Source of the DNA: an uncultured Candidatus Peribacteria bacterium
GTDB lineage: Bacteria; Patescibacteriota; Gracilibacteria; Peribacterales; Peribacteraceae
Direction of reading: 5' to 3'
Assembly: GCA_964497975.1 (NCBI GenBank)
Contig: CAZCFO010000002.1
Span: 115,768 to 179,767 of the forward strand
DNA length: 64,000 nucleotides
Positions 1-64,000 of the stretch are shown here, piece after piece; positions within the stretch are counted from its first letter, which is position 1; the number at the start of each line of letters is the position of its first letter. Under the pieces are notes generated by a model. The model made no database searches. It had not been told where the DNA came from and worked only from the letters and a program-made list of their open reading frames with translations. The position numbers were made by a program, and so were the translations under genes.

Positions 1-236
1 TCGCGCAGCTCCGGCGTGAATTCCTGATCATCAAGCCCGCGCACATTCGCGCCCCACGTGGGCGTCACGGGAGCGGATGTGCCCGCTTTTTTGTTGCCGA
101 GCAGTATCGCGCGGGCGATATCGAACCGTTTTTGGGCGAAGACCTGCTGTGTCGAGAGACCGCACGCCTCGCGCACCTGCGACCCGAACGGGCCGCTGAG
201 TATTTCAAGAGTCGGATGCAAATTGTCGGGAGTCAT
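1..236 (-). CDS. hypothetical protein, N-terminal fragment (gene continues past the left edge)
   Basis: Own minus-strand translation: ATG at 236-234, then MTPDNLHPTLEILSGPFGSQVREACGLSTQQVFAQKRFDIARAILLGNKKAG..., open to base 1. Absent from the ORF track because it is truncated. No family recognised. Confidence 0.3.
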   Translation of the reverse strand, partial: MTPDNLHPTLEILSGPFGSQVREACGLSTQQVFAQKRFDIARAILLGNKKAGTSAPVTPTWGANVRGLDDQEFTPELR

Positions 237-309
237 GGGAGTGAAAAGGAAGGAAAAGAAAAACACCTCCGCGGCGGTCCCGCGGGGTAAGGAGGTGAAG
301 CTGAGTCAT

Positions 310-1338
310 TCACGCCCTATTCTCCCGCGGGGGCCGCATGGACATCATTTCGGCGCGCTTCGCACGGGCAACAAAAATGTCACAAGTCCAATTGTTGACT
401 GCTTCGATGGCGTTATTCTTGCCGATACGGGCAAAAACCCCCGCGCAACCGATGTCGCTTTGCGGAAGTCTTTTGGAGATCACCAAATCGCTTCCCTCCA
501 GCTCAAAAAGCTGGTGATCAGGGCGTGCCTCGGCAGCGGGTTTCCCTGAAAAATTTTCAAACTTCCCAGCAGGAATGTTAGAAAGCCGCTGCAATGCGGC
601 CGCGACGCTTCCTCGAACCGCTTCCAGACGCTGTGCTACGGGAGTTTCCGAAGAATGGATGTAAAACAATCTGGGAAGAACATTGCGATACATACGAAAT
701 GTCTGATCGACTGCGGTATCCGCTCCCAGGCACAAAAATATTTCTGAATCCCGGGCCCTGGTCGGGTAAGTCATCCGATAAAATGCCTCGGAAGCCTGGT
801 GATCAAAGCTTTTTTCGTCTTCCTTCGTAAACAGATCACGCAAAAGTTGGCGGATGTGATGATGAAGAACCTGTGTCGCACTCTGCTGAACTTCATCATC
901 CGAGAGCTCGTGTAGATGGACAGGCTGCAAGGCATTTTGTGCCTTGTTCGGACGCCCGAGGCCACAGGACTCCGGATGCTCTTCGATCCATTGGAAGGCC
1001 GGGCGCAGCGCACGCTCACTGAAATAGGCACCGAGCGACGTTCGCGAGAACTGCGGGGCTTTGTCATGCAATTCTGCGATGACGCGCAGCATGCGCTCGT
1101 TGCCCTGACGGAATTCTTTTAAAACGAGCGGCATAATGCCTCGTAAGCCTGCCCGGTGAATCAGATCCGTCCTCTGGGGAAGAGCCTCACTGATCGCGGA
1201 CCGAACGTGCTTGAGAGCGGGACTCTCGACGGTCCTGGTGCCAGCCGGTGGAATTTTCAGGGAAGACATAAGCTTGGAAAAAAAACCCCGCTTCGTGCGA
1301 GGTGGGAAGTGTGAAGGGAAGCTGCTCTCAGCAGTCAC
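310..1338 (-). CDS. hypothetical protein
   Basis: 342-aa ORF with protein-like composition, unlike the Arg/Gly/Pro-rich off-frame ORFs here. Locally lower G+C. No motif recognised. The start could be internal (M24). Confidence 0.5.
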   Translation of the reverse strand: MTAESSFPSHFPPRTKRGFFSKLMSSLKIPPAGTRTVESPALKHVRSAISEALPQRTDLIHRAGLRGIMPLVLKEFRQGNERMLRVIAELHDKAPQFSRTSLGAYFSERALRPAFQWIEEHPESCGLGRPNKAQNALQPVHLHELSDDEVQQSATQVLHHHIRQLLRDLFTKEDEKSFDHQASEAFYRMTYPTRARDSEIFLCLGADTAVDQTFRMYRNVLPRLFYIHSSETPVAQRLEAVRGSVAAALQRLSNIPAGKFENFSGKPAAEARPDHQLFELEGSDLVISKRLPQSDIGCAGVFARIGKNNAIEAVNNWTCDIFVARAKRAEMMSMRPPRENRA

Positions 1339-1460
1339 ACCCGCCTCGCAGAGGGGACATCATCATCGCCATCATCATGCCTGCGAGGGAAGGGATCTTG
1401 AGCACGCGAGGAGGCTAAATGCGTCACTGCCCTCTGTCAAATTTCCGGATACGCGAAAAC

Positions 1461-3539
1461 TCAGATCATCTTTTCCTTCACGATTTTCGCGTCGATTCCC
1501 AAAAATTTCTCGGCAGCCTTCCGTGCGCGCGCGATCAGTTCCGGATTCAGCAGCTGCGCCATCTCCCCTTCCGGAATGCCGCTCTGGCGCAGACCGAACA
1601 GCTCTCCGGGACCGCGCAGTTTCAGGTCGATTTCGGCGAGCATGAAGCCCGATTCGTGCTTCTCCATCGCCTTGAGTCGCGGCGAATGCGCCTGCTCCTG
1701 CGTGGTCGCGAAGAGGAAGCAGTGGCTCTTGTGCTCCCCTCTTCCGACTCTTCCGCGCAACTGATGGAGCTGCGCGAGACCGAAGCGCTCGGCGCCTTCG
1801 ATGATGATGATCGTCGCGTTGGGCACGTCGATCCCCACTTCGATGACGGACGTCGAGACGAGGATGTCGCTCTTGCGGTCGCGGAATTCCTGCATGATGC
1901 GCTGCTTCTCCTCCGGGCTGAGCTTGCCGTGCAACATGGAAATCTTTCGGCGGGGAAATTCCTCACGGAGGCGCTTCACCTCCGCTTCAACATTTTTCAC
2001 ATCCGCGAGCAGGGTCGTTGCATGCAACGACCCTACGGCCTCCGTAATCAACGGACAGATCACAAATACCTGCCGTCCCGCGTCGATCTCGTGGTCGATG
2101 AACCGCTCGACGGTGACGCGGTCTGACGGCGCCACGACCTTGGTGTGGATCGCCTGACGCTTGCCGGGCTTTTCGAGGAGCACGGAGATGTCGTGATCGC
2201 CGTACGCCGTGAGCGCGAGCGTGCGCGGGATGGGGGTCGCGGTCATGGAGAGGAAGTGCGGGCTGCCTTTGTCGCGCAGCCTTTGGCGCTGGAGCACACC
2301 GAACCGGTGCTGTTCGTCCACGATCACCAGGCGCAGATCGCGGAATGCAACCTTCTCCTCGATGAGCGCGTGGGTGCCGACGACGATGTCCACCGTGCCC
2401 GCAGCGAGCCCCCTCCGGATGTCGTCCCCTTCCGCCTTGGGCGTCGATCCCGTGAGGAGCGCGATCCGGGGCAGCGGGAATCCCGATGCCATGGCCGACT
2501 TCCCGCCCGTATCGGCATGCAGGTACGAATGGAAATTGATGAGCAGCCTGCCGATGGATGCCGCATGCTGCCGGGCGAGCACTTCGGTGGGGACCATGAG
2601 CGCGCTCTGGCCGTGGTGCCGCAGGACGTTGGCGATGACCGCCACCGCCACAAGCGTCTTGCCGGATCCCACGTCGCCTTCCAGCAGCCGCGACATCGGG
2701 ACGTCCTTTTCCATGTCGCGGAGGATTTCGTAGATCGCGACTTTCTGTCCGCCCGTGGGGGTGAACTTGAGCGATTCGAACAGCGCGCGGATCAGCTCCA
2801 CGTCCATCGGCGTCTTGAGCCGGGACTGCGACGCCTCCTGCCACGACTTCTTGCGTTCGAGCGCGGTGCGCTGCAGCTCGTACATCTTCTCGAACGCCAG
2901 GCGCTCCATAGCGCGTCCGACTTCCGCCGGATCATCGGGAAAATGCAGTGCCCGGATGGTATCGGCGCGGCTGAGCAGTTTTTCGTCCGTGACCGTCTCC
3001 GCGGGCAGCGTCTCGGGAATCCTGCCGATCGCCGGTTTGACGAGCGCCATCTTCTCCCGCAGCCACCGCGTGGTGATCCGTTCGTGCTGCGGATAGATGG
3101 GCACGAGTCGTCCCGAATGGAGCAGGGGCCTGCCCGTCTGCTTTTCGAACACGGGGCTCTGCAGCTGCAGCTTGCGTCCGTTGATCACCAGCTTTCCCGT
3201 CAGCACCACTTCGTCGCCGTCGCTGATCATGCGCTTGATGTGCGGCTGGTTGAACCAGACGGCCTCCGCCGTTCCTCCGTCGGTATCCGTGAACTGCGCC
3301 GTGACGATCTGCTTTCCCCCGCGGATGCGGACCATTTTGATCAGGTTCACCGTCCCGCGGATCGTCACTTTGTCCCCCACGGCCGCCGTCGCGATGGTTT
3401 GCATCCGGCTCAGGTCTTCATGGGCGCGCGGCAGATACAGGAGCAGGTCCCCCACCGTCCGGATATCCATCTTCTCCAAGGCGTCGATGAAGTCCTTGGT
3501 GGTGCGGAGAACGGCCTGCAGTGGCGTGGAAAGCTCCAT
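1461..3539 (-). CDS. recG: ATP-dependent DNA helicase RecG
   Basis: Walker A GDVGSGKT, DEQH box VIVDEQHRFG and an N-terminal wedge/OB region. Track ORF 1461..4322 trimmed to the in-frame ATG at 3539 (MELSTPLQ...), giving 692 aa. The upstream 261 codons are low-complexity antisense of the 3585..3983 gene. Confidence 0.9.
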   Translation of the reverse strand: MELSTPLQAVLRTTKDFIDALEKMDIRTVGDLLLYLPRAHEDLSRMQTIATAAVGDKVTIRGTVNLIKMVRIRGGKQIVTAQFTDTDGGTAEAVWFNQPHIKRMISDGDEVVLTGKLVINGRKLQLQSPVFEKQTGRPLLHSGRLVPIYPQHERITTRWLREKMALVKPAIGRIPETLPAETVTDEKLLSRADTIRALHFPDDPAEVGRAMERLAFEKMYELQRTALERKKSWQEASQSRLKTPMDVELIRALFESLKFTPTGGQKVAIYEILRDMEKDVPMSRLLEGDVGSGKTLVAVAVIANVLRHHGQSALMVPTEVLARQHAASIGRLLINFHSYLHADTGGKSAMASGFPLPRIALLTGSTPKAEGDDIRRGLAAGTVDIVVGTHALIEEKVAFRDLRLVIVDEQHRFGVLQRQRLRDKGSPHFLSMTATPIPRTLALTAYGDHDISVLLEKPGKRQAIHTKVVAPSDRVTVERFIDHEIDAGRQVFVICPLITEAVGSLHATTLLADVKNVEAEVKRLREEFPRRKISMLHGKLSPEEKQRIMQEFRDRKSDILVSTSVIEVGIDVPNATIIIIEGAERFGLAQLHQLRGRVGRGEHKSHCFLFATTQEQAHSPRLKAMEKHESGFMLAEIDLKLRGPGELFGLRQSGIPEGEMAQLLNPELIARARKAAEKFLGIDAKIVKEKMI

Positions 3540-3584
3540 GATCGTGTGCGCAAAGTATAGGCTCCGGGGCGAAAATGTGATAGA

Positions 3585-3983
3585 ATGGAGCATATGGCCG
3601 ATTTCCAGGACGCCATCACCCAACATCAGAATCTTTCCGAGGAAGCCCAGAAGAAGGCCGGCCAGGCCACGGGCAGCGACATGTCGGCGCAGCACAAGCG
3701 GTTCCTCGCGGAGCTGATCGGCATGCTCGACCGGAAAGAGATGGATGCGCGCGTTCCCGCGTCCCTCCTCAAGCAGGAGAACTACGGGCCGCTCTCGCAG
3801 GAACAGAAAGACGCCGTTGATCTCGCGCTCATGAACATCACCGACGAGCTGCGCCTGATCGAGGACTATTACCGCAGCAAGGAGACCCCCAACGCCTCGC
3901 CCCAGCTCCAGACGATGATCGAGCACTTCTGGGACAAGAAGACCCGCCTGGAGGAAAAGTACGGCGACGTCCTCAAATTCTGA
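3585..3983 (+). CDS. hypothetical protein (start may be the second ATG at 3594)
   Basis: 132-aa ORF divergent from recG with balanced composition. TGATAGAAT extended -10 at 3578-3586 overlaps the first ATG. Confidence 0.55.
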   Translation: MEHMADFQDAITQHQNLSEEAQKKAGQATGSDMSAQHKRFLAELIGMLDRKEMDARVPASLLKQENYGPLSQEQKDAVDLALMNITDELRLIEDYYRSKETPNASPQLQTMIEHFWDKKTRLEEKYGDVLKF

Positions 3984-4004
3984 CCTGTCATTCCCCCTTC
4001 CCCC

Positions 4005-4268
4005 ATGACCACGATCCCCCGCAACGAAATCCTCGGCGGCCGCGCCCCCGAGTCGCAGCCCGAAGGTGCCGCAAAGGCCGCGCAGGGTCTCGACAAGCTC
4101 AGGCTGCAGACGGAAATCCAGCAGCAGGTCCGTGAGCGCGTGTTGGAGGAAAAGCTTCCGATCATCAACGAGACCGAAGACGGCCTGCGCGCTGCCTCCG
4201 AGTCGTTCCTGCGGCAGCACCCCGACGTGAAAGTCGACGTGCCGGATTTTTACCGTGTCGCCGCCTGA
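4005..4268 (+). CDS. hypothetical small protein
   Basis: 87-aa ORF, same strand and 21 nt after the previous gene. Charged, helical-looking composition. No family recognised. Confidence 0.4.
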   Translation: MTTIPRNEILGGRAPESQPEGAAKAAQGLDKLRLQTEIQQQVRERVLEEKLPIINETEDGLRAASESFLRQHPDVKVDVPDFYRVAA

Positions 4269-4271
4269 TGC

Positions 4272-4399
4272 AGTGTCATGGTGAGGTGCGAGTCCGCCTC
4301 GTGCGGACGAGCCTCGAACCATGATTTTTGGAAGTGGCTCGAGGCCCGGTTCCGATTCCCGGGCACCCTGCCTGCCGCCAGCAGGCTCGCAATGACACT
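4272..4399. repeat. two REP/MITE-like GC-rich palindromic units (one forward, one inverted and degenerate)
   Basis: AGTGTCATGGTGAGG + hairpin GTCCGC-ctcgt-GCGGAC + GCCTCGAACCATGA at 4272-4324. An inverted copy at 4336-4399 ends GCAATGACACT. Related copies at 62171-62297 and 63562-63644. Confidence 0.6.
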
Positions 4400-4404
4400 A
4401 TTCT

Positions 4405-5322
4405 TTATTCGAGAGTGATCCACTCAATCCGTTCGTCTCCTTTCCACCAGGTCATCTGCCTCTTCGCGTATTGACGCGCCTTTGCGGCAATCAGCTCCTG
4501 CAGTTCTTTCCGTGACGGCGTGCCGGATTCCAGGAACGCGATGATCTCCCGGTAGCCGTGGCTCTTCATGGCGGGATCCTCCGCTCTGTATCCCTGAGCG
4601 AGCAGTCCCCGGACCTCGTCGATCCATCCCCTCTCAAACAGTTCTGTCGTCCGCAGATCGATCCTCTTTGCGAGCGTCTCGCGATCCCGCTCGATGCCGA
4701 TGATGAAGAGATCATACGGACACGAACGCTTTTGCCTCGCCTGCGACGGCTTCTCCTTCGTCGATTCCCAGATCTCCATGGCGCGCAGCACGTAGGGCTT
4801 GTTCTTCACGGAAAACGCGGCCGCCGTTTCCGGATCGATCTCCGTCAGTTTCGCATAGAGGGCCGCTCCCCCGTCGGCGTCATAGTCCGCGCTCAGCCGT
4901 GACCGCAGTTGTGAATCCGGCGTCGCGGGAAACTCCAGCCCGTCGATGACCGCGCTGATGTAAAGCATCGAGCCGCCGACGAGCATCGGGACCCTGCCGC
5001 GCCGGTGGCAATCATCGATGGCGCTCTCCGCCATCCGCTTGTACTGCGCGGCGGTCACTTCGTCTTCCGGATCCAGAACATTCAACAGATGATGTGGCAC
5101 GCCCCGCATCTCGTCCGGCGTGATCTTCGCTGTGCCGATGTCCAGGTGGCGGTACAGCTGCCGCGAGTCGCCATTGATCACATCTGCATTGCCCAGCGTC
5201 AGCGCGAGATCGACTGAGAGCCCTGTTTTTCCGCTTGCCGTAGGGCCGAGAATCACCACGAGCGGCCGCGATGACGCGGAAATGAATTCCTGAAGCCGTT
5301 TTTGGATATGTGCATTCCTCAT
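4405..5322 (-). CDS. miaA: tRNA dimethylallyltransferase
   Basis: P-loop [32 protein letters not shown]; 305 aa, typical length. Confidence 0.9.
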
Positions 5323-5487
5323 GACATTCTAGAGTATTGCATCATTCGTGTCGTGATGCCTACTGCCGGAAAAACCGGAAAAACGGTATCATATCCACGA
5401 ACAGAAACCTCTCCGTATTTCTTCCGATCCCCCGTTATGCACCCCCTGATCCAGTCCGTCGCCAAGAAGATTTCCCACGGCGCGACG

Positions 5488-6090
5488 ATGTCGAATTTCC
5501 TCGTTCCCACCGTCATCGAGAAGACGCAGTTCGGCGAGCGCGTGTACGACATCTACTCCCGCCTGATGGAGGAACGCATCGTCTTCCTGGGCACGGCGAT
5601 CAACGACGACGTCGCGAACGTCATCATCGCCCAGCTGTTGTTCCTGGAAAAAGAGGACGCGAAGAAGGACATCATCCTCTACGTGAACTCCCCGGGCGGC
5701 CAGGTCACGTCGACCCTCGCGATGTACGATACCATGCAGTACGTCCAGCCCGACATTTCCACGGTGTGTCTGGGCATGGCGGCATCGGGCGGCGCGATCA
5801 TCCTGATGGGCGGCGCCAAGGGCAAGCGCTTCGCGCTCCAGCACAGCGAGATCATGATCCACCAGCCTCTCGGCGGCGCCGAGGGCCAGGCGACCGATAT
5901 CGCCATCCACGCGGAGCACATCATCAACACGAAGAACCTCCTCAACGAAATGATCGCCCTGCACACCGGCAAGAAGGTGGAGCAGGTGAAGCTCGACACC
6001 GAGCGCGACAAGTTCATGAGCGCCAAGGAGGCTCTGGCCTACGGCCTCATCGACCGCATCGTCAGCAAGGCGAAGCCCGCTGCGAAATAA
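5488..6090 (+). CDS. clpP: ATP-dependent Clp protease proteolytic subunit
   Basis: [27 protein letters not shown]-terminus, catalytic Ser context GMAASGG, His context MIHQPLGG. Track ORF 5302.. trimmed to the ATG at 5488 (200 aa); alternative ATG at 5437. Confidence 0.9.
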
Positions 6091-7281
<1,191 letters not shown>

Positions 7282-7291
7282 GGCAGAAAAC

Positions 7292-7349
7292 TCACAACTC
7301 ACAAAAAACAAACTCACAATGGATGTGGATTGGAAACTGTGAGTTGTGA
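7292..7349. terminator. bidirectional hairpin between convergent tgt and rplU
   Basis: TCACAACTCACA (7292-7303) is the perfect complement of TGTGAGTTGTGA (7338-7349). The left arm lies in a CTCACAA word repeat. Confidence 0.45.
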
Positions 7350-7350
7350 A

Positions 7351-7662
7351 TTACAGATTGATCTTCGTCACCTCCACGTACGTGTAGTTCTGGCGGTGGC
7401 CGGCCACGCGGCGATAGCGCTTGCGGCGCTTGAACTTCTGGATGCGGATCTTGTCGCTCTTATCGTGCTTAAGAACCTTCACCTCGACGCTGGCGCCGCT
7501 GACCAGCGGTGAGCCGACTTTGACGTCGTCTCCGTCGGCGAGCAGCAGGACGTCGCCGAACGTGAGCACCTTGCCCTCATCCGCCTTCTGCAGGGGGATT
7601 TCGAGCTTCATGCCCTTTTCGACCTTTTCCTGAAAGCCGCCGATGTCGACGATCGCAAACAT
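7351..7662 (-). CDS. rplU: 50S ribosomal protein L21
   Basis: MFAIVDIGGFQEKVEKG...KFKRRKRYRRVAGHRQ, 103 aa. Track ORF 7351..8028 trimmed to the ATG at 7662. Confidence 0.9.
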   Translation of the reverse strand: MFAIVDIGGFQEKVEKGMKLEIPLQKADEGKVLTFGDVLLLADGDDVKVGSPLVSGASVEVKVLKHDKSDKIRIQKFKRRKRYRRVAGHRQNYTYVEVTKINL

Positions 7663-7671
7663 GACCGGGAG

Positions 7672-7700
7672 AGTGTAGGGAAGGGATTCGGCCCCGGCAA
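7672..7700 (-). promoter_or_regulatory. putative sigma70-type promoter of rplU
   Basis: Minus strand reads TTGCCG-17 nt-TACACT, with only 9 nt between the -10 box and the ATG. Confidence 0.35.
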
Positions 7701-7717
7701 GGCCAATTCTGGCCGCT

Positions 7718-8491
7718 TCAGGGGTTCGTGGTCCCCGGGACAGCGCTTTCGGGACGCCAGCCGAAGTCGATTGTGAGTACCTTTCCCTTGATCTGGAACT
7801 GCGTAAACAGGCGGTAGAAGTCGTCCTTGGGCCGCTGGATGGCAAACACCGGCGTCGCCACGTCGTCGATGGGATGCGTGTGGATGAAGTCACCGGACGT
7901 CGACAGGATGACGCTGTGGCCGGTCGCACCCAGATACTCCTCCAGCCGCACGGGCTTCCCGTCCGCGCCCCGGACGGTATAGGTGAATTCCACCTGGCTT
8001 CCCGATTCCTCGACGGCGAGTTCGACATCGTACCCGTCCACCGTCTTCTTCCGGTCGTGGTTCTCCTCGATCACGTAGAGGCCCCGGTCGCCGGGATACT
8101 GCCTCTTCCAGCGGATGGTGTGCGGCGTCCCGTCGGCGGAGGCGAAATCGGCGTAGAGCCAGTAGGGTCCTCCTTCGGGCGGCGTGAAAGCCGTCCTCCA
8201 GACGCCGTCGGCGTCCATCTCGGGATGAAGATGATGGAAGTGGCGCAGATCGTCGCGCACGACGATCAGATGCATCTGCTTGGTGTGCGTGACGGAAAAT
8301 TCCTTCACGGGCTGATTGTCCTCGAGAACCCGGAAGGCAATGGCGTTCTCCGCGCTCATGTCCTCCACGCGCAATGCTTCCGCAGCCCGAGGATCATGGC
8401 CGCCGTGTATCGCCTCATTGGTCGGAGCGGACGAGCAGGACGCAAGAAGAAGGGCTGTGACGAGGACAGAACACGGGGGGAGAGGCTTCAT
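7718..8491 (-). CDS. putative metal-binding lipoprotein
   Basis: MKPLPPCSVLVTALLLASCSS signal peptide with lipobox. His clusters HFHHLHPEMD and HSVILS...FIHTHP. Lies next to copA. ATG at 8491 chosen because the track start at 8515 is GTG. Confidence 0.6.
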   Translation of the reverse strand: MKPLPPCSVLVTALLLASCSSAPTNEAIHGGHDPRAAEALRVEDMSAENAIAFRVLEDNQPVKEFSVTHTKQMHLIVVRDDLRHFHHLHPEMDADGVWRTAFTPPEGGPYWLYADFASADGTPHTIRWKRQYPGDRGLYVIEENHDRKKTVDGYDVELAVEESGSQVEFTYTVRGADGKPVRLEEYLGATGHSVILSTSGDFIHTHPIDDVATPVFAIQRPKDDFYRLFTQFQIKGKVLTIDFGWRPESAVPGTTNP

Positions 8492-8532
8492 AATTTGACG
8501 GGAAAGCAGGAGCACTTTACATCTATAGGCGT

Positions 8533-8829
8533 ATGGAAACCCGCAAATTCTGGGAGCCGGAAATGAATACGGAAATGGGATCCGTGGAGCCCGTCATGAC
8601 GATCGGCCCGCTGCGGGGCACGAACCAACAGATGAATATGGCAGAGAGCTCCATTCATTCCCTTCTTCTACGTCCGCTCGAGGCTTTGGAGGATTATCTT
8701 TTGGAGCGAAAGCGTCCCGAGGCGGAGCAGCGCGCCATCGCCAACGTGCATGTCCAAGTGACCCTCTGGCGGGAGGCTTTGGAGGATTTTCACCAGCAGG
8801 ACTTTTTTGCCGATGAGGATGACTTATGA
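8533..8829 (+). CDS. hypothetical protein
   Basis: 98-aa acidic ORF between the lipoprotein gene and copA. Its 3' end overlaps the copA stop by 6 nt. No motif recognised. Confidence 0.4.
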
Positions 8830-11052
8830 TGAGCGGCTGTGAAACTTTTTCAGCCGTAGCGAGTTCGTCACGACGGACACAGAACTGAGCGCCATCGCGA
8901 GCCCTGCCAGCTCCGGCCGGAGCACCAGGCCGTAGCCCGAGAGCAGCCGTGCGGCAACCGGGATGCCGATGATGTTATAGATGAGCGCGAAGAAGAGGTT
9001 CTGCCGGATCTTGCCCATTGCACTGCGACTGAGCCGGATGGCGGTTGCCATGTCCCGCGGGTCGCTGCGGACCAGCACGATGCCCCCTGTCTCCATCGCG
9101 ATGTCCGATCCCGAACCCATCGCGATTCCCAGGTCCGCCTGCGCGAGGGCAGGGCTGTCGTTGATGCCGTCGCCGACCATTGCGACGCGCTTTCCGCTTT
9201 TCTGCAGCGCACGGATTTCCCCCGCCTTGTCCTCCGGAAGGACTTCCGCGAGCACGCGCGAAATACCCGCCTGTTTCGCGATGGCCGCGGCGGTGCGCGC
9301 GTTGTCCCCGGTGATCATCAGGGTTTCGATGGCCATCGTCTTCAGTCGTTCTACCGCCTCCCGCGCCTCCGGCTTGATAATGTCCGCCACGGCGATGAGC
9401 CCCATGACCTGCCCATCGGTGAGGACCATCACCGTTTTACCCTCATCCTCGAGAGAGCGCATCCGTTCTTCGGCGAGCGTCATCGGCGCGTTGGCCGTTT
9501 GCATCATCCGGCGGTTGCCCAGCGAGTATGCCTTGCCGTCGATGTAGCCCTCCACGCCGGAACCCGGCACGGCACGAAAGCCCTCCACGGGTTTCGTCGT
9601 GATGCCCTTCGCCTTCGCATGACGCAGAATCGCATCCGCCAGCGGGTGCTCCGAACGCTCCTCCAGGGAAGCCGCGAGCTGCAGCACGCGCTCCTCCGCT
9701 GCCGAGAAGGCGATGACATCCGTCACAGAGGTCTTCCCCCGGGTCAGCGTTCCGGTTTTGTCGAAGACGACGGCGGTGATGCGTTCCGCCGCCTGCAGGG
9801 GCCCGCCCCCGCGGATGAGGATGCCGAGTTCGGCACCGCGACCCGTCGCGACCATGATAGCCGTGGGCGTCGCGAGGCCCAGCGCACAGGGACACGCGAT
9901 CACCATCACCGATACGAACGCGAGCAGCGCGAACGTGAGCGTTGCACCCGCAAGAAGCCAACCGATGAAGGTGATCGCGGCGACGGCGATCACCGCCGGC
10001 ACGAACCATGCGGCCACACGGTCGGCGAAGTCCTGCATGGGCGCGCGAGAGCCCTGGGCCTCCTCGACGAAGCGGATGATGTTCGCCAGAACCGTGTCGC
10101 GTCCAACTTTCTCCGCGCGGAATTCCACCGAGCCGCGGCCGTTCATGGTGCCGCCGTAGACCTTCGCGCCCGCTGCTTTTTCCACGGGCATGCTCTCGCC
10201 GGTGAGCATCGATTCATCGATGGACGTCGTGCCCGATGTCACGATCCCGTCTACGGGGATTCTCTCCCCCGGACGGACGATCACGATGTCGCCCGCACAC
10301 ACGCTCTCCAGTGCAATGTCCGCCGGTTTCCCGTCCCGCAGCACCCGCGCCGTCTTCGGCTGCAGACCCATCAGCCTCTCAATCGCATCACCCGTCGCTC
10401 CTGTTGCGCGGGATTCGAGCCACTTTCCCAGCATGACGAACGTGATGAGCAGCGCGGACACCTCGAAATACAGGTCGTGCACGTCGCCGGTCGCCGAGCC
10501 TGTCGCCATCACGTGTGCGGCGAAGTTCCAGAGGCTGTAGAGGTACGCCACGGACGTGCCGATGGCGATGAGGCTGTCCATGCCAAACGCGCGTGCCCGG
10601 AGATTGGCGAACAAGCCGCGGTAAAATTCGGCGCCGAAGAAGAACTGCACCGGGGTCGCCAGCAGGAGCGATACGAGAGGCATCCACGGCATCACAGCGT
10701 GTGCCGGCGACCCGTCGGGCAGGAACATCACGATCATGAAGAAAAGCAGAGGCGCACTCAGCACCAGGCTTCCGAAAAAAGCGTTTCGATATTTTGCGAT
10801 CTGCTCGCTCCGCATCTGCCGCTGACGTCCCCGGTCGCCTTCACCGGCGATGGACGCGGTGAATCCCGCCTTCCCGATCGCTGCGATGATTTTCCCGTCA
10901 TTCACCGTCGTTTCATCAAACACCACAGTCGCTTTCGCCGCCGCAAAATTCACGCCAGCTTCCAGCACGCCGGGCAATCCTGCGATAGTTCTTTTGATGG
11001 TCGCCGCACATCCGGCGCAGTGCATGCCACTGAGGGAATATGTTCGCTTCAC
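8824..11052 (-). CDS. copA: copper-translocating P1B-type ATPase
   Basis: N-terminal HMA GMHCAGC, CPC motif (IACPCALG), [25 protein letters not shown] start. Confidence 0.9.
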
Positions 11053-11144
11053 TGCTGGATACTACGCGACTGCGGGGAAAGCGGGTTTCGAAAAGTACGG
11101 GAAAATATCTGTCTCATTCTACGGTCAATGCTACAGTCGTCGCC

Positions 11145-12527
11145 ATGCATCGACGTTCCACGGCAGCTCTTGCCATCAGCCTCTCCCTGCAGATTCTCCT
11201 GCCGGTCTCTTCGGTGTCCGCAGCGACTCCCCCGTTCCCGGACATGAAGAATTCCTGGTACGGATATCAGGAGGCGGTGTCGTACCTCAAGGCGCGTGAC
11301 GCCATCGGGGGCTATCCCAACGGGACGTTCCAGCCGGCCGCGACCATCAACCGGGCGGAATTTCTCAAGCTCGTCTTCCGCTCCCGCACCGGCGCCGAGC
11401 CGCTGAGCGGCGACTGCTTCCTGGATGTCCCGGCCACGGCATGGTTCGCGCCGTTCGTGTGCGCGGCCCAGCGGAGAGGCGTCGTGGAGGGGAATCCCGC
11501 TCCGGGCGGCCGAGTCTTCCGGCCCGAACAGCCGGTGATCTTCGCCGAGGCCATCAAGATGCTGTTGCTCGCGTACGAGAAGCAGATTGACAACCCGCGC
11601 GTCCTGCCTGGCCAGCAATGGTTCGAGCCGTACGTGCAGGCGCTCGACCGTCTTCAGGTGCTTTCGCGCCACACGTACGTTCCCGGCGATCCGCTCACCC
11701 GCGAGCGCGCCGCGGATCTCATTTCGCGCTTTCTGCGGCGGGAAGAGGAAAAGACCGACCTGACCCGCTCGCCGGGATGCGGGAAGCCGACCCCCGAACC
11801 GCTCACGACCGTCCGCGCGGGCGGTGCCGACCGGGCCGTGTCGCTCACCGTCCCGCGTTCGTACAAGCCCGAGGCGGCTTCGCCGCTGATCATCGTCTTC
11901 TTCGGACGCACGGCGGACTATGAGCAGCTCAAGTCGTACATCGGTATCGAGGAGCAGGCGACGGACTACCTGGTCGCATACCCCACGCAGATCCGCAGCC
12001 CGTCCGGAAGCTTTTCGTGGAGCCCCTCGGGCGTCAGCGGGACGTCGGTGGATCTCTCGTACTTCGACGCGCTCGTCGAGACCATCGCCGGGCGGTACTG
12101 CATCGACATGGAGCGGATCTTCGTCGCCGGGTATTCCACCGGCGCATGGATGGCCAACAGCGTCGCGTGTCTCCGCGGCGGCGTGGTCCGCGCATCCGGG
12201 ACCGTCGCGGGCGACTCGGTGGCCGCGCGGTGCACCGGACCGTCGGCGGGCATGATCATCCACAATCCGAAGGACGGACTCGTCCCCTTTTCCGCCGCCG
12301 AGCGCACCCGCGATCAGCGCCTGCAATCCAACAACTGCCAGCAGCGCGCCGAGCTGGTCCAGCCTGACGCGCTCAAGTGCCAGCTGTACGAGGACTGCGA
12401 CGGCCGGAACACCGTCACGTGGTGCCCGCATGAGCTCGACAAGGATCCACGGGGAGTCTTCTATCCGGAGAACTGGCCCGCCCAGGCGCCAGCGGCGATC
12501 GTGAAGTTCTTCGATACATTCCGGTAG
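11145..12527 (+). CDS. secreted protein with SLH domains and a C-terminal alpha/beta-hydrolase (PHB-depolymerase/esterase-like) domain
   Basis: Signal peptide MHRRSTAALAISLSLQILLPVSSVSA. SLH-like FPDMKNSWYGYQEAVSYL...GYPNGTFQPAATINRAEFLKL and FLDVPATAWFAPFV. Nucleophile elbow GYSTG. Trimmed to the ATG at 11145. Confidence 0.7.
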   Translation: MHRRSTAALAISLSLQILLPVSSVSAATPPFPDMKNSWYGYQEAVSYLKARDAIGGYPNGTFQPAATINRAEFLKLVFRSRTGAEPLSGDCFLDVPATAWFAPFVCAAQRRGVVEGNPAPGGRVFRPEQPVIFAEAIKMLLLAYEKQIDNPRVLPGQQWFEPYVQALDRLQVLSRHTYVPGDPLTRERAADLISRFLRREEEKTDLTRSPGCGKPTPEPLTTVRAGGADRAVSLTVPRSYKPEAASPLIIVFFGRTADYEQLKSYIGIEEQATDYLVAYPTQIRSPSGSFSWSPSGVSGTSVDLSYFDALVETIAGRYCIDMERIFVAGYSTGAWMANSVACLRGGVVRASGTVAGDSVAARCTGPSAGMIIHNPKDGLVPFSAAERTRDQRLQSNNCQQRAELVQPDALKCQLYEDCDGRNTVTWCPHELDKDPRGVFYPENWPAQAPAAIVKFFDTFR

Positions 12528-12614
12528 ATCCATTTGCCGCGCTTGGTTGCGCATTAAGAAGATTGCGGCGCAATTTGTAGAAAAGCCCTGCCGCTTCCCT
12601 GTAGGCTTGCTTCC

Positions 12615-14450
12615 GTGCGTAAATTAACTTTTGTCCTTGCCGCTACCCTCCTGATTCTCTCCGTCGCGGAAACTGTTCCGATGGCGGAGGCAAAAGTGAT
12701 GCCTCTCGCCGAGCGCATCCGCATCCGCCGCAACCGGCGTCTGCCGGCCGCCATGGACGCGCTCAAGGTGATGTCCTCCACAAGCAGCTCCACATCCTCC
12801 GCCGGCCGCGCACCCGTCATGCGCCCACCGTCCATCCGCGCACGCCGCGCCCTGTCTTCGTCCAGTTCTTCCATCAGCTCCGGCATCAGCACGCCCATCC
12901 GCGGCGTTCTGCAGATCGACCAGGTTGCCTCCGGGCCCATGGACAACGTCGCGGGTTCGACCGCGGTGACGCTCCTGATGTTCGACGCCACCGTCGCGAA
13001 CGAAAATGTCGTCCTCTCCACGCTTAAGTTCCGCGCCGAACAGGGATCCCTGTCCGCGGCGGACCAGTACGAACTCCATGCCGTATCCTCCACCGGGCAG
13101 CGGACGCGGCTGTCCGTCGCCCCCTTCTCGTCCGACGTGATCGCGTTCCACGACCAGCGCATCCTCCTGCAGGAAGGCAAAACGCAGCGCTTCGCGATCA
13201 CCGCAAGACTGCGCTCCGGGGGATCGTCCTCGTCGATCGCACTGGGCTTCCTCACCTCCGATCCCCTCTTCATCCAGGCGAAAGGCATCCGGTACAACCG
13301 CGATCTGGCGCCCGGCATCCAGGTCGATGACATTCCCTGCAACGGCGCCTACGTCTGCCGGGTGATCGTCCACACGCGCCCGGCGGGCAACATCACGGTC
13401 CACACGCTCGGCAATCTTTTTGTCACCCGCGATACGCTCCCGTCTCCCTCCCGCCAGCTGCTCTTGGGGGAGAAATCCGATGCGGCCCTGCGACTCAAAT
13501 TCCACGCCACGGCCGAAGACGTCGCCGTCACGTACCTTTCAATCGGCGGCGGCAACGACAGCATCTTTGCGCTTGAGCTCTTTACCGACGGCTCTTCGAC
13601 GCCGTTTGCGACCGCACGCGAAGTCCAGTGCGACACGCCCACGCCGGGAGAATTCTGCGCGCGGATGGCGGACGGCATGTTCACCGTCCCGCAGGACCGC
13701 GACGTCCGCGTCCACGCACGGGCGGTCATGAAGGCCAACAGAGAAGGGGGCACGTCAGGCGAGACCGCCGCATTCACGCTCACCGATTCCACCTCGTCGC
13801 ACCTCGCCGTCAAAGCCCGCGGGCACAGCTCCGGCAAAGACCTTTCGCAGAACAACGGCAACTCGTCCACGGAGGGCGAAATCTTCATCGGGCGCGAATC
13901 ACCCGGCGGCAACTCCTCCATCACGTCGTCGACGCATGATGCCGTCGCCGCGAAGATCACGGGCATCTCCAATGCCAACGCCGATGCCGACCAGTCAGCG
14001 ATTCCGTACGGGCTCTCCACCTTCGGCGCATTCCGCTTTACCGCCGCGCCCAACCAGAATGCGCGCTTCGTAACCTTCACGAGGCTCGTCTTTACGGTCT
14101 CGGCGCTGAATTTTCAAGTCGCCGACATCCGGCTCTTCAATACCGCTGATAGCTCCAAAACGATCACCTGCTCCACCTCCGGCACGACGGGAACGATCAC
14201 CGTCACCTGCGACAATCCCGTCAATGGCACCGTGGTGACCTCCATCGATCAGGGCAGTACCGCCACCTTCGCTCTCCGCGGGTTCATCACCTCCGGCAAC
14301 ATCGGCGGCACGGCGTTCCTGCAGGCCACGCTTGGCAGCCTGGGCGACCGCAGCACGCCGGGGTCCGTGGAATGGACCGATGGCGAAAGCAGCTTCACCT
14401 GGATGGACGTTCCGGTGACGCAAGTACGGTCGACGCAGTATCGGTCGTGA
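12615..14450 (+). CDS. secreted Ser-rich hypothetical protein
   Basis: 611-aa ORF with GTG start, N-terminal signal-like segment LTFVLAATLLILSVAETVPMAEA, Ser runs, then a beta-rich region. No family recognised. Confidence 0.6.
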   Translation: MRKLTFVLAATLLILSVAETVPMAEAKVMPLAERIRIRRNRRLPAAMDALKVMSSTSSSTSSAGRAPVMRPPSIRARRALSSSSSSISSGISTPIRGVLQIDQVASGPMDNVAGSTAVTLLMFDATVANENVVLSTLKFRAEQGSLSAADQYELHAVSSTGQRTRLSVAPFSSDVIAFHDQRILLQEGKTQRFAITARLRSGGSSSSIALGFLTSDPLFIQAKGIRYNRDLAPGIQVDDIPCNGAYVCRVIVHTRPAGNITVHTLGNLFVTRDTLPSPSRQLLLGEKSDAALRLKFHATAEDVAVTYLSIGGGNDSIFALELFTDGSSTPFATAREVQCDTPTPGEFCARMADGMFTVPQDRDVRVHARAVMKANREGGTSGETAAFTLTDSTSSHLAVKARGHSSGKDLSQNNGNSSTEGEIFIGRESPGGNSSITSSTHDAVAAKITGISNANADADQSAIPYGLSTFGAFRFTAAPNQNARFVTFTRLVFTVSALNFQVADIRLFNTADSSKTITCSTSGTTGTITVTCDNPVNGTVVTSIDQGSTATFALRGFITSGNIGGTAFLQATLGSLGDRSTPGSVEWTDGESSFTWMDVPVTQVRSTQYRS

Positions 14451-14453
14451 TTA

Positions 14454-15479
14454 CTAGTCTTGAGAGCGATCAAATGCAGATTGCAATCCACCTCTTAAAT
14501 TCTTCCACGAGAATGCCTTGTCATACTCGCTACAAAATATTTCAGCTTTTTTTTGGTATTCATTAGTTGCCTTCGACCAGCGAAATAGTTTGCTTTTCTT
14601 GAGTTCGAAATTAATTCTAAATCCATTTGCCGTAAGTGGTTGCGGACGGTCTCTGTAGTATCTTGCGATATTTTCTTCAATTGTTGTTAATTTATCATCC
14701 CTTCTGTGTGGCTTTAACTCTTCCCTATTTTTTGCAGAACTAAAAATAAAAGTTATTTCGGCATAAATATTCTTCAATGACACCAATAAATAATCAGAAC
14801 CACTTGATGTCCTAATAATGCCTCCTGGGGGCAGGAAGAACTTTTGATTGGTTCCAATTAAACCAAAATAATCCTTTAGGCCGATTTCATTTCCTTTTGA
14901 TTCTCCACTACAAGTGATTCTCTGAGAGCCACCGGATAATCCAATAAACATCGGCTCTGCCTTGCAGCCCGCCCAGTCGGAATTCTTTACGTGCATCCAA
15001 GAGAGAGTGGCGGCTCCTAAAAGCTGTAAATCATACTGAGGGTGCTGTTTTGTTTCTGTCTTCTGCAACTGATCAATGCCACTTATTTCATTGTAACCGT
15101 CTAATTCTCCGTTCAGCCATGCGACATTATCATTGTATAAGGCGAATATCTCAGGGGATATTAAATCACCAGAACCAGTTTTAAAAAGCATTACATCAGT
15201 AGTGCAACTAATCGGCTCCAGTTTGTTATTGATGTTCCATAAGACAAAGCTAACTGAAGAAGCCACTACAAAAATTACTACTTTTATCCACGTATGCCAT
15301 TTTTTGTCAGCAACCCAAATACCCAAGCCCGCTATAAGAATTGTCGCAAGAAGTTGACCACCAATAACATCGCGATCTGTAGGATTTATAGGCCAATTTG
15401 CCCAGAATATAATAATTAAAATAGTAAATACGCAAGCTGCGATAGAGAGAATGATCGCGGGTTGTCTTTTTTTTCGCAT
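14454..15479 (-). CDS. hypothetical membrane protein (AT-rich gene)
   Basis: MRKKRQPAIILSIAACVFTILIIIFWA... with three N-terminal hydrophobic helices and a roughly 230-aa soluble domain. Trimmed to the ATG at 15479, where G+C changes. Confidence 0.6.
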   Translation of the reverse strand: MRKKRQPAIILSIAACVFTILIIIFWANWPINPTDRDVIGGQLLATILIAGLGIWVADKKWHTWIKVVIFVVASSVSFVLWNINNKLEPISCTTDVMLFKTGSGDLISPEIFALYNDNVAWLNGELDGYNEISGIDQLQKTETKQHPQYDLQLLGAATLSWMHVKNSDWAGCKAEPMFIGLSGGSQRITCSGESKGNEIGLKDYFGLIGTNQKFFLPPGGIIRTSSGSDYLLVSLKNIYAEITFIFSSAKNREELKPHRRDDKLTTIEENIARYYRDRPQPLTANGFRINFELKKSKLFRWSKATNEYQKKAEIFCSEYDKAFSWKNLRGGLQSAFDRSQD

Positions 15480-15752
15480 ATTTATTGAAGCAGTAATCAG
15501 GATCTTGGTTGGCTGGGCCTGACGCGCCGCATCCGTACTTTTTGCCGTTCCGGAGCCAAGAACGTGGCATTCGTGCGCTGCGATTTGCAGGCTCAACAGG
15601 TCCGATCGGCAGTTGGTGACGCGGATCTCAGCGTGCAACGGCGGAGCGAGTCAGGGAAGAGCGATGACCGCCAGAAGGCAGCCATCTGCTCCGCGCCTAT
15701 TTGCCACACCCCGGCCCCCGAGTTATAGGATGACCTGTTCCCACCTCTTTCG

Positions 15753-17270
15753 ATGAAATACTTCCTCTACTGCCGCAAATCGTCGGACCGGGAGGACCGC
15801 CAGATCCTGGGGCCCGAGGCGCAGAAGCGGCTCCTCCTGGAGTTCGCCGGTAAGAAGCACCTGGACGTCGTCGACGTCTACGTCGAGCACCAGACGGCGT
15901 ACAAGAGCGGCCGACCGCTCCTCAACGAGATGCTCAAGCGCCTGGAGCGGGGCGAGGGCGACGCCATCCTGACCTACCACCTGACGCGGCTGGCCAGAAA
16001 CAGCTTCGACGGCGGCCGGATCATCTACATGATGGACGAGCGGACCATCCGCGAGATCTCCACGCTGGAGAAGACCTACACCAACCACGCCGACGACAAG
16101 TTCCTGATGCAGATCCACTTCGCCATGGCGAAGAAAAGCTCGGACGACACCAGCCAGTTCGTGACCCGCGACATCGAGTCGAAGCTCCTTAAGGGGGAGT
16201 ACCCGGGCCTGGCCCCCCGCGGCTACCTCAACATCACCCGGGACGGGCACATCGCCCGCTCGCGCGACACGACGGAGCGCTACCTGCAGCTGCTCAAGCT
16301 CGGCCGGCCGCTGAGGCGCGAGGAGATCGACCCGGTGGAGGGCCCGCTCGTCCGCTGGCTCTTCGAGCAGGCCGCGGAGGGGAAGAAGACCGTGCGGCAG
16401 CTGCAGCGCCTGGGCTTCCAGGCGGGGCTGCGCTGCCCCAAGAGTGGGCGGATGCTCACCAAGGCCACCGTCCGCAACATCCTGACGAACCCCTACTACT
16501 ACGGGGCCATCGAGTACCGCGGGAAGCTCTACACCCAAAACGTCCAGCACGAGCCGCTCGTGTCCAAGGCGGTCTTCGACCGGGCCGTGCAGGCCCTGGG
16601 CCGGCGGGGGCGGTTCCGCAAGCACGTCTACACCTTCGGGCGGGGCTTCGCCCACTGCGGGAGCTGCGGCAGCGTGGTGACCGCGGAGACGCACAAGGGG
16701 CACGTCTACTACCGCTGCGCGAAGTCCAAGACCACCTGCGACCAGAAGAAGTTCGTCCGCGAGGAGGCGCTGGAGTACCAGGTGATCGAGCTGCTCGACG
16801 GCCTGCGGATACCCCGGGCGTTCGCGGAGTACGCCCGCGGCCGCCTGCCGCAGGTGCAGGCCGAGCAGGAAAAGGTCGCCGCCCACCTGCGCGGGCGCTA
16901 CGAGGCGCGGGTGGCCGAGTGCCAGGGGACGCTGGAGCGGCTGCTGGAGTTCAAGACGTCGCCCAACAACGCCGACGGCCGGCTGCTCTCCGACGAGGAG
17001 TACCTGCGGCAGCGCGAGCGCATCCTGGAGGAGCTGGACGCCTGCAAACGCCAGCTGTCTGGGCTCGGCGGGACCGCAGGGGCGGCCCCCGTGAAGGAGC
17101 TGCAGTCGCTGATCCACAGGTTCAACGACTCCACATCCGAGGAGAAGCAGTCGATCCTGCACCAACTCGGGACGAACTGGAAAGTCCGGGACGGGCGCAT
17201 CACCGGAGAGTTGCGGGAGCCGTATAGCACTCTGGTTGGCCTTGCGGCCAGCGGGCAAGGAAACGAATGA
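15753..17270 (+). CDS. large serine recombinase
   Basis: N-terminal resolvase motif YCRKSSDRED (catalytic Ser), TYHLTRLARN, a recombinase domain, Zn-ribbon CGSCGS...YYRC and a C-terminal coiled-coil-like region; 505 aa. Confidence 0.85.
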   Translation: MKYFLYCRKSSDREDRQILGPEAQKRLLLEFAGKKHLDVVDVYVEHQTAYKSGRPLLNEMLKRLERGEGDAILTYHLTRLARNSFDGGRIIYMMDERTIREISTLEKTYTNHADDKFLMQIHFAMAKKSSDDTSQFVTRDIESKLLKGEYPGLAPRGYLNITRDGHIARSRDTTERYLQLLKLGRPLRREEIDPVEGPLVRWLFEQAAEGKKTVRQLQRLGFQAGLRCPKSGRMLTKATVRNILTNPYYYGAIEYRGKLYTQNVQHEPLVSKAVFDRAVQALGRRGRFRKHVYTFGRGFAHCGSCGSVVTAETHKGHVYYRCAKSKTTCDQKKFVREEALEYQVIELLDGLRIPRAFAEYARGRLPQVQAEQEKVAAHLRGRYEARVAECQGTLERLLEFKTSPNNADGRLLSDEEYLRQRERILEELDACKRQLSGLGGTAGAAPVKELQSLIHRFNDSTSEEKQSILHQLGTNWKVRDGRITGELREPYSTLVGLAASGQGNE

Positions 17271-17281
17271 GTGACAAACAA

Positions 17282-18253
17282 TCAATCAAGATCGGGAGCT
17301 GATTCTAAATCAAACGAGCGGCCACCCACCTGCAAATTCTTCTTTGAAACCCAAACAAAACCTTTGTCGGGAGTAATAACAGCAACATCGACAGCCCCAC
17401 CCACGCCCGGAACGTCTCCCGGATCACCGCGTATGCCATCCGAGAATCGTTGGATAGCAGTTGTCGTTTGGATTAGAAGGACAGAAAAATCGATGCCGTC
17501 TTGTAACGTCATGGTCCCCCATTGGATAGCGTATTCTAGCTGCTGCAATTGCTGGTTTATAACATCCTGTCCTTGTGTGGAGAAGGCGTTATGAACAAAG
17601 GACAGGTTTCCAATTCGAGGATCAAACCCGAGAACGATCCTTGTTACGACATCAAACTGGCCGATCCAACTCGCCCCAAATTCTTGTCCCTTTTTTGTGC
17701 TATCTCTCTTTGTCTCGACTTCTCCTGGAACATTTACTATCAGGACTTGATGGGAACCATCAGGGTTATATCCGGCCAAATGGAACTGTAAGCGATCTAC
17801 CGCTGCCATGCCGGATTTTTCAATTCCTGCCGGATCAATAAAGGAAAATGTCAAATGTCCTTTTTCTTTCTTAAAAGAAATATTTGTGCAACCTTGCCTC
17901 TCCAGGTCAGCCTTGATTTGAAGAGGTAAGGCTTCGAGCTGTGCATGATACGGATATTTCTTTTCAAAAAAGTCCTCCAACTTTTTCCCGATTTCTTTGA
18001 TAGTCATTTTCTCAATCTCGTGAATTCTTTTAAATTCGTCAAGAAAGTGACTGATGTTCTTCTGTATACCATCTTGATCTTGTAGGAATGCCAAGCCTGC
18101 CATGATCACGCCGACTCTTTTCCCAAGGCGGTACACTTTCGATGCGGAGTCGGAGCCGATCCGGCTGATATTCTTGTGATTGCGATACGACTGCCGACTA
18201 TCTGCGGCGAGGACCATGCCTTCTGACGTGGTAGTGTTGATGCCGAGACTCAT
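17282..18253 (-). CDS. proteasome-beta-like Ntn (Thr) hydrolase with a large insertion
   Basis: MSLGIN-TTTSEGMVLAADSRQSY, GVIMAGLA and GGAVDVAVITPDKGF match the proteasome/HslV fold signature as I recall it. The ATG at 18253 overlaps the upstream stop (ATGA). Confidence 0.6.
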   Translation of the reverse strand: MSLGINTTTSEGMVLAADSRQSYRNHKNISRIGSDSASKVYRLGKRVGVIMAGLAFLQDQDGIQKNISHFLDEFKRIHEIEKMTIKEIGKKLEDFFEKKYPYHAQLEALPLQIKADLERQGCTNISFKKEKGHLTFSFIDPAGIEKSGMAAVDRLQFHLAGYNPDGSHQVLIVNVPGEVETKRDSTKKGQEFGASWIGQFDVVTRIVLGFDPRIGNLSFVHNAFSTQGQDVINQQLQQLEYAIQWGTMTLQDGIDFSVLLIQTTTAIQRFSDGIRGDPGDVPGVGGAVDVAVITPDKGFVWVSKKNLQVGGRSFDLESAPDLD

Positions 18254-19044
18254 AGATCGGAGGGAAAGAAGCGGAGTGCGAAGAACACGCCGAGAAACAG
18301 AACTGCCACCCAGGCGAGAGCCTCGATACCGAAGCCAATGCTCCCAGTTACAGTCTTGAAAAGCAGAAGTGCGATGCTTGACCACAGGGCAGCCGAAGGC
18401 ACCCGAATCGCAGAAGGTGCAGCTTGAGCGTTGCGACCCGCAGTCCATACCGATGGCCGCTGCGTATTTGAATTACTCGTTGAGACGTTTGAGTCGGAGG
18501 CGCTTGTTCCGTTTGCTTGCAAGGTGTGTGATTTGAAGCGCGCAGGATCAACATTCGCTAGCTGGTTCTTGGTAAATGGTGAGGCACCATTCGCTGGGGT
18601 AAAAGAGGGTCTAGGAATTAATTGTTCCATTGGCGCTCTGTGGTCGTACCTCGCGAATGGAAAGCGGAGTGCTGTGGGCATCCGCAATTCCCGATAGCTC
18701 TTGTCGGTCAGCTGCATTGAGCGGGGAGATTTCTTTACGAGGTAGCCTTTCTTGATCAGAGCGCCCACGACACCTGCCGCGGACTTGTGGTCTGAAAGGC
18801 CGATGGTATCCGCAATCTCTTGTAGGGTCGGTGCAGAGAGATACCGACAGCGGTATTCGAGAACGAATTGCAGAACTCGGAGCTGGTTTTTAGAAAGCAC
18901 GGTCGGTAGTTTACTACCCACTGGGTGGGTAGCGCAAGCGCACTGCGCAAAAAGCTGCTTTTTTTCGGTAAGAAAAGCTTCGCCTATCCTCTGCGTAAGC
19001 AAGGATTTGAACCCACTTTTTCGCTTCTGTTCGCCATCTAACAT
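18250..19044 (-). CDS. LexA-N-terminal-like winged-helix protein with a C-terminal membrane anchor
   Basis: LSKNQLRVLQFVLEYRCRYLSAPTLQEIADTIGLSDHKSAAGVVGALIKKGYLVKK resembles the LexA DNA-binding domain. Low-complexity linker, then two C-terminal hydrophobic segments. Trimmed to the ATG at 19044 so it does not overlap the tRNA. Confidence 0.55.
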   Translation of the reverse strand: MLDGEQKRKSGFKSLLTQRIGEAFLTEKKQLFAQCACATHPVGSKLPTVLSKNQLRVLQFVLEYRCRYLSAPTLQEIADTIGLSDHKSAAGVVGALIKKGYLVKKSPRSMQLTDKSYRELRMPTALRFPFARYDHRAPMEQLIPRPSFTPANGASPFTKNQLANVDPARFKSHTLQANGTSASDSNVSTSNSNTQRPSVWTAGRNAQAAPSAIRVPSAALWSSIALLLFKTVTGSIGFGIEALAWVAVLFLGVFFALRFFPSDL

Positions 19045-19110
19045 CGTGAATATTTTGTCGTGGGCGTCAACGATGGCGTACAGATGCCCAAAAAATAGGT
19101 GACAGAATTT

Positions 19111-19185
<75 letters not shown>

Positions 19186-19363
19186 ATGCGAGTGAAATGG
19201 TAGCAGAACCGCGACGTGCCCTGAACCGGAGCGCAGCGACTGGTTCAGGGCTCCCCAATGCGGAAGGAAGTTTACCAGAGTTCGTTTCCGGAAATGCACA
19301 ACGATATATCCTGCTTTGGATGCTCATTTCTCTATGTACGAGATCTTTAGAATACCTGCAATT

Positions 19364-19394
19364 GTATATACATTGTACGTACAAAAGTATATAC
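19364..19394 (+). promoter_or_regulatory. palindromic operator/promoter region of the toxin-antitoxin operon
   Basis: GTATATAC (19364-19371), TGTACGTACA (19374-19383) and GTATATAC (19387-19394) are each self-complementary. TATACT sits 6 nt before the ATG. Confidence 0.4.
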
Positions 19395-19401
19395 TAAACA
19401 C

Positions 19402-19674
19402 ATGACTACCACCATCCAAGTCCGGACTGATCAGGGAACAAAGAAGGCTGCCCAGCAGATTTTGCAGGCTCTTGGTTTGGATCTCAGCACAGCTATTAAT
19501 ATTTATCTGGTGCAGATTATTGAAAAACATGGCATCCCCTTTCCCATCGTGACCGAAAATGGATTGAGTGAGGAAACAGAGAAGTCGATTCTTAAAGATC
19601 TTGAAACTGCGAAGAAGAGCAGAAAGAGCTTTTCTTCTGCTAAATCCATGCACAGGGCTATACTTTCCAAGTGA
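19402..19674 (+). CDS. dinJ: RelB/DinJ-family antitoxin
   Basis: MTTTIQVRTDQGTKKAAQQILQALGLDLSTAINIYLVQIIEKHGIPF matches the DinJ/RelB ribbon-helix-helix N-terminus. Overlaps the toxin start by 4 nt. Confidence 0.75.
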   Translation: MTTTIQVRTDQGTKKAAQQILQALGLDLSTAINIYLVQIIEKHGIPFPIVTENGLSEETEKSILKDLETAKKSRKSFSSAKSMHRAILSK

Positions 19675-19979
19675 ATCAGGGCTCTCGAATTCCAAAGGCT
19701 TACCGCATCGTTCCCAGCAATCGCTACGAGAAAGATGTGAAGCGACTTGCAAAGTCCGGTGCGGATTTGTCAAAACTGGAAAGCGTCGTAGATGCACTCG
19801 CGCAAAACAAACTCTTGCCGGCGCGGAACAGAGATCATGAACTGAAGGGTGATTTGAAGGGAATTCGCGAGTGCCACATCGCCCCGGACTGGCTCCTGTT
19901 ATACAAGAAGGAGCGGCACCGTTGCATTCTTCTGCTGTTACGGACAGGGAGTCACCGCGACACATTGAATCGCGAGTAA
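19671..19979 (+). CDS. yafQ: YafQ-family mRNA interferase toxin
   Basis: DHELKGDLKGIRECHIAPDWLLLYKK...LLLLRTGSHRD matches the YafQ/RelE signature. GTG start overlaps the antitoxin stop. Confidence 0.75.
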   Translation: MNQGSRIPKAYRIVPSNRYEKDVKRLAKSGADLSKLESVVDALAQNKLLPARNRDHELKGDLKGIRECHIAPDWLLLYKKERHRCILLLLRTGSHRDTLNRE

Positions 19980-21635
19980 TTACACCCCGCCCTCCGCGCG
20001 CATCGTGCACCGCACGAGCCGTAATGTCGTGTACGAAACCTGTTCCCCGAGGGTGTCGAACACCGGCCGCAGCCGGTCGGTGCCGCATTCCTCGAAGGCG
20101 TCGCGGATGCTCTGGATGTCGGGAACACCCTGCGCGAGGTAATCGAGCTCCAGCGGAATCCCCTGCTCCAGGAAGTCCTCGATGTAGAGAAGGACGCGGT
20201 CCGGCTTCACGTTGCAGGCCGTGACGATGTCGTCGAACGGCTTCTGTTCGTCGAGCATCGCGCGAATCATGCCCGCGCGGCGCAGTTTCACGCCTTCCCC
20301 GGTTTTCTCCTTCTTCGGCTTCTTCACTTTCTCAGGAGCAACGAACAGCGGCCGCGGCGTGTACGTGCGCATTTCGTCGGCAAGCGAGTCGTAGAGCTGT
20401 GTCACCAGCTGCTCTGCACGGATGGACGCTGGTGACCAGCGTTCCACGAAGAGACCGGCCGTGGAGCGGACACGGCTGAGCGCGACGTAGGCCTGCCCCG
20501 GTTCCCAGAGTGACGAGAGATCGACGATCATCCGGTCGAGCGATGCGCCCTGGGCTTTGTGGATGGTCGAAGCCCACGCGAGGCTCACGGGAAAGTTCCA
20601 CGCGCCGAGGATCTCGTTGCCGTCGCCGTCGAGGCATGTGAACTTCTGCTTCTCGAGCTCGATGGTGTCGCCGGTGAAGAGCGTGATATAGAGGAGCTCT
20701 TCCGTGATCGAGCGGATATGCCCCAGGCTGCCGTTCACGTACAGCCGCTCGGGAGTCACGTCGTTCTTGCGGAGCATCACCAGGGCGCCTTCCTTCAGGT
20801 TCAGGATCTCGGGAATCGGCAGCGATTTCTTCGCCGATTCCCTGTACCGCTCGTCGCCCGCGTACTGCGTCGCGAACGAATGGACGGGTCCCGGAATCGA
20901 CTGCAGGCGGCGCTGGTTGTACTCCTCGGCCTGGGCCCGGTGCGGGTAGAGCCGCGTGGCGTCGACGTTGTCGGAGAGCTGCGTGGTACGGTCATTCAGA
21001 AAATCGCGCACATCGTCGTTGACGATGCCCGCACGGACGAAGTTGAGGATATCGAGGAAATCCGCGTCCTGCGTGCGCATCACCGTCGAGAGCAACGCCG
21101 GCCGGAACTCGCTGCGATGCCAGACGTGATGCAGGAACGCCCAGTCCTTGTCGTATCCGCCGTAGGTGACGGGCGGCAGCTGCGCGAAGTCCCCCACCGC
21201 GATGATGCGCAGTCCTCCCCAGGGCTCGTCGCTCCGGCGTGCAATCCGCGAAATCTGTTCCGCGGCGGCGAGCATTTCTCCGGAGAGCATCGAGACTTCG
21301 TCGATCACCACCACGCAGGCGATCTGCAGGCGGCGCATTACCCGGCCGCTGCGCATCGCGCGCGCGACCGTCGCTTCGTAGCCGCCTTCCATGATGCCGA
21401 GTCCGAAGAAGCTGTGGAACGTGCGTCCGCCGATGAGCACCGCCGCCGCGCCGGTGCTGGCCACGACCGGAAAGAGGTCCGACGGTTTGTCCCGGAGGTA
21501 GTGATCGAGAAGGAATGTCTTTCCCGTTCCTGCCGCACCCGTTAAAAAGACATTCCCCTGCCGCTTGAGGATATCCAGCGCCTTGTCCTGGCAGCTCGTG
21601 AGTGCGGGGGGCGCTGCGAGGACGTCTGTGCACAT
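19980..21635 (-). CDS. Pif1/RecD-like ATP-dependent DNA helicase with a C-terminal HTH-like domain
   Basis: Walker A GAAGTGKT, Walker B VVVIDEVSM, GDFAQLPPV, STIHKAQGASLD; C-terminal roughly 100 aa helical domain. Confidence 0.8.
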   Translation of the reverse strand: MCTDVLAAPPALTSCQDKALDILKRQGNVFLTGAAGTGKTFLLDHYLRDKPSDLFPVVASTGAAAVLIGGRTFHSFFGLGIMEGGYEATVARAMRSGRVMRRLQIACVVVIDEVSMLSGEMLAAAEQISRIARRSDEPWGGLRIIAVGDFAQLPPVTYGGYDKDWAFLHHVWHRSEFRPALLSTVMRTQDADFLDILNFVRAGIVNDDVRDFLNDRTTQLSDNVDATRLYPHRAQAEEYNQRRLQSIPGPVHSFATQYAGDERYRESAKKSLPIPEILNLKEGALVMLRKNDVTPERLYVNGSLGHIRSITEELLYITLFTGDTIELEKQKFTCLDGDGNEILGAWNFPVSLAWASTIHKAQGASLDRMIVDLSSLWEPGQAYVALSRVRSTAGLFVERWSPASIRAEQLVTQLYDSLADEMRTYTPRPLFVAPEKVKKPKKEKTGEGVKLRRAGMIRAMLDEQKPFDDIVTACNVKPDRVLLYIEDFLEQGIPLELDYLAQGVPDIQSIRDAFEECGTDRLRPVFDTLGEQVSYTTLRLVRCTMRAEGGV

Positions 21636-21687
21636 GCGGCAGGCAGGATAGCAGGCGCCCGCCCGTTGCCATGCCGAATCCGCACTT

Positions 21688-22620
21688 TTACTTTTTGCCC
21701 GCTATTTCGGGAATCCAGTGCTTCTTCAGCAATCCCGCGGTGAGATCCTCCATGTAACCGAACACAGTCGGCGCCTTCTGCGCCGGATCTCCGTTGCCCA
21801 TGCGCACGAGTCCCGCGAGGCACGCGTGGTATTCCTCCGTCCTGTCGTAGCGCATTTTCTCGATGGCCTTGCGTATCGACATTCTGCAGTCGAGGACGAA
21901 GCCGTCTTTTCTCTCCTGCAACTGCAGCCTGTCGGGATCGAACAGCAGGCGCATGTAGGTCTGTGTTCCGTTGCCAATCAACCGCAGATTGCTGCTCAGG
22001 GCCTTCTCCACCAGCACCGCAAACTGGCCGGGGACCCGGGCCAGCGACGAAAACATCTTCTGCGTGCTCCGGGGGAGAAGCGCCCCCAGGTCTTCCTCCG
22101 ACGCATCCGGATCGACTTGCGCCCGGTAGGTCTGCACGGCGCCTTCCTGTGCGGCGACCATCACGCTGGCGCCGTGGCCGATGAACATGCGCATCTCGCT
22201 CATCGCATCCTTGGCTCCCAGCGAATATGTCCTCTCGGGCAAATGCATCAGATCGTATTCCAGCTTCGCTTGTGCAAATTCGGGATCGCTTTCGCGGGCG
22301 TGATTCATCGATTCCCGCACGAGCGTCATCACGGCCAGATAAATGGCATCGACGGGCTCGATGCCGCCTGAACGGAATCCGCCGATCCGCTCGTCCAGGG
22401 TTCCCGTGTTTTTCCCGAACTGCCGGAATGTCGGCCGGAGCATTTTTGCCCGAAGCACGGCGTATTCGTTTCCGCAATCCGTTCCTGGGATCACCAGGCT
22501 CGTCGGCGGCTTGTCGATGCCGAGCTTGACGGGCGGCCTGCGGTTGAACGGCTCGCAGATCTTTTCGATCTCCAGGAGGCCAGCCGCTGCGGTGGATTCC
22601 GGTGTCATGGGGCCGGGCAT
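21688..22620 (-). CDS. hypothetical protein
   Basis: Protein-like ORF 52 nt upstream of the helicase on the same strand. Trimmed to the ATG at 22620 because the track start is TTG. No motif recognised. Confidence 0.55.
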   Translation of the reverse strand: MPGPMTPESTAAAGLLEIEKICEPFNRRPPVKLGIDKPPTSLVIPGTDCGNEYAVLRAKMLRPTFRQFGKNTGTLDERIGGFRSGGIEPVDAIYLAVMTLVRESMNHARESDPEFAQAKLEYDLMHLPERTYSLGAKDAMSEMRMFIGHGASVMVAAQEGAVQTYRAQVDPDASEEDLGALLPRSTQKMFSSLARVPGQFAVLVEKALSSNLRLIGNGTQTYMRLLFDPDRLQLQERKDGFVLDCRMSIRKAIEKMRYDRTEEYHACLAGLVRMGNGDPAQKAPTVFGYMEDLTAGLLKKHWIPEIAGKK

Positions 22621-22746
22621 TTTCGTCCAACACAATATTTTGTCAATAACCTGCAAGGTGCGAATAATGGCTTTTTCATGAGAAAAAGCGGAATAGCGGA
22701 GGAAATTCGTTGAAGTCCCGCCAGCTCGTCCATAGAGTCCGCGCCT

Positions 22747-22977
22747 ATGATTGAGAGCAATCTCTACATCGAGGAATTGATTGCCGTCCCCAAATCCGAC
22801 GAGGGACTGAGGCAGTTCCTGGAAGCCGCGAAGCAGTTTTACGACCGCATCAAACGTATCAGAAGCCTGCCATTGCCTCCTGATGCCCAGGATCGTGCGA
22901 TTCTGGCATTGGAGGGTGCGTTCCAGAATCGCCTGATCACCATTCTTCAGGACCCGTCATCGCGGTGGGGAAGGTAG
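22747..22977 (+). CDS. hypothetical small protein
   Basis: 76-aa ORF with normal composition in an otherwise unassigned gap. Confidence 0.35.
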   Translation: MIESNLYIEELIAVPKSDEGLRQFLEAAKQFYDRIKRIRSLPLPPDAQDRAILALEGAFQNRLITILQDPSSRWGR

Positions 22978-23016
22978 GTAAGGGACGCAGCGACGGAGAC
23001 GTGCAATACTTGTGTC

Positions 23017-24540
23017 GTGCATACGCGCGCCCGCCTCCACGGATGGCTGCTTCTCAGTACCGTCTTCTGCACGGGCGCATGCGTGCTGATTCTGGAGGTG
23101 CTTGCGGCCCGGCTGCTCGCGCCGTATTTCGGCAGCACGATGTACGCGTTTTCGAGCGTGATCGGCGTCACCCTCGGCGCTCTGAGCGTCGGGTACGCGC
23201 TCGGCGGGAGACTCGCGGACGCCCGGCCGAACGCCGCGTATTTCTTCGGCATCATTCTGGTGTCCGGTGCCGCGGTGCTGCTGACGAAGCTGCTTTCCGT
23301 CACGGCTCTCGTCCGATGGCACTCCGCGTTCTCCCTGGCGACGGGGCCCCTCGTCTTTTCCATTCTGCTCTTCACGATTCCTTGCGTGCTGCTCGGCATG
23401 CTCTCCCCCTTCGCGATCCGGCTCCTGCAGACGGAGGATCCGTCGCGGGTCGGCAGCCTTTCGGGAAACGTGTTCTTCTGCTCGACGCTCGGCAGCATCG
23501 GCGGGTCGTTTCTGGCAGGCTTTTTCCTGATCCCCACGCTCGGCGTGCAGTCGATCCTGCTGATGCTCGCCGCTGCCCTGCTCTGTATGGGCGGATTCGG
23601 GGTGCTGGTCTTCCGCAGCGGCCTGCGCCGGCCGATCCTTTTCGTGTTTGCAACGCTGCTGGCGTCCGTTCTTCTGGCTGCGGGCTCGCTGGAACGTCAC
23701 AATCCCGACATTCTGCATCAGGAGGAGGGGCTGTATCAGTCGATGATGATCTATGACGCCGAATTCCACGGCCGGATGGCGCGCTTCATGCGTCAGAACT
23801 TCAACGCCTCGTCCGCCGTCTACCTGGATACCGGCGAGCCGGTGTTCGCGTACACGCGCTACTACGCTCTCGCCGAAGCGCTGCATCCCGACCTGCGCAA
23901 GGCGCTCGTCATCGGCGCGGGGGCCTACACGATCCCGCAGCTGCTCCTCGGCAGTTCTCCCCAGGCGGTCACCGACGTCGTCGATATCGAGCCGTCGCTT
24001 CGGGACATCGCCCGGGAATACTTCGGCGTCGCCGATGATCCGCGGATCCGGACGTTCACCGCCGACGGGCGTCGGTTTTTGCAGGGCAGCGGCACGCAGT
24101 ACGATCTGATTTTCTCCGACGCCTACCAGAGCCTGTATTCGATCCCCTCGCATCTCGCGACGCTGGAATTCTTCCGCGCCGGTTCGGAGTCCCTCACGGA
24201 GCGCGGCGTCTTCCTGGTGAACTTCTCGGCGCGCATCCGGGACGAAAATCCCTCCCTGCTCTGGTCCGCGGTCCGCAGCTTCCGGGCGGCCTTTCCTCAT
24301 AGCGCCTTCTTCGCGGTGACGTCGAAGGACACGGAAGAGGTCCAGAACATCGTGTTCCTCGGGTGCAACCGGGAGTCCTGCGGGAATCCCTGCGCGGAGG
24401 CCATGGCATCGGCGTTCCTGGAGGAGGCATGTCGGAACCGGCTGACCGTGGACGACGGTATGCTCGCTGCCCACCCTCTCCTGACCGATGACTACGCACC
24501 GGTGGAATTTCTGGCGACCTTGCAGATGAAAGACTACTAA
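23017..24540 (+). CDS. fused membrane domain / spermidine-synthase-like methyltransferase-fold protein
   Basis: N-terminal roughly 220 aa with multiple hydrophobic helices. C-terminal VIGAGAYT...DVVDIEP...DLIFSDAY, typical of the spermidine synthase fold. GTG start. Confidence 0.7.
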   Translation: MHTRARLHGWLLLSTVFCTGACVLILEVLAARLLAPYFGSTMYAFSSVIGVTLGALSVGYALGGRLADARPNAAYFFGIILVSGAAVLLTKLLSVTALVRWHSAFSLATGPLVFSILLFTIPCVLLGMLSPFAIRLLQTEDPSRVGSLSGNVFFCSTLGSIGGSFLAGFFLIPTLGVQSILLMLAAALLCMGGFGVLVFRSGLRRPILFVFATLLASVLLAAGSLERHNPDILHQEEGLYQSMMIYDAEFHGRMARFMRQNFNASSAVYLDTGEPVFAYTRYYALAEALHPDLRKALVIGAGAYTIPQLLLGSSPQAVTDVVDIEPSLRDIAREYFGVADDPRIRTFTADGRRFLQGSGTQYDLIFSDAYQSLYSIPSHLATLEFFRAGSESLTERGVFLVNFSARIRDENPSLLWSAVRSFRAAFPHSAFFAVTSKDTEEVQNIVFLGCNRESCGNPCAEAMASAFLEEACRNRLTVDDGMLAAHPLLTDDYAPVEFLATLQMKDY

Positions 24541-24621
24541 CGGCCAAACGAAGCGATAAAAATGCCTCGAATGCCCACTGGGCTACGGCTATTGTTGATA
24601 CTGGACAAGTAAGAATTTAAA

Positions 24622-24630
24622 TGATATAAC
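24622..24630 (+). promoter_or_regulatory. putative extended -10 element (TGATATAAC)
   Basis: In an AT-rich gap, 28 nt before the ATG at 24659, with TGGACA 17 nt upstream. The identical 9-mer recurs at 35763-35771. Confidence 0.3.
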
Positions 24631-24658
24631 ACACTCCTTGTTTTACTAAACAATCTTT

Positions 24659-25822
24659 ATGACTTTTATCAAGTCACCCGGTTCCGCTGTCCGCTTCCTC
24701 CCGTCCCTGGGGGGCTGCGCCTGCGCCTTCCTGCTGCTGTCGGCCTCCGTGCCTGCATCGGCACAGACGTACCAGGAGATCCAGAACTTCCGCATCGCGA
24801 TGACGGACGGCGCGTATTCCGCCGCCCCCGGAGCGGTTCTGACGTACAACATCAGCGTCACGAACTCCACGAGCGTCGCCATGAGCAACGTGAGCATCAG
24901 CGACACGGTTCCGCGCGAGCTCATCATCAACTCGGCATCCGATAACGCCGATATCAACGGACAGGTCGTCCAGTGGTCGGGCCTGACGTTTTTGCCCGGC
25001 GAGATGAAGCTCCTGACGCTCAAGGCGACCATCCAGATGTCGGTCCGCAACGCCGCAGTCATCATCAACACCGCGAAAATTGACGGAGGCGCGATGGCGC
25101 AGGACACCACCATCGTTCAGAACGGCCTCGGGCAGGGCGTCGGCTTATCGGTGACGCATAATCCCGACACGGCGGTTGCGGGACAGATTGTGTCGTACAC
25201 GCTGCGCCTGACGAACAGCGAACAGGCCACCAAGGACATCGACGTCCGCGCAAGCTTCAGCAGGAAATACGCGTTCCTGACGGCGACCGATCAGGGCCAT
25301 CCCCGTGGCAATCAGGTGGAGTGGAACAACCTCTTCGTGGACGGAAACGCCGCGCGCGACGTCATCGTTTCCTTCAAGGTCGACGACGCGGTGAAAGCCG
25401 GCGAGGTGCTCAGCTTCAACGCGAGCATTCCGGGCTCCCAGGTCGAAGATCCGGTGACGGTATCCGCCGCCGGCCCCGCACAGGTTGCGTCAAGCGCCAC
25501 GGTTTCCCAGCAGCCCGCCGATGCGTCGAGCGGCTATGGCGCGTTTCCGATCGATCCTAATGCCTACGTAAACGAGTCTGTTCCGACCGATTTCCTTCCG
25601 ACGGCGGTCGCAGAACCAGCGCCGGCTGCAGTGCTCGCGGAAACGCAGCAGATTATGCCCCAGACTGGTATCGCCGACTTCACGGGCGCACTTGAAAACA
25701 CCCGCATCTTCCTCCGTCCCATCGCCGAAAACCCCGCCGCCTCCGGCGCCACGGGACTGTCGTGGCTCCTTTCCGTTCCCGGTCTTCTGATCGGCGGACG
25801 CCTCGCGCGCCGCCGCCGGTAA
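24659..25822 (+). CDS. secreted surface protein with DUF11-like repeats and an extended LPXTG-like C-terminal signal
   Basis: Signal peptide. Modules GAVLTYNISVTNSTSVAMSNVSISDTVP and GQIVSYTLRLTNSEQATKDIDV. C-terminus MPQTGIADF..LENT..FL.P, then a hydrophobic stretch and RRRR. Confidence 0.7.
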   Translation: MTFIKSPGSAVRFLPSLGGCACAFLLLSASVPASAQTYQEIQNFRIAMTDGAYSAAPGAVLTYNISVTNSTSVAMSNVSISDTVPRELIINSASDNADINGQVVQWSGLTFLPGEMKLLTLKATIQMSVRNAAVIINTAKIDGGAMAQDTTIVQNGLGQGVGLSVTHNPDTAVAGQIVSYTLRLTNSEQATKDIDVRASFSRKYAFLTATDQGHPRGNQVEWNNLFVDGNAARDVIVSFKVDDAVKAGEVLSFNASIPGSQVEDPVTVSAAGPAQVASSATVSQQPADASSGYGAFPIDPNAYVNESVPTDFLPTAVAEPAPAAVLAETQQIMPQTGIADFTGALENTRIFLRPIAENPAASGATGLSWLLSVPGLLIGGRLARRRR

Positions 25823-25858
25823 TCACTGCGTGCGTTCATCCGGCGATTCCCCCCTTCC

Positions 25859-27442
25859 ATGATCCGATCCCCTCTCGCTCTCGGCCGCCGCATCCTCTTT
25901 ACCGCCCTTGTCGCGGCGGTTCCCTGCATTGTTGCGCCGTCCCAGGCACATGCTGCTGCGGATCCCGGATGCATCGACGTCTTCGTGGAAGTTTTCGACC
26001 CCGCGCTCAATCCACTGCCGTTTGCTCCGCAGTTCACCTTCCGCCTCGACGGATCAGCCAGCACGCAGAACAACGCCAACGGCGTCGCGGCATTCACCAA
26101 CGTGCAGTCCGGTTCCCATACCGTCACCATTGACCCGCACTCCGCTTGGCAGACCCTGTCGGTGACTCCCGGCGGCGGAGCGCTCTCCGTTCCGTACGGC
26201 CCCCAGTGCGTCACGGTTCTCTTCAAGATGCAGCTGCTTGTGCCTCCGAGTTCCAGCTCCAGCTCGTCGTCCAGCGTCGCCACCGGATGCATCCGCGTCG
26301 TGAAGCAGACGATCGACGCCGGCGGAGCGCCCATCACGCCCGTGGAGCCGTTTGATTTCTGGCTCGACGGCAACCAGGGCATCACACAGACGAACGACGC
26401 CGCCGGCAACGCCGTCTTCCAGAATATCGCCGCTCCCGGCATGCATCAGATCAATGAATTCCCGAAGGCCGGCTGGACCCTCGTCTCCTGGGTGCCGCAG
26501 AACGGCGACGTGATGGTCAATCCCGGCCCGGATTGCGCCGTGGTCACGTTCATCAATCAGAAGGCCGCCGGCTCCAGTTCCTCCTCAAGTTCGTCGAGTT
26601 CCTCGAGCTCCTCGTCCTCTTCTTCCTCCTCAAGCTCCTCGTCCTCGTCTTCCTCCTCAAGCTCCTCGTCCTCGTCTTCCTCCTCAAGCTCCTCCTCGTC
26701 GTCCAGTTCCTCTTCCTCGGGTCTTTCCGGTTGCATCAACGTGATCAAGAAGACGTTTGCCGAGGACGGCACGACGCCCGTCACGCCGGTCGTTCCGTTC
26801 ACCTTCACGCTCGATGGCAACGCCGGCATCACGGCGATCAACGACGCCACGGGCAACGCCACGTTCCAGAACGTCGCGGCGCCGGGCATGCATCAGGTCA
26901 ATGAGACGCCGCTGGCCGGCTGGACCCTGGTATCCACCGATCCGCCGAACGGCGACGTGATGGTCAATGCGGGGCCTGACTGCGCCACGGTGACCTTTGT
27001 GAACAAGCAGGGTTCCTCCAGTTCGTCATCGTCGAGCACGTCATCTTCCTCGTCCAGCTCCAGCTCGTCATCCTCCCAGAACGGAGGCGGTGGCGGCGGA
27101 GGAGGAGGCGGGGGCGGGGGTGGTGGAGGCAGCGGCGGACACCGCGGTCATGGCACGACATACCTCAGTTATCTGCCGCCGTCCGCGAATGTCGTCGTCC
27201 CGCCCGAGCCCAAACCTCCCCGCAGGCGCATCCAGCCGCCGGTGTACGTCCCGCCGCCGGTCATCAGCGAGCAGCCTCTGCCCAAGACCGGTATCGATGA
27301 CTTCATGCGCCCTCTTGAGAACACGCGCCGCTTCCTGATGCCCCTCGCTTCACGTGAAGGATCCGCTGTCCTGTCGTGGGCGGCGCTCGTCCTTACGGGC
27401 ATCGGCCTCGGCATCGCCGCCGGCAAAAAGGCCTTCCTGTAA
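25859..27442 (+). CDS. secreted surface protein with 3 Cys-capped repeats, 49-Ser linker, poly-Gly, Pro-rich stalk and an LPKTG-type signal
   Basis: Signal peptide MIRSPLALGRRILFTALVAAVPCIVAPSQAHA. Three GCIxVxK...C..V.F.N repeats. C-terminus LPKTGIDDF..LENT..FL.P, then a TM segment and KK. Confidence 0.75.
   Translation: MIRSPLALGRRILFTALVAAVPCIVAPSQAHAAADPGCIDVFVEVFDPALNPLPFAPQFTFRLDGSASTQNNANGVAAFTNVQSGSHTVTIDPHSAWQTLSVTPGGGALSVPYGPQCVTVLFKMQLLVPPSSSSSSSSSVATGCIRVVKQTIDAGGAPITPVEPFDFWLDGNQGITQTNDAAGNAVFQNIAAPGMHQINEFPKAGWTLVSWVPQNGDVMVNPGPDCAVVTFINQKAAGSSSSSSSSSSSSSSSSSSSSSSSSSSSSSSSSSSSSSSSSSSSSSSSSSGLSGCINVIKKTFAEDGTTPVTPVVPFTFTLDGNAGITAINDATGNATFQNVAAPGMHQVNETPLAGWTLVSTDPPNGDVMVNAGPDCATVTFVNKQGSSSSSSSSTSSSSSSSSSSSSQNGGGGGGGGGGGGGGGGSGGHRGHGTTYLSYLPPSANVVVPPEPKPPRRRIQPPVYVPPPVISEQPLPKTGIDDFMRPLENTRRFLMPLASREGSAVLSWAALVLTGIGLGIAAGKKAFL
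26573..26719 (+). repeat. in-frame 49-codon serine homopolymer containing a 27-nt tandem repeat
   Basis: 49 consecutive Ser codons counted by hand. The unit TCCTCCTCAAGCTCCTCGTCCTCGTCT is perfect at 26624-26650 and 26651-26677 and imperfect at 26678-26704. Confidence 0.9.
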
Positions 27443-27449
27443 TCCCCTC

Positions 27450-28463
27450 ATGCCGTCTACGCGCTTCGACCGTGCAATGGCCTGGCTGTACGCATGGTGC
27501 AGCGTTGTGATGACGGTGGGATTATATCTCGACGGATGGTCGCATCAGTTCATCTTCAATCAGATCGATTCGTTCTTCAATCCCTGGCACGCGGTGCTGT
27601 ACGCGGGATTCGCCGCGTGCGCCGTGACGCTCGCTGTGTGGACGTACCTTCGACGCAGCGCATTTCGTACGTTTGCGGATGCCGTTCCGCCGGGGCACGG
27701 ACTCTCGGCCTATGGCGCGATTGCGTTCCTGTGGGGCGGCATCGCCGACCTGACGTGGCATCAGCTTTTCGGTTTCGAAAAAGACATCGAGGGGTTCATC
27801 AGCCCCACGCACCTGGTCCTTGCCGCCGGCATGGCGCTGATGCTTGCGGGCAACGTGCGCCACTGGTCACGCACGCATGCGCGCGGGGAAAAGACGCATC
27901 TGTGGACAGGGCTGCCGCTCGTGTTGGGCATGCTGTGCATGCTGGCGCAGTGGACCTTCCTCACGCAGTACGGCCGCTACACCGACTTCACCGCGACGGG
28001 CATCTTTCCTGACGATGCATTCTATCGCTTCTGCACGCAGACCGTATCGATCCTCGGCATTCTCGTGTTCAGTGCGCTGCTCTCCGGCCTCTTCACGTAC
28101 GTCGGCCGTCGTGCATCCATCCCGTTCGGTTCGGTCACGGTTGTCCTGACGGCGCAGGTGTTCATGCTTGCGATGATCCGCTACGGCATCGACTTGGTTC
28201 CTGCGGGCATCGCCGCCGGCATCTCCGGAGATGTTTTGCTCCGCTATTTCCCGAAGCGGCTCGCTCAGGAAAGACTGCTGGTGTTTGCATTCACGCTCCC
28301 GGCGCTTTTTTACACGGCCGTACTTCTGGTTCTCCACGTGCACGGTGGGCTGTGGTGGTCCATGCATATCTGGAGCGGCGTGCCGGTATTCGCCGGTGCC
28401 GCTGGGCTTCTGGCCGGACTCGCCGGGACCCCGATGGAGCAGGGAAAGGAAACGGATGCATAG
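27450..28463 (+). CDS. polytopic membrane protein with His motifs, function unknown
   Basis: 337 aa with about 8-9 hydrophobic helices and motifs DGWSHQ, NPWH, LTWHQLFG and SPTH. ATG at 27450, 8 nt after the previous stop. Confidence 0.6.
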   Translation: MPSTRFDRAMAWLYAWCSVVMTVGLYLDGWSHQFIFNQIDSFFNPWHAVLYAGFAACAVTLAVWTYLRRSAFRTFADAVPPGHGLSAYGAIAFLWGGIADLTWHQLFGFEKDIEGFISPTHLVLAAGMALMLAGNVRHWSRTHARGEKTHLWTGLPLVLGMLCMLAQWTFLTQYGRYTDFTATGIFPDDAFYRFCTQTVSILGILVFSALLSGLFTYVGRRASIPFGSVTVVLTAQVFMLAMIRYGIDLVPAGIAAGISGDVLLRYFPKRLAQERLLVFAFTLPALFYTAVLLVLHVHGGLWWSMHIWSGVPVFAGAAGLLAGLAGTPMEQGKETDA

Positions 28464-28575
28464 GACAATTTCAGTCGCTTCGTTTGCCAGATTGTCTCCT
28501 TTGGAAAAGAACAGCGCTTATTTTGACAGTTATAAGTAATTATCGTACCGTGACTCACTTCGTTCCCCCGGTTTT

Positions 28576-31524
28576 ATGGATACCTTCCGCCTTGTGCGCC
28601 GTTTCCCCCTCGCTTTTGCGGGCATCGCTCTGACGTTTCTGCTGCCCATGCACGTGAGCGCATTCGGAAGCACGAACATGATGGTCGACAGCGCGTCGAT
28701 CGTGAAGACCGGACCGTTCACCATCCAGGCCGGAAATTTCATCACGTACACGCTGACGGTAAAGCGCTCGAGCCCCGCCCTCGACATTGTCATCAAGGAT
28801 ACGTTCCCCGCGCACCTCGTCTTCGATCCGGCGCAAAGCACGCCCGGATGCACGATCGCCGGCAACGTGGCAACCTGCAACTGGGCGCGCACGATCAACT
28901 GGTACTCCCCGCAAACGCAGACGACCACCTTCACACTGACGTTCTTCATCCCGCCGGCCAACCCGCCGTGCGTGCTTATCAACACCGCAACCGTGTCGAC
29001 CACTCCGCGCCTGATGTTCGGCGGCGGGCGCGTGGTCCCCAACAACATCATCGTCTACGACTCGGTGACGGCCAATAACACGAGCAGCACCACGACGGCT
29101 GTCACGAACTGCGCGACGAGTTCCTCCTCGTCTTCCTCCAGTTCTTCCAGTTCCGTGCCCACGCAGGGCTGCATCCGCGTCTTCAAGGAAACGTTCAACA
29201 TGCAGGGACAGCAGATCAGCACGGTCGCGCAGTTCACGTTTCATCTCGATGGCGGCGTCAGCGCGGTGAATGATGCGAACGGCGACGCGCTGTTCACCAA
29301 CGTCACTCCCGGAGTCCATACCATCACCGAAATCATCCCCAGCGGATGGACGCAGCTCAACGTCACCCCCGTAGCCGGCGTGGTGGTTGTCGCACCCGGA
29401 AGCCAGTGTGCCGGCGTGGTCTTTAAGAACCAGCAGACGCTTCCGTTCAGTTCCAGTTCCAGCTCCAGCAGCATGTCCAGTGTCCCCACGTCTGGCGGTG
29501 CGGGCTGCATCCGGATCGTCAAGGAAACCTACAACGCGCAAAACCAGCAGATCCCGCCGGTCATGCCGTTCACCTTCACGCTCGACGGCAATCCCGGGCT
29601 TACCGTGACCACCGATGCCTCCGGGGTCGCCACATTCACGGGCGTCGCCGCTCCCGGCGTGCACACCGTCACCGAAAACGTCCCCGCGGGTTGGACCGCC
29701 ATCGGCGTGGACCCCTCAGGCGGCGTCGTGATGGTGAACCCCGGACCGCAGTGTCCGACCATTACGTTTAAAAACCGCCAGAACACCGTCAGCTCCAGCT
29801 CCAGCTCCGTTCCCAGCTCGAGTTCCAGCAGCACGTCCAGCGTGCCGACGTCCGGTGGCGTGGGCTGCATCGAAATTGTGAAGGAGGCTTACAGCGCCCA
29901 GAACCAGCCCATCACGCCCGTGACGCCGTTCACGTTCACGCTTGATGGCAATTCCGGGCTCTCGGTAACGAACAATGCGTCGGGTGTCGCCGTTTTCCAG
30001 AACGTCGCTGCACCGGGCATCCACACGGTTGCCGAAATCGTTCCCGCGGGCTGGACGCTCACAAATGTGACTCCCGCAGGCGGCGTTGTGATGGTCAATC
30101 CCGGTGCACAGTGCACGAGGCTCACCTTCCGCAACCAGCAGAATGCGCCTGCCAGTTCGAGCTCCAGTTCCGTTCCCCCGGCGACCGGGTGCATCCAGAT
30201 TTTGAAGGAAACGTTCAATCCCCAGGGCCAGCCCATCACTCCTGTTGCGCAGTTCACGTACCAGCTGGACGGCGGACCCGTCACCCATAGCGATGGCTCG
30301 GGTAACGCGCAGTTCATCAATGTCACCGCTCCGGGCTTCCATACGATCAGCGAGATCGTTCCTCCGGGATGGACACTCATCAACGTGACGCCGCCGGGCG
30401 GCGTGGTGATGGTGAACCCCGGCAGCCAGTGCTCCGCGGTGGTGTTCAAAAACCAGCAGAACGTGCCGGTCGCCAGCTCCTCCAGTTCCAGCTCAAGCTC
30501 GGTTCCGGCTGCCGCACAGGTGGGCTGCATCGAAATCGTGAAGGAAACTTACACCTCGCAGAACCAGCCAATCACGCCCGTGATGCCGTTCACGTTCACG
30601 CTGGACGGAAATTCCGGATTGTCCGTCACCAATAACTCTGCAGGCGTCGCCGTCTTCCAGAACGTCGCTGCCCCCGGCATCCACACGATCGCCGAGATCG
30701 TGCCCGCCGGCTGGACGCTGACAAACGTCACCCCCGCGGGGGGTGTGGTGATGGTGAACCCCGGCGCGCAGTGCACCCGCGTGACCTTCAAAAACCAGCA
30801 GAACGCCCCCGCCAGCAGCTCCAGCAGCGCCGCTCCCGCAGGCATGGGCTGTATCCGCGTGCAGAAGTCTGCAGGCGTCTCACCGGTCCCGGCGTTCACG
30901 TTCACGCTCGACGGCAACTCCGGCATTTCGGTCACGAATGACGCGGCAGGCGTCGCCGTGTTCCAGAACGTCGCCGCTCCCGGCATGCACCACGTCGACG
31001 AAGCGCCGCTCGCCGGATGGACGCAGGCGTCCGTGTCTCCCGCCGGCGGCAATGTGATGGTCAACCCCGGACCAGACTGCGCCGTCGTGAACTTCGTGAA
31101 CACGCAGGCCGTGAGCTCTTCCAGCTCCAGCTCCTCCTCTCCGGCTTTGGGCTGCATCGACGTGCTCAAGGAAACGTACGACACGCTCGGCAATCCCCTG
31201 CCGCTCACCGCGCAGTTCACCTTCCGGCTCGACAACGGGCCAACCGCGACCAACACCAGCAACGGCCAGGCCCGCTTCAACAACGTGCCGCTCGGCATGC
31301 ACACGGTCACCGAGGATCTTCCCCCGTCGTGGACCCTGCTCTCCGTCACGCCGGTGAACGGCCAGGTGAACGTCACTTCCATCACGCAGTGCGCCACCGT
31401 CGTCTTCAAGAACAAGCAGACGCTCACCGGTCTCGGCGGCTCGTCCTCCAGCGTGAACCCGTTCTGGCTCAATAACACGAACCTGCAGTTCTGGCAGCTG
31501 TTCTACCAGTCACTCAACCCCTGA
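28576..31524 (+). CDS. giant secreted surface protein (982 aa) with 7 Cys-capped repeats and no C-terminal anchor signal
   Basis: Signal peptide MDTFRLVRRFPLAFAGIALTFLLPMHVSA, an N-terminal DUF11-like module (GNFITYTLTVKRSSPALDIVIKDTFP), then 7 repeats separated by Ser linkers. Confidence 0.8.
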   Translation: MDTFRLVRRFPLAFAGIALTFLLPMHVSAFGSTNMMVDSASIVKTGPFTIQAGNFITYTLTVKRSSPALDIVIKDTFPAHLVFDPAQSTPGCTIAGNVATCNWARTINWYSPQTQTTTFTLTFFIPPANPPCVLINTATVSTTPRLMFGGGRVVPNNIIVYDSVTANNTSSTTTAVTNCATSSSSSSSSSSSSVPTQGCIRVFKETFNMQGQQISTVAQFTFHLDGGVSAVNDANGDALFTNVTPGVHTITEIIPSGWTQLNVTPVAGVVVVAPGSQCAGVVFKNQQTLPFSSSSSSSSMSSVPTSGGAGCIRIVKETYNAQNQQIPPVMPFTFTLDGNPGLTVTTDASGVATFTGVAAPGVHTVTENVPAGWTAIGVDPSGGVVMVNPGPQCPTITFKNRQNTVSSSSSSVPSSSSSSTSSVPTSGGVGCIEIVKEAYSAQNQPITPVTPFTFTLDGNSGLSVTNNASGVAVFQNVAAPGIHTVAEIVPAGWTLTNVTPAGGVVMVNPGAQCTRLTFRNQQNAPASSSSSSVPPATGCIQILKETFNPQGQPITPVAQFTYQLDGGPVTHSDGSGNAQFINVTAPGFHTISEIVPPGWTLINVTPPGGVVMVNPGSQCSAVVFKNQQNVPVASSSSSSSSSVPAAAQVGCIEIVKETYTSQNQPITPVMPFTFTLDGNSGLSVTNNSAGVAVFQNVAAPGIHTIAEIVPAGWTLTNVTPAGGVVMVNPGAQCTRVTFKNQQNAPASSSSSAAPAGMGCIRVQKSAGVSPVPAFTFTLDGNSGISVTNDAAGVAVFQNVAAPGMHHVDEAPLAGWTQASVSPAGGNVMVNPGPDCAVVNFVNTQAVSSSSSSSSSPALGCIDVLKETYDTLGNPLPLTAQFTFRLDNGPTATNTSNGQARFNNVPLGMHTVTEDLPPSWTLLSVTPVNGQVNVTSITQCATVVFKNKQTLTGLGGSSSSVNPFWLNNTNLQFWQLFYQSLNP
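29167..31419 (+). repeat. array of 7 in-frame domain repeats of about 100-110 aa
   Basis: Each unit runs GCI..[VIL]K......F.[FL]DG.....D..G.A.F.NV..G.H...E..P.GW......P..G.V.V.....C..V.F.N.Q and is followed by a Ser-rich linker. Confidence 0.85.
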
Positions 31525-31526
31525 CG

Positions 31527-32303
31527 TCAGGCTTCACGCTTCCACTGCATTTCGAAGAGCGCGCCCAGCATGTGAGCCACGGGCGCGTTTTTCATGATGC
31601 ACGCGAACAGCGCGCGGCCCTCGATCGTCGCGATGAAGACCGAGTCGCCGCACGTCATGATTTCCACGGAGGACGGTCCGAAGACGTCTTCGTGGAGCAC
31701 CCGCGTTTCGCGCAGTCTTTCCAGGGTCTGGGCCGCCATGGCCTTCGCTTCGGGACAGTGCGACGCCAGCACCCGGGCCCGGATCTGCTTTTTCTTCCGC
31801 AGTGCGGTCAGCCTCGTGAAGCTCTTCGACAGGTCCGCATGCTCGCCCGAGAGATCCAGCGGCCGCATGAACGAGAGGGTCTCCGAACCGGCCGACGCCT
31901 TCTCGAGCATCTCCTGGTACGCGGCGACGAATCCATCCTTGCCTTCGAAGAAGTGTATGTGGGGAACGCTGGCGGCCCCCGCCATGAGGCCCGTGAGCTG
32001 TCCGGCGACGGCGCGCAGTTCCTCCTGCTGGTCGGCGAGGAGGTCTTTCTGGCGGTCGAGCATTGCCAGGATCCTCTGGGGCGGCTCGCAGGAATAGAGG
32101 TACGTGTTTTTCTTCTTGGTCGCCTTGAGGAAACCGCGCTGGGCCAGCTGGTTGCAGGTGAACTGCGTGGTGCTGCGGACGAGCCGTGCACGCTTGCTGA
32201 TGGTGGAAGCCGGCGCGGCGCCCAGGGGCAGCAGGGCGAGATACACGGCGGCTTCTTTGTCCGTGAGTCCGAGGTTCTGCAGGACGCGTTCGATGGAGGG
32301 CAT
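31527..32303 (-). CDS. TrmB-family transcriptional regulator
   Basis: MPSIERVLQNLGLTDKEAAVYLALLPLGAAPASTISKRARLVRSTTQFTCNQLAQRGFL is a TrmB-type winged helix, followed by a C-terminal effector-like domain. Track ORF trimmed to the ATG at 32303; alternative ATG at 32351. Confidence 0.7.
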   Translation of the reverse strand: MPSIERVLQNLGLTDKEAAVYLALLPLGAAPASTISKRARLVRSTTQFTCNQLAQRGFLKATKKKNTYLYSCEPPQRILAMLDRQKDLLADQQEELRAVAGQLTGLMAGAASVPHIHFFEGKDGFVAAYQEMLEKASAGSETLSFMRPLDLSGEHADLSKSFTRLTALRKKKQIRARVLASHCPEAKAMAAQTLERLRETRVLHEDVFGPSSVEIMTCGDSVFIATIEGRALFACIMKNAPVAHMLGALFEMQWKREA

Positions 32304-32471
32304 GGTCGCATCGTACACGATAATTCTTGAATTGACAAGTATTGTTGGCATCAAATTTTCGCTTAAGAATGCCAAAAAACAAGCATATGGGGGCAATTGT
32401 GCAATAAATCTTGTCGAAATCGACTTCTGTTCATAGAGTTCCTCCTTTTGTCCGCTACCCCCCCCGCTTCC

Positions 32472-35400
32472 ATGGCCCGCCCCCGCTACGGATTCCTGCG
32501 CAGGACAGTTGTTTTCGCCGTGACCGTCAGCACTGCCCTTGCGACGCAGCCGGCCGGCATTGCCCTGGCACTGTCGTCCGACGTCACCCTGAATGTGCAG
32601 CTCCAGGCTCCTGCGGGCCCCTTTGTGGACCATCTCACGAACGCGCTGGCCGTCGCTCCGGGGACGGACATCACCGTGCGCCTGACGTACGATAACCGGA
32701 TGGACCGCGCGGGCACCGACGCCCGCATTCAGGCGATGATCCCCGCCGGCTTCACGCTGCTGCCCGGGACCACGAAAAACTGCCTGCATCCGACGGATTC
32801 CGAGACGTTGTGCAACACGTCCCCCGGCCAGATGGGGCCGATTGTCGAACAGTCGGTCTGGAACGGAAGCTTCCTGGCCATCTCCCCCACTGCGGGAGTC
32901 GAAGGAGTCCCGCCCCATGAGACCATCGGCGTGCTCGAGATGGGCCGCCTGCACTATCTGACGCTCCGCTCGGAAGGCGTCGCCAACTATGAGAACGGCA
33001 ATCCGTACTCGCCGCTCAATACCCGCTGCGCGGCGAACATCAGTTCGCGTTTCGAAAACCCGTACGTCAATTACGCAGTTCCCACGAGCCCGACCTGTCC
33101 CGCCAGCGGCCGCGACCTGTTCGGGCAACGGTGGTTCATCGTCCGCAGCGAGGCCGTCGCCAACTATGAGAACGGCAATCCGCAACCGGCGGTCGATACC
33201 AGCTGCATCCTGAATATTTCCTCGCATTTCCAGAACACCCCCGTCGCCCAGTACGCGGTTCCGGGGAATCCCAGCTGTCCCTCGTATTCGCAGGATACGC
33301 TCGGCAAGCGGTACTACGTTATGCGGTCCGAGGCGGTCGCCAACTACGAGAACGGCAATTTCCAGGATCCCGACATGAACAGCTGCGCCATCAATATTTC
33401 GTCGTACTTCACCAATACCCCCGTCGCCACGTACGCCGTGCCCCGCAACCCCAGCTGTCCGTCGGTGTCACATGACTTGCTCGATCGCACCCGCGGCCGC
33501 GGCTACATCGAATTCCGCATGCGCGCGTCCACCGTGCCGGGCATCTACAACCTGCCCGCCACGATCACCGGCTCCGAATTCACGGCCGCTTCCGATGCCG
33601 GCGCCATCGAGATCCGGGGGCCGGGGACATCCTCGAGTTCCAGTTCCTCTTCCTCCCCCACCGCCTCCTTCGGTTGCATCCGCGTCATCAAGCAGACCCT
33701 CACCTCCGCGGGCGCGCCCTTCACGTCCCCGGAAGCCTTCAGCTTCTGGATGGACGGCAACCAGGGCATCTCCCGGACGACGGACGGCAGCGGCACCGCT
33801 ACGTTCACCAACGTGGCCGCGCCGGGCATGCACCACATCGATGAGTTCGCGAAGCCAGGATGGTTCCTCCAGTCCGTCAGTCCCGCAGGCGGCGACGTGA
33901 TGGTCCAACCGGGTTCCTCGTGCGCGGTCGTCACTTTCGTGAATCGGCAGGGGGCGTCTTCGAGTTCTTCCAGCAGCACTCCGCTCTTCCAGTGCAACGA
34001 CGGCGCCGATAACGACGGCGACGGGAAGATCGATTCCCAGGACCCGGGATGCCACAGCGATGGCAACGCGGCCAATCCCGCCTCGTACGTTTCCACCGAC
34101 AATGACGAGGCAAACCCGGCTGCATGCATTCCTGGCAATCAGCCGACGGTGCTCAAGAGCCAGTTCATCATCACGCCCAACGGCTATTGCTCGAATGCAT
34201 GGCAGTCGCAGATGTGCGCCAACCAGTTGCCAGTGGACTTCGTGCTCGCAAGCAGTACTCCATCCCTCCTCGTCCAGTATCACACCTATTCCGGACACTG
34301 CTCGTCCGTGCGCATCCACATCCGGCTGGATGGCATTCTCAAGACCGTCACCAGGTTCATGGGCTGGCCCACGGACTCCACCGGCTTCCTGGATATCGGC
34401 CCGGTGCCTGCCGGAAATCATCAACTGACATTCCAGGCGGAGGGCACGCCGGGAGGCTGCAATACCGGCACGCTGGGCGGATGGGGCGGCACAGTGAATA
34501 TCGCCCTTCCCGCCCAGAGCTGTCCTGTCGCGCCGCAGTGTTCGGACGCAGCTGATAATGACGGCGACGGCAAGATCGACAGCCAGGATCCGGGGTGTCA
34601 CAGCGACGGCAATGCGGCTAACCCCGCATCCTACGTACCGACGGGCAACGATGAGTTCAATGCCGCGGCGTCCTCGTCATCCTCCAGCAGCTCCACGGCC
34701 AGCACGGGGGTGGGCTGCATCCGCATCGTGAAGCAGGCGCAGAACGCCGCAGGCGCTCCCATCAACTCCACGGAGCCCTTCACCTTCACGCTCGACGGCA
34801 ATCCGTCCCTCAACGTCACCACCGATGCCAACGGGAATGCGACCTTCCAGAACGTCGCCGCCCCCGGCATCCATACGGTCGCTGAACTCTCCAAGAGCGG
34901 ATGGACTCTCCAATCCATGTCCCCCGCAAACGGCGAGGTTCTGGTCCAGCCCGGAGGCAACTGCGCGGTTCTCACGGTCGTGAACCGCCAGACAGGAGCT
35001 TCCAGCTCAAGTTCGAGCTCTTCCATCGGTCAGGGCTGCATCAAGGTCTTCAAGGAGACGTACAACGCCAGCGGCCAGCCGATCGCGACCGTCGCCCAGT
35101 TCACCTTCGTCCTCGACGGAGGGGTCCAGATCCAGAATGACGCAAACGGCAACGCCCAGTTCAACGCTGTCTCCACCGGCGTCCACACCGTCACCGAGGT
35201 CCTTCCCCAGGGCTGGAACCAGCTCAACGTCACGCCCGCTTCGGGCGTCGTGATCGTCTCCCCCGGCAGCCAGTGCGCCGGCGTGGTCTTCAAGAACCAG
35301 CAGACGCTGCCCGTCAGCAGCTCCGTCGCGAATGCCAACACCGGCTGCATCCGCATCGTCAAGCAGACGGTCACGTCGGCGGGGGCGCCCATCACTCCGG

Positions 35401-35633
35401 TTGAGCCGTTCACCTTCATCCTCGATGGCAATCCGAGCCTGAATGCGGTGAATGACGCCTCCGGAACGGCCATCATCCAGAACGTCGCCGCTCCGGGCAT
35501 GCACCAGATCACGGAAACCCCCAAAGCCGGTTGGACAGTCCAATCGATGTCGCCGGTTAACGGCGACGTGATGGTCCAGCCGGGTTCCGCCTGCGCCACC
35601 CTGACGATCGTCAACCGAAAGACAGGGGGGTGA
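32472..35633 (+). CDS. giant secreted surface protein (1053 aa) with a novel triple Cys repeat, 4 Cys-capped repeats and two DNDGDG modules
   Basis: Signal-like N-terminus MARPRYGFLRRTVVFAVTVSTALATQPAGIALA. Module composition was read directly from the translation. Trimmed to the ATG at 32472 because the track start is TTG. Confidence 0.8.
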   Translation: MARPRYGFLRRTVVFAVTVSTALATQPAGIALALSSDVTLNVQLQAPAGPFVDHLTNALAVAPGTDITVRLTYDNRMDRAGTDARIQAMIPAGFTLLPGTTKNCLHPTDSETLCNTSPGQMGPIVEQSVWNGSFLAISPTAGVEGVPPHETIGVLEMGRLHYLTLRSEGVANYENGNPYSPLNTRCAANISSRFENPYVNYAVPTSPTCPASGRDLFGQRWFIVRSEAVANYENGNPQPAVDTSCILNISSHFQNTPVAQYAVPGNPSCPSYSQDTLGKRYYVMRSEAVANYENGNFQDPDMNSCAINISSYFTNTPVATYAVPRNPSCPSVSHDLLDRTRGRGYIEFRMRASTVPGIYNLPATITGSEFTAASDAGAIEIRGPGTSSSSSSSSSPTASFGCIRVIKQTLTSAGAPFTSPEAFSFWMDGNQGISRTTDGSGTATFTNVAAPGMHHIDEFAKPGWFLQSVSPAGGDVMVQPGSSCAVVTFVNRQGASSSSSSSTPLFQCNDGADNDGDGKIDSQDPGCHSDGNAANPASYVSTDNDEANPAACIPGNQPTVLKSQFIITPNGYCSNAWQSQMCANQLPVDFVLASSTPSLLVQYHTYSGHCSSVRIHIRLDGILKTVTRFMGWPTDSTGFLDIGPVPAGNHQLTFQAEGTPGGCNTGTLGGWGGTVNIALPAQSCPVAPQCSDAADNDGDGKIDSQDPGCHSDGNAANPASYVPTGNDEFNAAASSSSSSSSTASTGVGCIRIVKQAQNAAGAPINSTEPFTFTLDGNPSLNVTTDANGNATFQNVAAPGIHTVAELSKSGWTLQSMSPANGEVLVQPGGNCAVLTVVNRQTGASSSSSSSSIGQGCIKVFKETYNASGQPIATVAQFTFVLDGGVQIQNDANGNAQFNAVSTGVHTVTEVLPQGWNQLNVTPASGVVIVSPGSQCAGVVFKNQQTLPVSSSVANANTGCIRIVKQTVTSAGAPITPVEPFTFILDGNPSLNAVNDASGTAIIQNVAAPGMHQITETPKAGWTVQSMSPVNGDVMVQPGSACATLTIVNRKTGG
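32970..33506 (+). repeat. three in-frame tandem repeats of about 59-60 aa
   Basis: Units begin at 32970, 33147 and 33327: SE[GA]VANYENGN......C..NISS.F.N..V..YAVP..P.CP. Two Cys per unit. Confidence 0.8.
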
Positions 35634-35680
35634 CGCTATTTCCGGAAAAAGGGGTTTTTCTCGGGGGAATAGCGGATAAA

Positions 35681-35711
35681 GCCAAAGCCGGCATTGCGCC
35701 GGCTTTTTGGC
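35681..35711 (+). terminator. rho-independent terminator after the 1053-aa gene
   Basis: GCCAAAGCCGGC-attgc-GCCGGCTTTTTGGC: a 9-bp perfect GC-rich core stem extended by outer pairs, with a T run. Confidence 0.65.
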
Positions 35712-35762
35712 TTCCTAGGGGTATTTGGGGCCAAATTTGGACTATACATCAATAAAATTGTG

Positions 35763-35771
35763 TGATATAAC
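35763..35771 (+). promoter_or_regulatory. putative extended -10 element (TGATATAAC)
   Basis: Same 9-mer as at 24622-24630, 23 nt before the ATG at 35795, in an AT-rich gap. Confidence 0.3.
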
Positions 35772-35794
35772 TTCCCCCTTTTGTCCCCAATCCT

Positions 35795-37657
35795 ATGTTT
35801 TCGTCTGTCTGCCGCCGATTCCTCGCTGTTTCCCTGGCGCTCCCCCTCGTCCTCCCGCTGAGTGCGGTGGTAACCGTCGCCGAGCATGCCCATGCGGACT
35901 ACACCGACTGCAGTGACGGCATCGACAACGACGGCGACCGCCGGATCGATTACCCCGAAGATCCCGAGTGCTCCTCCATCAACGACACGACGGAGGACTA
36001 CAACCCCGGCATCTTCGTGACCGTCACGGACAACCGCGACCAGATCAACCCGAGCGGCGCCCTCACGTACGTCATCACGCTCAAGCAGCAGCGCGACCCC
36101 GTGGCGCTCGTCGACGTGTCGTTTCATGTTCCCGCGCAGCATTCCATCGTCTCCACGAGCGATGACGGCTCCATCGTCCCCGGCACGGTGCACTGGACGA
36201 AGGTCGCCGTGTTCAAGGACAACGTGCGCCGCCTGCAGGTGCACGTCGCCGTGAGCCCCCATGCGGGCCGCGGTCAGCTGATCGTCGCCCAGGTGAGCGC
36301 GGGCAACAACCAGTCAACCGACACCACGATGATCAACCCGCAGAACGTCCTCCCTTACCCGCAGAACCAGCTGCAGGTGACGGTGAGCGACCACCGCGAC
36401 AACGCGCTCGGCGGCGATATCCTCGATTACGTCATCACGGTCAAGAACCCCGAGCCGAACCCCGCCACGTTCCACGTGCAGGCGACGATCCCGCCCGCGC
36501 TGCAGATGATGGATGCCCAGGGCGCCGACCGCATGGGCGACCGCCTCGTCTGGCAGAACATCACCCTCAACCCCGGGCAGGAGCGCGCCTTCGTCTTCCG
36601 CGCCTCCGTGCACAACCAGGTTCCCAACCGCTATCCGATCCAGGTGGTGGCGCGCGCCGGCAATGTCGTCGCGACCGACCGCACGATCGTCGGCTCCGGC
36701 GGCGCGGGCCCGTACTCCCTCTTCGGCACCATCACCGACAACCGGGATGTCGCCGAGCGCGGCGACCTGCTCACCTACCGCATCCACGTCGACAACACGT
36801 CCGGCCGCCTCGAGACGGGCGCCAACATCGACGCCGCCATCCCCAACTACGTCGAATTCGTTTCGGCGACGGAAGGCGGAACGCTCGACAACCGCAACGT
36901 CCGCTGGCTCCGCACGATCGTCGCCCCGGGCAGCAGCCGCGACCTGAGCTTCACGGTCCGCGTGCGCACCGACGCCCCCGATCGCGCCCTCCTGCGCGCC
37001 ACGGCCACCATCCAGGGCGCCACGGCCAGCGACATCACGGAGGTCGGCGGCGGCCAGTACAGCTACGGCTCGTACATTTCGTCGTCCCGCGGCACCGGCT
37101 ACGGCACCCCCGGATCCCTTTCGGTCCGAAAGACCTCCGATAACCGCGCCGCCTACCCGGGCAGCACGGTCTCGTACACGCTGACAGTCCGCAACGCCGA
37201 CGGCGGCGAGCTCCGCAACGTGGCGGTCACCGATAACTTCAACCCGTCCGACTTCGTCGTCACGGACGCCGGCGCCGGCAACGTCGAGCAGGGCCGCATC
37301 GCCTGGAACATTGACACGCTCCGCCCCGGCGAGACCCGTTCCTTCCGCTACACCGGGCGCATCGCGCGCGTCGGCGGCGATTCCCTCGTCAACACCGCCC
37401 AGGCCTACACCGCGGACCTCGATTACGCCGCCATGGCGGGTTCCAACGTCGCGGTCTACGACGGTTACCACGGCGACTACCTGATGCCCCAGACGGGCGC
37501 CGGTGATTTCTTCGGCCCGATCGAAAACACCGCTCAGTTTCTCACGCCCGTGAGCGCGGCGACGGAGGGCAACGCCCTGCCGCTTCTTCTCTGGATTGCT
37601 TTGATTGTTGGAGGCGTGGCTGTGGGAGGTGTGGCAAGCAAGAAGTTCATCGTCTGA
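35795..37657 (+). CDS. secreted surface protein with a DNDGD module, DUF11-like repeats and an MPQTG-type extended signal
   Basis: Signal peptide. CSDGIDNDGDRRIDYPEDPEC. Repeats GALTYVITLKQQRD, GDILDYVITVKNPEPN, GDLLTYRIHVDNTSG and GSTVSYTLTVRNADGGELRNVAVTDNF. C-terminus MPQTGAGDF..IENT..FL.P, then a TM segment and KK. Confidence 0.75.
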   Translation: MFSSVCRRFLAVSLALPLVLPLSAVVTVAEHAHADYTDCSDGIDNDGDRRIDYPEDPECSSINDTTEDYNPGIFVTVTDNRDQINPSGALTYVITLKQQRDPVALVDVSFHVPAQHSIVSTSDDGSIVPGTVHWTKVAVFKDNVRRLQVHVAVSPHAGRGQLIVAQVSAGNNQSTDTTMINPQNVLPYPQNQLQVTVSDHRDNALGGDILDYVITVKNPEPNPATFHVQATIPPALQMMDAQGADRMGDRLVWQNITLNPGQERAFVFRASVHNQVPNRYPIQVVARAGNVVATDRTIVGSGGAGPYSLFGTITDNRDVAERGDLLTYRIHVDNTSGRLETGANIDAAIPNYVEFVSATEGGTLDNRNVRWLRTIVAPGSSRDLSFTVRVRTDAPDRALLRATATIQGATASDITEVGGGQYSYGSYISSSRGTGYGTPGSLSVRKTSDNRAAYPGSTVSYTLTVRNADGGELRNVAVTDNFNPSDFVVTDAGAGNVEQGRIAWNIDTLRPGETRSFRYTGRIARVGGDSLVNTAQAYTADLDYAAMAGSNVAVYDGYHGDYLMPQTGAGDFFGPIENTAQFLTPVSAATEGNALPLLLWIALIVGGVAVGGVASKKFIV

Positions 37658-37674
37658 ATCCCGTATGACGTATC

Positions 37675-37743
37675 ATGAATTATGGATGTCCGAGAGGGCA
37701 TCCCTAATTCATACTACGTAATACGTAATACATAATACGTAAT
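37675..37743. terminator. hairpin plus 7-nt tandem repeat between convergent genes
   Basis: ATGAATTATGGATG (37675-37688) pairs with CATCCCTAATTCAT (37699-37712) with 1 mismatch. This is followed by ACGTAAT, ACGTAAT, ACATAAT, ACGTAAT at 37716-37743, abutting the pth stop. Confidence 0.5.
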
Positions 37744-38301
37744 TCATTCGACCGCCTTCTCCATCACAAACGTCTTCACCGTCTCCGGCAGCGTCTTCAG
37801 CATGTCCTCAATCCCCTTCCTCTCCTCCGCGGGTGGCACGCTCAGAACCCAGGCAGCCAGCTCCTCCCCTTTCGGATGCGATCCGCCGATGCCCAGCCGC
37901 AGACGGGGGAATTCCTCCCCCAGCACCACCACGACCGACCGCAGGCCGTTGTGGGTGCCCGCTCCGCCCTTCATGCGCAGGCGCGCTTCACCCAACGGCA
38001 GGTCGAGATCATCGGACACCACCAGGATCTGTTCGCGGGGGTTGAGCTTGTAGAATTCCACCAGCTTGCGGATGCACTCCCCGGAGCGGTTGACGAACGT
38101 GAGGGGCTTCACCAGCAGCACGGGAACCGTGACGATGCGCGCCTCCTGCGCGACGCACTGGAATTTCTGCGTTTCCTTCCACGGGCCCTCGCCGTACGTG
38201 CCGGACAGGACATCGATCGCCTGGAAGCCCACGTTGTGCCGGGTGTTCTCGTACTGCTTCCCCGGATTGCCGATACCGATGATGATCAAATGGGGCTTCA
38301 T
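37744..38301 (-). CDS. pth: peptidyl-tRNA hydrolase
   Basis: IIGIGNPGKQYENTRHNVGF, 185 aa. Confidence 0.9.
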   Translation of the reverse strand: MKPHLIIIGIGNPGKQYENTRHNVGFQAIDVLSGTYGEGPWKETQKFQCVAQEARIVTVPVLLVKPLTFVNRSGECIRKLVEFYKLNPREQILVVSDDLDLPLGEARLRMKGGAGTHNGLRSVVVVLGEEFPRLRLGIGGSHPKGEELAAWVLSVPPAEERKGIEDMLKTLPETVKTFVMEKAVE

Positions 38302-38305
38302 GGGG

Positions 38306-38980
38306 TCAGGCCTTGGGCAGGCCGATGCGGCTGGAGCTGAAGGCTTTTTTGGTCGGCCGCGACGGCACGGGCTTTTCGTCCGTCGACAGAGCCGGCTTCG
38401 ATCCCTTCAGGGCGCTCTCCTGGATATGTCCGGCGACGAAATCCGACAGCAGCGTCTGGATGTGCTTGGCGTTCTTCATGTTCTTGGAATGCAGGTAGCC
38501 CTCCATGTTGCGCAGGATTTCGGATTCGACGCGGCGCGGGTTGGGCACCTGTGCCACCGAGATGGCCGAGCCGGTGGAAATCTTCTCGATCGATACCGAC
38601 CCGTAGCGCAGCAGGGTGCCCAGGACTCCCTGGATCTCGTAACTGACGCCCTGGATGTCGCTATAGAGGATGCGGGCGGACTGCCGGTGAAACCATCCCT
38701 TCCATTCGAGATCGATGATCCCGTGATCAGTGATGATCCAGGCGTCGAGGTAATAATCGAAAAAATTCCGGGACAGCCACAGAAGCGACAACCCCTCCCA
38801 CAGCAGGCCCGTGACCAGCGCGGTCTGCGAATGGCGCAGCACCAGCAGGGCCGCTGCTGCAAGAAACGAAGCGGCGGGCAGCGCGAGAACCCGCAGGCCC
38901 AGCAGCCAGTGCCGGTGCACGATCATCCGGACGTGCTCGTCGTCCTCCAGATGCTTATGAAACAGCAGGGAATCCAGCAT
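38306..38980 (-). CDS. membrane protein with a bacterial PH (YdbS/YdbT-like) domain
   Basis: Two N-terminal helices followed by ITDHGIIDLEWKGWFHRQSARILYSDIQGVSYEIQGVLGTLLRYGSVSIE. Trimmed to the ATG at 38980. Confidence 0.55.
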   Translation of the reverse strand: MLDSLLFHKHLEDDEHVRMIVHRHWLLGLRVLALPAASFLAAAALLVLRHSQTALVTGLLWEGLSLLWLSRNFFDYYLDAWIITDHGIIDLEWKGWFHRQSARILYSDIQGVSYEIQGVLGTLLRYGSVSIEKISTGSAISVAQVPNPRRVESEILRNMEGYLHSKNMKNAKHIQTLLSDFVAGHIQESALKGSKPALSTDEKPVPSRPTKKAFSSSRIGLPKA

Positions 38981-39050
38981 GGCCCCCAGTGTACATCTAT
39001 CGCGCAAAGTGCTGTACACAAGCGGGATGGCACTCCTACAATTCCCGGGC

Positions 39051-39677
39051 ATGCGCATCCAAAAACACGGTTTCTGGTATCACCTGCTCGACGTTCTGTT
39101 CAACATCGTCGTGATCGTGGCCATTGTGGCGGCAATCAGGACGTTCCTCGTCTCCCCCTTCCAGGTGGAAGGCAGCTCGATGGTGGATACCCTCGCCGAC
39201 AAGGAATACATCATCATCAACAAATTCGCCTACCTTGCGGGCGATCCCAGGCGCGGCGACGTGGTGGTGTTCCGGCCTCCCAACGATCCGGACAAATATT
39301 ACGTGAAGCGAGTCATCGGCATGCCGGGCGACAAGGTGATCATCCGCGACGGGTTCGTGTACCTGCAGACCCCCGACGACACGACCGAGAGGAAAATCGA
39401 CGAATCCTCGTACCTCAATTCGCGCAATATCGGCCAGACGTATCGGCACCCGCCCAGCAGCGGCGACAAGACGCCCGAAGTCTACGAGGTTCCGGCGGAC
39501 CAGTATTTCCTCCTGGGCGACAACCGCCAGGGCAGCCTGGATTCGCGGAGCTTCATGACCGAAAGCGGCAAGCCCGTGCCGTTCGTCGCCGATGCCGAAA
39601 TCAAGGGGCGCGTCTGGTTTATCGCTTTGCCCATCACCAAGATTCACGCGATCGAGGCGCCGGAGTACGGCATCTGA
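39051..39677 (+). CDS. lepB: signal peptidase I
   Basis: Catalytic Ser context VEGSSMVDTL, KRVIGMPGD, LLGDNRQGSLDSR. Trimmed to the ATG at 39051; alternative at 39027. Confidence 0.85.
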   Translation: MRIQKHGFWYHLLDVLFNIVVIVAIVAAIRTFLVSPFQVEGSSMVDTLADKEYIIINKFAYLAGDPRRGDVVVFRPPNDPDKYYVKRVIGMPGDKVIIRDGFVYLQTPDDTTERKIDESSYLNSRNIGQTYRHPPSSGDKTPEVYEVPADQYFLLGDNRQGSLDSRSFMTESGKPVPFVADAEIKGRVWFIALPITKIHAIEAPEYGI

Positions 39678-39693
39678 AACCCGATCCAGCCGC

Positions 39694-40032
39694 TCACCGC
39701 GTGAATGTGCGGACGGCCGGCCTCTGGATGGCGCGCGGAGCCTGGAAGCTGCGCGACTGCGCCGCCGCTGCGGACTCGCGCATTTTCTGCAGACGCATCA
39801 TGGGGATCATCCGCTGCGAGCTGAGTGAGGCCGCATTGCGCAACGGGGGCCGGGTCGTCGTCACTGCCGGGCGAGTCACACTGCGTCCGGAGATGCCTGA
39901 CGGCTGCCGGACCGTCTGCGCCGTCATGGACTGTGCGTACGACAGCACCGCGCCGAGGGACGCGAGAGAGATGGCGAACACGGCTGTCAGGATCTGGATG
40001 CGAAGCGCGTGAACATTCTGGAGCGAGGTCAT
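39694..40032 (-). CDS. hypothetical small secreted or membrane protein
   Basis: 112-aa ORF with the N-terminal hydrophobic segment ILTAVFAISLASLGAVLSYA. A good promoter lies upstream. Otherwise a 500-nt gap would be non-coding. Composition is Ala/Arg/Ser-rich, so it is uncertain. Confidence 0.35.
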   Translation of the reverse strand: MTSLQNVHALRIQILTAVFAISLASLGAVLSYAQSMTAQTVRQPSGISGRSVTRPAVTTTRPPLRNAASLSSQRMIPMMRLQKMRESAAAAQSRSFQAPRAIQRPAVRTFTR

Positions 40033-40061
40033 AGAGAGAATGGATGTGGATATATGAAGCT

Positions 40062-40089
40062 ATTATACAATATTTAAAATATTTAGCAA
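40062..40089 (-). promoter_or_regulatory. putative promoter (TTGCTA-16-TATAAT on the minus strand)
   Basis: Read on the minus strand in the AT-rich gap upstream of 40032. Confidence 0.35.
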
Positions 40090-40130
40090 ATTCATTCGTG
40101 TCAACGCAGAAGAAGCGCCTCTCGATTCTC

Positions 40131-40158
40131 TTGCGGCAAACGTGCCATACGCTACAAT
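40131..40158 (+). promoter_or_regulatory. putative promoter of secE-nusG (TTGCGG-16-TACAAT)
   Basis: Hexamers at 40131-40136 and 40153-40158, 39 nt upstream of the secE ATG. Confidence 0.4.
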
Positions 40159-40197
40159 AGGAACGGCCCTCGGGGCTTTTTTCATATCACCCGCACA

Positions 40198-40392
40198 ATG
40201 TTTACCGCCGTCTCCACGTACATCAATGGCGCGATCCAGGAGCTCGAGCTCGTCCGCTGGCCCACGCGCCAGCAGGCGGTCCGTCTTTCCGTGATCGTTT
40301 CGATTTTCACCGTTGTCTCGGCTGTGTTGTTCGGCGCCGTGGACTTCATCCTCAACCGATCACTCCACTTCCTCCTTTCCATCACCCTCTGA
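40198..40392 (+). CDS. secE: preprotein translocase subunit SecE
   Basis: 64 aa. ELELVRWPTRQQAVRLSVIVSIFTVVSAVLFGAVDFIL is the typical SecE KV.WP motif plus a single TM. Lies directly upstream of nusG. Confidence 0.75.
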   Translation: MFTAVSTYINGAIQELELVRWPTRQQAVRLSVIVSIFTVVSAVLFGAVDFILNRSLHFLLSITL

Positions 40393-40393
40393 T

Positions 40394-40939
40394 ATGGGCA
40401 AGCAGGATCCACGCGCAGGGCGCAACTGGTACGTGCTGCACACGTATTCCGGCTACGAAGACAGCGTCAAGCAGGCTCTCGAGCAGCGCATTGAGTCTCT
40501 CGGCATGCAGGATTACATCTACACGGTGATGGTGCCCAAGGAGAAGCAGCTTGTGTTCAAAAAGGGCGAGCCGGTCGAGGAGGAAAAGAAGCTCTTTCCG
40601 GGCTACGTCCTCGTCAACATGGTCGTGACCGATGAGAGCTGGTACGTCGTCCGCAACACGCCCAACGTCACGGGTTTCGTCGGCTCCGGCAACATCCCGG
40701 TCGCCGTGAGCCCCGAGGAATTCGGCGTCATCGAGCGCCGCATCGGCGAGGAACAGGCCAAATTCCGCAGCGACTTCCAGGTGGGCGATCTCGTGGTGAT
40801 CATCGACGGACCCTTCAAGAACTACGAGGGCAGCGTCCAGAGCGTCGACGTGAACAAGGGCAAGCTGAACGTCGCCGTTCTCATCTTCGACCGCGAGACA
40901 CCCGTGGAACTGGATTTCACCCAGGTGAAGAAGAAATAA
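40394..40939 (+). CDS. nusG: transcription termination/antitermination factor NusG
   Basis: NWYVLHTYSGYE (NGN domain) and KOW motif GDLVVIIDGPFKNYEGSV. Trimmed to the ATG at 40394. Confidence 0.9.
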   Translation: MGKQDPRAGRNWYVLHTYSGYEDSVKQALEQRIESLGMQDYIYTVMVPKEKQLVFKKGEPVEEEKKLFPGYVLVNMVVTDESWYVVRNTPNVTGFVGSGNIPVAVSPEEFGVIERRIGEEQAKFRSDFQVGDLVVIIDGPFKNYEGSVQSVDVNKGKLNVAVLIFDRETPVELDFTQVKKK

Positions 40940-40997
40940 CGTTGCATTCCTGGGCTGCTGTGGCAGGATTCGCGCCTTTTGCGAATCACATTGCGGT

Positions 40998-41495
40998 ATG
41001 GAACTGGGACCCCTCCAGCAGCGGCAGTACATGGATCCCCGGCACATCAAGGAGGTGATGCTGATGATCCACAAGGCGTCCGATATGCCCTTCGGCGATG
41101 CTGTTGATCTCAGCGATAAACCCGATCTGGAAGCGTTGCTGGGCACGCTCGGAAAAATGTGCGCATCCATTGAGCCCGATATGGACAGAATCAACAGGTT
41201 CCTGTTGCTCAATCGCGAGTACCCGGGCTTTCTGGAGACAGCGAAAGCAATCGTCTCTTCGTGCAGGGAGACGAATATGATTGAAAGCATGGGCCTGGTG
41301 GAGATCTCTCTGCAGAGATATTTTCATACTCTGCTCATGGAAGCCGGTGCATATTCGGAGGAGGTCCAGGCGGAAATCGAATCGGTTCCCCTGCACTCCC
41401 CGTTCTACAATTTGATGATCATTATTCGAAACATGTACCGCGACCGGCTTGCCCGCGGCAACGAAAACGAGGACGGGGAAGAGTTGGTTGCCTGA
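40998..41495 (+). CDS. hypothetical protein
   Basis: 165-aa ORF, more protein-like than the overlapping minus-strand ORF 40986..41396. No motif recognised. Confidence 0.45.
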   Translation: MELGPLQQRQYMDPRHIKEVMLMIHKASDMPFGDAVDLSDKPDLEALLGTLGKMCASIEPDMDRINRFLLLNREYPGFLETAKAIVSSCRETNMIESMGLVEISLQRYFHTLLMEAGAYSEEVQAEIESVPLHSPFYNLMIIIRNMYRDRLARGNENEDGEELVA

Positions 41496-41512
41496 TTCTG
41501 TATCATTCCATC

Positions 41513-41779
41513 ATGCCTGCACGTCACCTGCTGATCACCGGTATCGTACAGGGCGTGTTTTTCCGTGCTGAGACGAGGAAGAAGGCGCAGGAACTTAGCC
41601 TCGCCGGTTGGGTCCGCAACCTTGCCGATGGATCCGTCGAGGCGCATGCCCAAGGGCCGGACGACGCCCTCGATCAACTGGAGCAGTGGTGCCGGCGCGG
41701 ACCGCCGCGCGCGCGGGTGGATGACCTCGTCGTTACGCCTGCGGAGGAGACGACGTCGGATGTATTTGAGATCCTCTGA
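41513..41779 (+). CDS. acyP: acylphosphatase
   Basis: ITGIVQGVFFR...GWVRNLADGSVE, 88 aa. Confidence 0.8.
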   Translation: MPARHLLITGIVQGVFFRAETRKKAQELSLAGWVRNLADGSVEAHAQGPDDALDQLEQWCRRGPPRARVDDLVVTPAEETTSDVFEIL

Positions 41780-43136
41780 TTTTCCGCATGAGCAAGACAC
41801 CGAGCACCGATGCCTGCAGGACCTGCCCGATGGAGTAGCCCAGCGGCAACGAGAACATGCCAAGCCTGTCTGTAAGGAAGTACGCGATGCCGACCGAGCC
41901 GACGGCGCAGACGACCACGAGAATCGCAGGCGTCACCGTGTCTTTGTAGGCATAGAAGCCGCGAAGCAGAAGATGCGACGCACTCTCGAACGGCGCGCTC
42001 AGCGCGTATACGATGAGGGCAATGCGGAAAACCGGGTACCACGCATTCGCATTGAGGTGCACGAGCCACGCCGCAAACGGCGCCACGACGATCAGGAGGA
42101 TGCTGGCGGGAATGATCAGCAAAAACATCATGCCGAGTCCCTTCTCCACGTAAATCCGGAAGCGCTGCACTTCGCCCTTGGCCGCCGCCTGGCTCATCAG
42201 CGAGTACGCCGACTGCGCGAGCGCGATGCCCGCGACCCCCACGAGGACGCTCTGGAAATTCCTCGTGTACGCGTTGATGGTGATGGATCCCGCGTCGAGT
42301 CCGGAGGCGATGGTATCGAAGAGGAGCAGCTGGAGCTGCAGCGCTCCCAGCGCGAACATGCGCGGCAACATCAGGAATCCCATGGAGTTGAGATCGGGAT
42401 GCCAGAGTGACCGCGGGACGCGGTATCCGTAATGAAAAACCGCGCCCATGCGGAACAGGACATAGGCAATCGCGCCGCCGACCGTGCCCAGCATCGGGCC
42501 ATAGACCCCCGCATACGGCGTGAGGAAAATCGTACCCATAATCGTGCCCGTCGTGTAGAGCACCGGGGTCAGCCCGTACACCCAGTAGCGCTGCTCGGTG
42601 ATCAGGTATTGCCCGAACGCGTTGCCGAACACGAAGAGGAAATTCGTGAACAGCGCGAGCTGACCGAAGCGGATGTAGAGGTCGAGCTGCTCGCCCGTGA
42701 ATCTGACGAGGTACTGCGCCACCCACGGAAAACCGATGCTGAGCGCGAGGCCGATGAATCCGAACAACGCGCCACCCATGAGCATCGTTCCCGTCAACAC
42801 CTTGTCGATCTCCTGCCGGCGTCCGTGTGCTTTGTGCGCGGCGAGAATCGGCACGAAGACCGTCCCCAAGGCCGACATGATGCAGATCTGAAACAGGAGA
42901 TCGCTCGGGCGGAACGCGGCCACGTACACGTCCACGACGCCGAGCCCGGGAAACGTCCGCGCCAGAAGATTGTCGCGGATCAACCCCGCAAAAGACGCCC
43001 CAAACTGCGTCGCGGCGAGGACGATTGCTCCGCCCATCAGGCGGTTTTGCTGGAGGAATGCAGGCAGTCGCACGGGGGACAGTGTACCCGCGCAACAGGA
43101 AAAAAAACTCCCGGGCCTCCCGTTTTTGCAGGACAT
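41733..43136 (-). CDS. murJ: lipid II flippase MurJ (MviN family)
   Basis: LAATQFGASFAGLIRDNLLARTFPGLGVVDVYVAAFRPSDLLFQI is a typical MurJ N-terminus, with about 12-14 helices. The start is uncertain: ATG at 43136 chosen, ATG at 43037 possible. Confidence 0.7.
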   Translation of the reverse strand: MSCKNGRPGSFFSCCAGTLSPVRLPAFLQQNRLMGGAIVLAATQFGASFAGLIRDNLLARTFPGLGVVDVYVAAFRPSDLLFQICIMSALGTVFVPILAAHKAHGRRQEIDKVLTGTMLMGGALFGFIGLALSIGFPWVAQYLVRFTGEQLDLYIRFGQLALFTNFLFVFGNAFGQYLITEQRYWVYGLTPVLYTTGTIMGTIFLTPYAGVYGPMLGTVGGAIAYVLFRMGAVFHYGYRVPRSLWHPDLNSMGFLMLPRMFALGALQLQLLLFDTIASGLDAGSITINAYTRNFQSVLVGVAGIALAQSAYSLMSQAAAKGEVQRFRIYVEKGLGMMFLLIIPASILLIVVAPFAAWLVHLNANAWYPVFRIALIVYALSAPFESASHLLLRGFYAYKDTVTPAILVVVCAVGSVGIAYFLTDRLGMFSLPLGYSIGQVLQASVLGVLLMRKIRGSQIHPTSSPPQA

Positions 43137-43572
43137 GGGCCTGCTGTAGAATCCCCCGCTATGGAAATGACCACGACCGCCCAGGAGCGCCCCGCTGCGG
43201 TCACTGATGATCAACGGCTGGAACAGCTGAAGGAAAAAATCTTTTCCGGCAAACAGCTGCTGCGATCCATGGATGCATCGGCCCACCGGCACTGCATTGC
43301 GCTGCTCCTTGGGGGAATGCAGTACTTCGGGCAGATGGAGATCACAGCCGCACTGGTGGCCGCGTATTCCGCCGGGTCGTACGGATGCGGCGTCGTGACC
43401 CGCATGCGGGTACGTTCACTCTTACAGGAAAAGAGGCAGATCCTGACAGCACGAAGACAGGCCAGAGGCGCCTAGTCACGCGCAGGCGGCGGCTCGCCCA
43501 TTGTGTTTTGCCAGGCTCGCGAAGATTGCGTATTGTTCCCTTATAGAAGTCCCCACGCTCCATTTTTCGGCA

Positions 43573-46011
43573 ATGACGGAGGCGGAAGTGAAGGCGGCGC
43601 TCAAGAGATACTCCATCGGGCTGACCGTCGAAGAAGCGCGCAAGATCGAGACGCTTCTCGGCCGCGCCCCCACCGTCGTCGAAGCCGTCATCTGGGGGAT
43701 CCAGGGAAGCGAGCACTCCAGCTACAAATCGTCGCGGCGGTTTTTGAAGATGTTCCCGGTCACCGGCAAGCATGTGATCCTCGGACCCAAAGAAGACAGC
43801 GGCATCGTGGCGTTGACTGACGGACCTCAGGGAAAACGCTGGGGTATCGTCGTATCGCACGAATCGCACAATCACCCCTCGCAGATCGTGCCGTTCGAAG
43901 GCGCCGCGACCGGTGTGGGGGGAACGGTCCGCGATGTCGCCTGCATGGGCGCGCGCGTGGTGGGGTGCATGGACCTCCTGCGGCTCGGCGACCTGAAAGC
44001 CCCGGAGACCCGCAGCATCGCGAAGGAAGTGATGCGCGGCATCGGCGGCTATGGCAACCCGCTCGGCGTGCCCAACCTGGGAGGCGACACGGTTTTTGAC
44101 GCGGGATTCAACAGCAACTGCCTGGTCAACGCGATCGCCATCGGCATCATCCGCGAAGACGAGGTGATCCACAGCGAAGTGCCGGAGGAGGCGGCCAAGG
44201 AAGGGTACGACATCATCCTCATCGGCAAGCCGACGGACCGCAGCGGCTTCGGCGGGGCGGCCTTCGCGAGTATTTCGATGGAAGAGGACAAGAAGGAGCA
44301 GAACAGCGGCGCCGTCCAGGAGCCCAATCCCTTCCTCGAGCGCCACATTCTCATCTCCACGTACGCGCTCTTCGACTGGCTGGCGGCGTCGGGCAATCTT
44401 CACCGCGTGAGCTTCAAGGACCTCGGTGCCGGTGGCGTCGTGTGCGCCACGGTCGAGCAGGTCGCCGGCCGCGATTACGGGGCGGATGTGGAGCTCACGA
44501 AGGTCCACACGTCCATTGCGGGGCTTCCTCCGGAGGTGATCGCCTGCGCCGAGACCCAGGAGCGCTTTTGCTGGATGTGCCACCCGGATCTGACCCGGAA
44601 GATCCTCTCGCACTACAACGACGACTGGGATCTCCCCAGTGTCGCCGAACACGCCCGTGCGAGCGTCATCGGCAAAGTGAATGCGAGCGGCGTGTACCAC
44701 CTGACGCACGGCGGCGTGACCGTCTGCAAGGCGCGCTCCCAGGATATCACGAGCGGCCTTCTCTACACGCGTCCCACGAAGCTCGAGGAAACGCCGACGC
44801 CCGAGCCGCAGATCTCGTGCACCGATGCGGGAGCGATCTCCATCGGTTCCTTTACGACGACGGTTTCCGAGGTGCTGCGGGCCATGCTCGCCCACCCCAA
44901 TCATGCATCCAAGTCCCGCGTCTTCCGGCACTTCGACAAATCCGTCATCGGCAACACGATCGTCGACGCCGGGGAATCCGACGCTTCGGTCATCATGCCG
45001 CTGCGGGACCTGCAATCGTATCTGCCGGGAGGATCGCATCCCGGCTGGGAGCTTGCCCCGGCAGAGGAATTCACGGGCGCCGCGTTCGCGGGCGACGGCA
45101 ATCCGCGCTACGGCCGCATTTCCGCCTACGAGCAGGGACGCCTGGCGGCGCTCGAGTCGATGATGAACGTCGCCGCCTGCGGCGCGGTCCCCCGCGCGCT
45201 CACCGACTGCCTCAATTACGGCAACCCCGAAATCCCCGCCCAGCTGGCCTCGCTGGAAGAAGGTGTCCGCGGCATCAGCGACGCGGCGCGGACGGTGACC
45301 TTCGCGGGCGAATGCGTTCCGGTGATTTCGGGCAACGTCAGCCTCTACAACTCCGTTCCGGGAGGAGGCTCCATTCCCCCGTCGGCGATCGTCTGCTGCA
45401 TCGGCGCGATGCCGGACGCGAGGAAGGCCGTCACGATGCAGATCAAGCGGCCCCATTCGACGCTCTACCTGATCGGCGACCGGAAGGATGAATGCGGCGG
45501 TTCCGCGTACTACGAGGTTCTGGAACAGATGGCCGGTGCGGCGCGCGATGCGTTTTTGGGATCGTGCCTCCCACGGCCGGACGCCAAAGTCCTCGCGAAG
45601 CAGATGCAGCTCGTCATCGATGCCGCGCGGGACGGCCTTGCGCTCTCGTGCCACGACGTCAGCGACGGCGGCCTGCTGCTGGCGTTGTTCGAAATGCTCA
45701 TGCCGCAGCGGAAAACAGGCGGTGTATTCGGCGCAACGGTGGATATCGAGGCTCTGGCGCGCGCCCTTTCGGTCGATCGCGTGCTGTTCTCGCAGACGCC
45801 CGGCTTCGTCGTGGAGGTTGCCGGTGAACACACGGTCGCCTTCATGAACCTCGCCCGGCTTAACGGGATCATGCCGGTCCGCCTCGGCATGGTGGATGAT
45901 TCGGGCGTGCTCAAGGTCTCCTCCGGCCCGAAGCTGATCATCGATGCAAAATTAACGGACCTTCGCGGTGTTTGGGAGTCGACGCTCGAACAGATGCTCG
46001 ACCGCCGCTGA
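43573..46011 (+). CDS. purL: phosphoribosylformylglycinamidine synthase subunit PurL
   Basis: EAVIWGIQGSEHSSYKSS, SHESHNHPSQ, GGTVRDV. 812 aa from the ATG at 43573. Confidence 0.9.
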   Translation: MTEAEVKAALKRYSIGLTVEEARKIETLLGRAPTVVEAVIWGIQGSEHSSYKSSRRFLKMFPVTGKHVILGPKEDSGIVALTDGPQGKRWGIVVSHESHNHPSQIVPFEGAATGVGGTVRDVACMGARVVGCMDLLRLGDLKAPETRSIAKEVMRGIGGYGNPLGVPNLGGDTVFDAGFNSNCLVNAIAIGIIREDEVIHSEVPEEAAKEGYDIILIGKPTDRSGFGGAAFASISMEEDKKEQNSGAVQEPNPFLERHILISTYALFDWLAASGNLHRVSFKDLGAGGVVCATVEQVAGRDYGADVELTKVHTSIAGLPPEVIACAETQERFCWMCHPDLTRKILSHYNDDWDLPSVAEHARASVIGKVNASGVYHLTHGGVTVCKARSQDITSGLLYTRPTKLEETPTPEPQISCTDAGAISIGSFTTTVSEVLRAMLAHPNHASKSRVFRHFDKSVIGNTIVDAGESDASVIMPLRDLQSYLPGGSHPGWELAPAEEFTGAAFAGDGNPRYGRISAYEQGRLAALESMMNVAACGAVPRALTDCLNYGNPEIPAQLASLEEGVRGISDAARTVTFAGECVPVISGNVSLYNSVPGGGSIPPSAIVCCIGAMPDARKAVTMQIKRPHSTLYLIGDRKDECGGSAYYEVLEQMAGAARDAFLGSCLPRPDAKVLAKQMQLVIDAARDGLALSCHDVSDGGLLLALFEMLMPQRKTGGVFGATVDIEALARALSVDRVLFSQTPGFVVEVAGEHTVAFMNLARLNGIMPVRLGMVDDSGVLKVSSGPKLIIDAKLTDLRGVWESTLEQMLDRR

Positions 46012-46090
46012 CGCGTCTGCGCTTGCGGGGAATGGAAAATGGGGCGCAAAATTCTGGCCGACCTGGCGCTGGCGCCTCTAGACTTCCGGC

Positions 46091-47377
46091 ATGCACACAC
46101 CACTCCGACGCCTGAGCATGACGCTCGCATCCACTCTTCTGCTTCTTCAGTCCCCGCTTTCGGCGGTCGCGCAGGAGGAGCAAACAGCGCCTCCGTCCGG
46201 CAATGTCCGGATCGAGCAGACCAGCGACATCGAGGCGATGGGCGTCTGGACGCTCCTCAAGCCCAACCACGAATCTTTCGAGCGCACCGACACGACGCTG
46301 GACGTTCCGGGCCTCGCCCCCGGCCAGTATTCGTTTTTCGCCACGCCGCCGCAGGGCACCACGACGCATATCGACCTGTATCTCGGGGATGACGTCATCA
46401 AGTCCTCCGATACGCCGCAGATCACCTTCGATATCGCCGACAAGATGTCGCTTCGGCTGGTTGTGAAGTATTCCCTCACCGTCTTCGGAAAAATCGGCGT
46501 CAGCAGCGAGCCGCCCGGCATGCCGTTCACTCTTCGGGGACCGGATGGTTTCGTGGAGATCGGCGTCACTCCCGTCGAATTCCCCAAAATGCCGATCGGC
46601 AATTACAGCGTGACGTACCGGCCCGACGGGTGCCCCCAGCCCCCCGACAAGGCGGGGCTGCTGCAGAGCGAGGACCGCGTCGATTTCAACGTGCAGATCG
46701 TCTGCAAGACGTTCCGGCCCGCGGAGGAATCGACGAAGCCGAAAACCGTCAGCACCCAGATGAACGGCAAGACCGTCGAATTCACCGACGTCCCGGCGAG
46801 CGCCTGGTTCGCGCCGTACGTGTCGACCATCTCCAACCGGAAAATCATGCTCGGCTACGTGAACAGCGACGGTACTCCGAGCGGGAAGTTCGGGCCCGGC
46901 GACCACGTCACTCTCGCCCAGCTCGCGAAAGTCGCCCATCTTCTCATGCGGATCGACGAACAGGCGGTCAAAGGCGCGCCGCTCAACCCCCTCGCGCGGG
47001 GCCAGTGGTTCACCCGGTACGTGGCCTCCGCGGAGGACCGCGGCTGGATGGTCTTCGCCGACGGCTCGGTGGACCCCAACCGCGCCGCAACGCGCGGCGA
47101 GGTCGTCGTCACGCTGCTCCAGGCGCTCGATATCCCGATGAACTGGCCGACGGGAGAGTCGTTCACCGACGTGCTGCGCAGGACGCCCTACGCGGGTGCG
47201 ATCGAGACGTTGGCGGCCGAGGGCATTGTCAGCGGACAGATGGGGGGCGACGGCAAGCCCACGGGCCTCTTTCACCCCGATTCACCCATCACGCGCGCCG
47301 AGATCGCCAAGATCGTCATCGGCGCATACGAGAAGTACCTTGATCCGGATTTGCATCCGGCGCCCAGGGATCGCTGA
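46091..47377 (+). CDS. secreted protein with an N-terminal beta-rich region and three C-terminal SLH domains
   Basis: Signal peptide MHTPLRRLSMTLASTLLLLQSPLSAVA. SLH-like FTDVPASAWFAPYV, RGQWFTRYVASA..NRAATRGEVV and FTDVLRRTPYAGAIETL...ITRAEIAKIV. Confidence 0.7.
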   Translation: MHTPLRRLSMTLASTLLLLQSPLSAVAQEEQTAPPSGNVRIEQTSDIEAMGVWTLLKPNHESFERTDTTLDVPGLAPGQYSFFATPPQGTTTHIDLYLGDDVIKSSDTPQITFDIADKMSLRLVVKYSLTVFGKIGVSSEPPGMPFTLRGPDGFVEIGVTPVEFPKMPIGNYSVTYRPDGCPQPPDKAGLLQSEDRVDFNVQIVCKTFRPAEESTKPKTVSTQMNGKTVEFTDVPASAWFAPYVSTISNRKIMLGYVNSDGTPSGKFGPGDHVTLAQLAKVAHLLMRIDEQAVKGAPLNPLARGQWFTRYVASAEDRGWMVFADGSVDPNRAATRGEVVVTLLQALDIPMNWPTGESFTDVLRRTPYAGAIETLAAEGIVSGQMGGDGKPTGLFHPDSPITRAEIAKIVIGAYEKYLDPDLHPAPRDR

Positions 47378-47422
47378 CAGGCCCGTGTCATAGTCCGAGG
47401 CTCGGCCTGATGGCCTCGCACC

Positions 47423-48706
47423 TCACTGTGACACCAGCTTCCCGGCCAGATCGGTGATATCCCCTGCCCCCATGCAGACGAGTACGTCGCCCGCACGGAG
47501 GATGTCCGTGCGGAGGATCTTCTCGGCCTCCGCAAGCGAGCGTCCGTTGACGAAACGCACCCCGCTCGCCGCGGCGACGTCGTTGCCGAACGCCTCCACG
47601 TCCACGCGCGTCGATTCGATGTCCTTCCGCGCTTCATAGATATTCGGGATGACCACGGTGTCGATGCCGGAGAACGAGCGAGTGAATTCGTCGTACATCT
47701 TCACCGTGCGGTCGTGCGTGTGCGGCTGGAAGACGCAGATGATGCGCCGCCCCGGATACGCGCCGATGATCGCATCGAGCGACGCGCGGATCTCGACCGG
47801 GTGATGCGCATAGTCGTCGATCACAGGGATGTCTCCGAATGAGCCTTTCAGCTCCAGGCGGCGCCAGCTTCCCGCGTATCCCCCCACGGCCGCTTCCGCC
47901 TGCTTGGCGGGTACGCCCAGGTGCCCGGCCAGCGCCAGCACGAGTTGCGCGTTCCGCTGCATGTGGGTGCCCGGCGTGCGGAGGGCGATCATGGGGAAAA
48001 CATCGGCGTCGATCGTGCGTCTGCCGGCGGCGCGGGCAACCGCGGCGCAGTCGGGATCCGACAGGTGCGTGATCAGGACGCCGTCCTGCGGAAGCTGCCC
48101 GATGAAGCGCACGAACGCGGCGCGATAGTCCTCCGGAGTCTTGTAGAAATCGAAATGGTCCCCGTCGCAGTTGGTCATCAGAATCACCGTCGGATGGTAA
48201 TTATGGAAGGAATGACGGTATTCGCACGCTTCCAGAAGAAACGTTCCGTTGGGCCGGCCCGTCCTCCAGTTCCGTCCCCCGAGCTCCTGGATCTTGGTGC
48301 CGATAACGACCGTCGGCTCGCGGCCGCTGTGCATCAGCAGACGCGCAGCCATGCCCGTGGTGGAGGACTTTCCGTGCGTGCCGCAGACGGCGATCACCGC
48401 TGCATGGCCGGCGCTGAGGTTTCCCAGCGCCTCCGGATACGACTGCTGGGGAATGCCCAGCTCCTTCGCGCGCCTGCGCTCCGGCGCATCGGCGGGAATG
48501 GCCTCGGAATACACGAAGAGCTGCGCGTCGGCGGGAACCGCCGAACCCAACTGGTCCACATGCACGGTGATTCCCTGCGCCCGGAGGTCGTCGATGAGCG
48601 CGCTGCCGTTCCTGTCGCTTCCGCTGATCTCATTGCCCGCGGCGCGCTGCAGCGATGCATACGCGGAGAGTCCAATTCCCCCGATCCCTGAACAGTAGAT
48701 TTTCAT
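47423..48706 (-). CDS. murC: UDP-N-acetylmuramate--L-alanine ligase
   Basis: GIGGIGLSAYA, CGTHGKSSTTGM, DDYAHHP. Confidence 0.9.
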   Translation of the reverse strand: MKIYCSGIGGIGLSAYASLQRAAGNEISGSDRNGSALIDDLRAQGITVHVDQLGSAVPADAQLFVYSEAIPADAPERRRAKELGIPQQSYPEALGNLSAGHAAVIAVCGTHGKSSTTGMAARLLMHSGREPTVVIGTKIQELGGRNWRTGRPNGTFLLEACEYRHSFHNYHPTVILMTNCDGDHFDFYKTPEDYRAAFVRFIGQLPQDGVLITHLSDPDCAAVARAAGRRTIDADVFPMIALRTPGTHMQRNAQLVLALAGHLGVPAKQAEAAVGGYAGSWRRLELKGSFGDIPVIDDYAHHPVEIRASLDAIIGAYPGRRIICVFQPHTHDRTVKMYDEFTRSFSGIDTVVIPNIYEARKDIESTRVDVEAFGNDVAAASGVRFVNGRSLAEAEKILRTDILRAGDVLVCMGAGDITDLAGKLVSQ

Positions 48707-48745
48707 GGCGGCAGTAGTATAGAACCGTTATAACCGGCTGACGAC

Positions 48746-48809
48746 GAATTATGAATTATGAATCAGGAAGATTTTCCCGCAAGTATTCATGATTCATGAT
48801 TCACAATTC
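48746..48809. repeat. long imperfect palindrome of ATGAAT words in a divergent promoter region
   Basis: GAATTATGAATTATGAATCA (48746-48765) matches the reverse complement of 48790-48809 (GAATTGTGAATCATGAATCA) at 18 of 20 positions, with a 24-nt loop. Confidence 0.55.
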
Positions 48810-48848
48810 ATATTATGTTCTCCGTCTGCTTCCACTATTCTTCGATCC

Positions 48849-49295
48849 ATGCCGTATAAAGACCTAGAGCCGATCAGCAAGCAGCTGACGATCGTCGTCG
48901 GCCTCACGGTCGTGGGCTTCATGGCCTTCGGTCTGATTCTCTCGTACTACCGCAACATTCTTTTCGACGAGCACCTGCTGGAAATCGCGCAGCAGAACGA
49001 GGATCTTAAAAAGCATATCGATTCCGAGCAGAGCGATCTCGATTACTACCAGTCGGTTCAGTACAAGGACAAGTACGCCAAGGAAACACTGGGCAAGCTC
49101 AGCCGCGGGGAGAAGGCGCTCATCATCATGCAGCCGTCCAGGGCTCCCGAGGTCGCCATGACCGACGGCCTTACGCCCACCGAACAGCAGCAGGCGGCCT
49201 ACGAGCAGACGCTCCGTCAGATGCCCGTCTACCAGCATTGGGAATTGTTTCTGTTGGAACGCGACCGCATTGATGAACTACGAAGAGGGCTATAA
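48849..49295 (+). CDS. FtsB/DivIC-like septum formation initiator
   Basis: Single N-terminal TM (LTIVVGLTVVGFMAFGLILSYY), a coiled-coil, then YYQSVQYKDKYAKETLGKLSRGEKALII, typical of the FtsB/DivIC C-terminus. Trimmed to the ATG at 48849. Confidence 0.55.
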   Translation: MPYKDLEPISKQLTIVVGLTVVGFMAFGLILSYYRNILFDEHLLEIAQQNEDLKKHIDSEQSDLDYYQSVQYKDKYAKETLGKLSRGEKALIIMQPSRAPEVAMTDGLTPTEQQQAAYEQTLRQMPVYQHWELFLLERDRIDELRRGL

Positions 49296-49327
49296 GCCCT
49301 CTAACGGAAGAATTGCGCGTCAATACG

Positions 49328-49405
<78 letters not shown>

Positions 49406-49438
49406 CGCGAAAAGCAGTGTGCAGGAGGAGTTTTGCTC

Positions 49439-49466
49439 TTGCAAGCAGGAAAAACGTGTCTACAAT
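49439..49466 (+). promoter_or_regulatory. putative promoter of rpmA (TTGCAA-16-TACAAT)
   Basis: Hexamers at 49439-49444 and 49461-49466, with only 9 nt between the -10 box and the ATG at 49476. Confidence 0.4.
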
Positions 49467-49475
49467 GCCTCCGCT

Positions 49476-49766
49476 ATGGCACATAAAAAGGCCGGTGGGT
49501 CTACACAGAACGGGCGCGACAGTCGGGCGAAACGCCGCGGCGTAAAACGCTTCGGAGGCCAGAAGGTCCGCGCAGGCGAGATCCTGATCCGCCAGAAAGG
49601 ATACTGGTACATGCCCGGGAAGAACACGCACCTCGGCAGCGACTGGACCATTCACTCCGATATCGACGGCGTCGTCTGCTTCGCGCAGAAGCGCAAGCTG
49701 AAGTTCAACGGCAGCCGCCAGCGCAGCACCGTGATCTTCGTGGAGCCGGTCGCCGCCGCGAAATAG
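49476..49766 (+). CDS. rpmA: 50S ribosomal protein L27
   Basis: [29 protein letters not shown]. Trimmed from track ORF 49368.., which overlaps the tRNA. Confidence 0.9.
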
Positions 49767-49828
49767 CCTCTTCGGTCTCCCGGATTCTTCGGTTTCCATG
49801 AGTCCGGAGCTTTCTGTACCATACCGCC

Positions 49829-50533
49829 ATGTCCGAGACGGGAATTGATATCGGCATGCCCGGCGAGGGGCAATCGGGAGCCCCCGAGCAGCTGAGCGAG
49901 GACGCCAAGCAGCGGTTTGCGGCCGCCGCGGCCGCGATGATGCAGATCCAGCGCGAGGAGAAGCGCAGCAAAAAGCGCGACTCCCGGGTGGCGCGGACGA
50001 TCATCCAGTTTTTGAATGATGACCGGTATGCACACCTCTTTGTGCTGATTTCCCGCCTGGTCGCGCGCGACTGCCCGTCGGTCTTCATTCTCGCGATCCT
50101 GTCTCTCGTGAATGAGGAATGCCGCACCGTCGTGAAGGAATACCTCCAGGAGGTGAAAGCGGAGATGAAGGAGGCGACCGCCGGCAAGGTCAGCGACGAT
50201 CTGCAGGTCATGGACGATGACACGGTCGGCGCCGAAACGAACGGCATCCTCATCTCCTGGATCACGCGCATGCAGATGGTCATGGCGCTCGACGCGCAGA
50301 CGATCCTGAAAAAACTCATGGTCGACCATCAGAACATCGACGGAACGGTGCTGCAGCTGGCCACGTTCGTGCTGCAGGAATTTTTCCGCTCTCCCGACGG
50401 CGGAGGCCGCAGCGCCCCATTTGAATCGCTCCAGGGCCTGACGATCAGCATCCTGCAGACGGTCTTCGAGCCGTTCCTGGATACGGTGCAGCTGCCCGCA
50501 AAGGAGAAAGACGATGACGAGGAGGACGACTAG
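49829..50533 (+). CDS. hypothetical protein with an acidic C-terminus
   Basis: 234-aa protein-like ORF. The competing minus-strand ORFs are Arg/Pro/His-rich artefacts. Confidence 0.5.
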   Translation: MSETGIDIGMPGEGQSGAPEQLSEDAKQRFAAAAAAMMQIQREEKRSKKRDSRVARTIIQFLNDDRYAHLFVLISRLVARDCPSVFILAILSLVNEECRTVVKEYLQEVKAEMKEATAGKVSDDLQVMDDDTVGAETNGILISWITRMQMVMALDAQTILKKLMVDHQNIDGTVLQLATFVLQEFFRSPDGGGRSAPFESLQGLTISILQTVFEPFLDTVQLPAKEKDDDEEDD

Positions 50534-51087
50534 GCCGCGTATTTCCGGAACGGGAAATCCTGCAGGGGCGTCTGCACGATGCCGTTCACTTTTGCGTAGA
50601 GCCGCAGATGATCGACGGACAGGGATACATCGGCGCCGGACAGCAGTTTCATGATCTTCTTTTTGTGGACGGCGAACCGCTGGGGGTGTTTGATGCGCGC
50701 GAGCGTGACGTGCGGGCTGAACGGCTCGATATTCGGCCAGGGGCATCGCTTCTTCAGGCGTGCCAGCTCCTCGCTGAACGGCACGCTCAGGTACAGGACC
50801 CGGTCTTCGCCGCGCGAACCGTAGGTGGCGGCGCCCTGGATCTTCAATGTGAAGGGCTCCGACGTATCGGCGATTTTTTTGCATTGCGGAACGATCTGGC
50901 AATACTCGATCTCCATCACTTCCTTCCAGAATTGCAGGGTCAGGTGGGGAGTTTCGGGGCTCTGAAACCGCAGGATATCCCCGTACTCGGACAGCCTGCC
51001 CTGGAGATCAGCGAACAGCTCACGCACCGACTTTTCGAGTGGCAGAGCCACGAATGCGGACCGGAGAGGGAAACTGATTTGCGGCAT
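50530..51087 (-). CDS. thpR: RNA 2',3'-cyclic phosphodiesterase (2H family, ThpR/LigT)
   Basis: Two H-x-T-x motifs, HLTLQF and HVTLAR. ATG at 51087 preferred over the TTG track start at 51093. Confidence 0.8.
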   Translation of the reverse strand: MPQISFPLRSAFVALPLEKSVRELFADLQGRLSEYGDILRFQSPETPHLTLQFWKEVMEIEYCQIVPQCKKIADTSEPFTLKIQGAATYGSRGEDRVLYLSVPFSEELARLKKRCPWPNIEPFSPHVTLARIKHPQRFAVHKKKIMKLLSGADVSLSVDHLRLYAKVNGIVQTPLQDFPFRKYAA

Positions 51088-51113
51088 TGCCAAAAGACTA
51101 TCACTCTCTGCGC

Positions 51114-51698
51114 ATGCCCAAGAAGAAAGCCCCGGAATCAGAGACGCTTTCCCACCTTCCCCCCGCCGACCGGCTGTTCCTGAAGATCAGCGAAGCGAAT
51201 CCGGAGATCATCCTCTCGCTTGCGGAGAATCCGGTGCCCCGGGCCGTGGAAGAACGTGAAGGAATGGTCCGGTTGTGGCTGAAGGGCCTTATTACTTCAG
51301 GACGGGAGCTCCCGAAAGGATATGAGCGCACGGTGCAGAGGCTTGCCGCCGAGATTTTCGGAAGGCTGAAGGGAACAAACCTGTTGGGACAGCGTGGTAC
51401 CGCCGACATGCTGCAGAAACGGTACGTGGATGTCTGCAAGGCCGCGCGGGAAGAGTTGCGTGATCGGGTGATGCAGCTCCTGTCCACTGTGGACGACCAA
51501 AAAGATCCCGATGCCCAGGAAAAGGAAGATGTGGAGGAAAAGCCTGAACCGGATGAAGCTTCTCCTGCGGAGTCAGCCGTGGAATCTCCTCATCCGAAGA
51601 GCGAGTCCGTCGAACAGCCCCCCAAGCGCGGGCCAGGGCGCCCAAGAAAGAATCCGGCCCCTAGCGTTTCAGAACAGCAAGAAACGCTTCCTGACTGA
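51114..51698 (+). CDS. hypothetical protein with an acidic/Pro-rich tail and an AT-hook-like motif
   Basis: Only plausible ORF in this gap. KRGPGRPRKNP near the C-terminus. ATG at 51114 chosen because the TTG at 51087 would overlap the thpR start. The 3' end overlaps the lepA 3' end by 38 nt. Confidence 0.4.
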   Translation: MPKKKAPESETLSHLPPADRLFLKISEANPEIILSLAENPVPRAVEEREGMVRLWLKGLITSGRELPKGYERTVQRLAAEIFGRLKGTNLLGQRGTADMLQKRYVDVCKAAREELRDRVMQLLSTVDDQKDPDAQEKEDVEEKPEPDEASPAESAVESPHPKSESVEQPPKRGPGRPRKNPAPSVSEQQETLPD

Positions 51699-53475
51699 GA
51701 TTCACTTTGCCCATCATCTTCATCCGCTTCTTGCCCTTCTTCTGCTTGTCGAGGAGCTTGTTCTTGCGCGTCACGTCGCCGCCGTAGAGGTAGCCCGTGA
51801 CGTCCTTGCGCAGAGCGGACACCGTTTCGCGGGCGACGATCTTTCCGCCGATGGCGGCCTGGATGGCGATGGGGAACTGCGCCTTGGGCAGCACTTCCTT
51901 AAGCTGCTTGCAGATGACCATGCCGACGTCATGGGCCTCGGACCGGTGCACGATCGTGCTGAGCGCGTCGGACGGCTCGCCCATCAACAGCAGGTCGAGC
52001 TTCACCAGGTCCCCGGGGCGGTACCCGAGAGCGTCGTAGCTCATGGAGGCGTAACCGGAGGTGGCGGACTTGAGGTGATCGAAGAAGTCGAGAACGATGC
52101 CCTGCAGGGGGATCTCGAATTCCAGAAGAGCCCGGTCTTCATCCAGAAAGCCCATGGCCTTGTTGAGGCCCCGCCGGTCCTGGACGAGCTTCATGCAGGC
52201 CCCGACGTCCTTCTCGCGGCAGACAATCTCCAGCTTGACCCACGGCTCCCGGATCTCGTCGATCACCGACGGATCGGGCATGTCCGCGGGATTCGAAATG
52301 CGCGCGACGTTCGGTTCGTCGGTTTTCAGGAGACTGGCGCGGACGACCTCAGCGGGGTTGCGCGAAGTCAACTTCACTTCATACAGCACGCTCGGCGCCG
52401 TGACGATCAGGTTGCAGTCGTACTCGCGCTCCAGCCGCTCCTGGACGATATCCAGGTGCAGAAGACCGAGAAAGCCGCAGCGGAAGCCGTTGCCCAAGGC
52501 GGAATTGCGCTCATGCTCCCATTGGAGCGCCGCGTCGTTGAGGGACAGCTTCTCGAGTCCTTCGCGCAGCTCCGGATAATCGTCGGCTTCGGACGGATAC
52601 AGACCGGCGAACACCATCGGCTGCACCTGCTTGTAGCCGGGCAGTGCTTCGCCACGCTCCTCGGAAGCCACCGTATCGCCCACCCGGAGATGCTTCACGT
52701 CGCGCAGGCCGCTGACGACGTAGCCGATCTGGCCGGCCCCCAGCGAGTCGTCCTGCACGTATTTCGGCGAGAAGTGTCCGACTTCCAGGACCTCGAACGG
52801 GGTCTTGGTCCCCAGCAGCCACATCTTCTGGCCCTTGGTGATCCGTCCTTCGATGACGCGGATGTAGCCGACCGCACCGCGGTACGAATCCATGATGGCA
52901 TCGAAAATCAGCGCGCGAACCGGGCCGTCCGCCGACGGATTCTTGGGCGGGGAAATGCGGTCGATGACCGCCTGCAGCACATCCGGCACTCCCCTGCCCT
53001 CCTTCGCGGAAATGAGAAGGATATCGTCTTTTTTGCATCCGACGAGCTTCATCACCTCCTCGCTCACTTTGTCGGGGTCCGCGGCGGGCAGGTCAATTTT
53101 GTTGAGAACCGGAATGATCGTCAGGTCGTGCTCAAGCGCCATGTACAGCACCGCGAGCGTCTGCGCCTGGATGCCCTGCGACGCGTCGACCAGAAGGATT
53201 GCGCCTTCGCATGCGGCGAGCGACCGGCTCACTTCGTACCGGAAGTCCGTGTGCCCGGGAGTGTCGATGAGGTTCAGCTCGATGCCCTTCCATTTCATGC
53301 GCACCGGCGTGAGCTTGATGGTGATGCCGCGCTCGCGCTCCAGATCCATCATGTCGAGGGTCTGGTCCTTCATCTCACGCTTCTGCAGAGTCCCCGTCAT
53401 TTCGATCATGCGGTCGCTCAGCGTCGACTTTCCATGATCGATATGGGCGATAATGCAAAAGTTTCTAATGTCCAT
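51661..53475 (-). CDS. lepA: translation elongation factor 4
   Basis: IRNFCIIAHIDHGKSTL, DTPGH, NKID and the C-terminal LepA-specific ...QEAFLAVLK. Confidence 0.95.
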   Translation of the reverse strand: MDIRNFCIIAHIDHGKSTLSDRMIEMTGTLQKREMKDQTLDMMDLERERGITIKLTPVRMKWKGIELNLIDTPGHTDFRYEVSRSLAACEGAILLVDASQGIQAQTLAVLYMALEHDLTIIPVLNKIDLPAADPDKVSEEVMKLVGCKKDDILLISAKEGRGVPDVLQAVIDRISPPKNPSADGPVRALIFDAIMDSYRGAVGYIRVIEGRITKGQKMWLLGTKTPFEVLEVGHFSPKYVQDDSLGAGQIGYVVSGLRDVKHLRVGDTVASEERGEALPGYKQVQPMVFAGLYPSEADDYPELREGLEKLSLNDAALQWEHERNSALGNGFRCGFLGLLHLDIVQERLEREYDCNLIVTAPSVLYEVKLTSRNPAEVVRASLLKTDEPNVARISNPADMPDPSVIDEIREPWVKLEIVCREKDVGACMKLVQDRRGLNKAMGFLDEDRALLEFEIPLQGIVLDFFDHLKSATSGYASMSYDALGYRPGDLVKLDLLLMGEPSDALSTIVHRSEAHDVGMVICKQLKEVLPKAQFPIAIQAAIGGKIVARETVSALRKDVTGYLYGGDVTRKNKLLDKQKKGKKRMKMMGKVNLSQEAFLAVLKR

Positions 53476-53493
53476 CCTCCCTATAGTAGGGCA

Positions 53494-54057
53494 TCACATC
53501 GCCAAAAACATCCTATGAATTGACTGTTCGCCGCGGATTTCCGGATGAAACGTCCCTGCGAGGATTCGTCCATCCTTCACGAGCACGGACTTGCCCCCAT
53601 GAGAAGCCAGAATCTCCACGGACTTGCCCACCGAGGTGATCACCGGCGCACGGATAAATGCCACCGGCAGAGGGCCCTTGAGGCCTTTCACGGACACTGT
53701 TGTCTCAAAACTCTGGGCCTGCGTACCGTATGCATTGCGTTCAACCGTGATATCCAGAAGACCGAGCGTCTTCGGCGCATTTTTTCCTGTCGCTCTTCTT
53801 GAAACGAGAATCGCGCCGGCGCAGGTGCCGTAGACCGCCAGGCTGCCGTCGGCGGCACGGGCTTTGATGAGCGGACCCAGTCCGCCCTCCTCCAGAAACC
53901 TGCTCATGACCGTGCTCTCACCGCCCGGGATGATCAGATGATCAATATCCTCAAGATCCACTCTCCTGCGGATCTCGATAGCCTTCACGGCCAATTTCCG
54001 CAGAACATCGATGTGTTCCGCAAAGTCGCCGTGAAATGCGAGCACGCCAGCGTTCAT
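53494..54057 (-). CDS. pdxT: pyridoxal 5'-phosphate synthase glutaminase subunit
   Basis: LIIPGGESTV, GTCAGAIL (catalytic Cys), FHPE. Directly downstream of pdxS. Confidence 0.9.
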   Translation of the reverse strand: MNAGVLAFHGDFAEHIDVLRKLAVKAIEIRRRVDLEDIDHLIIPGGESTVMSRFLEEGGLGPLIKARAADGSLAVYGTCAGAILVSRRATGKNAPKTLGLLDITVERNAYGTQAQSFETTVSVKGLKGPLPVAFIRAPVITSVGKSVEILASHGGKSVLVKDGRILAGTFHPEIRGEQSIHRMFLAM

Positions 54058-54066
54058 GGCAGCAGT

Positions 54067-54945
54067 TTACCACCCCCGGCCCTGCATTTTCGTCTCCAGA
54101 GTCGATATTTCGAGACCGGGCATCGCCTGGGGAAGGTTGGTGGAAACCCCGGCAAGCTTTTTGGCGTCGTTGAAGTGCACCGTCGCCTGGACGATCGCCT
54201 CCGCGGTGCGCTGCGGATCCTTCGACTTGAAGATGCCGGAACCGACGAACACGCCCTCCGCGCCCAGTTGCATCAGGAGCGCGGCATCCGCGGGCGTCGC
54301 GACGCCGCCCGCAACGAACGTGACCACGGGAAGGCGCTGGTCCTTCTTCACCGTCTGCAGAAGCTCCAGAGGCACGCGCTGGGCAGTCGCCCACTTCTTC
54401 ATCTCCGCGGGCGACATCGACTTCAGGTCCGCAAGCTCCTTCTTGATAAGCTTCAGATGCCGCACGGCCTCGATCACGTTGCCGGTGCCCGCTTCCCCCT
54501 TCGTGCGGATCATCGCCGCGCCTTCGTTGATGCGGCGCAGGGCTTCGCCCAGGTTCGTCGCGCCGCACACGAACGGGATGCGGAACTCGCGCTTGTTCAC
54601 GTGATCGAACGGATCGGCGGGGGTCAGCACTTCGGATTCGTCGATGAAATCGATTTCGAGCGCTTCCAGGATCCTCGCTTCCGCCGTGTGTCCAATCCGT
54701 ACCTTAGCCATGACCGGAATACTCACGGCCTTCTGGATTTCCTTGATCAGCTGGGGGTCGCTCATGCGCGCCACGCCGCCCTGCGCGCGGATGTCAGACG
54801 GCACGCGTTCAAGCGCCATCACGGCGCACGCACCCGCCTTTTCAGCAAGGACGGCCTGTTTCGCGTTGACCACGTCCATGATCACGCCGCCCTTGAGCAT
54901 GCGCGCCAGGTCTTCTCCGAGGATGTTGCGGGAGGTCTTTGCCAC
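54067..54945 (-). CDS. pdxS: pyridoxal 5'-phosphate synthase lyase subunit
   Basis: [42 protein letters not shown] at 54945 preferred because it gives a canonical N-terminus and avoids overlapping bcp. The track ATG is at 55005. Confidence 0.9.
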
Positions 54946-54964
54946 AGATCCGGAGTGTACAGGC

Positions 54965-55432
54965 CTACGCCAATTTTTCCAGATCCTGGAGGACTTCTTT
55001 GGCATGCTCCTCCGGCTTCACCTTCCCGTAGACCCTCGCGATGTTCCCGTCCGGATCGATCAGGTACGACGTGCGCAGTATGCCCATCGAGGTCTTGCCC
55101 AGGAAGGTCTTCTCCCCCCAAGCGCCGTACGCTTCGATCATCGTCCTGTCCGGATCGGCAAGGAGAGCAAAAGGCAGCTGGAACTTCTCGGCAAATTTCC
55201 TGTGGCTTTCCACGGGGTCTTTGCTCACGCCGAACACGGTCACGCCCTTGCGCTGAAGAATCTCAAAATGATCCCGGAAATTGCAGGCTTCCGTCGTGCA
55301 TCCCGGCGTGTCGTCCTTGGGATAGAAGTACACCAGGACCCATCGCCCGCGTTCATCGCTCAGTGAATGGACGACGCCGTTCTGGTCGGGAAGGGCGAAG
55401 GCGGGGGCTGGAGTTCCATTCGAAAGCATCAT
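54965..55432 (-). CDS. bcp: thiol peroxidase Bcp (peroxiredoxin)
   Basis: [19 protein letters not shown], 155 aa. Confidence 0.9.
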
Positions 55433-55461
55433 GGATTCATTGTACGCTATGCTTTGAACGT

Positions 55462-55538
55462 CGGGACGTAGCTCAGTTGGCTAGAGCGCCTGGTTTGGGA
55501 CCAGGAGGCCGTGGGTTCAAGTCCCTCCGTCCCGACCA
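55462..55538 (+). tRNA. tRNA-Pro (anticodon UGG)
   Basis: Hand fold: acceptor CGGGACG/CGTCCCG, anticodon stem CCTGG/CCAGG with loop TTTGGGA, T loop TTCAAGT, CCA encoded. There is one T-T mismatch in my T-stem fold. Confidence 0.85.
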
Positions 55539-55553
55539 TCCTTCTTTTCCCCT

Positions 55554-56276
55554 ATGACAACATCCCGCTCCTACCACTATCTCGATCTCGTGATGGCCGC
55601 CTTCGTCACGGTTCTGCTCGTCAGCAATATCGCCTCCTCCGCGAAAATCGTCGACTGGGGATTCTCGATCCGCGGGCTTCCGTTGGCATTCGATGCCGGC
55701 ACGCTGATGTTCCCGCTCAGCTATATTTTCGGCGACATCCTCACCGAAGTGTACGGATACCGCCGCAGCCGCAGGGTTATCTGGGTGGGCTTCGCGGCAT
55801 CGGCAGCGATGAGCCTGGCCTTCTGGATCGTGCAGCGTCTGCCCGGCGAAGCGCAGTGGATGGGCTATGCCGGCGACGAGGCCTATGCGGCGATCCTCGG
55901 CGGCGTCAGCAGCGGGGGGATCATCGTGGCGAGTCTGGCCGCGTATTTTCTCGGTGAATTCAGCAACTCCTTCACGCTCGCGAAGATGAAGGTCGCCATG
56001 AACGGCAGGCATCTGTGGATGCGCACCATCGGTTCCACGCTGATCGGCCAGATCGTGGATACGGCCGGTTTCATTCTGATCGCCACGCTTCTGGGAGTGT
56101 TCCCGTGGGAAATCTTCTGGTCGCTGGTCATCACCAACTACGTCTTCAAGGTCGCCGTTGAGGTGCTCTTCACTCCCCTCACCTACGGCATCGTCGGGTT
56201 CCTCAAGAAGTCGGAGCACGAAGATGTCTACGACCGTGATACGGACTTCAATCCGTTCAGCTTTTCCGGGCGGTGA
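55554..56276 (+). CDS. yhhQ: queuosine precursor transporter (YhhQ/DUF165 family)
   Basis: FDAGTLMFPLSYIFGDILTEVYGYRRSRRVIW with about 6 helices; 240 aa. Confidence 0.8.
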   Translation: MTTSRSYHYLDLVMAAFVTVLLVSNIASSAKIVDWGFSIRGLPLAFDAGTLMFPLSYIFGDILTEVYGYRRSRRVIWVGFAASAAMSLAFWIVQRLPGEAQWMGYAGDEAYAAILGGVSSGGIIVASLAAYFLGEFSNSFTLAKMKVAMNGRHLWMRTIGSTLIGQIVDTAGFILIATLLGVFPWEIFWSLVITNYVFKVAVEVLFTPLTYGIVGFLKKSEHEDVYDRDTDFNPFSFSGR

Positions 56277-56279
56277 CCG

Positions 56280-57740
56280 CTACGCGGTCATACTGCGGAA
56301 CTCGCGGTGCAGTCCTGTCACGTACGCAGCGAGAGCGATGGCGACCGCCGAGAGAAGAACACCTGTGCCGATCGTCGCCGCGGATGTCATAAGCGGCGCG
56401 GAGGCAAAAGCGAACGCTGCGATGAGAAGAGAAAAAGTGAGCCCCCGGATTCTCGCAGCCGACGACAATGCCACATGAATTTTCTTCAGCGTGAGCGGCA
56501 CAAGGAGCGCCGTCAGCAGCACATGAACCAGGATCAGCGCCCAGGCAGCGCCCACGAAGCCGAAACGGGCCGTCCAGAGCAGGTTCAGGATGACAGAAAG
56601 CACAACGCCGATCCCGAAGCACGCGACCAGCTGCCTCCACGAGTGCAGCGCCAGACACACGTAAAAGCAAAACAGCACGATGCCGTTGAGGAACATCGGG
56701 ACGCTCATCAACCTGAACGCTGTATCCGTTCCTGCGTGAGCGGCTGTCGAAAGGTAATCGGGTGTTGCGAACAGAATCGTCAGCGGGCGCGCCCAGGCGT
56801 ACGAGAACGCCAGGAAAATCGCGCCCAGGATGAACAGCGCGAGCAGCGTCTTGCCGAGCAGCGTCGAGACGTCTTCCTTTGCCGCCATGCGTGCGCTCAG
56901 CATCGGCAGAACGGAATTGAGGAGCAGCGTCGGCATCAGGAAGGCCATGTCCTCCACCCGGCCGGCGAATCCGTAGTAGGCGTTCTGCAGGGCGAAGTCG
57001 GGCCGCAGGAACGCGATAAAGGCGACATCCAGCTGCCGGTAGAGGGTGATGAACAGGTACGTAATCCCGAAGGGGGCGGCGATGAGGAGAATCCGCCGGA
57101 AAAGCGCCCACTCGAAGTGCGGGCGGATGCGCATCAGGCGCGACGCGTAAAAGTAGGAAACAAAAAAGAGCAACGCTGCGCCCGCCCCGCCGATCCACAA
57201 AAACCATTCGTACATCCGCACGTCGGTCGACAAACGGACGCCGTAGACGATGAACAGCCCGATGCCGATGGTCGTGAGAATCCGCTGCAGGATTTCGGCG
57301 ATGAAGACGAAATGCATCTTGTACTGCACCTGGAACACCGTCCGCAGCATGCCGGCCAGCAGCGTGAAGAACGGCACGAGCGACGCGATGGCGACGCCTA
57401 TAGGGAACGGCGTACCGCGCCACGTGGGCACCACGAACACGCACAGGATTGCCGCCGCGAACGACGCGAACGTGATGATGCCGCGCAGGACGATGAAGGT
57501 CCCCAGCATCTTCTCCTTGTCGTGGGCTTTGCTCACCTCCCGGACGGAGACCGCGTAGAGACCGAAGTCCGCGAGAATCGCGAAGATCTGCAGGAAGCCG
57601 TAGGCGGAGTTGTAGTAGCCGGCCAGCTCGATGCTCAAGCCGATCGCGACGAACTTCGCCGTCACGATGCTGAGCGCCGCCATCACCCCCTGGCTTGCGA
57701 TTTGCCAGAGAGTGGACGTTGCGATGGGGCGTGTGGACAT
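56280..57740 (-). CDS. MOP-superfamily flippase (polysaccharide biosynthesis protein, Wzx-like)
   Basis: About 12-14 helices. The N-terminus LWQIASQGVMAALSIVTAKFVAIGLSIELAGYYNSAYGF is typical of the family. Trimmed to the ATG at 57740. Confidence 0.65.
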   Translation of the reverse strand: MSTRPIATSTLWQIASQGVMAALSIVTAKFVAIGLSIELAGYYNSAYGFLQIFAILADFGLYAVSVREVSKAHDKEKMLGTFIVLRGIITFASFAAAILCVFVVPTWRGTPFPIGVAIASLVPFFTLLAGMLRTVFQVQYKMHFVFIAEILQRILTTIGIGLFIVYGVRLSTDVRMYEWFLWIGGAGAALLFFVSYFYASRLMRIRPHFEWALFRRILLIAAPFGITYLFITLYRQLDVAFIAFLRPDFALQNAYYGFAGRVEDMAFLMPTLLLNSVLPMLSARMAAKEDVSTLLGKTLLALFILGAIFLAFSYAWARPLTILFATPDYLSTAAHAGTDTAFRLMSVPMFLNGIVLFCFYVCLALHSWRQLVACFGIGVVLSVILNLLWTARFGFVGAAWALILVHVLLTALLVPLTLKKIHVALSSAARIRGLTFSLLIAAFAFASAPLMTSAATIGTGVLLSAVAIALAAYVTGLHREFRSMTA

Positions 57741-57853
57741 GACGCCGCAGTATAGCGCTTTTGAAAAAACGGGCCCCGCATTCGTGCGCAAGCCCGCTTA
57801 CGATGTCATTCCGGGCAGCTCAGTGTGGAACACGGAGCGTATCGGGGAAGAGG

Positions 57854-58204
57854 TCAGCTCTTGGCTCCGAACCCGACAACGAGACACACCGCGGCGATGG
57901 CCGCATGGAGGATGTTGTCCGCCATGTTGACGGCGAAGAGGCCAAGAACCGTGTTGCCCTGCACGTAGCCGATGAGGGCCACGCCCGCATACACGAGACC
58001 GAAAATGATCAGAAACATTTTCGACATCATCTGGTTGCCTGCGACGATCAGCGCAATGGCACCCGACGCGAGGTGGATGATGTTGTGAAGCATATCCACT
58101 TCAAAAATGCCGAGGAGCGGGTTCGACATGAAAAAGCCGAGAATGCCGACGAGGACCAGAACAACGCCGAGGATCCGGGTGACGGGACGAACGAGAGTGC
58201 CCAT
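57854..58204 (-). CDS. small membrane protein (DUF4383-like)
   Basis: Four helices and a repeated motif, FEVDMLHNIIHLASG / FAVNMADNILHAAIA. Trimmed to the ATG at 58204. Confidence 0.5.
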   Translation of the reverse strand: MGTLVRPVTRILGVVLVLVGILGFFMSNPLLGIFEVDMLHNIIHLASGAIALIVAGNQMMSKMFLIIFGLVYAGVALIGYVQGNTVLGLFAVNMADNILHAAIAAVCLVVGFGAKS

Positions 58205-58324
58205 AAAGGGGAAGGGGGAAGAAATTTCCTCTAAGAATACCAAAGAGATTGTGCTCACCATTCAAATTGCAAAAAGCCGCAAGAGATTCTGTACAGCGGG
58301 AGCCTGCTGGTTCAGAGTGATCGC

Positions 58325-59635
58325 ATGCCCGCGAAGACCACAGCCGCCGCCCCGTCCGCGCCCCTGGCCTACAGGATGCGCCCGCGGACCCTTGAGGAAT
58401 TCATCGGTCAGGAGGACGTGATCGGCCCGGGAACGGCGCTGCGCGCGGCGATCGAGAGGGATCAGCTGAGCTCCGCCATCCTGTCGGGGCCGCCGGGAAC
58501 GGGAAAGACGACGCTCGCGCACGTGATCGCCAACATGACGCAGGCGCAGTTCGTGCAGGTGAACGCCGTCACGAGCGGCGTCAAAGAGCTGAAGGCGATT
58601 TGCGCACAGGCGGAGGAAATGTTGCGGAACCTTAAGCAGCGGACGGTCCTGTTCGTCGATGAGATCCACCGGTTCAACCGGGGCCAGCAGGACGCGCTCC
58701 TGCCCTCCGTCGAGAACGGCAGCGTGATCCTCATCGGCGCGACCACCCAGAATCCGTACTTCGACGTGAACGCGGCTCTCATCTCGCGGTCGCAGGTGGT
58801 GTTGCTCAAGCCCCTGAAGCCGGAAGACCTGCAGGCGATATTGCGCCTGACATTGGAGGATGATCGCGGACTGGCCGGAAAGGTCAAAGTGGATCCGCTT
58901 GTGCTCGAGCGCATCGCGCACGTGAGCAACGGTGACGCCCGCATCGCTCTCAATACCCTCGAACTGGCGCTGATGACGGCGGGAAAGAAAGTGACCCTCG
59001 AAACCGCCGAGAAAATCCTCCGGCAGAAGTCGCTGCGGTACGACAAGTCCGGCGAGGACCACTACAACGTCATCTCGGCCTTCATCAAATCCATGCGTGG
59101 CTCCGACCCCGACGCGGCGCTCCTCTGGATGTATCGCATGCTCGAGAGCGGAGAGGATCCGCGGTTCATCTTCCGGCGCATGGCGATCTTCGCGAGCGAG
59201 GACGTCGGCAACGCCGACCCGCGCGCGCTGCAGTTCGTCGTCTCGGCCTGGCAGGCGTTCGAATTGATCGGCCTCCCGGAGGGCGAATTCTTTCTGGCGC
59301 ATGCCTGCGTCTATGTGAGCCAGGCGCCCAAGAGCAACCGGGTCACCGAGGCCATGGGCGCGGCGAAGAAGGCCATCCGCGAATTCCCGACCCTGGAAGT
59401 GCCCAACCACCTGCGCAATGCCCCTGTGAAGGGCATGAAGGAGCAGGGCTATCACAAGGGCTACGAATACCCCCACAGCCACGAGGGGGCCGTGGTGGAC
59501 GCGCATTACTTCCCCATCGGCATGCAGGCGACGAACTTCTACGAACCGAGCGACCGGGGGTTTGAATCCGAGGTTCGCGATCGTATGAACAGGATTCGTG
59601 CAATTGTCCGGGCAGCGCCTGTTTCACAGATCTGA
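58325..59635 (+). CDS. rarA: replication-associated recombination protein A (AAA+ ATPase)
   Basis: RPRTLEEFIGQEDVIG, GPPGTGKTT, VLFVDEIHRFN and a MgsA C-terminal domain. Confidence 0.9.
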   Translation: MPAKTTAAAPSAPLAYRMRPRTLEEFIGQEDVIGPGTALRAAIERDQLSSAILSGPPGTGKTTLAHVIANMTQAQFVQVNAVTSGVKELKAICAQAEEMLRNLKQRTVLFVDEIHRFNRGQQDALLPSVENGSVILIGATTQNPYFDVNAALISRSQVVLLKPLKPEDLQAILRLTLEDDRGLAGKVKVDPLVLERIAHVSNGDARIALNTLELALMTAGKKVTLETAEKILRQKSLRYDKSGEDHYNVISAFIKSMRGSDPDAALLWMYRMLESGEDPRFIFRRMAIFASEDVGNADPRALQFVVSAWQAFELIGLPEGEFFLAHACVYVSQAPKSNRVTEAMGAAKKAIREFPTLEVPNHLRNAPVKGMKEQGYHKGYEYPHSHEGAVVDAHYFPIGMQATNFYEPSDRGFESEVRDRMNRIRAIVRAAPVSQI

Positions 59636-59658
59636 CGTCGAAGGTTGATTGGAAATTA

Positions 59659-59688
59659 TTGACAATATTTAATAATGCCTGATAATAT
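59659..59688 (+). promoter_or_regulatory. putative strong promoter (TTGACA, then TGATAATAT extended -10)
   Basis: TTGACA at 59659-59664 and TG-a-TAATAT at 59680-59688, in the AT-rich gap upstream of the 59716 ORF and priA. Confidence 0.45.
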
Positions 59689-59715
59689 TAACCATCACGT
59701 CTTTCCCCGTCACCT

Positions 59716-59970
59716 ATGGAACATCTCAAGGAAGCAGCAAGTGAGTTTAAGCGTTTGAGGAAAATTGCCAGTAAGCAGGCGGGTTATATCGCCCATGACG
59801 ATCGGTTCGGCGAACAATTGCTCGACGAAGCCACGGACATCATCAAGGGCGTGACAGCACTTTCTGAGGCAGAAAAAATCCAGCGGCTCAAAGCCATTTC
59901 GAATACTCTTCGCGACATCATCAAAACGAACGTGCCGGGGGCCATTTTGAAGGATTTGGGAGATTTGTAA
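59716..59970 (+). CDS. hypothetical small protein
   Basis: 84-aa helical-looking ORF with lower G+C, directly downstream of a consensus-like promoter. Confidence 0.45.
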   Translation: MEHLKEAASEFKRLRKIASKQAGYIAHDDRFGEQLLDEATDIIKGVTALSEAEKIQRLKAISNTLRDIIKTNVPGAILKDLGDL

Positions 59971-60022
59971 TATCGCGAATCGCTGCGAAGTTCGCAGCAC
60001 CCGGGTGGTAGGATACGTTCCC

Positions 60023-62161
60023 ATGTTTGCGACCGTCGTCACCGCCTCCACGTCCTCGGCCATCGGCACGGGCCTGACGTACGAGTTCACGGACGCAACG
60101 ATCAAGCCGGGAACGGCCGTGCGGATTCCGCTGCGCAAGAGCATCGTCGAAGGCATCGTGATCGAGGTGATGGAGAAGAAGCTGCAAACCGAGTTCGATC
60201 TGCGGTCGATCAAAGACGTCCTGGGTGACCGGCCGCTGCTGACCGACGCGCAGATGAAGACCGTCCGCTGGATGTCCGGCTATTACTGCTGTTCGCTCCG
60301 CAATGCCATGAGCGTGTGGCTGCCCGCCCCGCCGTGGTCGCGGCTGCTGCCCAAGGAGATTGTCGGCTACAAAAAGACCCCTTCTGCCGGTCCCCTGCCC
60401 CGCGGAAAAAAGGCGCAGGCGGTGATGGAATTCCTGCGCGACCGCGAGTGGGCTTCCCGCGACGAGATCATCCACGAAACCGGTGCCGGAGCTGCTGTCC
60501 TCAAGAGACTGATCGAGCTACGGCTTCTCATAGAAGAACGCTCCAGGGCCCCCAACCCTACCCCCAACCCGGACCCGGGCCCTGTTATAACCAATCATCA
60601 GACCCTCACTCCGGTTCAGCGCGAGGTCTATGACGCGATCCACAGCGACCCCCGTCCTTCCCTCCTGTTCGGGATCACGGGTTCCGGCAAGACCGAGATC
60701 TATGCATCGCTGGTGTCGGACGTTATTGCGAAGGGCAGGTCCGCCATCGTCCTGGTTCCCGAAATTCTCCTCACCGAGAACATCATCGACCGCTTTGCCC
60801 GCCTGCTCCCGCGCGAGAAGATTTCGATTTTGCACAGCCGTCTCAAACCGGGTGCACGGAAAAACGAATGGAAGCGCATTTATGCGGGCGAGGTCAGTCT
60901 CGTTATCGGTTCCCGTAGCGCGCTCTTCGCGCCACTCGCGGATGTCGGGCTCATTATTCTCGATGAAGAGCACGAATGGACGTACAAGAACGAACAGACG
61001 CCGCGTTATCACGCGCGGGAGACGGCGGAGGCATTGTGCGGCCATGCCGGCGCCAAGCTGGTATTGGGGAGCGCGACGCCGTCGCTGGAGTCGTGGCATC
61101 GCGCGAAGACCGGCCTCTATCACCTGGCACGACTGCCCGAACGCTACAACAGCAACATGCTCCCGACGGTGACCGTCGTCGACCTCGCGGAGACAAAATT
61201 CGACGGCAACTATCCTTTTTCGCCGCAACTGCTGACCGCCATCGCGGACCGGCTCAGGAAGAACGAGCAGTCCGTGCTCTTCCTCAATCGCCGCGGCACC
61301 GCGAGCGCCCTGCTCTGCCTGCAGTGCCGCCGCCGCGTCATCTCGCCCGAATCGCAATTGCCGTTCACCGTGCACCACCGCCCCGACGGCACACCGTACC
61401 TGATGGACCACACGACAGGCATGTCCGCTCCCGTCCCGGCGCAGTGCCCGCATTGCGCGAGTACGAAGCTCCATGAAATCGGCGCCGGAACGGAAAGACT
61501 CGAAACGATCATCAAAAAGCTCTTTCCCGCCGCCCGGGTCCTGCGCGCCGATACCGACACCCTGCAGAGTCCGGAACAGATGCGCACGCTTCTCCAAAAG
61601 ATGCAGCGCCGCGAAGCCGATATCCTTCTCGGGACGCAGACCGTCGTGAAGGGGCTCGACCTGCCCGAGGTGACGCTCGCCGCCGTGCTGGTCGCCGACA
61701 TCGGGCTCAGCCTGCCGCATTTCCGCGCGGGCGAACGCATCTTCCAGCTCCTGACGCAGCTCACCGGCCGCAGCGGGCGCTCCAAACCCGGCGAAGTGAT
61801 CCTGCAGACCTTCCGGCCCGACGCGCTCGAGGTGATCGCCGCCGCGAAGCATGACACCGAAAATTACCTGGAGGGCGAACTGCGGATGCGCACGCACGCC
61901 GGGTACCCGCCGGCAACGTCGATGATCCGCCTGCTGATCCGCGGGCCGGATGCGGACGCCCGGGCGAAGAAACTGCAGGGCGAAGCCATGAGCGCGAATC
62001 TGCGCACCGGCAATCCCCTCAAAATCAGCCTGTCCCCCACCCTCTTCGGCGCCGGCCGCGAGTGGCAGATTCTTCTGCGCGGCCCGGACCCCCGGGCTCT
62101 GCTGGATCACCTGCAATTGAAGGGGGTGATCGTCGACCGGGACCCGATCGAGACCGTATAG
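60023..62161 (+). CDS. priA: primosomal protein N' (replication restart helicase)
   Basis: LLFGITGSGKTE, IILDEEHE, Cys clusters CLQCRRRV and CPHCAS, GTQTVVKGLD. Trimmed to the ATG at 60023. Confidence 0.9.
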   Translation: MFATVVTASTSSAIGTGLTYEFTDATIKPGTAVRIPLRKSIVEGIVIEVMEKKLQTEFDLRSIKDVLGDRPLLTDAQMKTVRWMSGYYCCSLRNAMSVWLPAPPWSRLLPKEIVGYKKTPSAGPLPRGKKAQAVMEFLRDREWASRDEIIHETGAGAAVLKRLIELRLLIEERSRAPNPTPNPDPGPVITNHQTLTPVQREVYDAIHSDPRPSLLFGITGSGKTEIYASLVSDVIAKGRSAIVLVPEILLTENIIDRFARLLPREKISILHSRLKPGARKNEWKRIYAGEVSLVIGSRSALFAPLADVGLIILDEEHEWTYKNEQTPRYHARETAEALCGHAGAKLVLGSATPSLESWHRAKTGLYHLARLPERYNSNMLPTVTVVDLAETKFDGNYPFSPQLLTAIADRLRKNEQSVLFLNRRGTASALLCLQCRRRVISPESQLPFTVHHRPDGTPYLMDHTTGMSAPVPAQCPHCASTKLHEIGAGTERLETIIKKLFPAARVLRADTDTLQSPEQMRTLLQKMQRREADILLGTQTVVKGLDLPEVTLAAVLVADIGLSLPHFRAGERIFQLLTQLTGRSGRSKPGEVILQTFRPDALEVIAAAKHDTENYLEGELRMRTHAGYPPATSMIRLLIRGPDADARAKKLQGEAMSANLRTGNPLKISLSPTLFGAGREWQILLRGPDPRALLDHLQLKGVIVDRDPIETV

Positions 62162-62170
62162 CGTCCTTTT

Positions 62171-62297
62171 GTGTCATGGTGAGGTGCCCGGAAATCGCAA
62201 CCGGGCCTCGAACCATGAGTATTACTTGAACCACCCATCATGGTTCGAGGCTCGTCGCCCGCTGCGGCGGTTGAGCGTCTCGCCTCACCATGACACT
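62171..62297. repeat. inverted pair of REP/MITE-like units
   Basis: Unit at 62171-62218 (GTGTCATGGTGAGG...GCCTCGAACCATGA) and a reverse-oriented unit at 62238-62297. The inner ends form a 14-bp perfect stem, 62205-62218 with 62238-62251. Confidence 0.6.
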
Positions 62298-62396
62298 TCC
62301 AAACGTGGCATTGACGACTCTTGGTTCCTGATACGAAGCGGTCTATTCACCGATTCGTGACTTCTGTAGCGTAGAAGTACTTTCTCCTCACACTCG

Positions 62397-62999
62397 ATGC
62401 ACTACCACAAGTACGCCGCCGAATTCGTCGGAACCTTCGCCCTCACGCTCGTCGTATGGCTCTCCGTCGCCTTCGCGATGCCGTTCCCGACTCCGGTGAT
62501 GGCCGCCCTCACCCTCGGACTCTTCGTCTACACGATCGGGGGCATCAGCGGCGCGCATCTCAACCCCGCGGTGACAATCGGCATGTTCAGCGCAAACAAG
62601 CTCAAGACGAATGACGCGGTGATGTACGTCATCTTCCAGATCGCGGGCGCCGCCGTGGCCATGACGCTCGGGCGCGCATTGAGCGGCCAGGTGGCCTCGG
62701 TGGAATACGAGGGGACGCTTGTGGCCGGTGCCGCGGAGGCCTTGGGCGCCTTCTTCCTGGCATTCGGCGTGATGTCGGCGACCCTGCAGAAGGTTCCTCC
62801 CGCTGCGGCGGGCCTGGTCGTCGGTACGTCGCTCCTGGTCGGCATTTACGCCGCATTCCCCTTCAGCAACGCCATCCTGAACCCGGCCGTCGCTCTGGGC
62901 ATCAACTCCTTCGGCCCCATGGAAATCCTCGGACCCATCGTCGGCGCGGTGGCCGGAGCATGGGCCCGGGTGGCGCTGGAGAATGGCAAGCATTCCTGA
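62397..62999 (+). CDS. MIP-family channel (aquaporin-like)
   Basis: Two NPA boxes, HLNPAVTIG and ILNPAVALG, and six helices; 200 aa. Confidence 0.85.
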   Translation: MHYHKYAAEFVGTFALTLVVWLSVAFAMPFPTPVMAALTLGLFVYTIGGISGAHLNPAVTIGMFSANKLKTNDAVMYVIFQIAGAAVAMTLGRALSGQVASVEYEGTLVAGAAEALGAFFLAFGVMSATLQKVPPAAAGLVVGTSLLVGIYAAFPFSNAILNPAVALGINSFGPMEILGPIVGAVAGAWARVALENGKHS

Positions 63000-63000
63000 G

Positions 63001-63080
63001 AGGAACACGAAGACAACGACGAACACAAGGAACACGACGAGCATATCGTCGTGCTCTTCGAGTTCCTCGTGTTCCTTGCT
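63001..63080. terminator. palindromic region between the convergent aquaporin and SpoU genes
   Basis: CACGACGA (63033-63040) pairs with TCGTCGTG (63046-63053) across a 5-nt loop. An alternative outer stem is AAGGAACACGA (63027-63037) with TCGTGTTCCTT (63067-63077). Built from GAACACGA/ACGACGA words. Confidence 0.5.
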
Positions 63081-63089
63081 CTCCTGTGT

Positions 63090-63551
63090 TCAGGTGTTTC
63101 TCAGATGGTGTAGAGCGATCCCCGCAGCAACCGCCACATTCAACGACTCCTTCTTCCCCAGCATCGGAATCTTAACGACGGTATCGGCCAGCGCCAGCAG
63201 TTCCTCAGGCACGCCGGAAAGCTCGTGTCCGACGATCAGGCAGACCTTGTCAGCAGGTGCGTAGCTCTGAAGATCGACGGCGTTCGAGGACAGTTCCAGG
63301 GGCACAATGGACCAGCCGTCAGCCTTGAGCGCCTGCACGACCGGCAGCGGCTCGCGGGCATGCTCCCACGGGATCGTCTCGTCGGCTCCGAGCGCGGTCT
63401 TGGCGATTTCTTTGCGCGGCGGCGTGCCGGTGTATCCCGTCAGCCAGATTTTCTCGATGGCGAAGGCATCGGACGTGCGGAAGAACGCTCCCACGTTCCA
63501 GAGCGATCGGACATTATGGGCCAGCAGGCAGATTCTTCTTTTGGACGTCAT
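63090..63551 (-). CDS. SpoU-family RNA 2'-O-methyltransferase
   Basis: NVGAFFRTSDAF, LIVGHELSGVP, IPMLGKKESLNVAVAAGIAL; 153 aa. Confidence 0.8.
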   Translation of the reverse strand: MTSKRRICLLAHNVRSLWNVGAFFRTSDAFAIEKIWLTGYTGTPPRKEIAKTALGADETIPWEHAREPLPVVQALKADGWSIVPLELSSNAVDLQSYAPADKVCLIVGHELSGVPEELLALADTVVKIPMLGKKESLNVAVAAGIALHHLRNT

Positions 63552-63561
63552 AGAGAATACG

Positions 63562-63644
63562 GTGTGTCATCCTGAGCTCGTCGAAGGATGATGTCATGGT
63601 TCGACCCTTCGCCTGGCTCAGGGCAGGCTCTGCTCACCATGACA
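63562..63644. repeat. composite REP/MITE-like element (two units)
   Basis: A TCATCCT...AGGATGA unit at 63567-63591, followed by the reverse-oriented unit TGTCATGGTTCGACCC...GCTCACCATGACA at 63592-63644. Confidence 0.55.
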
Positions 63645-64000
63645 GCTTCTCAAGAGTACTTGCGTGCGGATTGCAGAACACTTCGAGCAGTTTGGAGGAG
63701 GACAATTCCTGATCGGTCACGTTCTCGACGCCGTACGCGACGCCCGTCTCGCTCCCCTGCCCGAATGCACCGGCGCCGGTATCGGGAATGTCCCGGCGCA
63801 GAAGAACGGTTCTGCCGCTGAAGATGTTCTCCGGGAGCGCTTCTTCGGCCTTCTTCGATGCGTTCCAGCGGCTGATCCTCCCTCCGCGTCGGATGATCGC
63901 CTTTTCCTTGTTGGAGTTGAACACCGTCAGGTCACCGAAGAGCTTCATGACCGTCTGCTCGGGAACGGAGAAGTATTTCCACTGCTTGAGCTTCAGCGAC
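63634..64000 (-). CDS. hypothetical protein, C-terminal part (gene starts beyond the right edge)
   Basis: The reading frame of track ORF 63634..63948 stays open upstream to base 64000 in my own translation (...SLKLKQWKYFSVPEQTVMKLFGD...). No family recognised. The last roughly 4 codons lie inside the repeat element. Confidence 0.4.
   Translation of the reverse strand, partial: SLKLKQWKYFSVPEQTVMKLFGDLTVFNSNKEKAIIRRGGRISRWNASKKAEEALPENIFSGRTVLLRRDIPDTGAGAFGQGSETGVAYGVENVTDQELSSSKLLEVFCNPHASTLEKLSW

Follow-up and report, generated by a model that had tools for sequence, protein, structure and literature searches.

In ICEBs1, which carries the ImmR/ImmA pair, and more widely in Xre-COG2856 pairs of an HTH protein and a protease, site-specific cleavage is the presumed means of inactivating the repressor. 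In type II toxin-antitoxin modules, the second protein is a small RNase or a kinase-type toxin. Taspase1, a Thr-Ntn protease, cleaves transcription regulators after Asp at D-G sites. Mga2 and Spt23, tail-anchored transcription factors of the ER, are reported to undergo proteasomal processing (bioRxiv 10.64898/2026.08.31.748402). As for proteasome relatives, a 2021 survey defined PMI-3 ("Proteasome homolog with Multiple Insertions 3") together with 21 other proteasome homologues (Fuchs, Alva and Lupas, 2021, Bioinformatics; PMC8665760). At that time PMI-3 comprised 28 sequences, with no genomic context or co-occurrence pointing to function; its hallmarks were a proteasome-like fold with insertions after H1/H2 and between H3/H4, a Ser/Thr1-Asp17-Lys33 triad and the lack of a propeptide (PMC8665760). 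The literature searched yielded no characterised PMI-3 member, and nothing relevant on PMI-3 follow-up studies, on a pairing of LexA with a proteasome homologue or on membrane-tethered LexA-like factors.

Here, the window under analysis is a stretch of 64,000 nucleotides from an uncultured Candidatus Peribacteria bacterium (contig CAZCFO010000002.1), and the locus within it is a self-contained, horizontally acquired cassette of two genes, encoding a LexA-type DNA-binding protein (gene 1) and a PMI-3 proteasome relative (gene 2) (Table 1). Both lie on the minus strand, where the gene 1 stop codon (18250-18252) and the gene 2 start codon (18251-18253) share the ATGA overlap reported in a preliminary description of this DNA. 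That description also took the two for an operon, and the conserved unit is a LexA-like winged-helix (wHTH) protein without S24 followed by a proteasome-type Ntn hydrolase, the upstream member usually carrying a predicted C-terminal membrane anchor. Judged from sequence comparison, both genes are real: gene 2 because it has 1159 database relatives (best non-self E = 1e-140), and gene 1 because other genomes have members of its family upstream of their gene 2 homologues. The remark that such a switch had not been seen described applies to the pairing only; the peptidase family is known as PMI-3 (PMC8565304). The pair is of foreign origin in this genome, since its GC3 values (0.47 and 0.55) depart from those of host genes (0.82-0.84).

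Table 1. Positions of the cassette, its predicted elements and its neighbours in the window.
Feature	Position	Strand	Basis
Predicted promoter/operator	18902..18937	-	Repeat search, family layout
-35-like TTGCGC	18932-18937	-	Family architecture; 3/6 match
-10-like TAAACT	18908-18913	-	Family architecture; 4/6 match
Perfect palindrome CTACCCAC-CCA-GTGGGTAG	18914-18932	-	Repeat search: 8-nt arms, 100% complementary, 3-nt gap
Third half-site	18902-18910	-	Repeat search
Gene 1, preferred start GTG 18900, 216 aa: wHTH, disordered linker, helical hairpin	18250..18900	-	Operator position, family N-terminus
Gene 1, long form, 264 aa, ATG 19044 (as listed in the preliminary description)	18250..19044	-	ORF list
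LexA-like winged-helix DNA-binding domain, residues 50-120 (264-aa numbering)	18685..18897	-	PF01726, AF2, Foldseek
Disordered Ser/Thr/Asn/Ala-rich linker, roughly 95 residues (123-216)	18397..18678	-	AF2
Conserved linker motif LQANGTSASD, candidate PMI-3 recognition/cleavage site	18493..18522	-	Aligned partner columns
C-terminal helical hairpin, putative membrane anchor, residues 217-259	18268..18396	-	AF2, hydropathy, homologous hairpins
Gene 2, PMI-3 proteasome homologue, 323 aa	17282..18253	-	Sequence identity, AF2, Foldseek, active-site census
Gene 2, predicted active-site codons	Ser2 18248-18250, Asp18 18200-18202, Lys39 18137-18139	-	Alignment, family census
tRNA-Gln(TTG), immediately upstream, context outside the cassette	19111..19185	-	ARAGORN; Rfam tRNA 65.9 bits
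Large serine recombinase, context neighbour, convergent with gene 2	15753..17270	+	Pfam Resolvase + Recombinase + Zn_ribbon_recom

Gene 2 shares 67% identity over 98% of its length (E = 5.7e-134) with P0018, which is the published PMI-3 representative OGZ26396.1 (PMC8665760). By this similarity it is assigned to PMI-3, a family that now exceeds 1100 clusters at 90% identity. A Foldseek search of its AF2 model (pLDDT 76.9, pTM 0.75) against the PDB returned 287 matches at E <= 1e-3, of which the best 50 are all 20S subunits with probability 1.0; as modelled, gene 2 is a proteasome-fold (alpha-beta-beta-alpha) Ntn hydrolase. The earlier reading of a proteasome-beta/HslV-type Ntn fold thus stands as regards the fold, but the Pfam Proteasome profile (PF00227) reaches only 17.8 bits against a cut-off of 22.4, over residues 9-55 only, and no AAA+ unfoldase adjoins. 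Like HslV, Anbu and BPH, PMI-3 shares the core fold and has an N-terminal nucleophile exposed without a long propeptide. Unlike those enzymes, it has no co-encoded AAA+ unfoldase in any locus examined (neither an unfoldase nor an alpha-type gene is conserved beside it in any clade among these neighbourhoods), its large insertions are predicted to hinder double-ring assembly, and its Pfam Proteasome score is sub-threshold.

The nucleophile of gene 2 is predicted to be Ser2, exposed by removal of the initiator Met with no propeptide, because of its spacing to the invariant Asp18 and Lys39 and of a HMMER alignment to a mature beta subunit, against which the register of this precursor numbering was checked. 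Across the family alignment Asp18 and Lys39 are invariant and Ser2 nearly so; among 199 PMI-3 N-termini, residue 2 is Ser in 159, Thr in 39 and Ala in one, position 18 is Asp/Glu in all 199, and the Lys motif is present in 193. The previously proposed short propeptide before a Thr is incorrect, and the protein is a predicted Ser-Ntn enzyme rather than a Thr peptidase: a Ser or Thr nucleophile is kept across the family, but in gene 2 it is Ser. The TTT run was rejected as the nucleophile, as it falls within strand S1 and residue 2 is Ser or Thr in 198 of the 199 N-termini. Roughly 100 extra residues are present, as first noted, but they are predicted to be spread over at least two sites rather than to form one insertion (AF2; PMC8565304). 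The AF2 secondary structure shows additional strands at 123-151 and additional helices at 202-245, and in shorter relatives the match to the profile is confined to positions 1-60 and 150-307. An origin from phages or plasmids was considered and rejected, as PMI-3 was found neither by tblastn in GenBank phages and PLSDB plasmids nor in IMG/VR contigs; PHROGs gave a single 27-residue match to gene 2 and only generic wHTH matches to gene 1.

The LexA-like wing attributed to gene 1 was confirmed by Pfam LexA_DNA_bind (PF01726), which matches residues 50-105 with 24.9 bits (cut-off 23.7; E = 1.8e-5). The AF2 model of gene 1, built from 9 sequences only and reliable only for the wHTH, gives this domain a pLDDT of 85-90, and its best Foldseek matches are LexA DNA-binding domains, namely 3k2z (rmsd 1.1 A over 65 columns), 3jso, 1jhh and 1lea. 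Pfam detects no Peptidase_S24 in gene 1, in keeping with the stated absence of a self-cleavage domain, and TIGR00498 reaches 22 bits where its cut-off demands 110.95. Residues 123-218 are predicted to be disordered (pLDDT about 32, no secondary structure in AF2), which agrees with the long Ser/Thr/Asn/Ala-rich linker read earlier. Of the two hydrophobic C-terminal helices also claimed, both are found as helices in the model (217-235 and 240-259), but only one exceeds the hydropathy threshold (Kyte-Doolittle window of at least 1.6 at residues 232-250). In several CPR partners the homologous hairpin has two hydrophobic segments, and the gene 1 hairpin likely inserts in the membrane. Four other partners (L031, L035, L023 and L036) carry soluble C-terminal domains in place of the anchor.

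The stop of gene 1 is as originally given, but its start at 19044 is doubtful: a palindromic operator region typical of the family (18902-18932) directly precedes an in-frame GTG at 18900. We therefore revised the start to this GTG, which is probably the true one, because of the operator position and the family N-terminus (MTxNQxxLxxF, compared with (M)LSKNQLRVLQF); no comparable operator precedes 19044. The database gene call for gene 1 is 295 aa long from 19137 and overlaps the tRNA. The perfect palindrome lies just upstream of GTG 18900. Elsewhere, partner genes are preceded by TTGAC, then a palindrome with arms of 7-10 bp, then a TATAAT-like box, and the palindrome sequence varies with the partner subfamily. 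Inverted repeats with at least 8 matches occur in 13 of 22 regions before partner genes, versus 14 of 114 controls. A sigma-70 scan of the minus strand of 17000-19500 reported no promoter, and the promoter at 18908-18937, whose hexamers are weak, is proposed because of this family architecture, not hexamer quality. The element, an autoregulatory palindromic operator as predicted in silico, is single-copy in the window, where it stands before the pair itself; likewise, 14 locus records representing 12 other loci have the operator once, and neither there nor in the window was a second one found near a recombinase.

Co-occurrence of the two genes extends well beyond this genome, to about 25 other loci, and many candidate-phyla bacteria share it. 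Partner genes, detected by neighbourhood clustering and a local HMM, accompany PMI-3 in about 25 of 83 loci; a word-index search with gene 1 recovers only gene 1 itself, and a search with a profile built on 16 partners gave just 10 proteins, under-recovering even its input sequences. Within one contiguous PMI-3 clade that includes the window, 20 of 21 leaves have the partner, which differs from the published survey in showing one clade of the family tightly coupled to a LexA-like protein. Spacing in most homologous pairs is a -4 overlap or +1, and pairwise identities of PMI-3 and partner are correlated (Mantel r = 0.80; 0 of 5000 permutations reach this value), with median identities of 61% for the downstream PMI-3 and 20% for the upstream partner. 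In the reverse direction, a PMI-3 gene of 56% identity follows, with an overlap, each of two partner-profile matches (P0275 and P0279). A wHTH partner is missing from about two thirds of the examined PMI-3 loci, among them those of Caldisericota, Methanobacterium and Atribacterota clades; PMI-3 therefore has an activity independent of the partner, or other substrates. Upstream genes encoding TM-TPR proteins in Atribacterota and 3-TM proteins in Caldisericota were considered as alternative partners and set aside: their conservation does not reach beyond closely related genomes, so that synteny by descent is possible.

Aligned partner linkers share a column block with the consensus hydrophobic-K-x-[DN]-G-[TS]-x-x-[DN], in which (K)-x-[DN]-G-[TS] is the common core. 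A regular expression for the motif, written post hoc, matched 12 of 55 upstream ORFs versus 8 of 693 ORFs in the background set. The motif is a short one, and several partners have it in degenerate form. It is kept in truncated, anchorless partners that end directly after it (L014, L024 and L042), and is also present in the non-wHTH upstream ORFs of L027 and L029.

Taken as a whole, a horizontally mobile, autorepressed repressor-protease cassette, with PMI-3 acting on the partner linker, is the best explanation of the locus, though one we put forward tentatively. The gene 1 protein would bind, most likely as a dimer, to the palindromic operator overlapping its own promoter and would repress the gene 1-gene 2 operon; such DNA binding and autorepression are likely. 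A long disordered linker carrying (K)-x-[DN]-G-[TS] would join its DNA-binding domain to the C-terminal membrane-anchoring hairpin. PMI-3 would be cytoplasmic, its active site of Ser2, Asp18 and Lys39 opened by initiator Met removal alone, and would recognise the linker motif and cut there. The cut would detach the DNA-binding domain from the C-terminal part, which serves as anchor or for dimerisation, and would thereby alter repression. This action of PMI-3 on its partner, with cleavage at the motif, is speculative. The fullest version, according to which PMI-3 is a site-specific Ser-Ntn endopeptidase that cuts its co-encoded, membrane-tethered LexA-like repressor at [DN]-G-[TS], in a cassette that spreads among CPR bacteria within restriction-modification islands, is possible but on the doubtful side.

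The scheme would amount to LexA logic exerted in trans by a proteasome-type protease. Like LexA, the S24 SOS repressor, gene 1 has an N-terminal domain of the winged-helix type, a predicted palindromic operator over its own promoter and a flexible linker as the presumed site of inactivating cleavage. Unlike LexA, it lacks the S24 Ser-Lys peptidase/dimerisation domain and the Ala-Gly self-cleavage site, no RecA logic is visible, its C-terminus is a putative membrane hairpin, and the presumed protease of the partner is a separate protein of the proteasome type. With ImmR/ImmA the cassette has in common adjacent genes for a repressor and a dedicated protease on mobile DNA; it differs in having a LexA-type wHTH instead of HTH_XRE, a Ser-Ntn proteasome fold instead of a Zn metalloprotease (none by Pfam) and a putatively membrane-anchored repressor, and in being mostly unlinked to a recombinase. 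The resemblance to Mga2/Spt23 and to Taspase1 would be that a Thr/Ser-Ntn protease frees or alters a DNA-binding protein tethered to the membrane, and the Taspase1 D-G site resembles the [DN]-G core of the linker motif. Those systems are eukaryotic and either ubiquitin-dependent or built on another Ntn family (the asparaginase type), and homology is not indicated.

The same observations could describe a toxin-antitoxin-like or abortive-infection cassette, a somewhat unlikely reading that makes PMI-3 a protease with a harmful or effector role, the partner an autorepressing antitoxin and the linker motif a pseudosubstrate in the active site; partner loss, for example upon phage attack or loss of the element, would unleash PMI-3. 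As in type II modules, the DNA-binding protein is encoded first with a 4-nt overlap, its N-terminal DNA-binding domain is followed by a disordered C-terminal region, a single palindromic operator per locus (in silico) covers the promoter, and the downstream protein is far more conserved. Residence in mobile DNA or defence islands also fits: the distribution of PMI-3 is patchy and cross-phylum, pair loci are rich in restriction-modification genes, 79 neighbouring ORFs include 9 DNA methyltransferases and 5 restriction/specificity components, 8 of 25 pair loci versus 5 of 58 others have a methyltransferase-motif ORF no more than 5 kb away, and AbiEii, OLD-type AAA_15 and RelB/YafQ genes occur nearby. 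However, PADLOC matches neither protein, PMI-3 is missing from the phage, plasmid and IMG/VR collections, and many lineages, including a cultured Methanobacterium, keep it without the wHTH partner; moreover, a 323-aa protease homologue is unusually large and slow-evolving for a defence effector, and a membrane anchor, here putative, is atypical of antitoxins. Another possibility, an unlikely one, is that gene 1 encodes a plain membrane-associated one-component autoregulator of PMI-3 expression, the substrates of PMI-3 being elsewhere in the cell and the partner untouched. LexA-type regulators are common in these islands, given a canonical LexA beside PMI-3 in L020 and LexA-methyltransferase fusions in L032 and L026; the operator and promoter evidence is satisfied by such a regulator, and most PMI-3 clades have other upstream genes or none. 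What it leaves unexplained is the linker motif, kept even in truncated partners, the strict start/stop coupling and the near-universal retention of the pair within one clade.

Two further readings are improbable. PMI-3 may not be an endopeptidase at all, and could instead resemble connectase as a sequence-specific ligase or transpeptidase, or be an amidohydrolase whose substrate is not a protein, with the partner as ligation target or unrelated. Specific ligase activity is known for connectase, which is also a monomeric proteasome homologue (PMC8665760), and the insertions in PMI-3 are a predicted obstacle to ring assembly, yet PMI-3 retains helices H1/H2, absent from connectase, and its neighbourhood indicates no small-molecule pathway. 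Very unlikely, too, is the ICEBs1-like immunity switch favoured in the preliminary description, in which repressor, anti-repressor protease and recombinase would control excision or activity of an element at tRNA-Gln. The physical order of tRNA-Gln, gene 1, gene 2 and serine recombinase is real, but the recombinase lies on the opposite strand, convergent with the pair, and is compositionally unrelated to it (GC3 0.95), which weakens this reading; the two have no common origin. The survey for the pair beside recombinases did find large serine recombinases at seven independent loci, no further than about 6 kb from PMI-3, and the wHTH partner is present in six of the seven. L009, L014, L024, L037, L081 and L099 are loci with such a recombinase. 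L037 repeats the convergent-adjacent layout, and L099 encodes in addition a TraG-like coupling protein, a Rep protein and Bro-N. Against this, only 6 of about 28 pair loci have a recombinase, most being flanked by housekeeping or restriction-modification genes, and no operator accompanies the recombinase in the window or in the 14 locus records. In the window, no att-like copy of the tRNA-Gln 3' end occurs elsewhere, no convincing direct repeats flank the low-GC patch, and this patch of roughly 5 kb holds no transfer, replication or structural genes. The ICEBs1 analogy thus fails at the level of the element.

For PMI-3, an orphan protease family, the pairing provides a first functional lead: alongside the protease, a single candidate can be named for the substrate, for the cleavage motif and for the operator. 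The analysis also corrects the probable start of gene 1 and the assignment of the active site, which becomes Ser2 without a propeptide. If PMI-3 does not process its partner, the cassette is a well-defined toxin-antitoxin-like or defence-island candidate. Should site-specific cleavage of the tethered repressor prove true, it would be the first defined function and substrate among the 22 orphan proteasome homologues, the first prokaryotic proteasome-family protease dedicated to transcription-factor processing, and a bacterial counterpart of the proteasome- or Taspase-type processing of tethered transcription factors. Processing of the partner by PMI-3 would extend the repressor-plus-protease logic of LexA, ImmR/ImmA and BlaI/BlaR1 to the proteasome fold, and would point to a regulatory or conflict module common in bacteria of the candidate phyla radiation, in which few such systems are understood.

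At the sequence level, the protein encoded by gene 2, the downstream gene of the pair, gives only weak matches to Pfam Proteasome and an archaeal beta-subunit model, confined to its N-terminus. A 90%-clustered collection contains 1159 relatives, the best 120 of which share 60-69% identity with it across the full length. Among the relatives is OGZ26396.1 (database protein P0018), the representative of subfamily PMI-3, 'Proteasome homolog with Multiple Insertions' (Fuchs, Alva and Lupas, Bioinformatics 2021; PMC8665760), to which sequence comparison assigns gene 2. This peptidase family is already described and uncharacterized; a literature search found no later paper on PMI-3. A profile search of 1.84 billion cluster representatives recovered 1462 proteins at E <= 1e-3, with 95 of them reaching E <= 1e-30; among these proteins are shorter relatives (~270 aa) that match only profile positions ~1-60 and ~150-307 and also match Pfam Proteasome weakly. 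The AF2 model (26 homologues; pLDDT 76.9, pTM 0.75) bears out the proteasome-type Ntn fold claimed in the preliminary description: the top 50 Foldseek matches in the PDB are all 20S proteasome subunits, with probability 1.0. The extra residues noted there are likewise present, but they are spread across at least two insertion sites rather than one.

The nucleophile had previously been sought in a TTT run behind a short propeptide. Across 199 family N-termini, however, position 18 is always Asp/Glu (199/199), a Lys motif is present in 193/199, and residue 2 is Ser (159), Thr (39), or Ala (1); the spacing to position 18 and the Lys motif excludes the TTT run and puts Ser2 in its place. HMMER aligns residue 5 of gene 2 with residue 4 of a beta-subunit chain, making Ser2 the equivalent of Thr1, provided that chain begins at mature Thr1. 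According to PMC8665760, proteasome homologues outside the beta subunits and HslV lack propeptides and rely on Thr1/Ser1-Asp17-Lys33, and the N-terminal census agrees on both points. The residue spacing and this agreement point to a Ser-Ntn enzyme whose active site would be exposed through Met removal.

In gene 1, Pfam LexA_DNA_bind scores above its gathering threshold at residues 50-105 (264-aa form), and no S24 domain was found by Pfam and profile scanning. An AF2 model from only 9 sequences contains a confident winged helix (52-120), a disordered stretch (123-218), and two terminal helices (217-235 and 240-259). Structurally it comes closest to LexA DNA-binding domains, so the earlier reading of a LexA-like wing without S24 stands. 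The two C-terminal hydrophobic helices described with it are both modeled, but by hydropathy only a single segment of the window protein is clearly hydrophobic, against two in several homologues. Alignment revealed one block common to all partner types, hydrophobic-K-x-[DN]-G-[TS]-x-x-[DN], which lies in the linker. Three truncated, anchorless partners (locus records L014, L024, and L042) end soon after this motif, which also occurs in two unrelated upstream ORFs (L027 and L029). A regular expression written post hoc matched 12/55 upstream ORFs versus 8/693 background ORFs, an enrichment that is suggestive but no proof.

Features of the PMI-3 locus and its surroundings in the window
Feature	Position	Strand	Details	GC3
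611-aa protein gene	12615-14450	(+)	signal-like N-terminal segment, long Ser-rich runs; GC 0.64	
341-aa membrane protein gene	14454-15479	(-)	N-terminal membrane anchor; GC 0.39	0.35
520-aa ORF	15723-17285		antisense to recombinase	
Large serine recombinase	15753-17270	(+)	Resolvase + Recombinase + Zn_ribbon_recom; convergent with gene 2	0.95
Gene 2 (PMI-3)	17282-18253	(-)		0.47
Gene 1 (wHTH)	ends 18250	(-)	next after tRNA-Gln; preferred form 18250-18900 (216 aa)	0.55
Linker motif	18493-18522		gene 1; LQANGTSASD	
Third half-site	18902-18910		directly upstream of GTG 18900	
Predicted operator palindrome	18914-18921 / 18925-18932		perfect 8+8, 3-nt gap	
tRNA-Gln(TTG)	19111-19185	(-)		
tRNA 5'-end repeat copies	19179-19207; 19251-19279		72% over 29 nt	
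RelB/YafQ pair	19402-19979	(+)	PF04221, E = 5.7e-10; PF15738, E = 4.9e-30; 4-nt overlap	0.48 (relB)
PIF1-like helicase	19980-21635	(-)	PF05970, E = 7.8e-27; C-terminal HTH_40; abuts YafQ gene	
Flanking host genes				0.82-0.84

The claimed overlap of the two genes is confirmed, the gene 1 stop and gene 2 ATG sharing ATGA, and the pair does recur beyond this genome. ORFs were clustered around 83 PMI-3 loci drawn from a species-level genome collection, prior look-ups, and the window. One upstream family emerged in 20 distinct loci (the window record counted once), and a local HMM raised the partner-bearing loci to ~25. In most cases the partner gene overlaps the PMI-3 start by 4 nt or stops 1 nt short of it. 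The partners share the wHTH, linker motif, and terminal hairpin at 16-29% identity to the window protein; in the reverse direction, an overlapping PMI-3 gene came after each of two partner-profile matches. A neighbour-joining PMI-3 tree gathers the partners, the window copy among them, into one contiguous clade (20/21 leaves). Pairwise identities of PMI-3 (median 61%) and partner (median 20%) correlate (Mantel r = 0.80, reached in 0/5000 permutations). In silico, the genes are coupled and co-inherited.

The 21st leaf, the only one in the clade without an anchored partner, carries a canonical LexA (L020:2737-3333 (+); 198 aa, S24 motif GDSMEP) 264 nt upstream of PMI-3. Just upstream of PMI-3 at two CPR loci lies a LexA-like N-terminus fused to an N6/N4 DNA methyltransferase (L032:4143-5618 (-) and L026:1118-3019 (-)); the L032 fusion apparently contains an S24-type region, judged by eye. 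Other membrane proteins precede PMI-3 in ten Atribacterota and ten Caldisericota loci, one with 2 TM segments and TPR (392 aa, 27-28 nt upstream) and another with 3 TM segments (~253 aa, conserved 'ENGTLADL'); these may reflect synteny by descent alone.

Partner genes are recurrently preceded by TTGAC, an immediate inverted repeat (7-10 bp arms, 1-4 nt gap), a TATAAT-like box, and a leader that is short or missing. Of the partner upstream regions, 13/22 hold inverted repeats with 8 or more matched positions, versus 14/114 control regions, and the arm sequence varies by partner subfamily. No such layout lies upstream of ATG 19044. A start at the in-frame GTG 18900 is somewhat preferred because the palindrome precedes it and the resulting (M)LSKNQLRVLQF matches the family N-terminus MTxNQxxLxxF; confidence is tempered by weak promoter hexamers. 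The database call for gene 1 (P0121, 295 aa, from 19137) overlaps tRNA-Gln by 27 nt and is almost certainly over-extended. The predicted operator occurs once in the 64-kb window and likewise, flanks included, only once per record in 14 locus records covering 12 other loci; thus, the wHTH protein seems to autoregulate its two-gene operon, and the operator architecture would imply, in silico, autorepression.

Across CPR genomes the pair occupies unrelated settings (GroEL / pair / ASCH; Bac_transf / pair / SecA; UvrC / pair / methyltransferase; PolX/LysM / pair) and behaves as an autonomous cassette. Most often it neighbours restriction-modification genes: 79 neighbour ORFs at 15 pair loci include nine DNA methyltransferases, ResIII twice, HaeII, TdeIII, and one type I S subunit, and a methyltransferase-motif ORF lies within 5 kb at 8/25 pair loci versus 5/58 others. 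Large serine recombinases occur within ~6 kb of PMI-3 at seven independent loci, six with a partner; L009 combines recombinase, C5 methyltransferase, HaeII, and pair, and L099 holds TraG-like, AAA_15, pair, Rep, recombinase, and Bro-N genes. Mobility and residence in restriction-modification islands are observed in silico, and searches of phage, plasmid, and IMG/VR collections returned no PMI-3.

The window pair is foreign to its host. Beyond tRNA-Gln, on the side opposite the pair, lie the RelB antitoxin and YafQ toxin genes (GC 0.44 and 0.52, low like the cassette) and the helicase. The 341-aa protein, with nothing above noise in Pfam, NCBIfam, PHROGs, and PADLOC, has very low GC and appears to be a further foreign gene of the same low-GC patch, at whose edge stands the 611-aa protein gene, host-like in GC. 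The surroundings of tRNA-Gln look like a patchwork of cassettes, each acquired separately. A repeat search found a second copy of the tRNA 5' end (CGCATTGGGGAG, minus strand) 72 nt upstream, with a GC-rich hairpin after it, possibly a relic of earlier integration or rearrangement at this tRNA. Three independent assemblies of the region (Logan contigs from SRR14271332, SRR14271336, and SRR14271331) all break at the same point, 887 nt upstream of PMI-3, at tRNA-Gln; a repeat at that junction or a heterogeneous population may be the cause.

The preliminary description had likened the pair and recombinase to an ICEBs1-type element switch. That reading is now very improbable: the recombinase is compositionally unlike its whole surroundings, with GC3 above host level and an antisense ORF as in very high-GC genes, and its contrast with the pair in GC3 therefore implies different histories. 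A search for att-like repeats came up empty, and the window copy is not tied to the recombinase.

We tentatively favour, at somewhat less than even likelihood, action of PMI-3 on its partner's linker: cutting the linker at its [DN]-G-[TS] motif would uncouple the DNA-binding domain from the anchor. The closest rival, a toxin-antitoxin-like cassette in which the same motif would be a pseudosubstrate, is rather unlikely. That the wHTH protein is a plain regulator draws its main support from the two thirds of PMI-3 loci lacking a wHTH partner and is unlikely, and a connectase-like ligase or non-peptidase activity is improbable. As far as the literature searched shows, the pairing, its operator, linker motif, and island context have no prior description. 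The pair would belong to a known kind of arrangement, the repressor plus dedicated protease cassette.

Follow-up and report, generated by a model that had tools for sequence, protein, structure and literature searches.

Bacteria of the CPR are thought to live attached to other cells, and little is known of how they build their surfaces. On a chromosome segment of 64,000 nucleotides from an uncultured Candidatus Peribacteria bacterium (the window, meaning the whole stretch of DNA analysed), five genes for large secreted proteins lie close together, and three of the proteins end in an anchor signal. The question raised by this locus is what such proteins are made of, how they would be fixed to the cell, and by which enzyme. 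The locus is quite probably a variable surface-protein island of a Candidatus Peribacteria (CPR) chromosome, encoding Sec-exported fibrillar, stalk-like proteins. Most of the cluster is surface biology of the ordinary Gram-positive kind; what is new is an insert in the LPXTG-type signal. The features of the cluster and its downstream flank are:

24622..24630, + strand: extended -10-like 9-mer TGATATAAC, 28 nt upstream of the ATG of the 387-aa gene
24659..25822, + strand: 387-aa secreted protein with signal peptide, two DUF11/CLIPPER-like domains, a Pro/Ala-rich segment, and an extended LPXTG-type signal
25859..27442, + strand: 527-aa secreted protein with signal peptide, three CnaB-like Cys-capped repeats, and an extended signal
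27450..28463, + strand: polytopic membrane protein; the public gene call starts at 27477 (328 aa)
28576..31524, + strand: 982-aa secreted protein with signal peptide, a DUF11-like N-terminal domain, and poly-Ser linkers between its seven CnaB-like repeats
31527..32303, - strand: HTH regulator of the TrmB family, facing the 982-aa gene (convergent) and pointing away from the 1053-aa gene (divergent)
32472..35633, + strand: 1053-aa secreted protein with signal peptide, an N-terminal region with three repeats of ~57 aa, and four CnaB-like repeats
35680..35713, + strand: hairpin resembling an intrinsic terminator, with a U run after it, past the 1053-aa gene
35763..35771, + strand: second copy of TGATATAAC, 23 nt upstream of the ATG of the 620-aa gene and followed by a pyrimidine-rich leader (CCCTTTTGT)
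35795..37657, + strand: 620-aa secreted protein with signal peptide, one acidic double-disulfide-like repeat, four DUF11/CLIPPER domains, and an extended signal
38979-39677: lepB, a housekeeping secretion gene downstream of the cluster
40198-40392: secE, a housekeeping secretion gene downstream of the cluster

The ORFs bear out the layout given in a preliminary description of this DNA, namely five secreted proteins (387, 527, 982, 1053, and 620 aa) on one strand, the run being broken by a polytopic membrane protein with His motifs and by a TrmB regulator on the opposite strand. All seven ORFs have a high GC3 like the real genes of the 64-kb window, and the best matches of the membrane protein and of the 620-aa protein are from Candidatus Peribacteria. 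The N-termini of all five large proteins read as Sec-type, with a basic n-region, a hydrophobic core, and a small-x-small site. Pfam, NCBIfam, and reading of the sequences agree with the earlier statement that few module types are used: DUF11/CLIPPER domains, Cys-capped repeats, poly-Ser segments, and acidic double-disulfide repeats. Two of the families then suggested were found, PF01345 in the 387- and 620-aa proteins and PF17802 in the 982- and 1053-aa proteins. The poly-Ser runs reach ~50 residues and have mixed Ser codons. Modules common to different genes of the cluster are just 60-81% identical in DNA, which rules out the repeats as an assembly artefact.

The 387-aa protein matches PF01345 with E 4e-13 and 50.1 bits, and the 620-aa protein with E 1.5e-30 and 106.3 bits (gathering cutoff 24.6); TIGR01451 matches both as well. 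DUF11 now goes under the name CLIPPER and is a CnaA-like isopeptide domain found in fibrillar adhesins (PMC12617251). The proteins of the cluster have tandem CLIPPER domains in secreted stalks as those adhesins do, but most of the domains here are without the first-strand Lys, and they occur alongside acidic double-disulfide repeats and the extended LPXTG signal. Judged by eye, the first-strand Lys is kept in just one of about seven CLIPPER-like domains, and the Lys...Asp...Asn positions are retained in the last CLIPPER domain of the 620-aa protein. The CxDGxDNDGD modules of the preliminary description are the acidic double-disulfide repeat of NCBIfam (NF033662), present in two copies in the 1053-aa protein and as a single weak match, under cutoff, in the 620-aa protein. 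The 527-aa protein contains a poly-Ser segment of ~50 residues, a poly-Gly run, and a Pro-rich wall-spanning-like segment, with LPKTG at nt 27278-27292.

The count of 14 Cys-capped repeats of ~91 aa in the 527-, 982-, and 1053-aa proteins (3+7+4) proved right. C2 and C81 are invariant in the alignment, and K7, E55, and N88 occur in 13 of the 14 copies; copy 1 of the 527-aa protein is degenerate and has lost the conserved Lys, Glu, and Asn. AlphaFold modelling of a single repeat, proposed earlier as a check, reached pLDDT 97 (AF2), and in the model the first strand bears K7 and C2, the last strand C81 and N88. Foldseek with this model gives the CnaB2 domain 8bdw as top match (TM 0.72, probability 1.00), and further matches are the pilins RrgB, GBS52, SpaA, and BcpA and the B domains of SdrD. 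PDB sequence searches with the 1053-aa protein, the 620-aa protein, and the repeat profile found nothing significant. On its predicted fold, the ~91-aa repeat is a CnaB-type domain (SpaA/prealbumin-like, PF17802 clan). The stalks would be chains of such domains, in each of which a Cys-Cys disulfide and a Lys-Asn isopeptide bond probably tie the first strand to the last, and would also hold CLIPPER/DUF11 (CnaA-like) domains, with flexible and possibly glycosylated poly-Ser linkers between the domains. The locus gives a concrete, testable picture of the Peribacteria surface, made of Gram-positive-style stalks with CnaB and CLIPPER domains that are putatively cross-linked and may be adhesive. These stalks are probably wall-anchored through an LPXTG signal, which is extended in one clade.

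The two giants are without an anchor signal: the 982-aa protein has a 34-aa aromatic tail, and the 1053-aa protein ends directly after its last CnaB repeat. The SpaA-type prealbumin families PF17802 and PF24514 match both of them, with E 1.3e-13 and 3.8e-13, respectively, for the whole 982-aa protein. In the 1053-aa protein, two acidic double-disulfide repeats (NF033662, E 1.6e-16) flank a Cys-rich domain of ~150 aa. The giants would be secreted and then either released or held non-covalently, and their N-terminal and Cys-rich domains are the likely binding ends. It is unlikely that they are decayed or truncated derivatives of anchored proteins, with the cluster being a recombination-prone graveyard and nursery of surface modules. 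Such decay would fit the abrupt stop of the 1053-aa protein after a CnaB repeat, the distance of just 2 nt between the stop of the 982-aa gene and the end of the TrmB gene convergent with it, the sharing of the same modules by different genes (60-81% DNA identity), and a 2597-aa CLIPPER and CnaB mosaic in the related locus L004 (P0147), which does terminate in the extended signal. However, both are intact ORFs of ~3 kb whose GC3 is normal (0.82-0.83), each encodes a signal peptide, a terminator of its own follows the 1053-aa gene, and the related locus L086 keeps an ORF that resembles the 982-aa protein in the N-terminal domain and the CnaB repeats.

The C-terminal anchor signal (PxTG...TM...basic) is confirmed in the three other proteins and absent from the two giants, as first described. 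An LPXTG-like pentapeptide is present near the C-terminus of the 387-aa protein (MPQTG at nt 25655, tail to 25819), the 527-aa protein (LPKTG), and the 620-aa protein (MPQTG at nt 37484, tail to 37654). The Pro-rich segments ahead of LPKTG and MPQTG resemble the wall-spanning regions of Gram-positive LPXTG proteins. The hydrophobic segment does not come directly after the pentapeptide. In all three window proteins, [LM]PxTG is followed by a spacer of 21-25 aa with DFxxP[LI]ENTxxFLxP, a TM segment, and a positively charged tail (RLARRRR, GKKAFL, and SKKFIV), and in relatives the spacer is 16-37 aa long. Standard LPXTG models are silent on this signal (no anchor match at Pfam E<=0.01 or NCBIfam E<=0.1), although at these thresholds the silence of PF00746 and TIGR01167 is weak evidence, since short models are easily filtered out.

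A profile made from the three window signals retrieves 64 cluster representatives among 1.84 billion, all of them with the match at, or no more than ~15 residues from, the C-terminus. The xPx[TSA]G core is kept in 62 of the 64, and nine of ten sampled cargo proteins are CLIPPER proteins. The signal can serve as a simple marker with which to list the anchored surface proteome of these organisms. A profile of six signal tails gave no match at E<=10 against an index of 5.8 billion proteins, the query being too short for a database of this size. Pattern scans of metagenomes gave 91 peptide matches, 0 of which were confirmed, and 39 DNA matches to PLENTRRFL, none of which was a real C-terminal signal.

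Orthologues of the 620-aa protein in Peribacteria have 52-62% identity and always adjoin pth. Of the cluster, the 620-aa gene alone keeps its position, by pth-lepB-secE-nusG. The locus lies in the tgt-pth interval, which differs from one relative to the next, and a comparison of neighbourhoods, advised in the preliminary description, found the upstream side of the orthologue different in every relative examined. The extended signal (spacer 24-25 aa) is present in 12 of the orthologues and a canonical LPXTG signal (spacer 2-4 aa) in 14. Because these 14 are the more distant ones and bear their signal at the same place, the extended signal is, as far as the sequences tell, a clade-specific elaboration of LPXTG. 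An ancestral LPXTG signal in this Peribacteria clade would have gained a conserved insert of 20-25 residues (DF..P[LI]ENT..FL.P) before the TM segment.

In overall design, the three proteins resemble the sortase A-anchored LPXTG proteins of monoderm bacteria (MSCRAMM and fibrillar adhesins, SdrD, Cna), with a Sec signal peptide, a CnaB-type stalk, a Pro-rich segment, [LM]PxTG, a hydrophobic segment, a basic tail, and a putative enzyme gene unlinked to its substrates. In contrast to those proteins, the insert comprises 20-25 aa and not the ~2-6 aa of canonical signals, PF00746 and TIGR01167 gave no match to the signal at the thresholds applied, the host is a CPR bacterium, two of the five proteins are anchorless, and the CnaB modules have a Cys pair. 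A motif, a TM helix, and a basic cluster at the extreme C-terminus are also found in the PEP-CTERM/exosortase and GlyGly-CTERM/rhombosortase systems, as is a lineage-restricted signal common to many different cargo proteins. Unlike in those systems, the motif here is LPXTG-derived and no gene resembling those for exosortase, archaeosortase, or rhombosortase was found; the neighbouring membrane protein falls in none of these enzyme families (no profile match at E<=1) and has no invariant Cys.

Motif searches found no sortase-like TLxTC gene in the 64-kb window or in ~90 related loci, and no sortase gene lies within 10 kb of any 620-aa orthologue or membrane-protein homologue examined. The earlier statement that the locus has no sortase or secretion genes stands for sortase in the window; for secretion it needs the small correction that the housekeeping genes lepB and secE are just downstream. 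Complete Peribacteria genomes are reported to encode sortase A and S-layer proteins, and also large Cys-rich extracellular proteins that vary between strains (PMC4736985). The latter, which were suggested to mediate attachment, are like the present proteins in being large, exported, Cys-containing, and from the same organism class (PMC4736985). The passages of that paper on sortase, S-layer, pili, and cell wall contain no description of module architecture, CnaB/CLIPPER assignment, or an extended signal, and "LPXTG" occurs 0 times in it. Nothing further on CPR/Patescibacteria sortases was found in the literature beyond this 2016 paper. Since the core of the signal is LPXTG and 14 distant orthologues have the canonical signal, a sortase encoded elsewhere is the parsimonious enzyme, and the signal is most likely processed by an unlinked housekeeping sortase. 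The 387-, 527-, and 620-aa proteins would be its substrates, with the precursors held in the membrane by the C-terminal TM segment and basic tail. The sortase would cut between T and G of [LM]PxTG and join the protein to peptidoglycan.

The insert may adjust the presentation of the pentapeptide to sortase, or its recognition by sortase. The extended signal poses a clear question on sortase substrate presentation. A bolder reading, which we regard as distinctly unlikely, is that LPXTG sorting has been rebuilt in one Peribacteria clade into a two-part signal that needs a second factor, either the His-cluster membrane protein or a specialised sortase. Such a factor, if real, would mean that CPR bacteria have a new pathway for the sorting or quality control of surface proteins.

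The membrane protein has the invariant or nearly invariant motifs DGWxH, PWH, DxxWH, GxE, and SPxH, which by the positive-inside rule would sit at the outer membrane face. For this protein 98 homologues were retrieved; its family, which occupies upwards of 586 loci in genomes of Chloroflexota, Rokubacteria, Actinobacteria, and others, has no match in Pfam or NCBIfam even at E<=1 across 24 family members. The AF2 model (pLDDT 94.4, pTM 0.92) found no match in a PDB fold search, with a best E of 0.48 and TM <=0.33 among the best 50 matches. The protein points to a widespread family that lacks annotation and whose fold, predicted with confidence, is unlike any in the PDB.

It is very unlikely that this protein is a dedicated enzyme of a new sorting pathway that processes the extended signal, alone or after sortase. 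An enzyme of this kind would be a membrane metalloenzyme with an outer-face metal site, cleaving or transferring at DF..P[LI]ENT..FL.P. The idea draws on the start of the membrane-protein gene 7-34 nt past the stop of the 527-aa gene, on the recurrence in L086 of the order anchored protein, membrane protein, and ORF like the 982-aa protein, and on the extended-signal proteins that lie 2-9 kb downstream of a membrane-protein homologue in L004 and L006. The insert, although past the presumed site of sortase cleavage, is also strongly conserved, and the protein combines invariant His, Asp, and Glu with no known family and no PDB fold match. However, the family is spread over more than 586 loci and is linked to LPXTG proteins within one Peribacteria subclade only. 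Among 80 loci examined, those outside Peribacteria have no LPXTG-type neighbour, and no neighbour is conserved across phyla, with just msrA recurring in five Peribacteria loci and one Chloroflexi locus. Within Peribacteria, L084 has a homologue, but the 2 kb of contig that follow it contain no called surface-protein genes, whereas the extended-signal proteins of L126, L127, L132, and L133 have no homologue within 10 kb. Both genes are in the same tgt-pth interval, so position alone can explain their adjacency, and the retention of xPx[TSA]G in 62 of 64 signals means that a sortase-type step is still under selection. Most likely, the membrane protein owes its place here to shared chromosomal position and is no component of the system. 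In L086, a contig-truncated ORF directly downstream of the homologue (57% identical) is N-terminally similar to the 982-aa protein, and this gene order leaves some room for a functional link. The preliminary description had proposed a dedicated envelope or adhesion system with a processing enzyme that was not obvious; a dedicated, self-contained system is not supported, given the LPXTG core of the signal, the positional conservation of the 620-aa gene only, and the breadth of the membrane-protein family.

A sortase-assembled pilus, with the CnaB-repeat giants as shaft or tip subunits polymerised onto the anchored proteins, would suit the Gram-positive pilins RrgB, GBS52, SpaA, and BcpA among the nearest PDB folds and the mix of anchored and unanchored proteins, but it is extremely improbable and was rejected, as the giants have no LPXTG signal and therefore cannot be sortase donors, no class C sortase is in or near the locus, the long multi-domain stalks with poly-Ser linkers are like fibrillar adhesins and unlike pilins of 2-4 domains, and no YPKN-type pilin motif was seen on reading the sequences.

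The TrmB regulator matches PF01978 in its N-terminal winged-helix domain, over residues 8-75 (E 5.4e-12, 45.8 bits, gathering cutoff 25.6), and is far under the cutoffs of the full-length sugar-sensing TrmB equivalogs of NCBIfam. A promoter-like site at 32338-32310 ends 7 nt before its ATG, and the regulator probably controls the flanking genes. Among L004, L006, and the other 83 loci, L002 alone gave a TrmB match. The terminator described between the 1053- and 620-aa genes is sustained by a hairpin MFE of -24.6 kcal/mol (z -2.48) and the U run that follows; a consensus terminator scan missed the hairpin at 35680-35713. The 9-mer TGATATAAC, reported before the first and last genes, has exactly two copies in 64 kb against 0.06 expected. 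A TGnTATAA element and a CCCTTTTGT-type leader also lie upstream of the 620-aa orthologues in L126, L127, and L130.

The five same-strand genes at 24659-37657 form a cluster encoding lineage-variable fibrillar surface proteins of a CPR bacterium, with CnaB and CLIPPER stalks and LPXTG-type anchoring. The preliminary description of the locus was accurate and the finding is real, with its seven open reading frames (ORFs) present at the coordinates claimed. Its interpretation as a dedicated system whose processing enzyme is obscure holds only in part; the locus is a lineage-variable surface-protein set of a known kind, and large extracellular proteins of similar type were known before from this class of organism. 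What is new is a clade-specific extended LPXTG signal, common to 64 protein clusters, and, apart from the locus itself, a widespread unannotated family of His-cluster membrane proteins with a confident predicted fold unlike PDB entries.

The third-position GC of the seven ORFs is 0.76-0.90, as in real genes of this 61%-GC window, and the N-termini of the five large proteins run from basic through hydrophobic to small-x-small residues when read from the sequence. Pfam searches place PF01345 (DUF11/CLIPPER) in the 387- and 620-aa proteins and the SpaA-type prealbumin domains PF17802 and PF24514 in the two giants (982 and 1053 aa). They also assign a TrmB winged helix to the gene on the opposite strand (31527-32303). 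The CxDGxDNDGD modules correspond to the acidic double-disulfide repeat NF033662 of NCBIfam. Recent work gave DUF11 the name CLIPPER and showed that it is a CnaA-like isopeptide domain found in fibrillar adhesins; the same survey finds disulfides to be common in domains of this type (PMC12617251). Of all the CLIPPER domains in the locus, only the last one of the 620-aa protein retains the first-strand lysine, as judged by eye. Mixed codons encode the poly-Ser linkers, and the longest run contains 3.9 copies of a 27-nt unit.

The count of 14 Cys-capped repeats (3+7+4) was borne out, the first copy of the 527-aa protein being degenerate. An assembly artefact or recent duplication is ruled out, since the copies are only 60-81% identical at the DNA level. 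The 14 copies were aligned and used for an AlphaFold model of a single repeat, which is very confident (pLDDT 97) and has eight strands, the first carrying C2 and K7 and the last C81 and N88. Its top Foldseek match in the PDB is the CnaB2 domain 8bdw (TM 0.72), followed by the pilins RrgB, GBS52, SpaA, and BcpA and the B domains of SdrD/UafA. K7, E55, and N88 are present in 13 of the 14 repeats and both cysteines in all 14, as in a CnaB domain that carries a predicted Glu-catalysed Lys-Asn isopeptide bond and a predicted disulfide joining the same two strands.

Three regions of the giants have neither a Pfam match nor a PDB sequence match:
1053-aa protein, residues 36-390, N-terminal region with three repeats of ~57 aa
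1053-aa protein, Cys-rich region of ~150 aa between two acidic repeats
982-aa protein, residues 30-190, N-terminal region

These regions are likely to be the ligand-binding parts. The three tandem ~57-aa repeats (32965-33245; residues ~165-340), of the form RSEAVANYENGNP...C..NISS.F.N.PV..YAVP..PSCP, match no family and may represent a novel binding module.

The 64-kb window contains only three C-terminal PxTG...TM...basic signals, all inside this locus. Each consists of [LM]P[QK]TG, a spacer of 21-25 residues that includes DFxx[PA][LI]ENTxxFLxP, a short hydrophobic stretch, and a basic terminus. The same extended signal is found on 12 close orthologues of the 620-aa protein (52-62% identity) and on other proteins of the related Peribacteria loci L004, L006, and L126. 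At the same place, 14 more distant orthologues (34-39% identity) carry the canonical signal, with PxTG, a 2-4-residue spacer, TM, and a basic tail. The key result of the analysis is that the extended signal derives from an LPXTG sorting signal of the usual kind. Among 1.84 billion cluster representatives, a profile made from the three tails of the window matched 64 proteins of 58-2597 aa, in every case at the C-terminus or within about 15 residues of it. The xPx[TSA]G motif is retained in 62 of these, and 9 of 10 cargo proteins sampled have CLIPPER domains.

Four matched proteins (P0148, P0150, P0157, and P0171) combine the extended C-terminal signal with a lipoprotein-like N-terminus (...LLLTAC...), which, if true, would give each protein two membrane or wall attachment signals. 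A DNA pattern for PLENTRRFL also matched a recurrent 22-codon ORF (KPLENTRRFLRIFFQNFFCAVC) in low-GC (~0.36) metagenome contigs (loci L090, L092, L094, L096, L097, L110, L120, and L121). This ORF is unrelated to the extended signal and was rejected as an anchor signal; it probably represents a conserved element, either non-coding or a leader.

No sortase-like gene was found in the 64-kb window, and the six loci with orthologues of the 620-aa protein and the ~85 membrane-protein loci examined have no sortase within 10 kb. Housekeeping sortase genes are normally unlinked to their substrates. Sortase A is among the genes reported for complete Peribacteria genomes (PMC4736985). That the pentapeptide has stayed conserved argues for continued use of sortase-type transpeptidation, as predicted here. 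The insert is C-terminal to the expected cleavage site, so its action must precede cleavage or be that of the released peptide. Plausibly, it would let the pentapeptide reach the enzyme farther out from the membrane.

The closest genomic matches of the membrane protein and the 620-aa protein come from Candidatus Peribacteria/Peribacteraceae (CPR, Peregrinibacteria). The SLH-domain proteins, MurJ, and MurC-like genes also encoded in the window fit an envelope that has a wall and an S-layer. The two SLH-domain proteins further indicate non-covalent anchoring through SLH domains in this organism, in addition to the LPXTG-type proteins. Downstream of the 620-aa gene are pth, a bPH-domain gene, lepB, secE, nusG, murJ, purL, an SLH protein, and murC, and the order from pth to murC recurs beside its orthologues in L126, L127, L132, and L133. 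Upstream of these orthologues the content varies each time among the loci compared: L126 has other CLIPPER proteins, L127 a recombinase and a radical-SAM gene, and L132 redox and SLH genes. In the window, 30 kb separate tgt (6136-7281) from pth (37744), and the same interval in the related Peribacteria contig L132 (730-12065) spans ~9-11 kb with other contents; tgt and the 620-aa orthologue are ~9 kb apart there. Given these differing contents and lengths, the cluster sits in a variable chromosomal interval in which only its last gene, for the 620-aa protein, is a fixed landmark. It appears to be a site where envelope genes are often gained and lost. The neighbouring features are:
11040-12527 and 46091-47377, two SLH-domain proteins, one with an esterase-like domain
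14400-21635, low-GC segment (~0.50 vs 0.61 for the window)
15753-17270, large serine recombinase with Resolvase, Recombinase, and Zn-ribbon domains
19111-19185, minus strand, tRNA-Gln adjoining the serine recombinase
19980-21635, PIF1/RecD-like helicase after tRNA-Gln
23017-24540, fused MFS/spermidine-synthase-like membrane protein directly upstream of the cluster (NF037959, E 1.9e-68)

The low-GC segment with the recombinase and tRNA-Gln falls inside the tgt-pth interval and looks like a mobile element integrated at a tRNA gene.

The His-motif membrane protein (27450-28463) has 98 homologues in the protein index, and GTDB species genomes contain its family at more than 586 loci, belonging to Peribacteria, Chloroflexota (Ktedonobacteria, Anaerolineae), Rokubacteria, Actinobacteria, and other groups. 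Even at E<=1, 24 members of the family gave no hit in Pfam or NCBIfam. The invariant or nearly invariant residues lie in the motifs DGWxH, PWH, DxxWH, GxE, and SPxH. Four histidines are conserved, of which three are invariant and one is kept in at least 90% of 92 members; Asp and Glu are conserved as well. By the positive-inside rule, the motifs probably lie where the first four helices reach the outer face. The AF2 model has high confidence (pLDDT 94.4, pTM 0.92) and no fold match in the PDB, the best E being 0.48 and TM at most 0.33 among the 50 best rows.

A closer relative, L086 (57% identity), repeats the window order of anchored protein, membrane protein, and ORF similar to the 982-aa protein, and L004 and L006 have extended-signal proteins 2-9 kb downstream of a homologue. 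L126, L127, L132, and L133 have extended-signal proteins with no membrane-protein homologue nearby. No conserved neighbour was found across phyla, and no LPXTG-type neighbour occurs in the non-Peribacteria loci examined. In Peribacteria the gene usually stands just after recG-miaA-clpP-tgt (L004, L006, L084), so that it occupies the tgt side of the variable interval, with the 620-aa gene at the opposite side. On this evidence, a functional link between the membrane protein and the extended-signal proteins is possible but decidedly improbable. The family, separate from the surface locus, is worth its own study.

Two control elements claimed for the locus were also recovered. The 9-mer TGATATAAC before the first and last genes occurs only at 24622 and 35763 (0.06 expected), and the terminator is a hairpin at ~35680-35713 (-24.6 kcal/mol) followed by a U run. 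A TGnTATAA element with a pyrimidine-rich leader (CCCTTTTGT...) is common to the orthologues of the 620-aa gene (window 35763-35794; L126 ~9960-10000; L127 ~4545-4587; L130 ~9960-10000), and a similar TCCTCCTTTTGTCC precedes the 1053-aa gene (32436-32471). The leader looks like the anti-SD sequence itself, not its complement, and YCCYTTTGT occurs four times in the window against one expected. Many window genes have a TAnnnT-like -10 ending ~6-10 nt before the start codon without a Shine-Dalgarno sequence (for example 4405-5322, 23017, 47423-48706, 49829, and 54965-55432), which suggests that leaderless or near-leaderless mRNAs are widespread in this organism.

Follow-up and report, generated by a model that had tools for sequence, protein, structure and literature searches.

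The specificity of sortases is usually presented as a pentapeptide code, and the catalytic domain of the enzyme sits outside the membrane. The classical LPXTG signal of class A sortases (TIGR01167) occupies the C-terminus of its substrate and consists of [LM]PxTG, in which T and G are invariant, a short hydrophilic spacer, a transmembrane (TM) helix and a basic cluster; the substrates bear N-terminal signal peptides and adhesin-type passengers such as CLIPPER/DUF11 and SpaA-like domains, and several of them are encoded per genome without linkage to the enzyme. In the specialised sortase signals, such as NPQTN/NPKTG of class B, QVPTGV of S. pyogenes and LPQTGS of C. perfringens SrtD, flanking residues aid recognition, the extensions amount to a few residues beside the motif, and the substrate genes usually neighbour that of a dedicated sortase. 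For B. anthracis SrtB, residues on both sides of the pentapeptide were reported to matter (PMC11987632). Meanwhile, PEP-CTERM/exosortase, PGF-CTERM/archaeosortase, GlyGly-CTERM/rhombosortase and MYXO-CTERM/myxosortase operate with lineage-restricted, modular motif-TM-basic tags and polytopic enzymes in a many-to-one substrate-enzyme logic; in these signals of intramembrane enzymes the motif abuts the TM helix, whereas LPXTG signals contain a short hydrophilic spacer (Haft, bioRxiv 10.1101/2023.06.07.544157).

The C-terminal tail described herein genuinely exists and represents an extended form of the cell-wall sorting signal of sortases that is restricted to one clade and previously undescribed, as no prior description of it was found in curated models or in full-text literature searches. 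All the features of the classical signal listed above are shared by the extended tail except the short spacer, in place of which the motif is separated from the TM helix by about 26 (17-38) residues. The tail further differs from the classical form in a conserved block of 17 residues after the presumed cleavage site, an [IL]PxxxW entry into the TM helix, a G[KR][KR][FY]F[LI] end, scores below the TIGR01167 cut-off and a restriction to Peribacteria. With the specialised signals it would share the aid of residues flanking the motif, but its conservation extends to P'17 and its genes have no linked sortase. With the tags of the intramembrane enzymes it has in common the lineage-restricted modular motif-TM-basic layout, a presumable many-to-one logic and discovery in silico by the same type of approach, while its LPxTG motif lies far from the TM helix.

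The window, that is, the whole 64-kb stretch of Candidatus Peribacteria DNA analysed, contains exactly three ORFs ending in [LM]PxTG followed by the block GDFxxP[LI]ENTxxFLxP and, further on, a spacer, a TM helix and a basic terminus. That three proteins share such a tail had been proposed in the first-pass annotation, and translation of the respective intervals reproduced the peptides quoted there. All three tails form the C-termini of long ORFs with a strong GC3 (third-position GC) coding signal. A six-frame regular-expression scan of the 64 kb revealed these three copies and none besides, and the DNA pattern P.TG..D.{5}E[ND]...[FY]L.P gave three matches in the window versus 0.00 expected from 100 dinucleotide-preserving shuffles. 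Since synonymous differences between the window copies are numerous (the first 22 codons contain 4-8 synonymous and 8-10 non-synonymous changes; nucleotide identity 64-74%), the likeness of the tails is kept at the protein level and is not due to recent gene conversion; conservation at the nucleotide level was dismissed on the same grounds. As read from the sequence, the N-terminus of each protein displays the basic n-region, hydrophobic core and AxA-type site (ASA/Q, AHA/A and AHA/D, respectively) of a Sec signal peptide. At the other end, the motif is 44-47 residues distant from the basic cluster, which is RRRR, KK and KK in the three tails.

Tail protein 1 (387 aa; 24659..25822, + strand, as are all features given here) comprises a signal peptide placed by eye at about residues 1-35, two DUF11/CLIPPER domains and the extended tail. 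The latter is made up of the pentapeptide MPQTG (25655..25669), with presumed sortase cleavage between T and G, the conserved post-cleavage block IADFTGALENTRIFLRP (25670..25720), and the spacer, hydrophobic segment and RRRR end together with the stop codon (25721..25822). Tail protein 2 (527 aa; 25859..27442) has a signal peptide at about residues 1-32, likewise assigned by eye, followed by SpaA/prealbumin-like modules connected by poly-Ser and poly-Gly runs; it lacks DUF11 and thereby belongs to a minority of the tail proteins. Its tail consists of LPKTG (27278..27292), the block IDDFMRPLENTRRFLMP (27293..27343), and the spacer, TM segment and GKKAFL end with the stop codon (27344..27442). 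Tail protein 3 (620 aa; 35795..37657) carries a signal peptide at about residues 1-34 (by eye), four DUF11/CLIPPER domains, an acidic double-disulfide repeat and a Tyr/Asp-rich linker, and its orthologues (P0001-P0012) exhibit conserved synteny. The tail of this protein runs from the pentapeptide MPQTG (37484..37498) through the block AGDFFGPIENTAQFLTP (37499..37549), the variable hydrophilic spacer VSAATEGNA (37550..37576) and the TM helix LPLLLWIALIVGGVAVGGVAS (37577..37639), which opens with the conserved LPxxxW entry motif, to the basic/aromatic end KKFIV and the stop codon (37640..37657; family consensus G[KR][KR][FY]F[LI]-COOH). DUF11 has recently been renamed CLIPPER, a CnaA-like intramolecular-isopeptide domain of cell-surface adhesins (PMC12617251). 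None of the Pfam/NCBIfam sorting-signal models, TIGR01167 (LPXTG_anchor) included, matched the three window proteins at E<=1. With regard to sortase-assembled pilins, the YPK pilin motif was absent from all three proteins and no sortase was encoded adjacently.

To assess the distribution of the tail, tail-only profiles were subjected to a word-indexed protein search, which yielded almost no matches, as so short a module is not captured by the 5-mer index. A profile of 16 tails was therefore run exhaustively with hmmsearch (HMMER) against 1.84 billion representative proteins, resulting in 90 matches at E<=1e-3, 22 of them at E<=1e-10. In about 86 of the 90, the tail was located at the extreme C-terminus of non-redundant proteins of 58-2597 aa, and the four remaining matches were multi-stretch, low-complexity false positives. 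A hydrophobic N-terminus was recognised by a crude hydropathy heuristic in 45 of 67 full-length family members. Highly diverse passengers were ruled out, given that DUF11/CLIPPER was present in 58 of 68 tail proteins and that 74 of 75 passengers were linked to one another by BLAST. These two results indicated that the tail mainly anchors one class of surface proteins, with tail protein 2 as an exception.

The taxonomic range was examined by means of the DNA pattern given above, which recalls 54 of 98 known tails and has a specificity of about 37 bits. When 185,579 GTDB species, each represented by one genome, were scanned, 37 stretches matched, 32 of which were true C-terminal tails. All 32 originated from Candidatus Peribacteria/Peribacteraceae/Peregrinibacteria MAGs, in 19 assemblies with at most three loci per assembly, and the signal is therefore clade-specific. 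The five non-tail matches, found in Flavobacterium, Thermoguttaceae, Fimbriimonas, Planctomycetota and one 'Patescibacteria group' MAG, compare with about nine expected by chance, according to a rough estimate from the information content of the pattern and the size of the collection. In JGI metagenome contigs, the same pattern matched 12 stretches, including five true tails. The few named members of a looser subgroup, whose consensus reads LPQTG[LI]GGF...[IV]RP...SLP[LM][IL]IW-TM-GKR[LI]F, were assigned to Peribacteria or unclassified Patescibacteria. Confinement to the three paralogues, which the first-pass annotation had named as grounds for abandoning its proposal, is thus excluded by the roughly 86 non-redundant proteins and 19 species-level Peribacteria assemblies. 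The tail is accordingly a modular unit confined to one lineage, and one that does not fit the curated LPXTG model.

Four parts could be discerned in the tail, namely the [LM]PxTG pentapeptide, a 17-residue block with the consensus x-G-D-[FGY]-[TF]-x-P-[LI]-E-[ND]-T-x-x-F-L-x-P, a hydrophilic spacer that is variable and about 6-20 residues long, and a TM helix with a basic end. The helix opens with [IL]Pxx[VI]W and the C-terminal end reads G[KR][KR][FY]F[LI]; the full consensus can be written as LPQTG-x-G-D-[FGY]-[TF]-x-P-L-E-[ND]-T-x-R-F-L-[ST]-P, 6-20 variable residues and TM. Among 87 non-redundant tails, the pentapeptide columns were nearly or fully invariant (P2 0.99, T4 1.00, G5 1.00), L, M or F occupied the first position in 93%, and column frequencies in the block included D8 (0.70), P12 (0.55), E14 (0.59), F19 (0.64), L20 (0.72) and P22 (0.76). 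Between the motif Gly and the TM helix, taken as the best hydrophobic window, the median spacing was 26 residues, with values from about 17 to 38. It had been assumed earlier that the hydrophobic segment of classical substrates follows LPXTG almost directly; a short hydrophilic spacer, not none, is in fact usual there (bioRxiv 10.1101/2023.06.07.544157), while the other half of that comparison, a far longer gap in the present tails, was borne out.

The mean pairwise identity among nine orthologues of tail protein 3 was 88% for LPxTG and 73% for the block, compared with 63% for the mature body, 56% for the spacer, 46% for the TM helix and 33% for the linker preceding the motif, in agreement with the previous claim that the block is conserved in spite of being discarded. 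These values demonstrate that the post-cleavage block is under purifying selection at the protein level and is more constrained than the mature protein on display. AlphaFold predicted the TM helix with confidence, whereas the block alone reached a pLDDT of only 56-71; this low to moderate confidence leaves no structural hint as to how the block would dock. In an AF2 model of the last CLIPPER domain together with the tail, the linker, motif and block were unpacked, with pLDDT values of about 25-31. Incorporation of the block into the folded last domain was thus unsupported, in a model of a quality (mean pLDDT 48) too poor to exclude it.

Comparison with related proteins further placed the extended tail next to the ordinary signal. 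Close homologues of tail protein 3 (52-62% identical), encoded on independent metagenome contigs, all retain the extended tail, and the named ones belong to Candidatus Peribacteria/Peribacteraceae. At the same position, more distant Peribacteraceae homologues (about 36% identity) possess ordinary short xPxTG-TM-[RK] tails, for example MPQTGAAMD-TM-RRKY, in which the motif-to-TM spacing is about 0-5 residues, and the tail of P0013 is intermediate between the two forms. Two classical Peribacteraceae tails pass the TIGR01167 cut-off of 15.9 bits (P0017, 16.3; an ORF of contig L043, 17.1). The extended tails miss it, the best isolated tail attaining 12.8 bits with the TM part alone aligned, because about 26 residues part the motif from the TM helix. 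The proposal of a different processing enzyme, made in the first-pass annotation, is disfavoured by the 99-100% invariance of P, T and G, by the ordinary xPxTG-TM-basic tails of the sister lineages, two of which pass TIGR01167, and by the gap of about 26 residues; a different, intramembrane enzyme as the processor is hence unlikely. The dedicated recognition step suggested alongside it is no more than plausible.

The genes around the tails were then inspected for the processing enzyme. Pfam scans, a motif scan and phmmer detected no sortase in the 64-kb window or in about 490 kb of related loci. Specifically, comparison of all credible window ORFs with Pfam, and of some with NCBIfam, gave no sortase; neither did a scan for the TLxTC-type motif, nor the precomputed Pfam contexts of six contigs. 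An approximate S. aureus SrtA sequence, which would be a weak probe for divergent CPR sortases, likewise hit nothing by phmmer among the six-frame ORFs of about 428 kb (the window and 44 loci) and then of about 64 kb more. The neighbours in the window encode Pth, a bPH membrane protein, signal peptidase I, NusG, MurJ, PurL, an SLH protein and a Mur ligase, an arrangement that is syntenic in orthologous loci, where SecE also occurs. Clustering of the neighbouring ORFs uncovered no recurrent candidate enzyme, but just housekeeping synteny (Pth, bPH, SPase I, SecE, NusG, MurJ, PurL) and an EEP-like protein, none of which was accepted as the processing enzyme. A polytopic membrane ORF (27474-28463) lies directly 3' of tail protein 2 and matched no Pfam/NCBIfam family; it was rejected as a conserved partner, since no homologue was present in any other tail locus. 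The prepilin-peptidase site motif is G/FTLIE, which 'GDFTxPLE' in the block loosely resembles; this reading was also discarded, as the spacing is not the same and a hydrophobic helix does not follow. Given that no sortase was found near the tail genes, the enzyme is considered to be unlinked to them. Complete Peribacteria genomes have been reported with a sortase A (PMC4736985), and the sortase family occurs in more than half of CPR genomes (PMC6744442).

Apart from these, three proteins of one small subfamily, each derived from a different MAG, possess xPxTG and the block, after which they terminate directly at a stop codon. No TM helix or basic end was recoverable for them in any frame, by which a frameshift artefact was ruled out. 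The subfamily to which they belong exhibits degenerate first residues of the pentapeptide (PPVTG, RPATG, LIQTG) together with a well-kept block. Such TM-less variants are not predicted by the classical retention-dependent sortase mechanism, and they and their subfamily suggest an independent function of the block.

From all the above, the tail is probably a lineage-specific extended sortase sorting signal, borne mostly by CLIPPER/DUF11 adhesin-like proteins, in which the P'-side block serves for docking or positioning. According to this mechanism, the tail proteins, mostly adhesin-like with CLIPPER/DUF11 isopeptide domains, would be exported by Sec via their N-terminal signal peptides and kept membrane-bound through the TM helix and basic end. 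A sortase whose gene lies elsewhere in the genome would then cut between T and G and link the Thr to a peptidoglycan precursor; the window itself encodes peptidoglycan machinery (MurJ and a Mur ligase) and SLH proteins. The block, on the leaving-group (P') side of the scissile bond, would most likely dock on the extracytoplasmic domain of the sortase, about 25 residues above the membrane, or position the bond for that domain. We infer the cleavage, the wall attachment and the role of the block from the arrangement of the tail, which fits an extracytoplasmic enzyme of the sortase type because a motif about 26 residues away from the membrane would be within reach of a catalytic domain situated outside it. 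Moreover, sequence conservation up to P'17 exceeds what a pure spacer needs, and thus points to docking or positioning, or else to a role of the remnant peptide. A more specific version, in which the block is the exosite tag of a Peribacteria-specific sortase subclass whose two-site recognition arose once by insertion of about 25 residues into a classical signal, is tentative and, in our estimation, rather doubtful.

The role of a remnant peptide would imply that a housekeeping sortase reads the pentapeptide alone and that the block is kept for a task after cleavage, for example envelope sensing or clearance by a specific protease. A precedent for sensing comes from S. gordonii, in which the two-component system SGO_1180 is reported to sense the C-peptide left by SrtA (as cited in PMC11326707), and both the conservation of the block above that of the mature protein and its persistence in the three TM-less variants would suit an independent function. 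Beside the tail genes, however, neither a sensor kinase nor a protease recurs; a remnant sensed in the membrane should conserve its TM helix, which is 46% identical versus 73% for the block, and the TM-less variants could leave no membrane remnant at all, so that this explanation appears unlikely. Quite improbable, too, is that the block and spacer merely form a geometric stalk that raises LPxTG to a sortase site unusually far from the membrane, with no sequence-specific recognition. The tight distribution of the motif-to-TM distance (median 26, about 17-38), the variability in sequence and length of the segment after the FLxP proline, and the presence of S-layer envelope genes (SLH proteins) are in line with a stalk, but a pure spacer needs no invariant-like D8, P12, E14, N15, F19, L20 and P22 across about 86 divergent proteins, and the block is 73% identical among orthologues against 33% for a true linker.

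Little probability is assigned to a non-sortase enzyme, a membrane protease or transpeptidase, reading FLxP or [IL]PxxxW-TM-G[KR][KR]FF[LI] with LPxTG as a vestige. Such an enzyme would account for the conserved TM entry motif and C-terminal end, which recall the motif-TM-basic signals of intramembrane enzymes, and for the subfamily that keeps the block beside a degenerate PPVTG, RPATG or LIQTG; the polytopic, family-less ORF at 27474-28463, directly after tail protein 2, would be a conceivable candidate. On the other hand, T and G are 100% and P 99% invariant, and LPxTG is therefore not vestigial; the polytopic ORF has no homologue in the other tail loci; and signals of intramembrane enzymes place the motif against the TM helix. 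In addition, none of the exosortase-, rhombosortase-, archaeosortase- or myxosortase-type tail models of NCBIfam/Pfam matched, and the curated NCBIfam sorting-domain models of intramembrane enzymes found no match to the extended tails at E<=1 or even E<=10. The least probable explanation of those considered is that the tail remains uncleaved as a permanent C-terminal membrane anchor, in which wall or S-layer components are bound by the conserved segment next to the membrane. Although conservation of the block would be expected of a binding element, such an anchor leaves unexplained both the near-invariant LPxTG-type pentapeptide and the standard sortase signals that occupy the same place in orthologues of the sister lineages.

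If the extended sortase signal operates as proposed, 17 discarded residues with a conservation above that of the anchored protein would extend recognition or positioning far onto the leaving-group side. In case the exosite version were true, this would be the first sortase with a specificity set mainly by the leaving-group peptide, and, were the block a docking tag, the cognate sortase and the tag might provide an orthogonal protein-ligation tool; should the block be dispensable, the tail would be a lineage-specific curiosity. Peribacteria belong to the CPR bacteria and presumably live attached to other cells. Their surface proteome is under-annotated because current annotation models miss these anchors; the tail marks candidates for wall-anchored adhesins in this uncultivated lineage, and the tail alignments could seed a new sorting-domain model.

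Both forms of the signal were also encountered side by side, as contig L043 carries a looser extended tail together with a classical LPKTG tail. This observation suggests that two signal formats can share one genome, and the extended form is therefore not simply the sole format of the lineage.

The surface-protein island encodes, in addition to the proteins bearing the extended sorting tail, two very large secreted SpaA/prealbumin-like proteins on the + strand (28576-31524 and 32397-35633), both of which share a module of ~95 aa and poly-Ser linkers with tail protein 2 (25859-27442, +). The sorting tail was absent from both giant proteins: the C-terminal end of the first was the aromatic-rich NPFWLNNTNLQFWQLFYQSLNP, and the second, which contains acidic double-disulfide repeats, was found to terminate in ...NRKTGG. 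In tail protein 2, the region 26600-27200 (+) encodes extreme homopolymer tracts, with ~55 Ser and 16 Gly residues in a row, and these tracts may be prone to slippage-driven length variation or be heavily O-glycosylated.

Between the two giant genes lies an antisense ORF (31527-33227, −) whose 566-aa product has a TrmB-type HTH domain. This ORF overlaps the start that was assigned mechanically to 32397-35633; the true start of the latter gene is probably located further downstream. The TrmB-like protein may serve as a regulator of the surface-protein island. As for the genes flanking tail proteins 1 and 2, a fused MFS/spermidine-synthase protein (23017-24540, +; NF037959, 231 bits) is encoded immediately 5' of tail protein 1, and an orphan polytopic membrane protein (27474-28463, +) directly 3' of tail protein 2. 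The latter, which carries repeated W-H/His motifs (LDGWSHQF, NPWHAV, and LTWHQLFG), matched no model in Pfam or NCBIfam and had a homologue in none of the related loci.

The window also harbors genes for two SLH-domain proteins (11040-12527 and 46091-47377, both +), MurJ (41733-43292, −), and a Mur ligase (47423-48706, −). The presence of SLH proteins together with MurJ and the Mur ligase indicates that this CPR organism has a peptidoglycan wall and uses S-layer-type attachment to it, and thus two different wall-attachment strategies appear side by side in the window.

Variants of the tail were identified in related loci. Three of them, each from a separate Peribacteria MAG (L013 at 5110, −; L022 at 2266, −; L029 at 2966, +), retain both xPxTG and the conserved block but show neither a TM helix nor a basic end in any of the three frames. 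Furthermore, one Peribacteraceae contig (L043) encodes both a looser extended tail (P0128; 3-269, +) and a classical LPKTG-TM-RRR tail in a 299-aa protein that passes the LPXTG-anchor model TIGR01167 (8463-9362, +).

Just upstream of the surface-protein island, the GC content dips to 0.55 at 14500-22700 versus ~0.62. This stretch, which holds a large serine recombinase (15753-17270), a LexA-like DNA-binding ORF (18250-19137), tRNA-Gln (19111-19185, −), a PIF1-family helicase (19980-21635), and ORFs without assignment, has the appearance of a mobile element that integrated at a tRNA gene. Locus L001, which is orthologous, and locus L044, which is homologous, likewise have serine recombinases nearby.

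Follow-up and report, generated by a model that had tools for sequence, protein, structure and literature searches.

The question raised by this locus is why, among a set of repeats that share a lysine, a glutamate, and an asparagine, the only copy that lacks any one of these residues lacks all three and still keeps both of its cysteines, and whether the intact copies are held together by an isopeptide bond as well as by a disulfide.

The repeats and the proteins that carry them

A six-frame scan of the window, that is, the whole 64-kb stretch of DNA that was analyzed, together with alignment identified 14 repeats of 88-95 aa each in three neighboring ORFs on the + strand, with three repeats in a 527-aa protein, seven in a 982-aa protein, and four in a 1078-aa ORF. 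The best explanation, and one that we consider likely, is that the 14 repeats are CnaB-like stalk modules of secreted surface proteins. The 527-aa protein (25859-27442, + strand), which was recognized from its ORF and translation, its repeats, its sorting signal, and its colinear homologue P0024, starts with a signal peptide that is likely cleaved between AHA and AADPGC and carries an LPKTG sorting signal at its C-terminus, along with three CnaB-like repeats and linkers of Ser and Gly. By scan, alignment, and AlphaFold2, repeat 1 of this protein (25967-26236, + strand) is the copy in which the triad has decayed and both Cys are kept; by scan and alignment, repeat 2 (26285-26563, + strand) has Cys, Lys, Glu, Cys, and Asn intact, and so does repeat 3 (26729-27010, + strand). 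In the 982-aa protein (28576-31524, + strand) a signal peptide and an N-terminal region of DUF11 type precede seven intact repeats, all on the + strand, of which repeats 1-4 are at 29167-29436, 29503-29781, 29863-30141, and 30187-30459 and repeats 5-7 at 30523-30801, 30847-31107, and 31150-31419. The 1078-aa ORF (32397-35633, + strand) has its four intact repeats, found by scan and alignment, at 33672-33950, 34713-34991, 35034-35303, and 35343-35621 on the + strand and carries in addition two acidic double-disulfide repeats at 33993-34091 and 34539-34637 on the same strand. The database homologue of this ORF, P0005, is 1053 aa long and a start at 32472 would match that length.

The sorting signal of the 527-aa protein (27278-27442, + strand) reads LPKTG-IDDF-x3-LENTRRFLMP followed by a hydrophobic span and KKAFL, so that its C-terminus has an LPXTG-type motif, a membrane-spanning segment, and a basic tail. 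The same extended sorting signal is found in two DUF11 proteins, one of 387 aa (from 25655) and one of 620 aa (from 37484), and no C-terminal sorting signal was found in the 982-aa and 1078-aa repeat proteins. Sortase anchoring of the 527-aa protein is probable from its sequence, and no evidence emerged that these proteins are pilins polymerized by sortase. A motif search for a sortase found no TLxTC-type motif in the plausible ORFs of the 64-kb window; sortase A is encoded in Peribacteria genomes (PMC4736985), and the sortase gene of this organism may sit elsewhere in the genome.

Conserved residues, fold, and relation to solved isopeptide domains

The residues discussed here are Cys2, Lys7, Glu55, Cys81, and Asn88 in the numbering of repeat 1, which correspond to Cys2, Lys7, Glu58, Cys84, and Asn91 in the numbering of the repeat profile. 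In the alignment every one of the 14 copies has Cys2 and Cys81 (repeat-1 numbering), and 13 have Lys7, Glu55, and Asn88, the sole exception at all three columns being repeat 1 of the 527-aa protein. There Val7 (25985-25987), Ile55 (26129-26131), and Met88 (26228-26230) take the place of the triad, while Cys2 (25970-25972) and Cys81 (26207-26209) are kept, all on the + strand. Thus, the initial annotation, which had reported 14 repeats with the triad in 13 of them, its joint loss in repeat 1 of the 527-aa protein, and both Cys in every copy, was borne out on each of these points, and the coordinates it gave, 25967-26233, are those of repeat 1. Its motif expressions hold as aligned columns but are slightly loose as literal patterns, since GCIRVFK and TFINQK do not fit them. 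Repeat 1 is the most divergent of the 14, with 33-49% identity to the rest. However, among the 18 columns that are invariant across the other 13 repeats it retains 14, and its sole departures from them are the three triad residues and one conservative change, Val73Leu. Because these 14 columns are retained, the loss of the triad exceeds general divergence.

The repeats are confidently modeled with a CnaB-like, transthyretin-like beta-sandwich fold (Pfam clan CL0287). AlphaFold2 gave a pLDDT of 96.5 for the decayed repeat 1 and of 96.7 for an intact repeat, with eight strands in an identical layout in both, and in profile numbering the strands at 2-10, 52-59, and 84-93 hold Lys7, Glu58, and Asn91, respectively. 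The top Foldseek matches in the PDB are isopeptide-bearing CnaB domains, namely, those of RrgB, the TIE protein 6fwv, BcpA, SpaD, UafA, SdrD B, and CnaB2, with a query-normalized TM of 0.56-0.73 and a probability of 1.0, yet with weak E-values (~2e-3); the match to 6fwv has a TM of 0.67, an rmsd of 3.7 Å, and 24% identity. In Pfam, the proteins of the window match SpaA, SpaA_4, SpaA_2, and SdrD_B, to which the domains of their homologues add DUF5979 and DUF7601, and all the matches fall within one group of related families. These six families are all listed as CnaB-like isopeptide families of the Transthyretin clan (PMC12617251). The whole 982-aa protein scores 50.6 bits against SpaA_4 (PF24514), a value summed over its repeats, and a single consensus-like repeat scores 23.7 bits against a gathering threshold of 27.3. 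Most single-repeat matches go to SpaA_4, which is matched by 7 of the 14 repeats at E <= 0.01; no Pfam match was obtained for the decayed repeat 1, and every single repeat is below threshold for the curated isopeptide families of Pfam.

Profile searches of PDB sequences place the triad of the repeats on solved triads. Glu58 aligned with residue 312 and Asn91 with residue 352 of BcpA chain 3kpt_A, and this spacing of 40 residues is the spacing from E472 to N512 in a BcpA domain whose active-site residues are K417, E472, and N512 (PMC5487036). On this alignment Glu58 and Asn91 are homologous to E472 and N512 of BcpA. The Glu in the motifs of RrgA and TIE aligned with Glu58 as well, and Lys7 matched the Lys within 'EITKVD' of the 6fwv CnaB repeats, the latter in short local alignments only. 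This mapping needed a broader profile of 42 sequences; the narrow profile of the 14 repeats had RrgA as its sole match in the PDB (E = 1.6). When repeat profiles were compared by hhalign with the single sequence of FbaB CnaB2, which was checked against 2x5p, the first run aligned 3 columns and the second the Glu strand alone with 10% probability. The suggestion made at the outset that the repeats are of the CnaB/SpaA type is supported by the modeled fold, Foldseek, the Pfam clan, and the alignment to solved triads.

The register of the first and last strands comes from mean-field coupling analysis (effective sequence number 199), in which the strongest pair was 8-90, followed by 6-86, 10-90, and 10-89. 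These couplings indicate that strands A and G pair in parallel with an offset of 80-82, and therefore Cys2 would be opposite Cys84 and Lys7 diagonal to Asn91.

Joint loss of the triad residues and its explanation

A word-indexed homologue search with the repeat profile gave no match and an exhaustive HMM search gave 3137 related proteins. Residues were counted in the ~230 complete close-family domains of the best 150 of these. Among these domains Lys, Glu, and Asn are present in 222 and Lys, Glu, and Asp in 4, and Lys and Glu are jointly missing in 4 and singly in none, Glu being invariant wherever Lys is present. In the 226 domains that have both Lys and Glu the Asn column is occupied exclusively by Asn or Asp, which are the two residues able to form an isopeptide bond. 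Both Cys are kept in 219 of the 230 domains and in every decayed repeat. The covariation of Lys, Glu, and Asn that had been predicted thus extends to the homologues, inasmuch as Lys and Glu are never lost singly and only Asn or Asp occupies the third column. A cross-tabulation over ~500 distant SpaA/SdrD_B-type domains was discarded because their first and last strands align unreliably to the profile.

With repeat 1 of the 527-aa protein added to the four homologue domains there are five decayed repeats in total, and four of the five, namely, repeat 1, P0024 r1, P0027 r3, and P0071 r2, were compared. These four have 50-58% identity to intact repeats as against 39-47% to one another. A common ancestor of all four is unlikely for three lineages, their decayed repeats being closer to intact ones. 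Since repeat 1 and P0024 r1 are at the same place in colinear proteins they probably represent one loss event, and the four compared repeats would therefore represent at least three independent losses. Judged from these alignments, Lys and Glu have been lost jointly in at least three independent lineages, a small number (three to four). Asn is retained in P0024 r1 and P0027 r3. In two decayed repeats the replacements are hydrophobic, V/I/M and A/A/F, as would be expected if the triad positions are buried.

We consider it likely that the 13 intact modules are doubly tied by a predicted Lys7-Asn91 isopeptide bond and a Cys2-Cys84 disulfide, both on strands A and G. The first strand (A) and the last strand (G) would run side by side and in parallel in the beta-sandwich, with the disulfide tying them near the strand starts and the isopeptide bond forming spontaneously five to seven residues beyond it, with the buried Glu58 in the G-x-H-x-[VI]-x-E strand as its catalyst. 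Because strand A is the chain's entry into the module and strand G its exit, either staple would bear a pulling force past the remaining fold, and the stalk would then be inextensible and resistant to heat and protease. In the N-terminal module of the 527-aa protein Lys would have been lost, and with the reaction gone Glu and Asn would have drifted freely, so that today Val, Ile, and Met may serve as hydrophobic core residues and the disulfide would be the sole remaining staple. The formation of either covalent bond and the mechanical rationale are what we infer here, and some domains with a full triad form the bond slowly or never, as in SpaD (PMC4014117).

The pattern could also arise if the triad is conserved for a non-covalent reason, with a buried Lys-Glu ion pair and a hydrogen bond from Asn but no isopeptide, so that the disulfide alone holds the domain. 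A buried ion pair would likewise vanish as a pair, which matches the joint loss of Lys and Glu, and Asn is less tightly coupled, as its retention in P0024 r1 and P0027 r3 indicates; that single repeats are below threshold for all curated isopeptide families is in keeping with this too. Nevertheless, we consider this explanation unlikely because the three positions align with a solved triad on which isopeptide formation depends, the reaction takes place in domains of this fold, hydrogen bonding would not demand that the third column be restricted to Asn and Asp, and an unreacted, buried, and unpaired charge pair would be costly in a beta-sandwich of 90 aa. Still less probable is that the pattern is incidental, repeat 1 being merely the most diverged copy, as its low identity to the others would allow, and differing by chance at three conserved columns. 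We regard this as very improbable since its only non-conservative changes among the 18 invariant columns are the triad positions and the joint loss of Lys and Glu recurs independently in other proteins.

A different possibility concerns the cysteines, which may form no stable disulfide in vivo even if the isopeptide forms, because they are reduced in an anoxic habitat, bind metal, or make a redox-switchable link. Groundwater samples yielded candidate phyla radiation bacteria, Peribacteria among them (PMC4736985), and the disulfide may be unstable if this organism inhabits reducing groundwater; moreover, 'other' bacterial phyla account for only 2.8% of the disulfide-bearing isopeptide domains in a survey (PMC12617251). 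Against this stand the retention of both Cys across the close-family domains and in all decayed repeats, the register derived from the couplings, which sets Cys2 and Cys84 directly opposite each other on adjoining strands, the acidic double-disulfide repeats in neighboring proteins, and the fact that Peribacteria encode a disulfide-bond-formation protein and many Cys-rich exported proteins (PMC4736985), and we therefore think it quite unlikely. Taken together, the fold, the alignment to solved triads, the joint loss of Lys and Glu, the Asn/Asp-only column, and the register make the isopeptide-plus-disulfide reading well supported, and it is still a prediction.

Relation to known systems and meaning of the finding

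The initial annotation had proposed this pair of staples on grounds of residue pattern and had called the combination unusual; the proposal agrees with the evidence above but the word unusual does not stand, as it is contradicted by survey figures and by crystal structures with both bonds. In a 2025 survey disulfides were predicted in 99.5% of SpaA_4, 95.5% of SpaA_2, and 99.5% of SpaA_3 isopeptide domains (PMC12617251). Crystallography together with mass spectrometry showed both bonds within a single domain of an adhesin of Mobiluncus mulieris, and the isopeptide domains of Actinomyces FimP and FimA contain a similarly placed disulfide (PMC10619420).

The repeats resemble the CnaB domains of Gram-positive bacteria (BcpA CNA3, RrgB D2-D4, FbaB CnaB2/SpyCatcher, and B. 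anthracis TIE) in their transthyretin-like beta-sandwich, in having a first-strand Lys, an Asn or Asp on the last strand, which runs next to the first and parallel to it, and a Glu in G-x-[YH]-x-[VI]-x-E, and in being tandem stalk modules of proteins with LPXTG-type signals. They differ from those domains in that the sequence identity is only 10-24%, in carrying an invariant Cys pair on the predicted isopeptide's own two strands, in having His for Tyr and GW for GY of the classical motif, and in that their host is likely a Peribacteria-type member of the candidate phyla radiation and does not belong to the Bacillota or Actinomycetota. They share a clan with SpaA_4 (PF24514), SpaA_2 (PF19403), and SpaA_3 (PF20674), in which a predicted isopeptide together with a disulfide is the norm, but the match to SpaA_4 is confined to the central part of the profile (positions 11-67 of 107) and is at most 23.7 bits, short of the threshold, and the domains here are shorter (88-95 aa versus about 117). 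Domain 47I of the giant Mobiluncus mulieris adhesin (5u6f), which is the Foldseek match of rank 30 for the intact repeat, is like the repeats as we infer them in having isopeptide and disulfide in one Ig-like stalk domain. In that domain, however, the isopeptide joins strands 1 and 9 and the disulfide strands 2 and 5, whereas here both would be on the first and last strands, and therefore the placement of both staples on this one pair may be less common.

What is new is thus modest, namely, a subfamily below Pfam thresholds with both predicted staples on one strand pair, and the advance is incremental because earlier work already documents the chemistry and the fold as well as the combination with a disulfide. 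The closest genomic relatives of the subfamily are in Peribacteria and Saccharibacteria, and no paper linking isopeptide bonds to these groups was found in the searchable open-access literature. A bolder reading, which we regard as rather unlikely, is that this is a CnaB-like subfamily centered on the candidate phyla radiation, so far missed by curated models, in which a redox-labile disulfide and an irreversible isopeptide share one strand pair, so that terminal modules with the disulfide only would be mechanically locked when oxidized and extensible when reduced and the attachment stalks of these tiny and probably symbiotic bacteria would be redox-dependent in their mechanics. The natural copy without the triad is a built-in control for telling the effect of the disulfide apart from the effect of the isopeptide, and a module of 90 residues with a pLDDT of 96+ is a possible scaffold for protein ligation of the Tag/Catcher style. 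A life attached to other cells is presumed for Peribacteria and Saccharibacteria, and for the large Cys-rich proteins that they export there is little explanation so far. If confirmed, the double staple would extend self-locking isopeptide stalk domains to the surface proteins of these bacteria.

Repeats in the window and loss of the triad in repeat 1

A six-frame scan of the window found 14 copies of one repeat of 88-95 aa. A 527-aa ORF (25859-27442, +) contains three of them in tandem, a 982-aa ORF (28576-31524, +) seven, and a 1078-aa ORF (32397-35633, +) four. In the alignment of these repeats, numbered as in repeat 1 of the 527-aa protein (25967-26233, +), Gly1, Cys2, Ile3, and Cys81 are invariant in 14/14 repeats and Lys7, Glu55, and Asn88 are present in 13/14, the sole exception in all three of these columns being repeat 1 itself, where the residues are Val, Ile, and Met. 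In profile numbering Glu55, Cys81, and Asn88 become Glu58, Cys84, and Asn91, whereas Cys2 and Lys7 are unchanged. The alignment bears out the initial annotation, which had reported that the Lys/Glu/Asn triad occurs in 13 of the 14 repeats and is lost as a whole from repeat 1, and that both cysteines are kept in every copy. Repeat 1 is not a case of general decay: the other 13 repeats share 18 invariant columns, of which it retains 14, and its only non-conservative departures from these columns are at the three triad positions.

Fold, triad mapping, and strand register

The repeats had been assigned to the CnaB/SpaA type and this is supported by Pfam matches, by confident all-beta models, and by matches to CnaB structures. 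The Pfam matches are weak to moderate, and every one of them is to a family that PMC12617251 counts among the CnaB-like members of the Transthyretin clan. The 982-aa protein scored 51.3 bits with SpaA and 50.6 bits with SpaA_4; single repeats are below the Pfam threshold, the best consensus-like repeat reaching 23.7 bits against 27.3 for SpaA_4, and seven of the 14 match SpaA_4 at E <= 0.01. AlphaFold2, with the 14 window repeats as its only input alignment, gave all-beta models with identical eight strands for the decayed repeat (pLDDT 96.5) and for an intact repeat (pLDDT 96.7), in which Lys7, Glu58, and Asn91 (profile numbering) lie in strands 2-10, 52-59, and 84-93, respectively. The top Foldseek matches in the PDB were almost exclusively CnaB-type domains of Gram-positive pilins and adhesins, including RrgB, the B. 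anthracis TIE protein (TM 0.67, rmsd 3.7 Å, 24% identity), BcpA, SpaD, UafA B, SdrD B, and a Lactobacillus CnaB2. A Mobiluncus adhesin with disulfide, isopeptide, and ester bonds was matched as well. Since the Foldseek E-values are modest (about 2e-3), the fold class is established and close kinship is not. The repeats form a subfamily that scores below threshold and add a new member to a domain type already known.

When a 42-sequence family profile was searched against PDB sequences, the Glu of 'htvtE' and the Asn of 'fkNrq' aligned with chain residues 312 and 352 of BcpA (3kpt_A). This spacing of 40 residues is the same as that from E472 to N512, and the BcpA domain needs K417, E472, and N512 for isopeptide formation (PMC5487036). 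In the same search Lys7 was matched to the Lys in 'EITKVD', with which the CnaB repeats of the TIE protein begin. The CnaB-like bond links the first and last strands, which are adjacent in one sheet, and the Glu catalyses it (PMC12617251).

Mean-field coupling analysis of 211 distinct family domains (effective number 199) ranked 8-90, the residue after Lys and the residue before Asn, as the strongest pair family-wide. The pair takes one of two forms, Glu with Lys or, alternatively, Gln/Lys with Val/Ile, a switch that is visible in the window repeats themselves (KE...FKN vs KQ...F[VI]N), and judged from these sequences the pair looks like a surface salt bridge between the first and last strands. 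Pairs 6-86, 10-90, and 10-89 also rank high and, together with 8-90, indicate that these strands pair in parallel with an offset of 80-82. The register would set Cys2 opposite Cys84, with Lys7 diagonal to Asn91 on the other, core-facing side of the sheet. Of 230 domains from the best 150 of 3137 relatives, 219 have both cysteines, and so does every decayed repeat. The data support a predicted disulfide close to where the A/G strand pair begins, with the putative isopeptide five to seven residues along.

Covariation, independent losses, and comparison with known domains

Searched exhaustively by HMM, 1.84 billion representative proteins yielded 3137 relatives, and about 230 complete close-family domains were taken from the best 150 of these. 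The triad in these domains is K/E/N in 222 and K/E/D in four, and Lys and Glu are jointly absent in four: two V/Q/N, one E/Q/N, and one A/A/F (residues at the Lys, Glu, and Asn positions). A stricter domain listing names three of these four, namely, repeat 1 of P0024 (V/Q/N), repeat 3 of P0027 (E/Q/N), and repeat 2 of P0071 (A/A/F), in three of the homologous proteins. Repeat 1 of the window (V/I/M) is a fifth. In the homologues Lys and Glu are lost jointly and never singly: none of the approximately 230 complete domains lacks only Lys or only Glu, and in domains that keep both no residue other than Asn or Asp occupies the third position. Asn and Asp are exactly the two residues able to form the bond with Lys. 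All seven further domains from Peribacteria and Saccharibacteria loci have C/K/E/C/N.

In pairwise comparisons of the window repeat 1 with the three decayed repeats named above, each of the four has 50-58% identity to intact repeats versus 39-47% to the other three. Because P0024 and the 527-aa protein are colinear and their first repeats both have Val at the Lys position, these two repeats probably share one ancestral Lys loss and therefore the co-losses of Lys and Glu would number at least three independent events. After the Lys loss the other two positions differ, being Gln/Asn in P0024 and Ile/Met in the window, and this order, Lys first and then Glu and Asn, is as expected if Glu and Asn are useless without Lys.

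The isopeptide chemistry and the fold are both textbook. The combination of an isopeptide with a disulfide had been considered unusual, and this is contradicted by the disulfides predicted in 99.5% of SpaA_4, 95.5% of SpaA_2, 99.5% of SpaA_3, and 39.8% of DUF5979 isopeptide domains (PMC12617251), by a Mobiluncus mulieris adhesin in which mass spectrometry and crystallography found both bonds in one domain, and by FimP and FimA, which have a disulfide at a similar place within their isopeptide domains (PMC10619420). However, the disulfide of the Mobiluncus domain joins strands 2 and 5 and not the isopeptide strands, whereas in the window repeats both bonds are predicted on the same strand pair; such a double staple may be less common. 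The core of the initial reading is supported by fold, triad mapping, co-loss, and register, and its claim of rarity was wrong. Full-text searches of the open-access literature turned up no paper that connects isopeptide bonds with the candidate phyla radiation, Patescibacteria, or Saccharibacteria.

The surface-protein cluster and a possible role of the two staples

The cluster is flanked by DUF11 domains (24659-25822 and 35795-37657, +), a type that recent work has established as a CnaA-like isopeptide domain. Single proteins of Peribacteria relatives, and also P0027, alternate DUF11 domains with CnaB-like repeats. The 527-aa protein and its DUF11 neighbours of 387 aa and 620 aa share an LPXTG-type C-terminal signal (25655-25822, 27278-27442, and 37484-37657, +) of the pattern [LM]P[KQ]TG-[IA]-x-DF-x(2-3)-[LI]ENT-xx-FL-x-P, after which come roughly 15 residues and then a membrane span with a basic tail. 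Between the LPXTG-like motif and the membrane span, conservation extends over an unusually long stretch, and a looser form occurs in the homologues P0024 and P0027. A search of the window for a sortase motif was negative. Neither the 982-aa nor the 1078-aa protein has a C-terminal sorting signal or membrane span; both have signal peptides, and the 1078-aa ORF stops three residues past its last repeat. In the 527-aa protein 49 consecutive Ser lie between repeats 2 and 3 (26573-26719, +) and 16 Gly ahead of the sorting signal (27083-27130, +), and shorter Ser-rich linkers lie between all repeats; these linkers could be glycosylated spacers. The N-terminal part of the 1078-aa protein (32967-33500, +) has three repeats of about 59 aa with two Cys each ('RSE[GA]VANYENGN...C..NISS.F.N..V..YAVP..PSCP'), for which no family match was found. 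Between its CnaB-like repeats 1 and 2 is inserted a Cys-containing module of about 150 aa, flanked by two nearly identical acidic double-disulfide repeats (33993-34091 and 34539-34637, +; NCBIfam NF033662, E = 1.7e-16); a further repeat of this type is present in the 620-aa DUF11 protein. A 369-aa multi-pass membrane ORF without an NCBIfam match (27354-28463, +) lies between repeat-protein genes. Read from the GTG at which it is called, its first 89 bases coincide with the end of the 527-aa gene, so its true start is probably further downstream. Directly upstream of the cluster is a fused MFS/spermidine synthase gene (23017-24540, +; NF037959, E = 1.9e-68), and recG, copA, purL, and priA are also in the window. 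The G+C content of the window, 61%, differs little from the 58.5% given for Peribacteria, and the closest genomic relatives found are Candidatus Peribacter, Peribacteria genomes, and one Saccharibacteria genome, with repeat identity of 40-65%. The source is therefore most likely a Peribacteria-like member of the candidate phyla radiation.

The chain would enter each module at strand A and leave it at strand G, and with A and G cross-linked a pulling load would bypass the rest of the fold, an established behaviour of CnaB domains in Spy0128 according to a citation in PMC12617251. A disulfide would give an equal bypass yet be reducible, whereas the isopeptide would be irreducible. The first strand of the N-terminal module in the 527-aa protein is a free end right behind the signal peptide, where an isopeptide would be least needed, and this may account for the tolerated loss of the isopeptide and the retention of the cysteines. 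This explanation is speculative because, of the other decayed repeats, that of P0024 is N-terminal but those of P0027 and P0071 are not. It is quite probable that both staples form in the 13 intact repeats, and repeat 1 is a neat natural example of triad decay.
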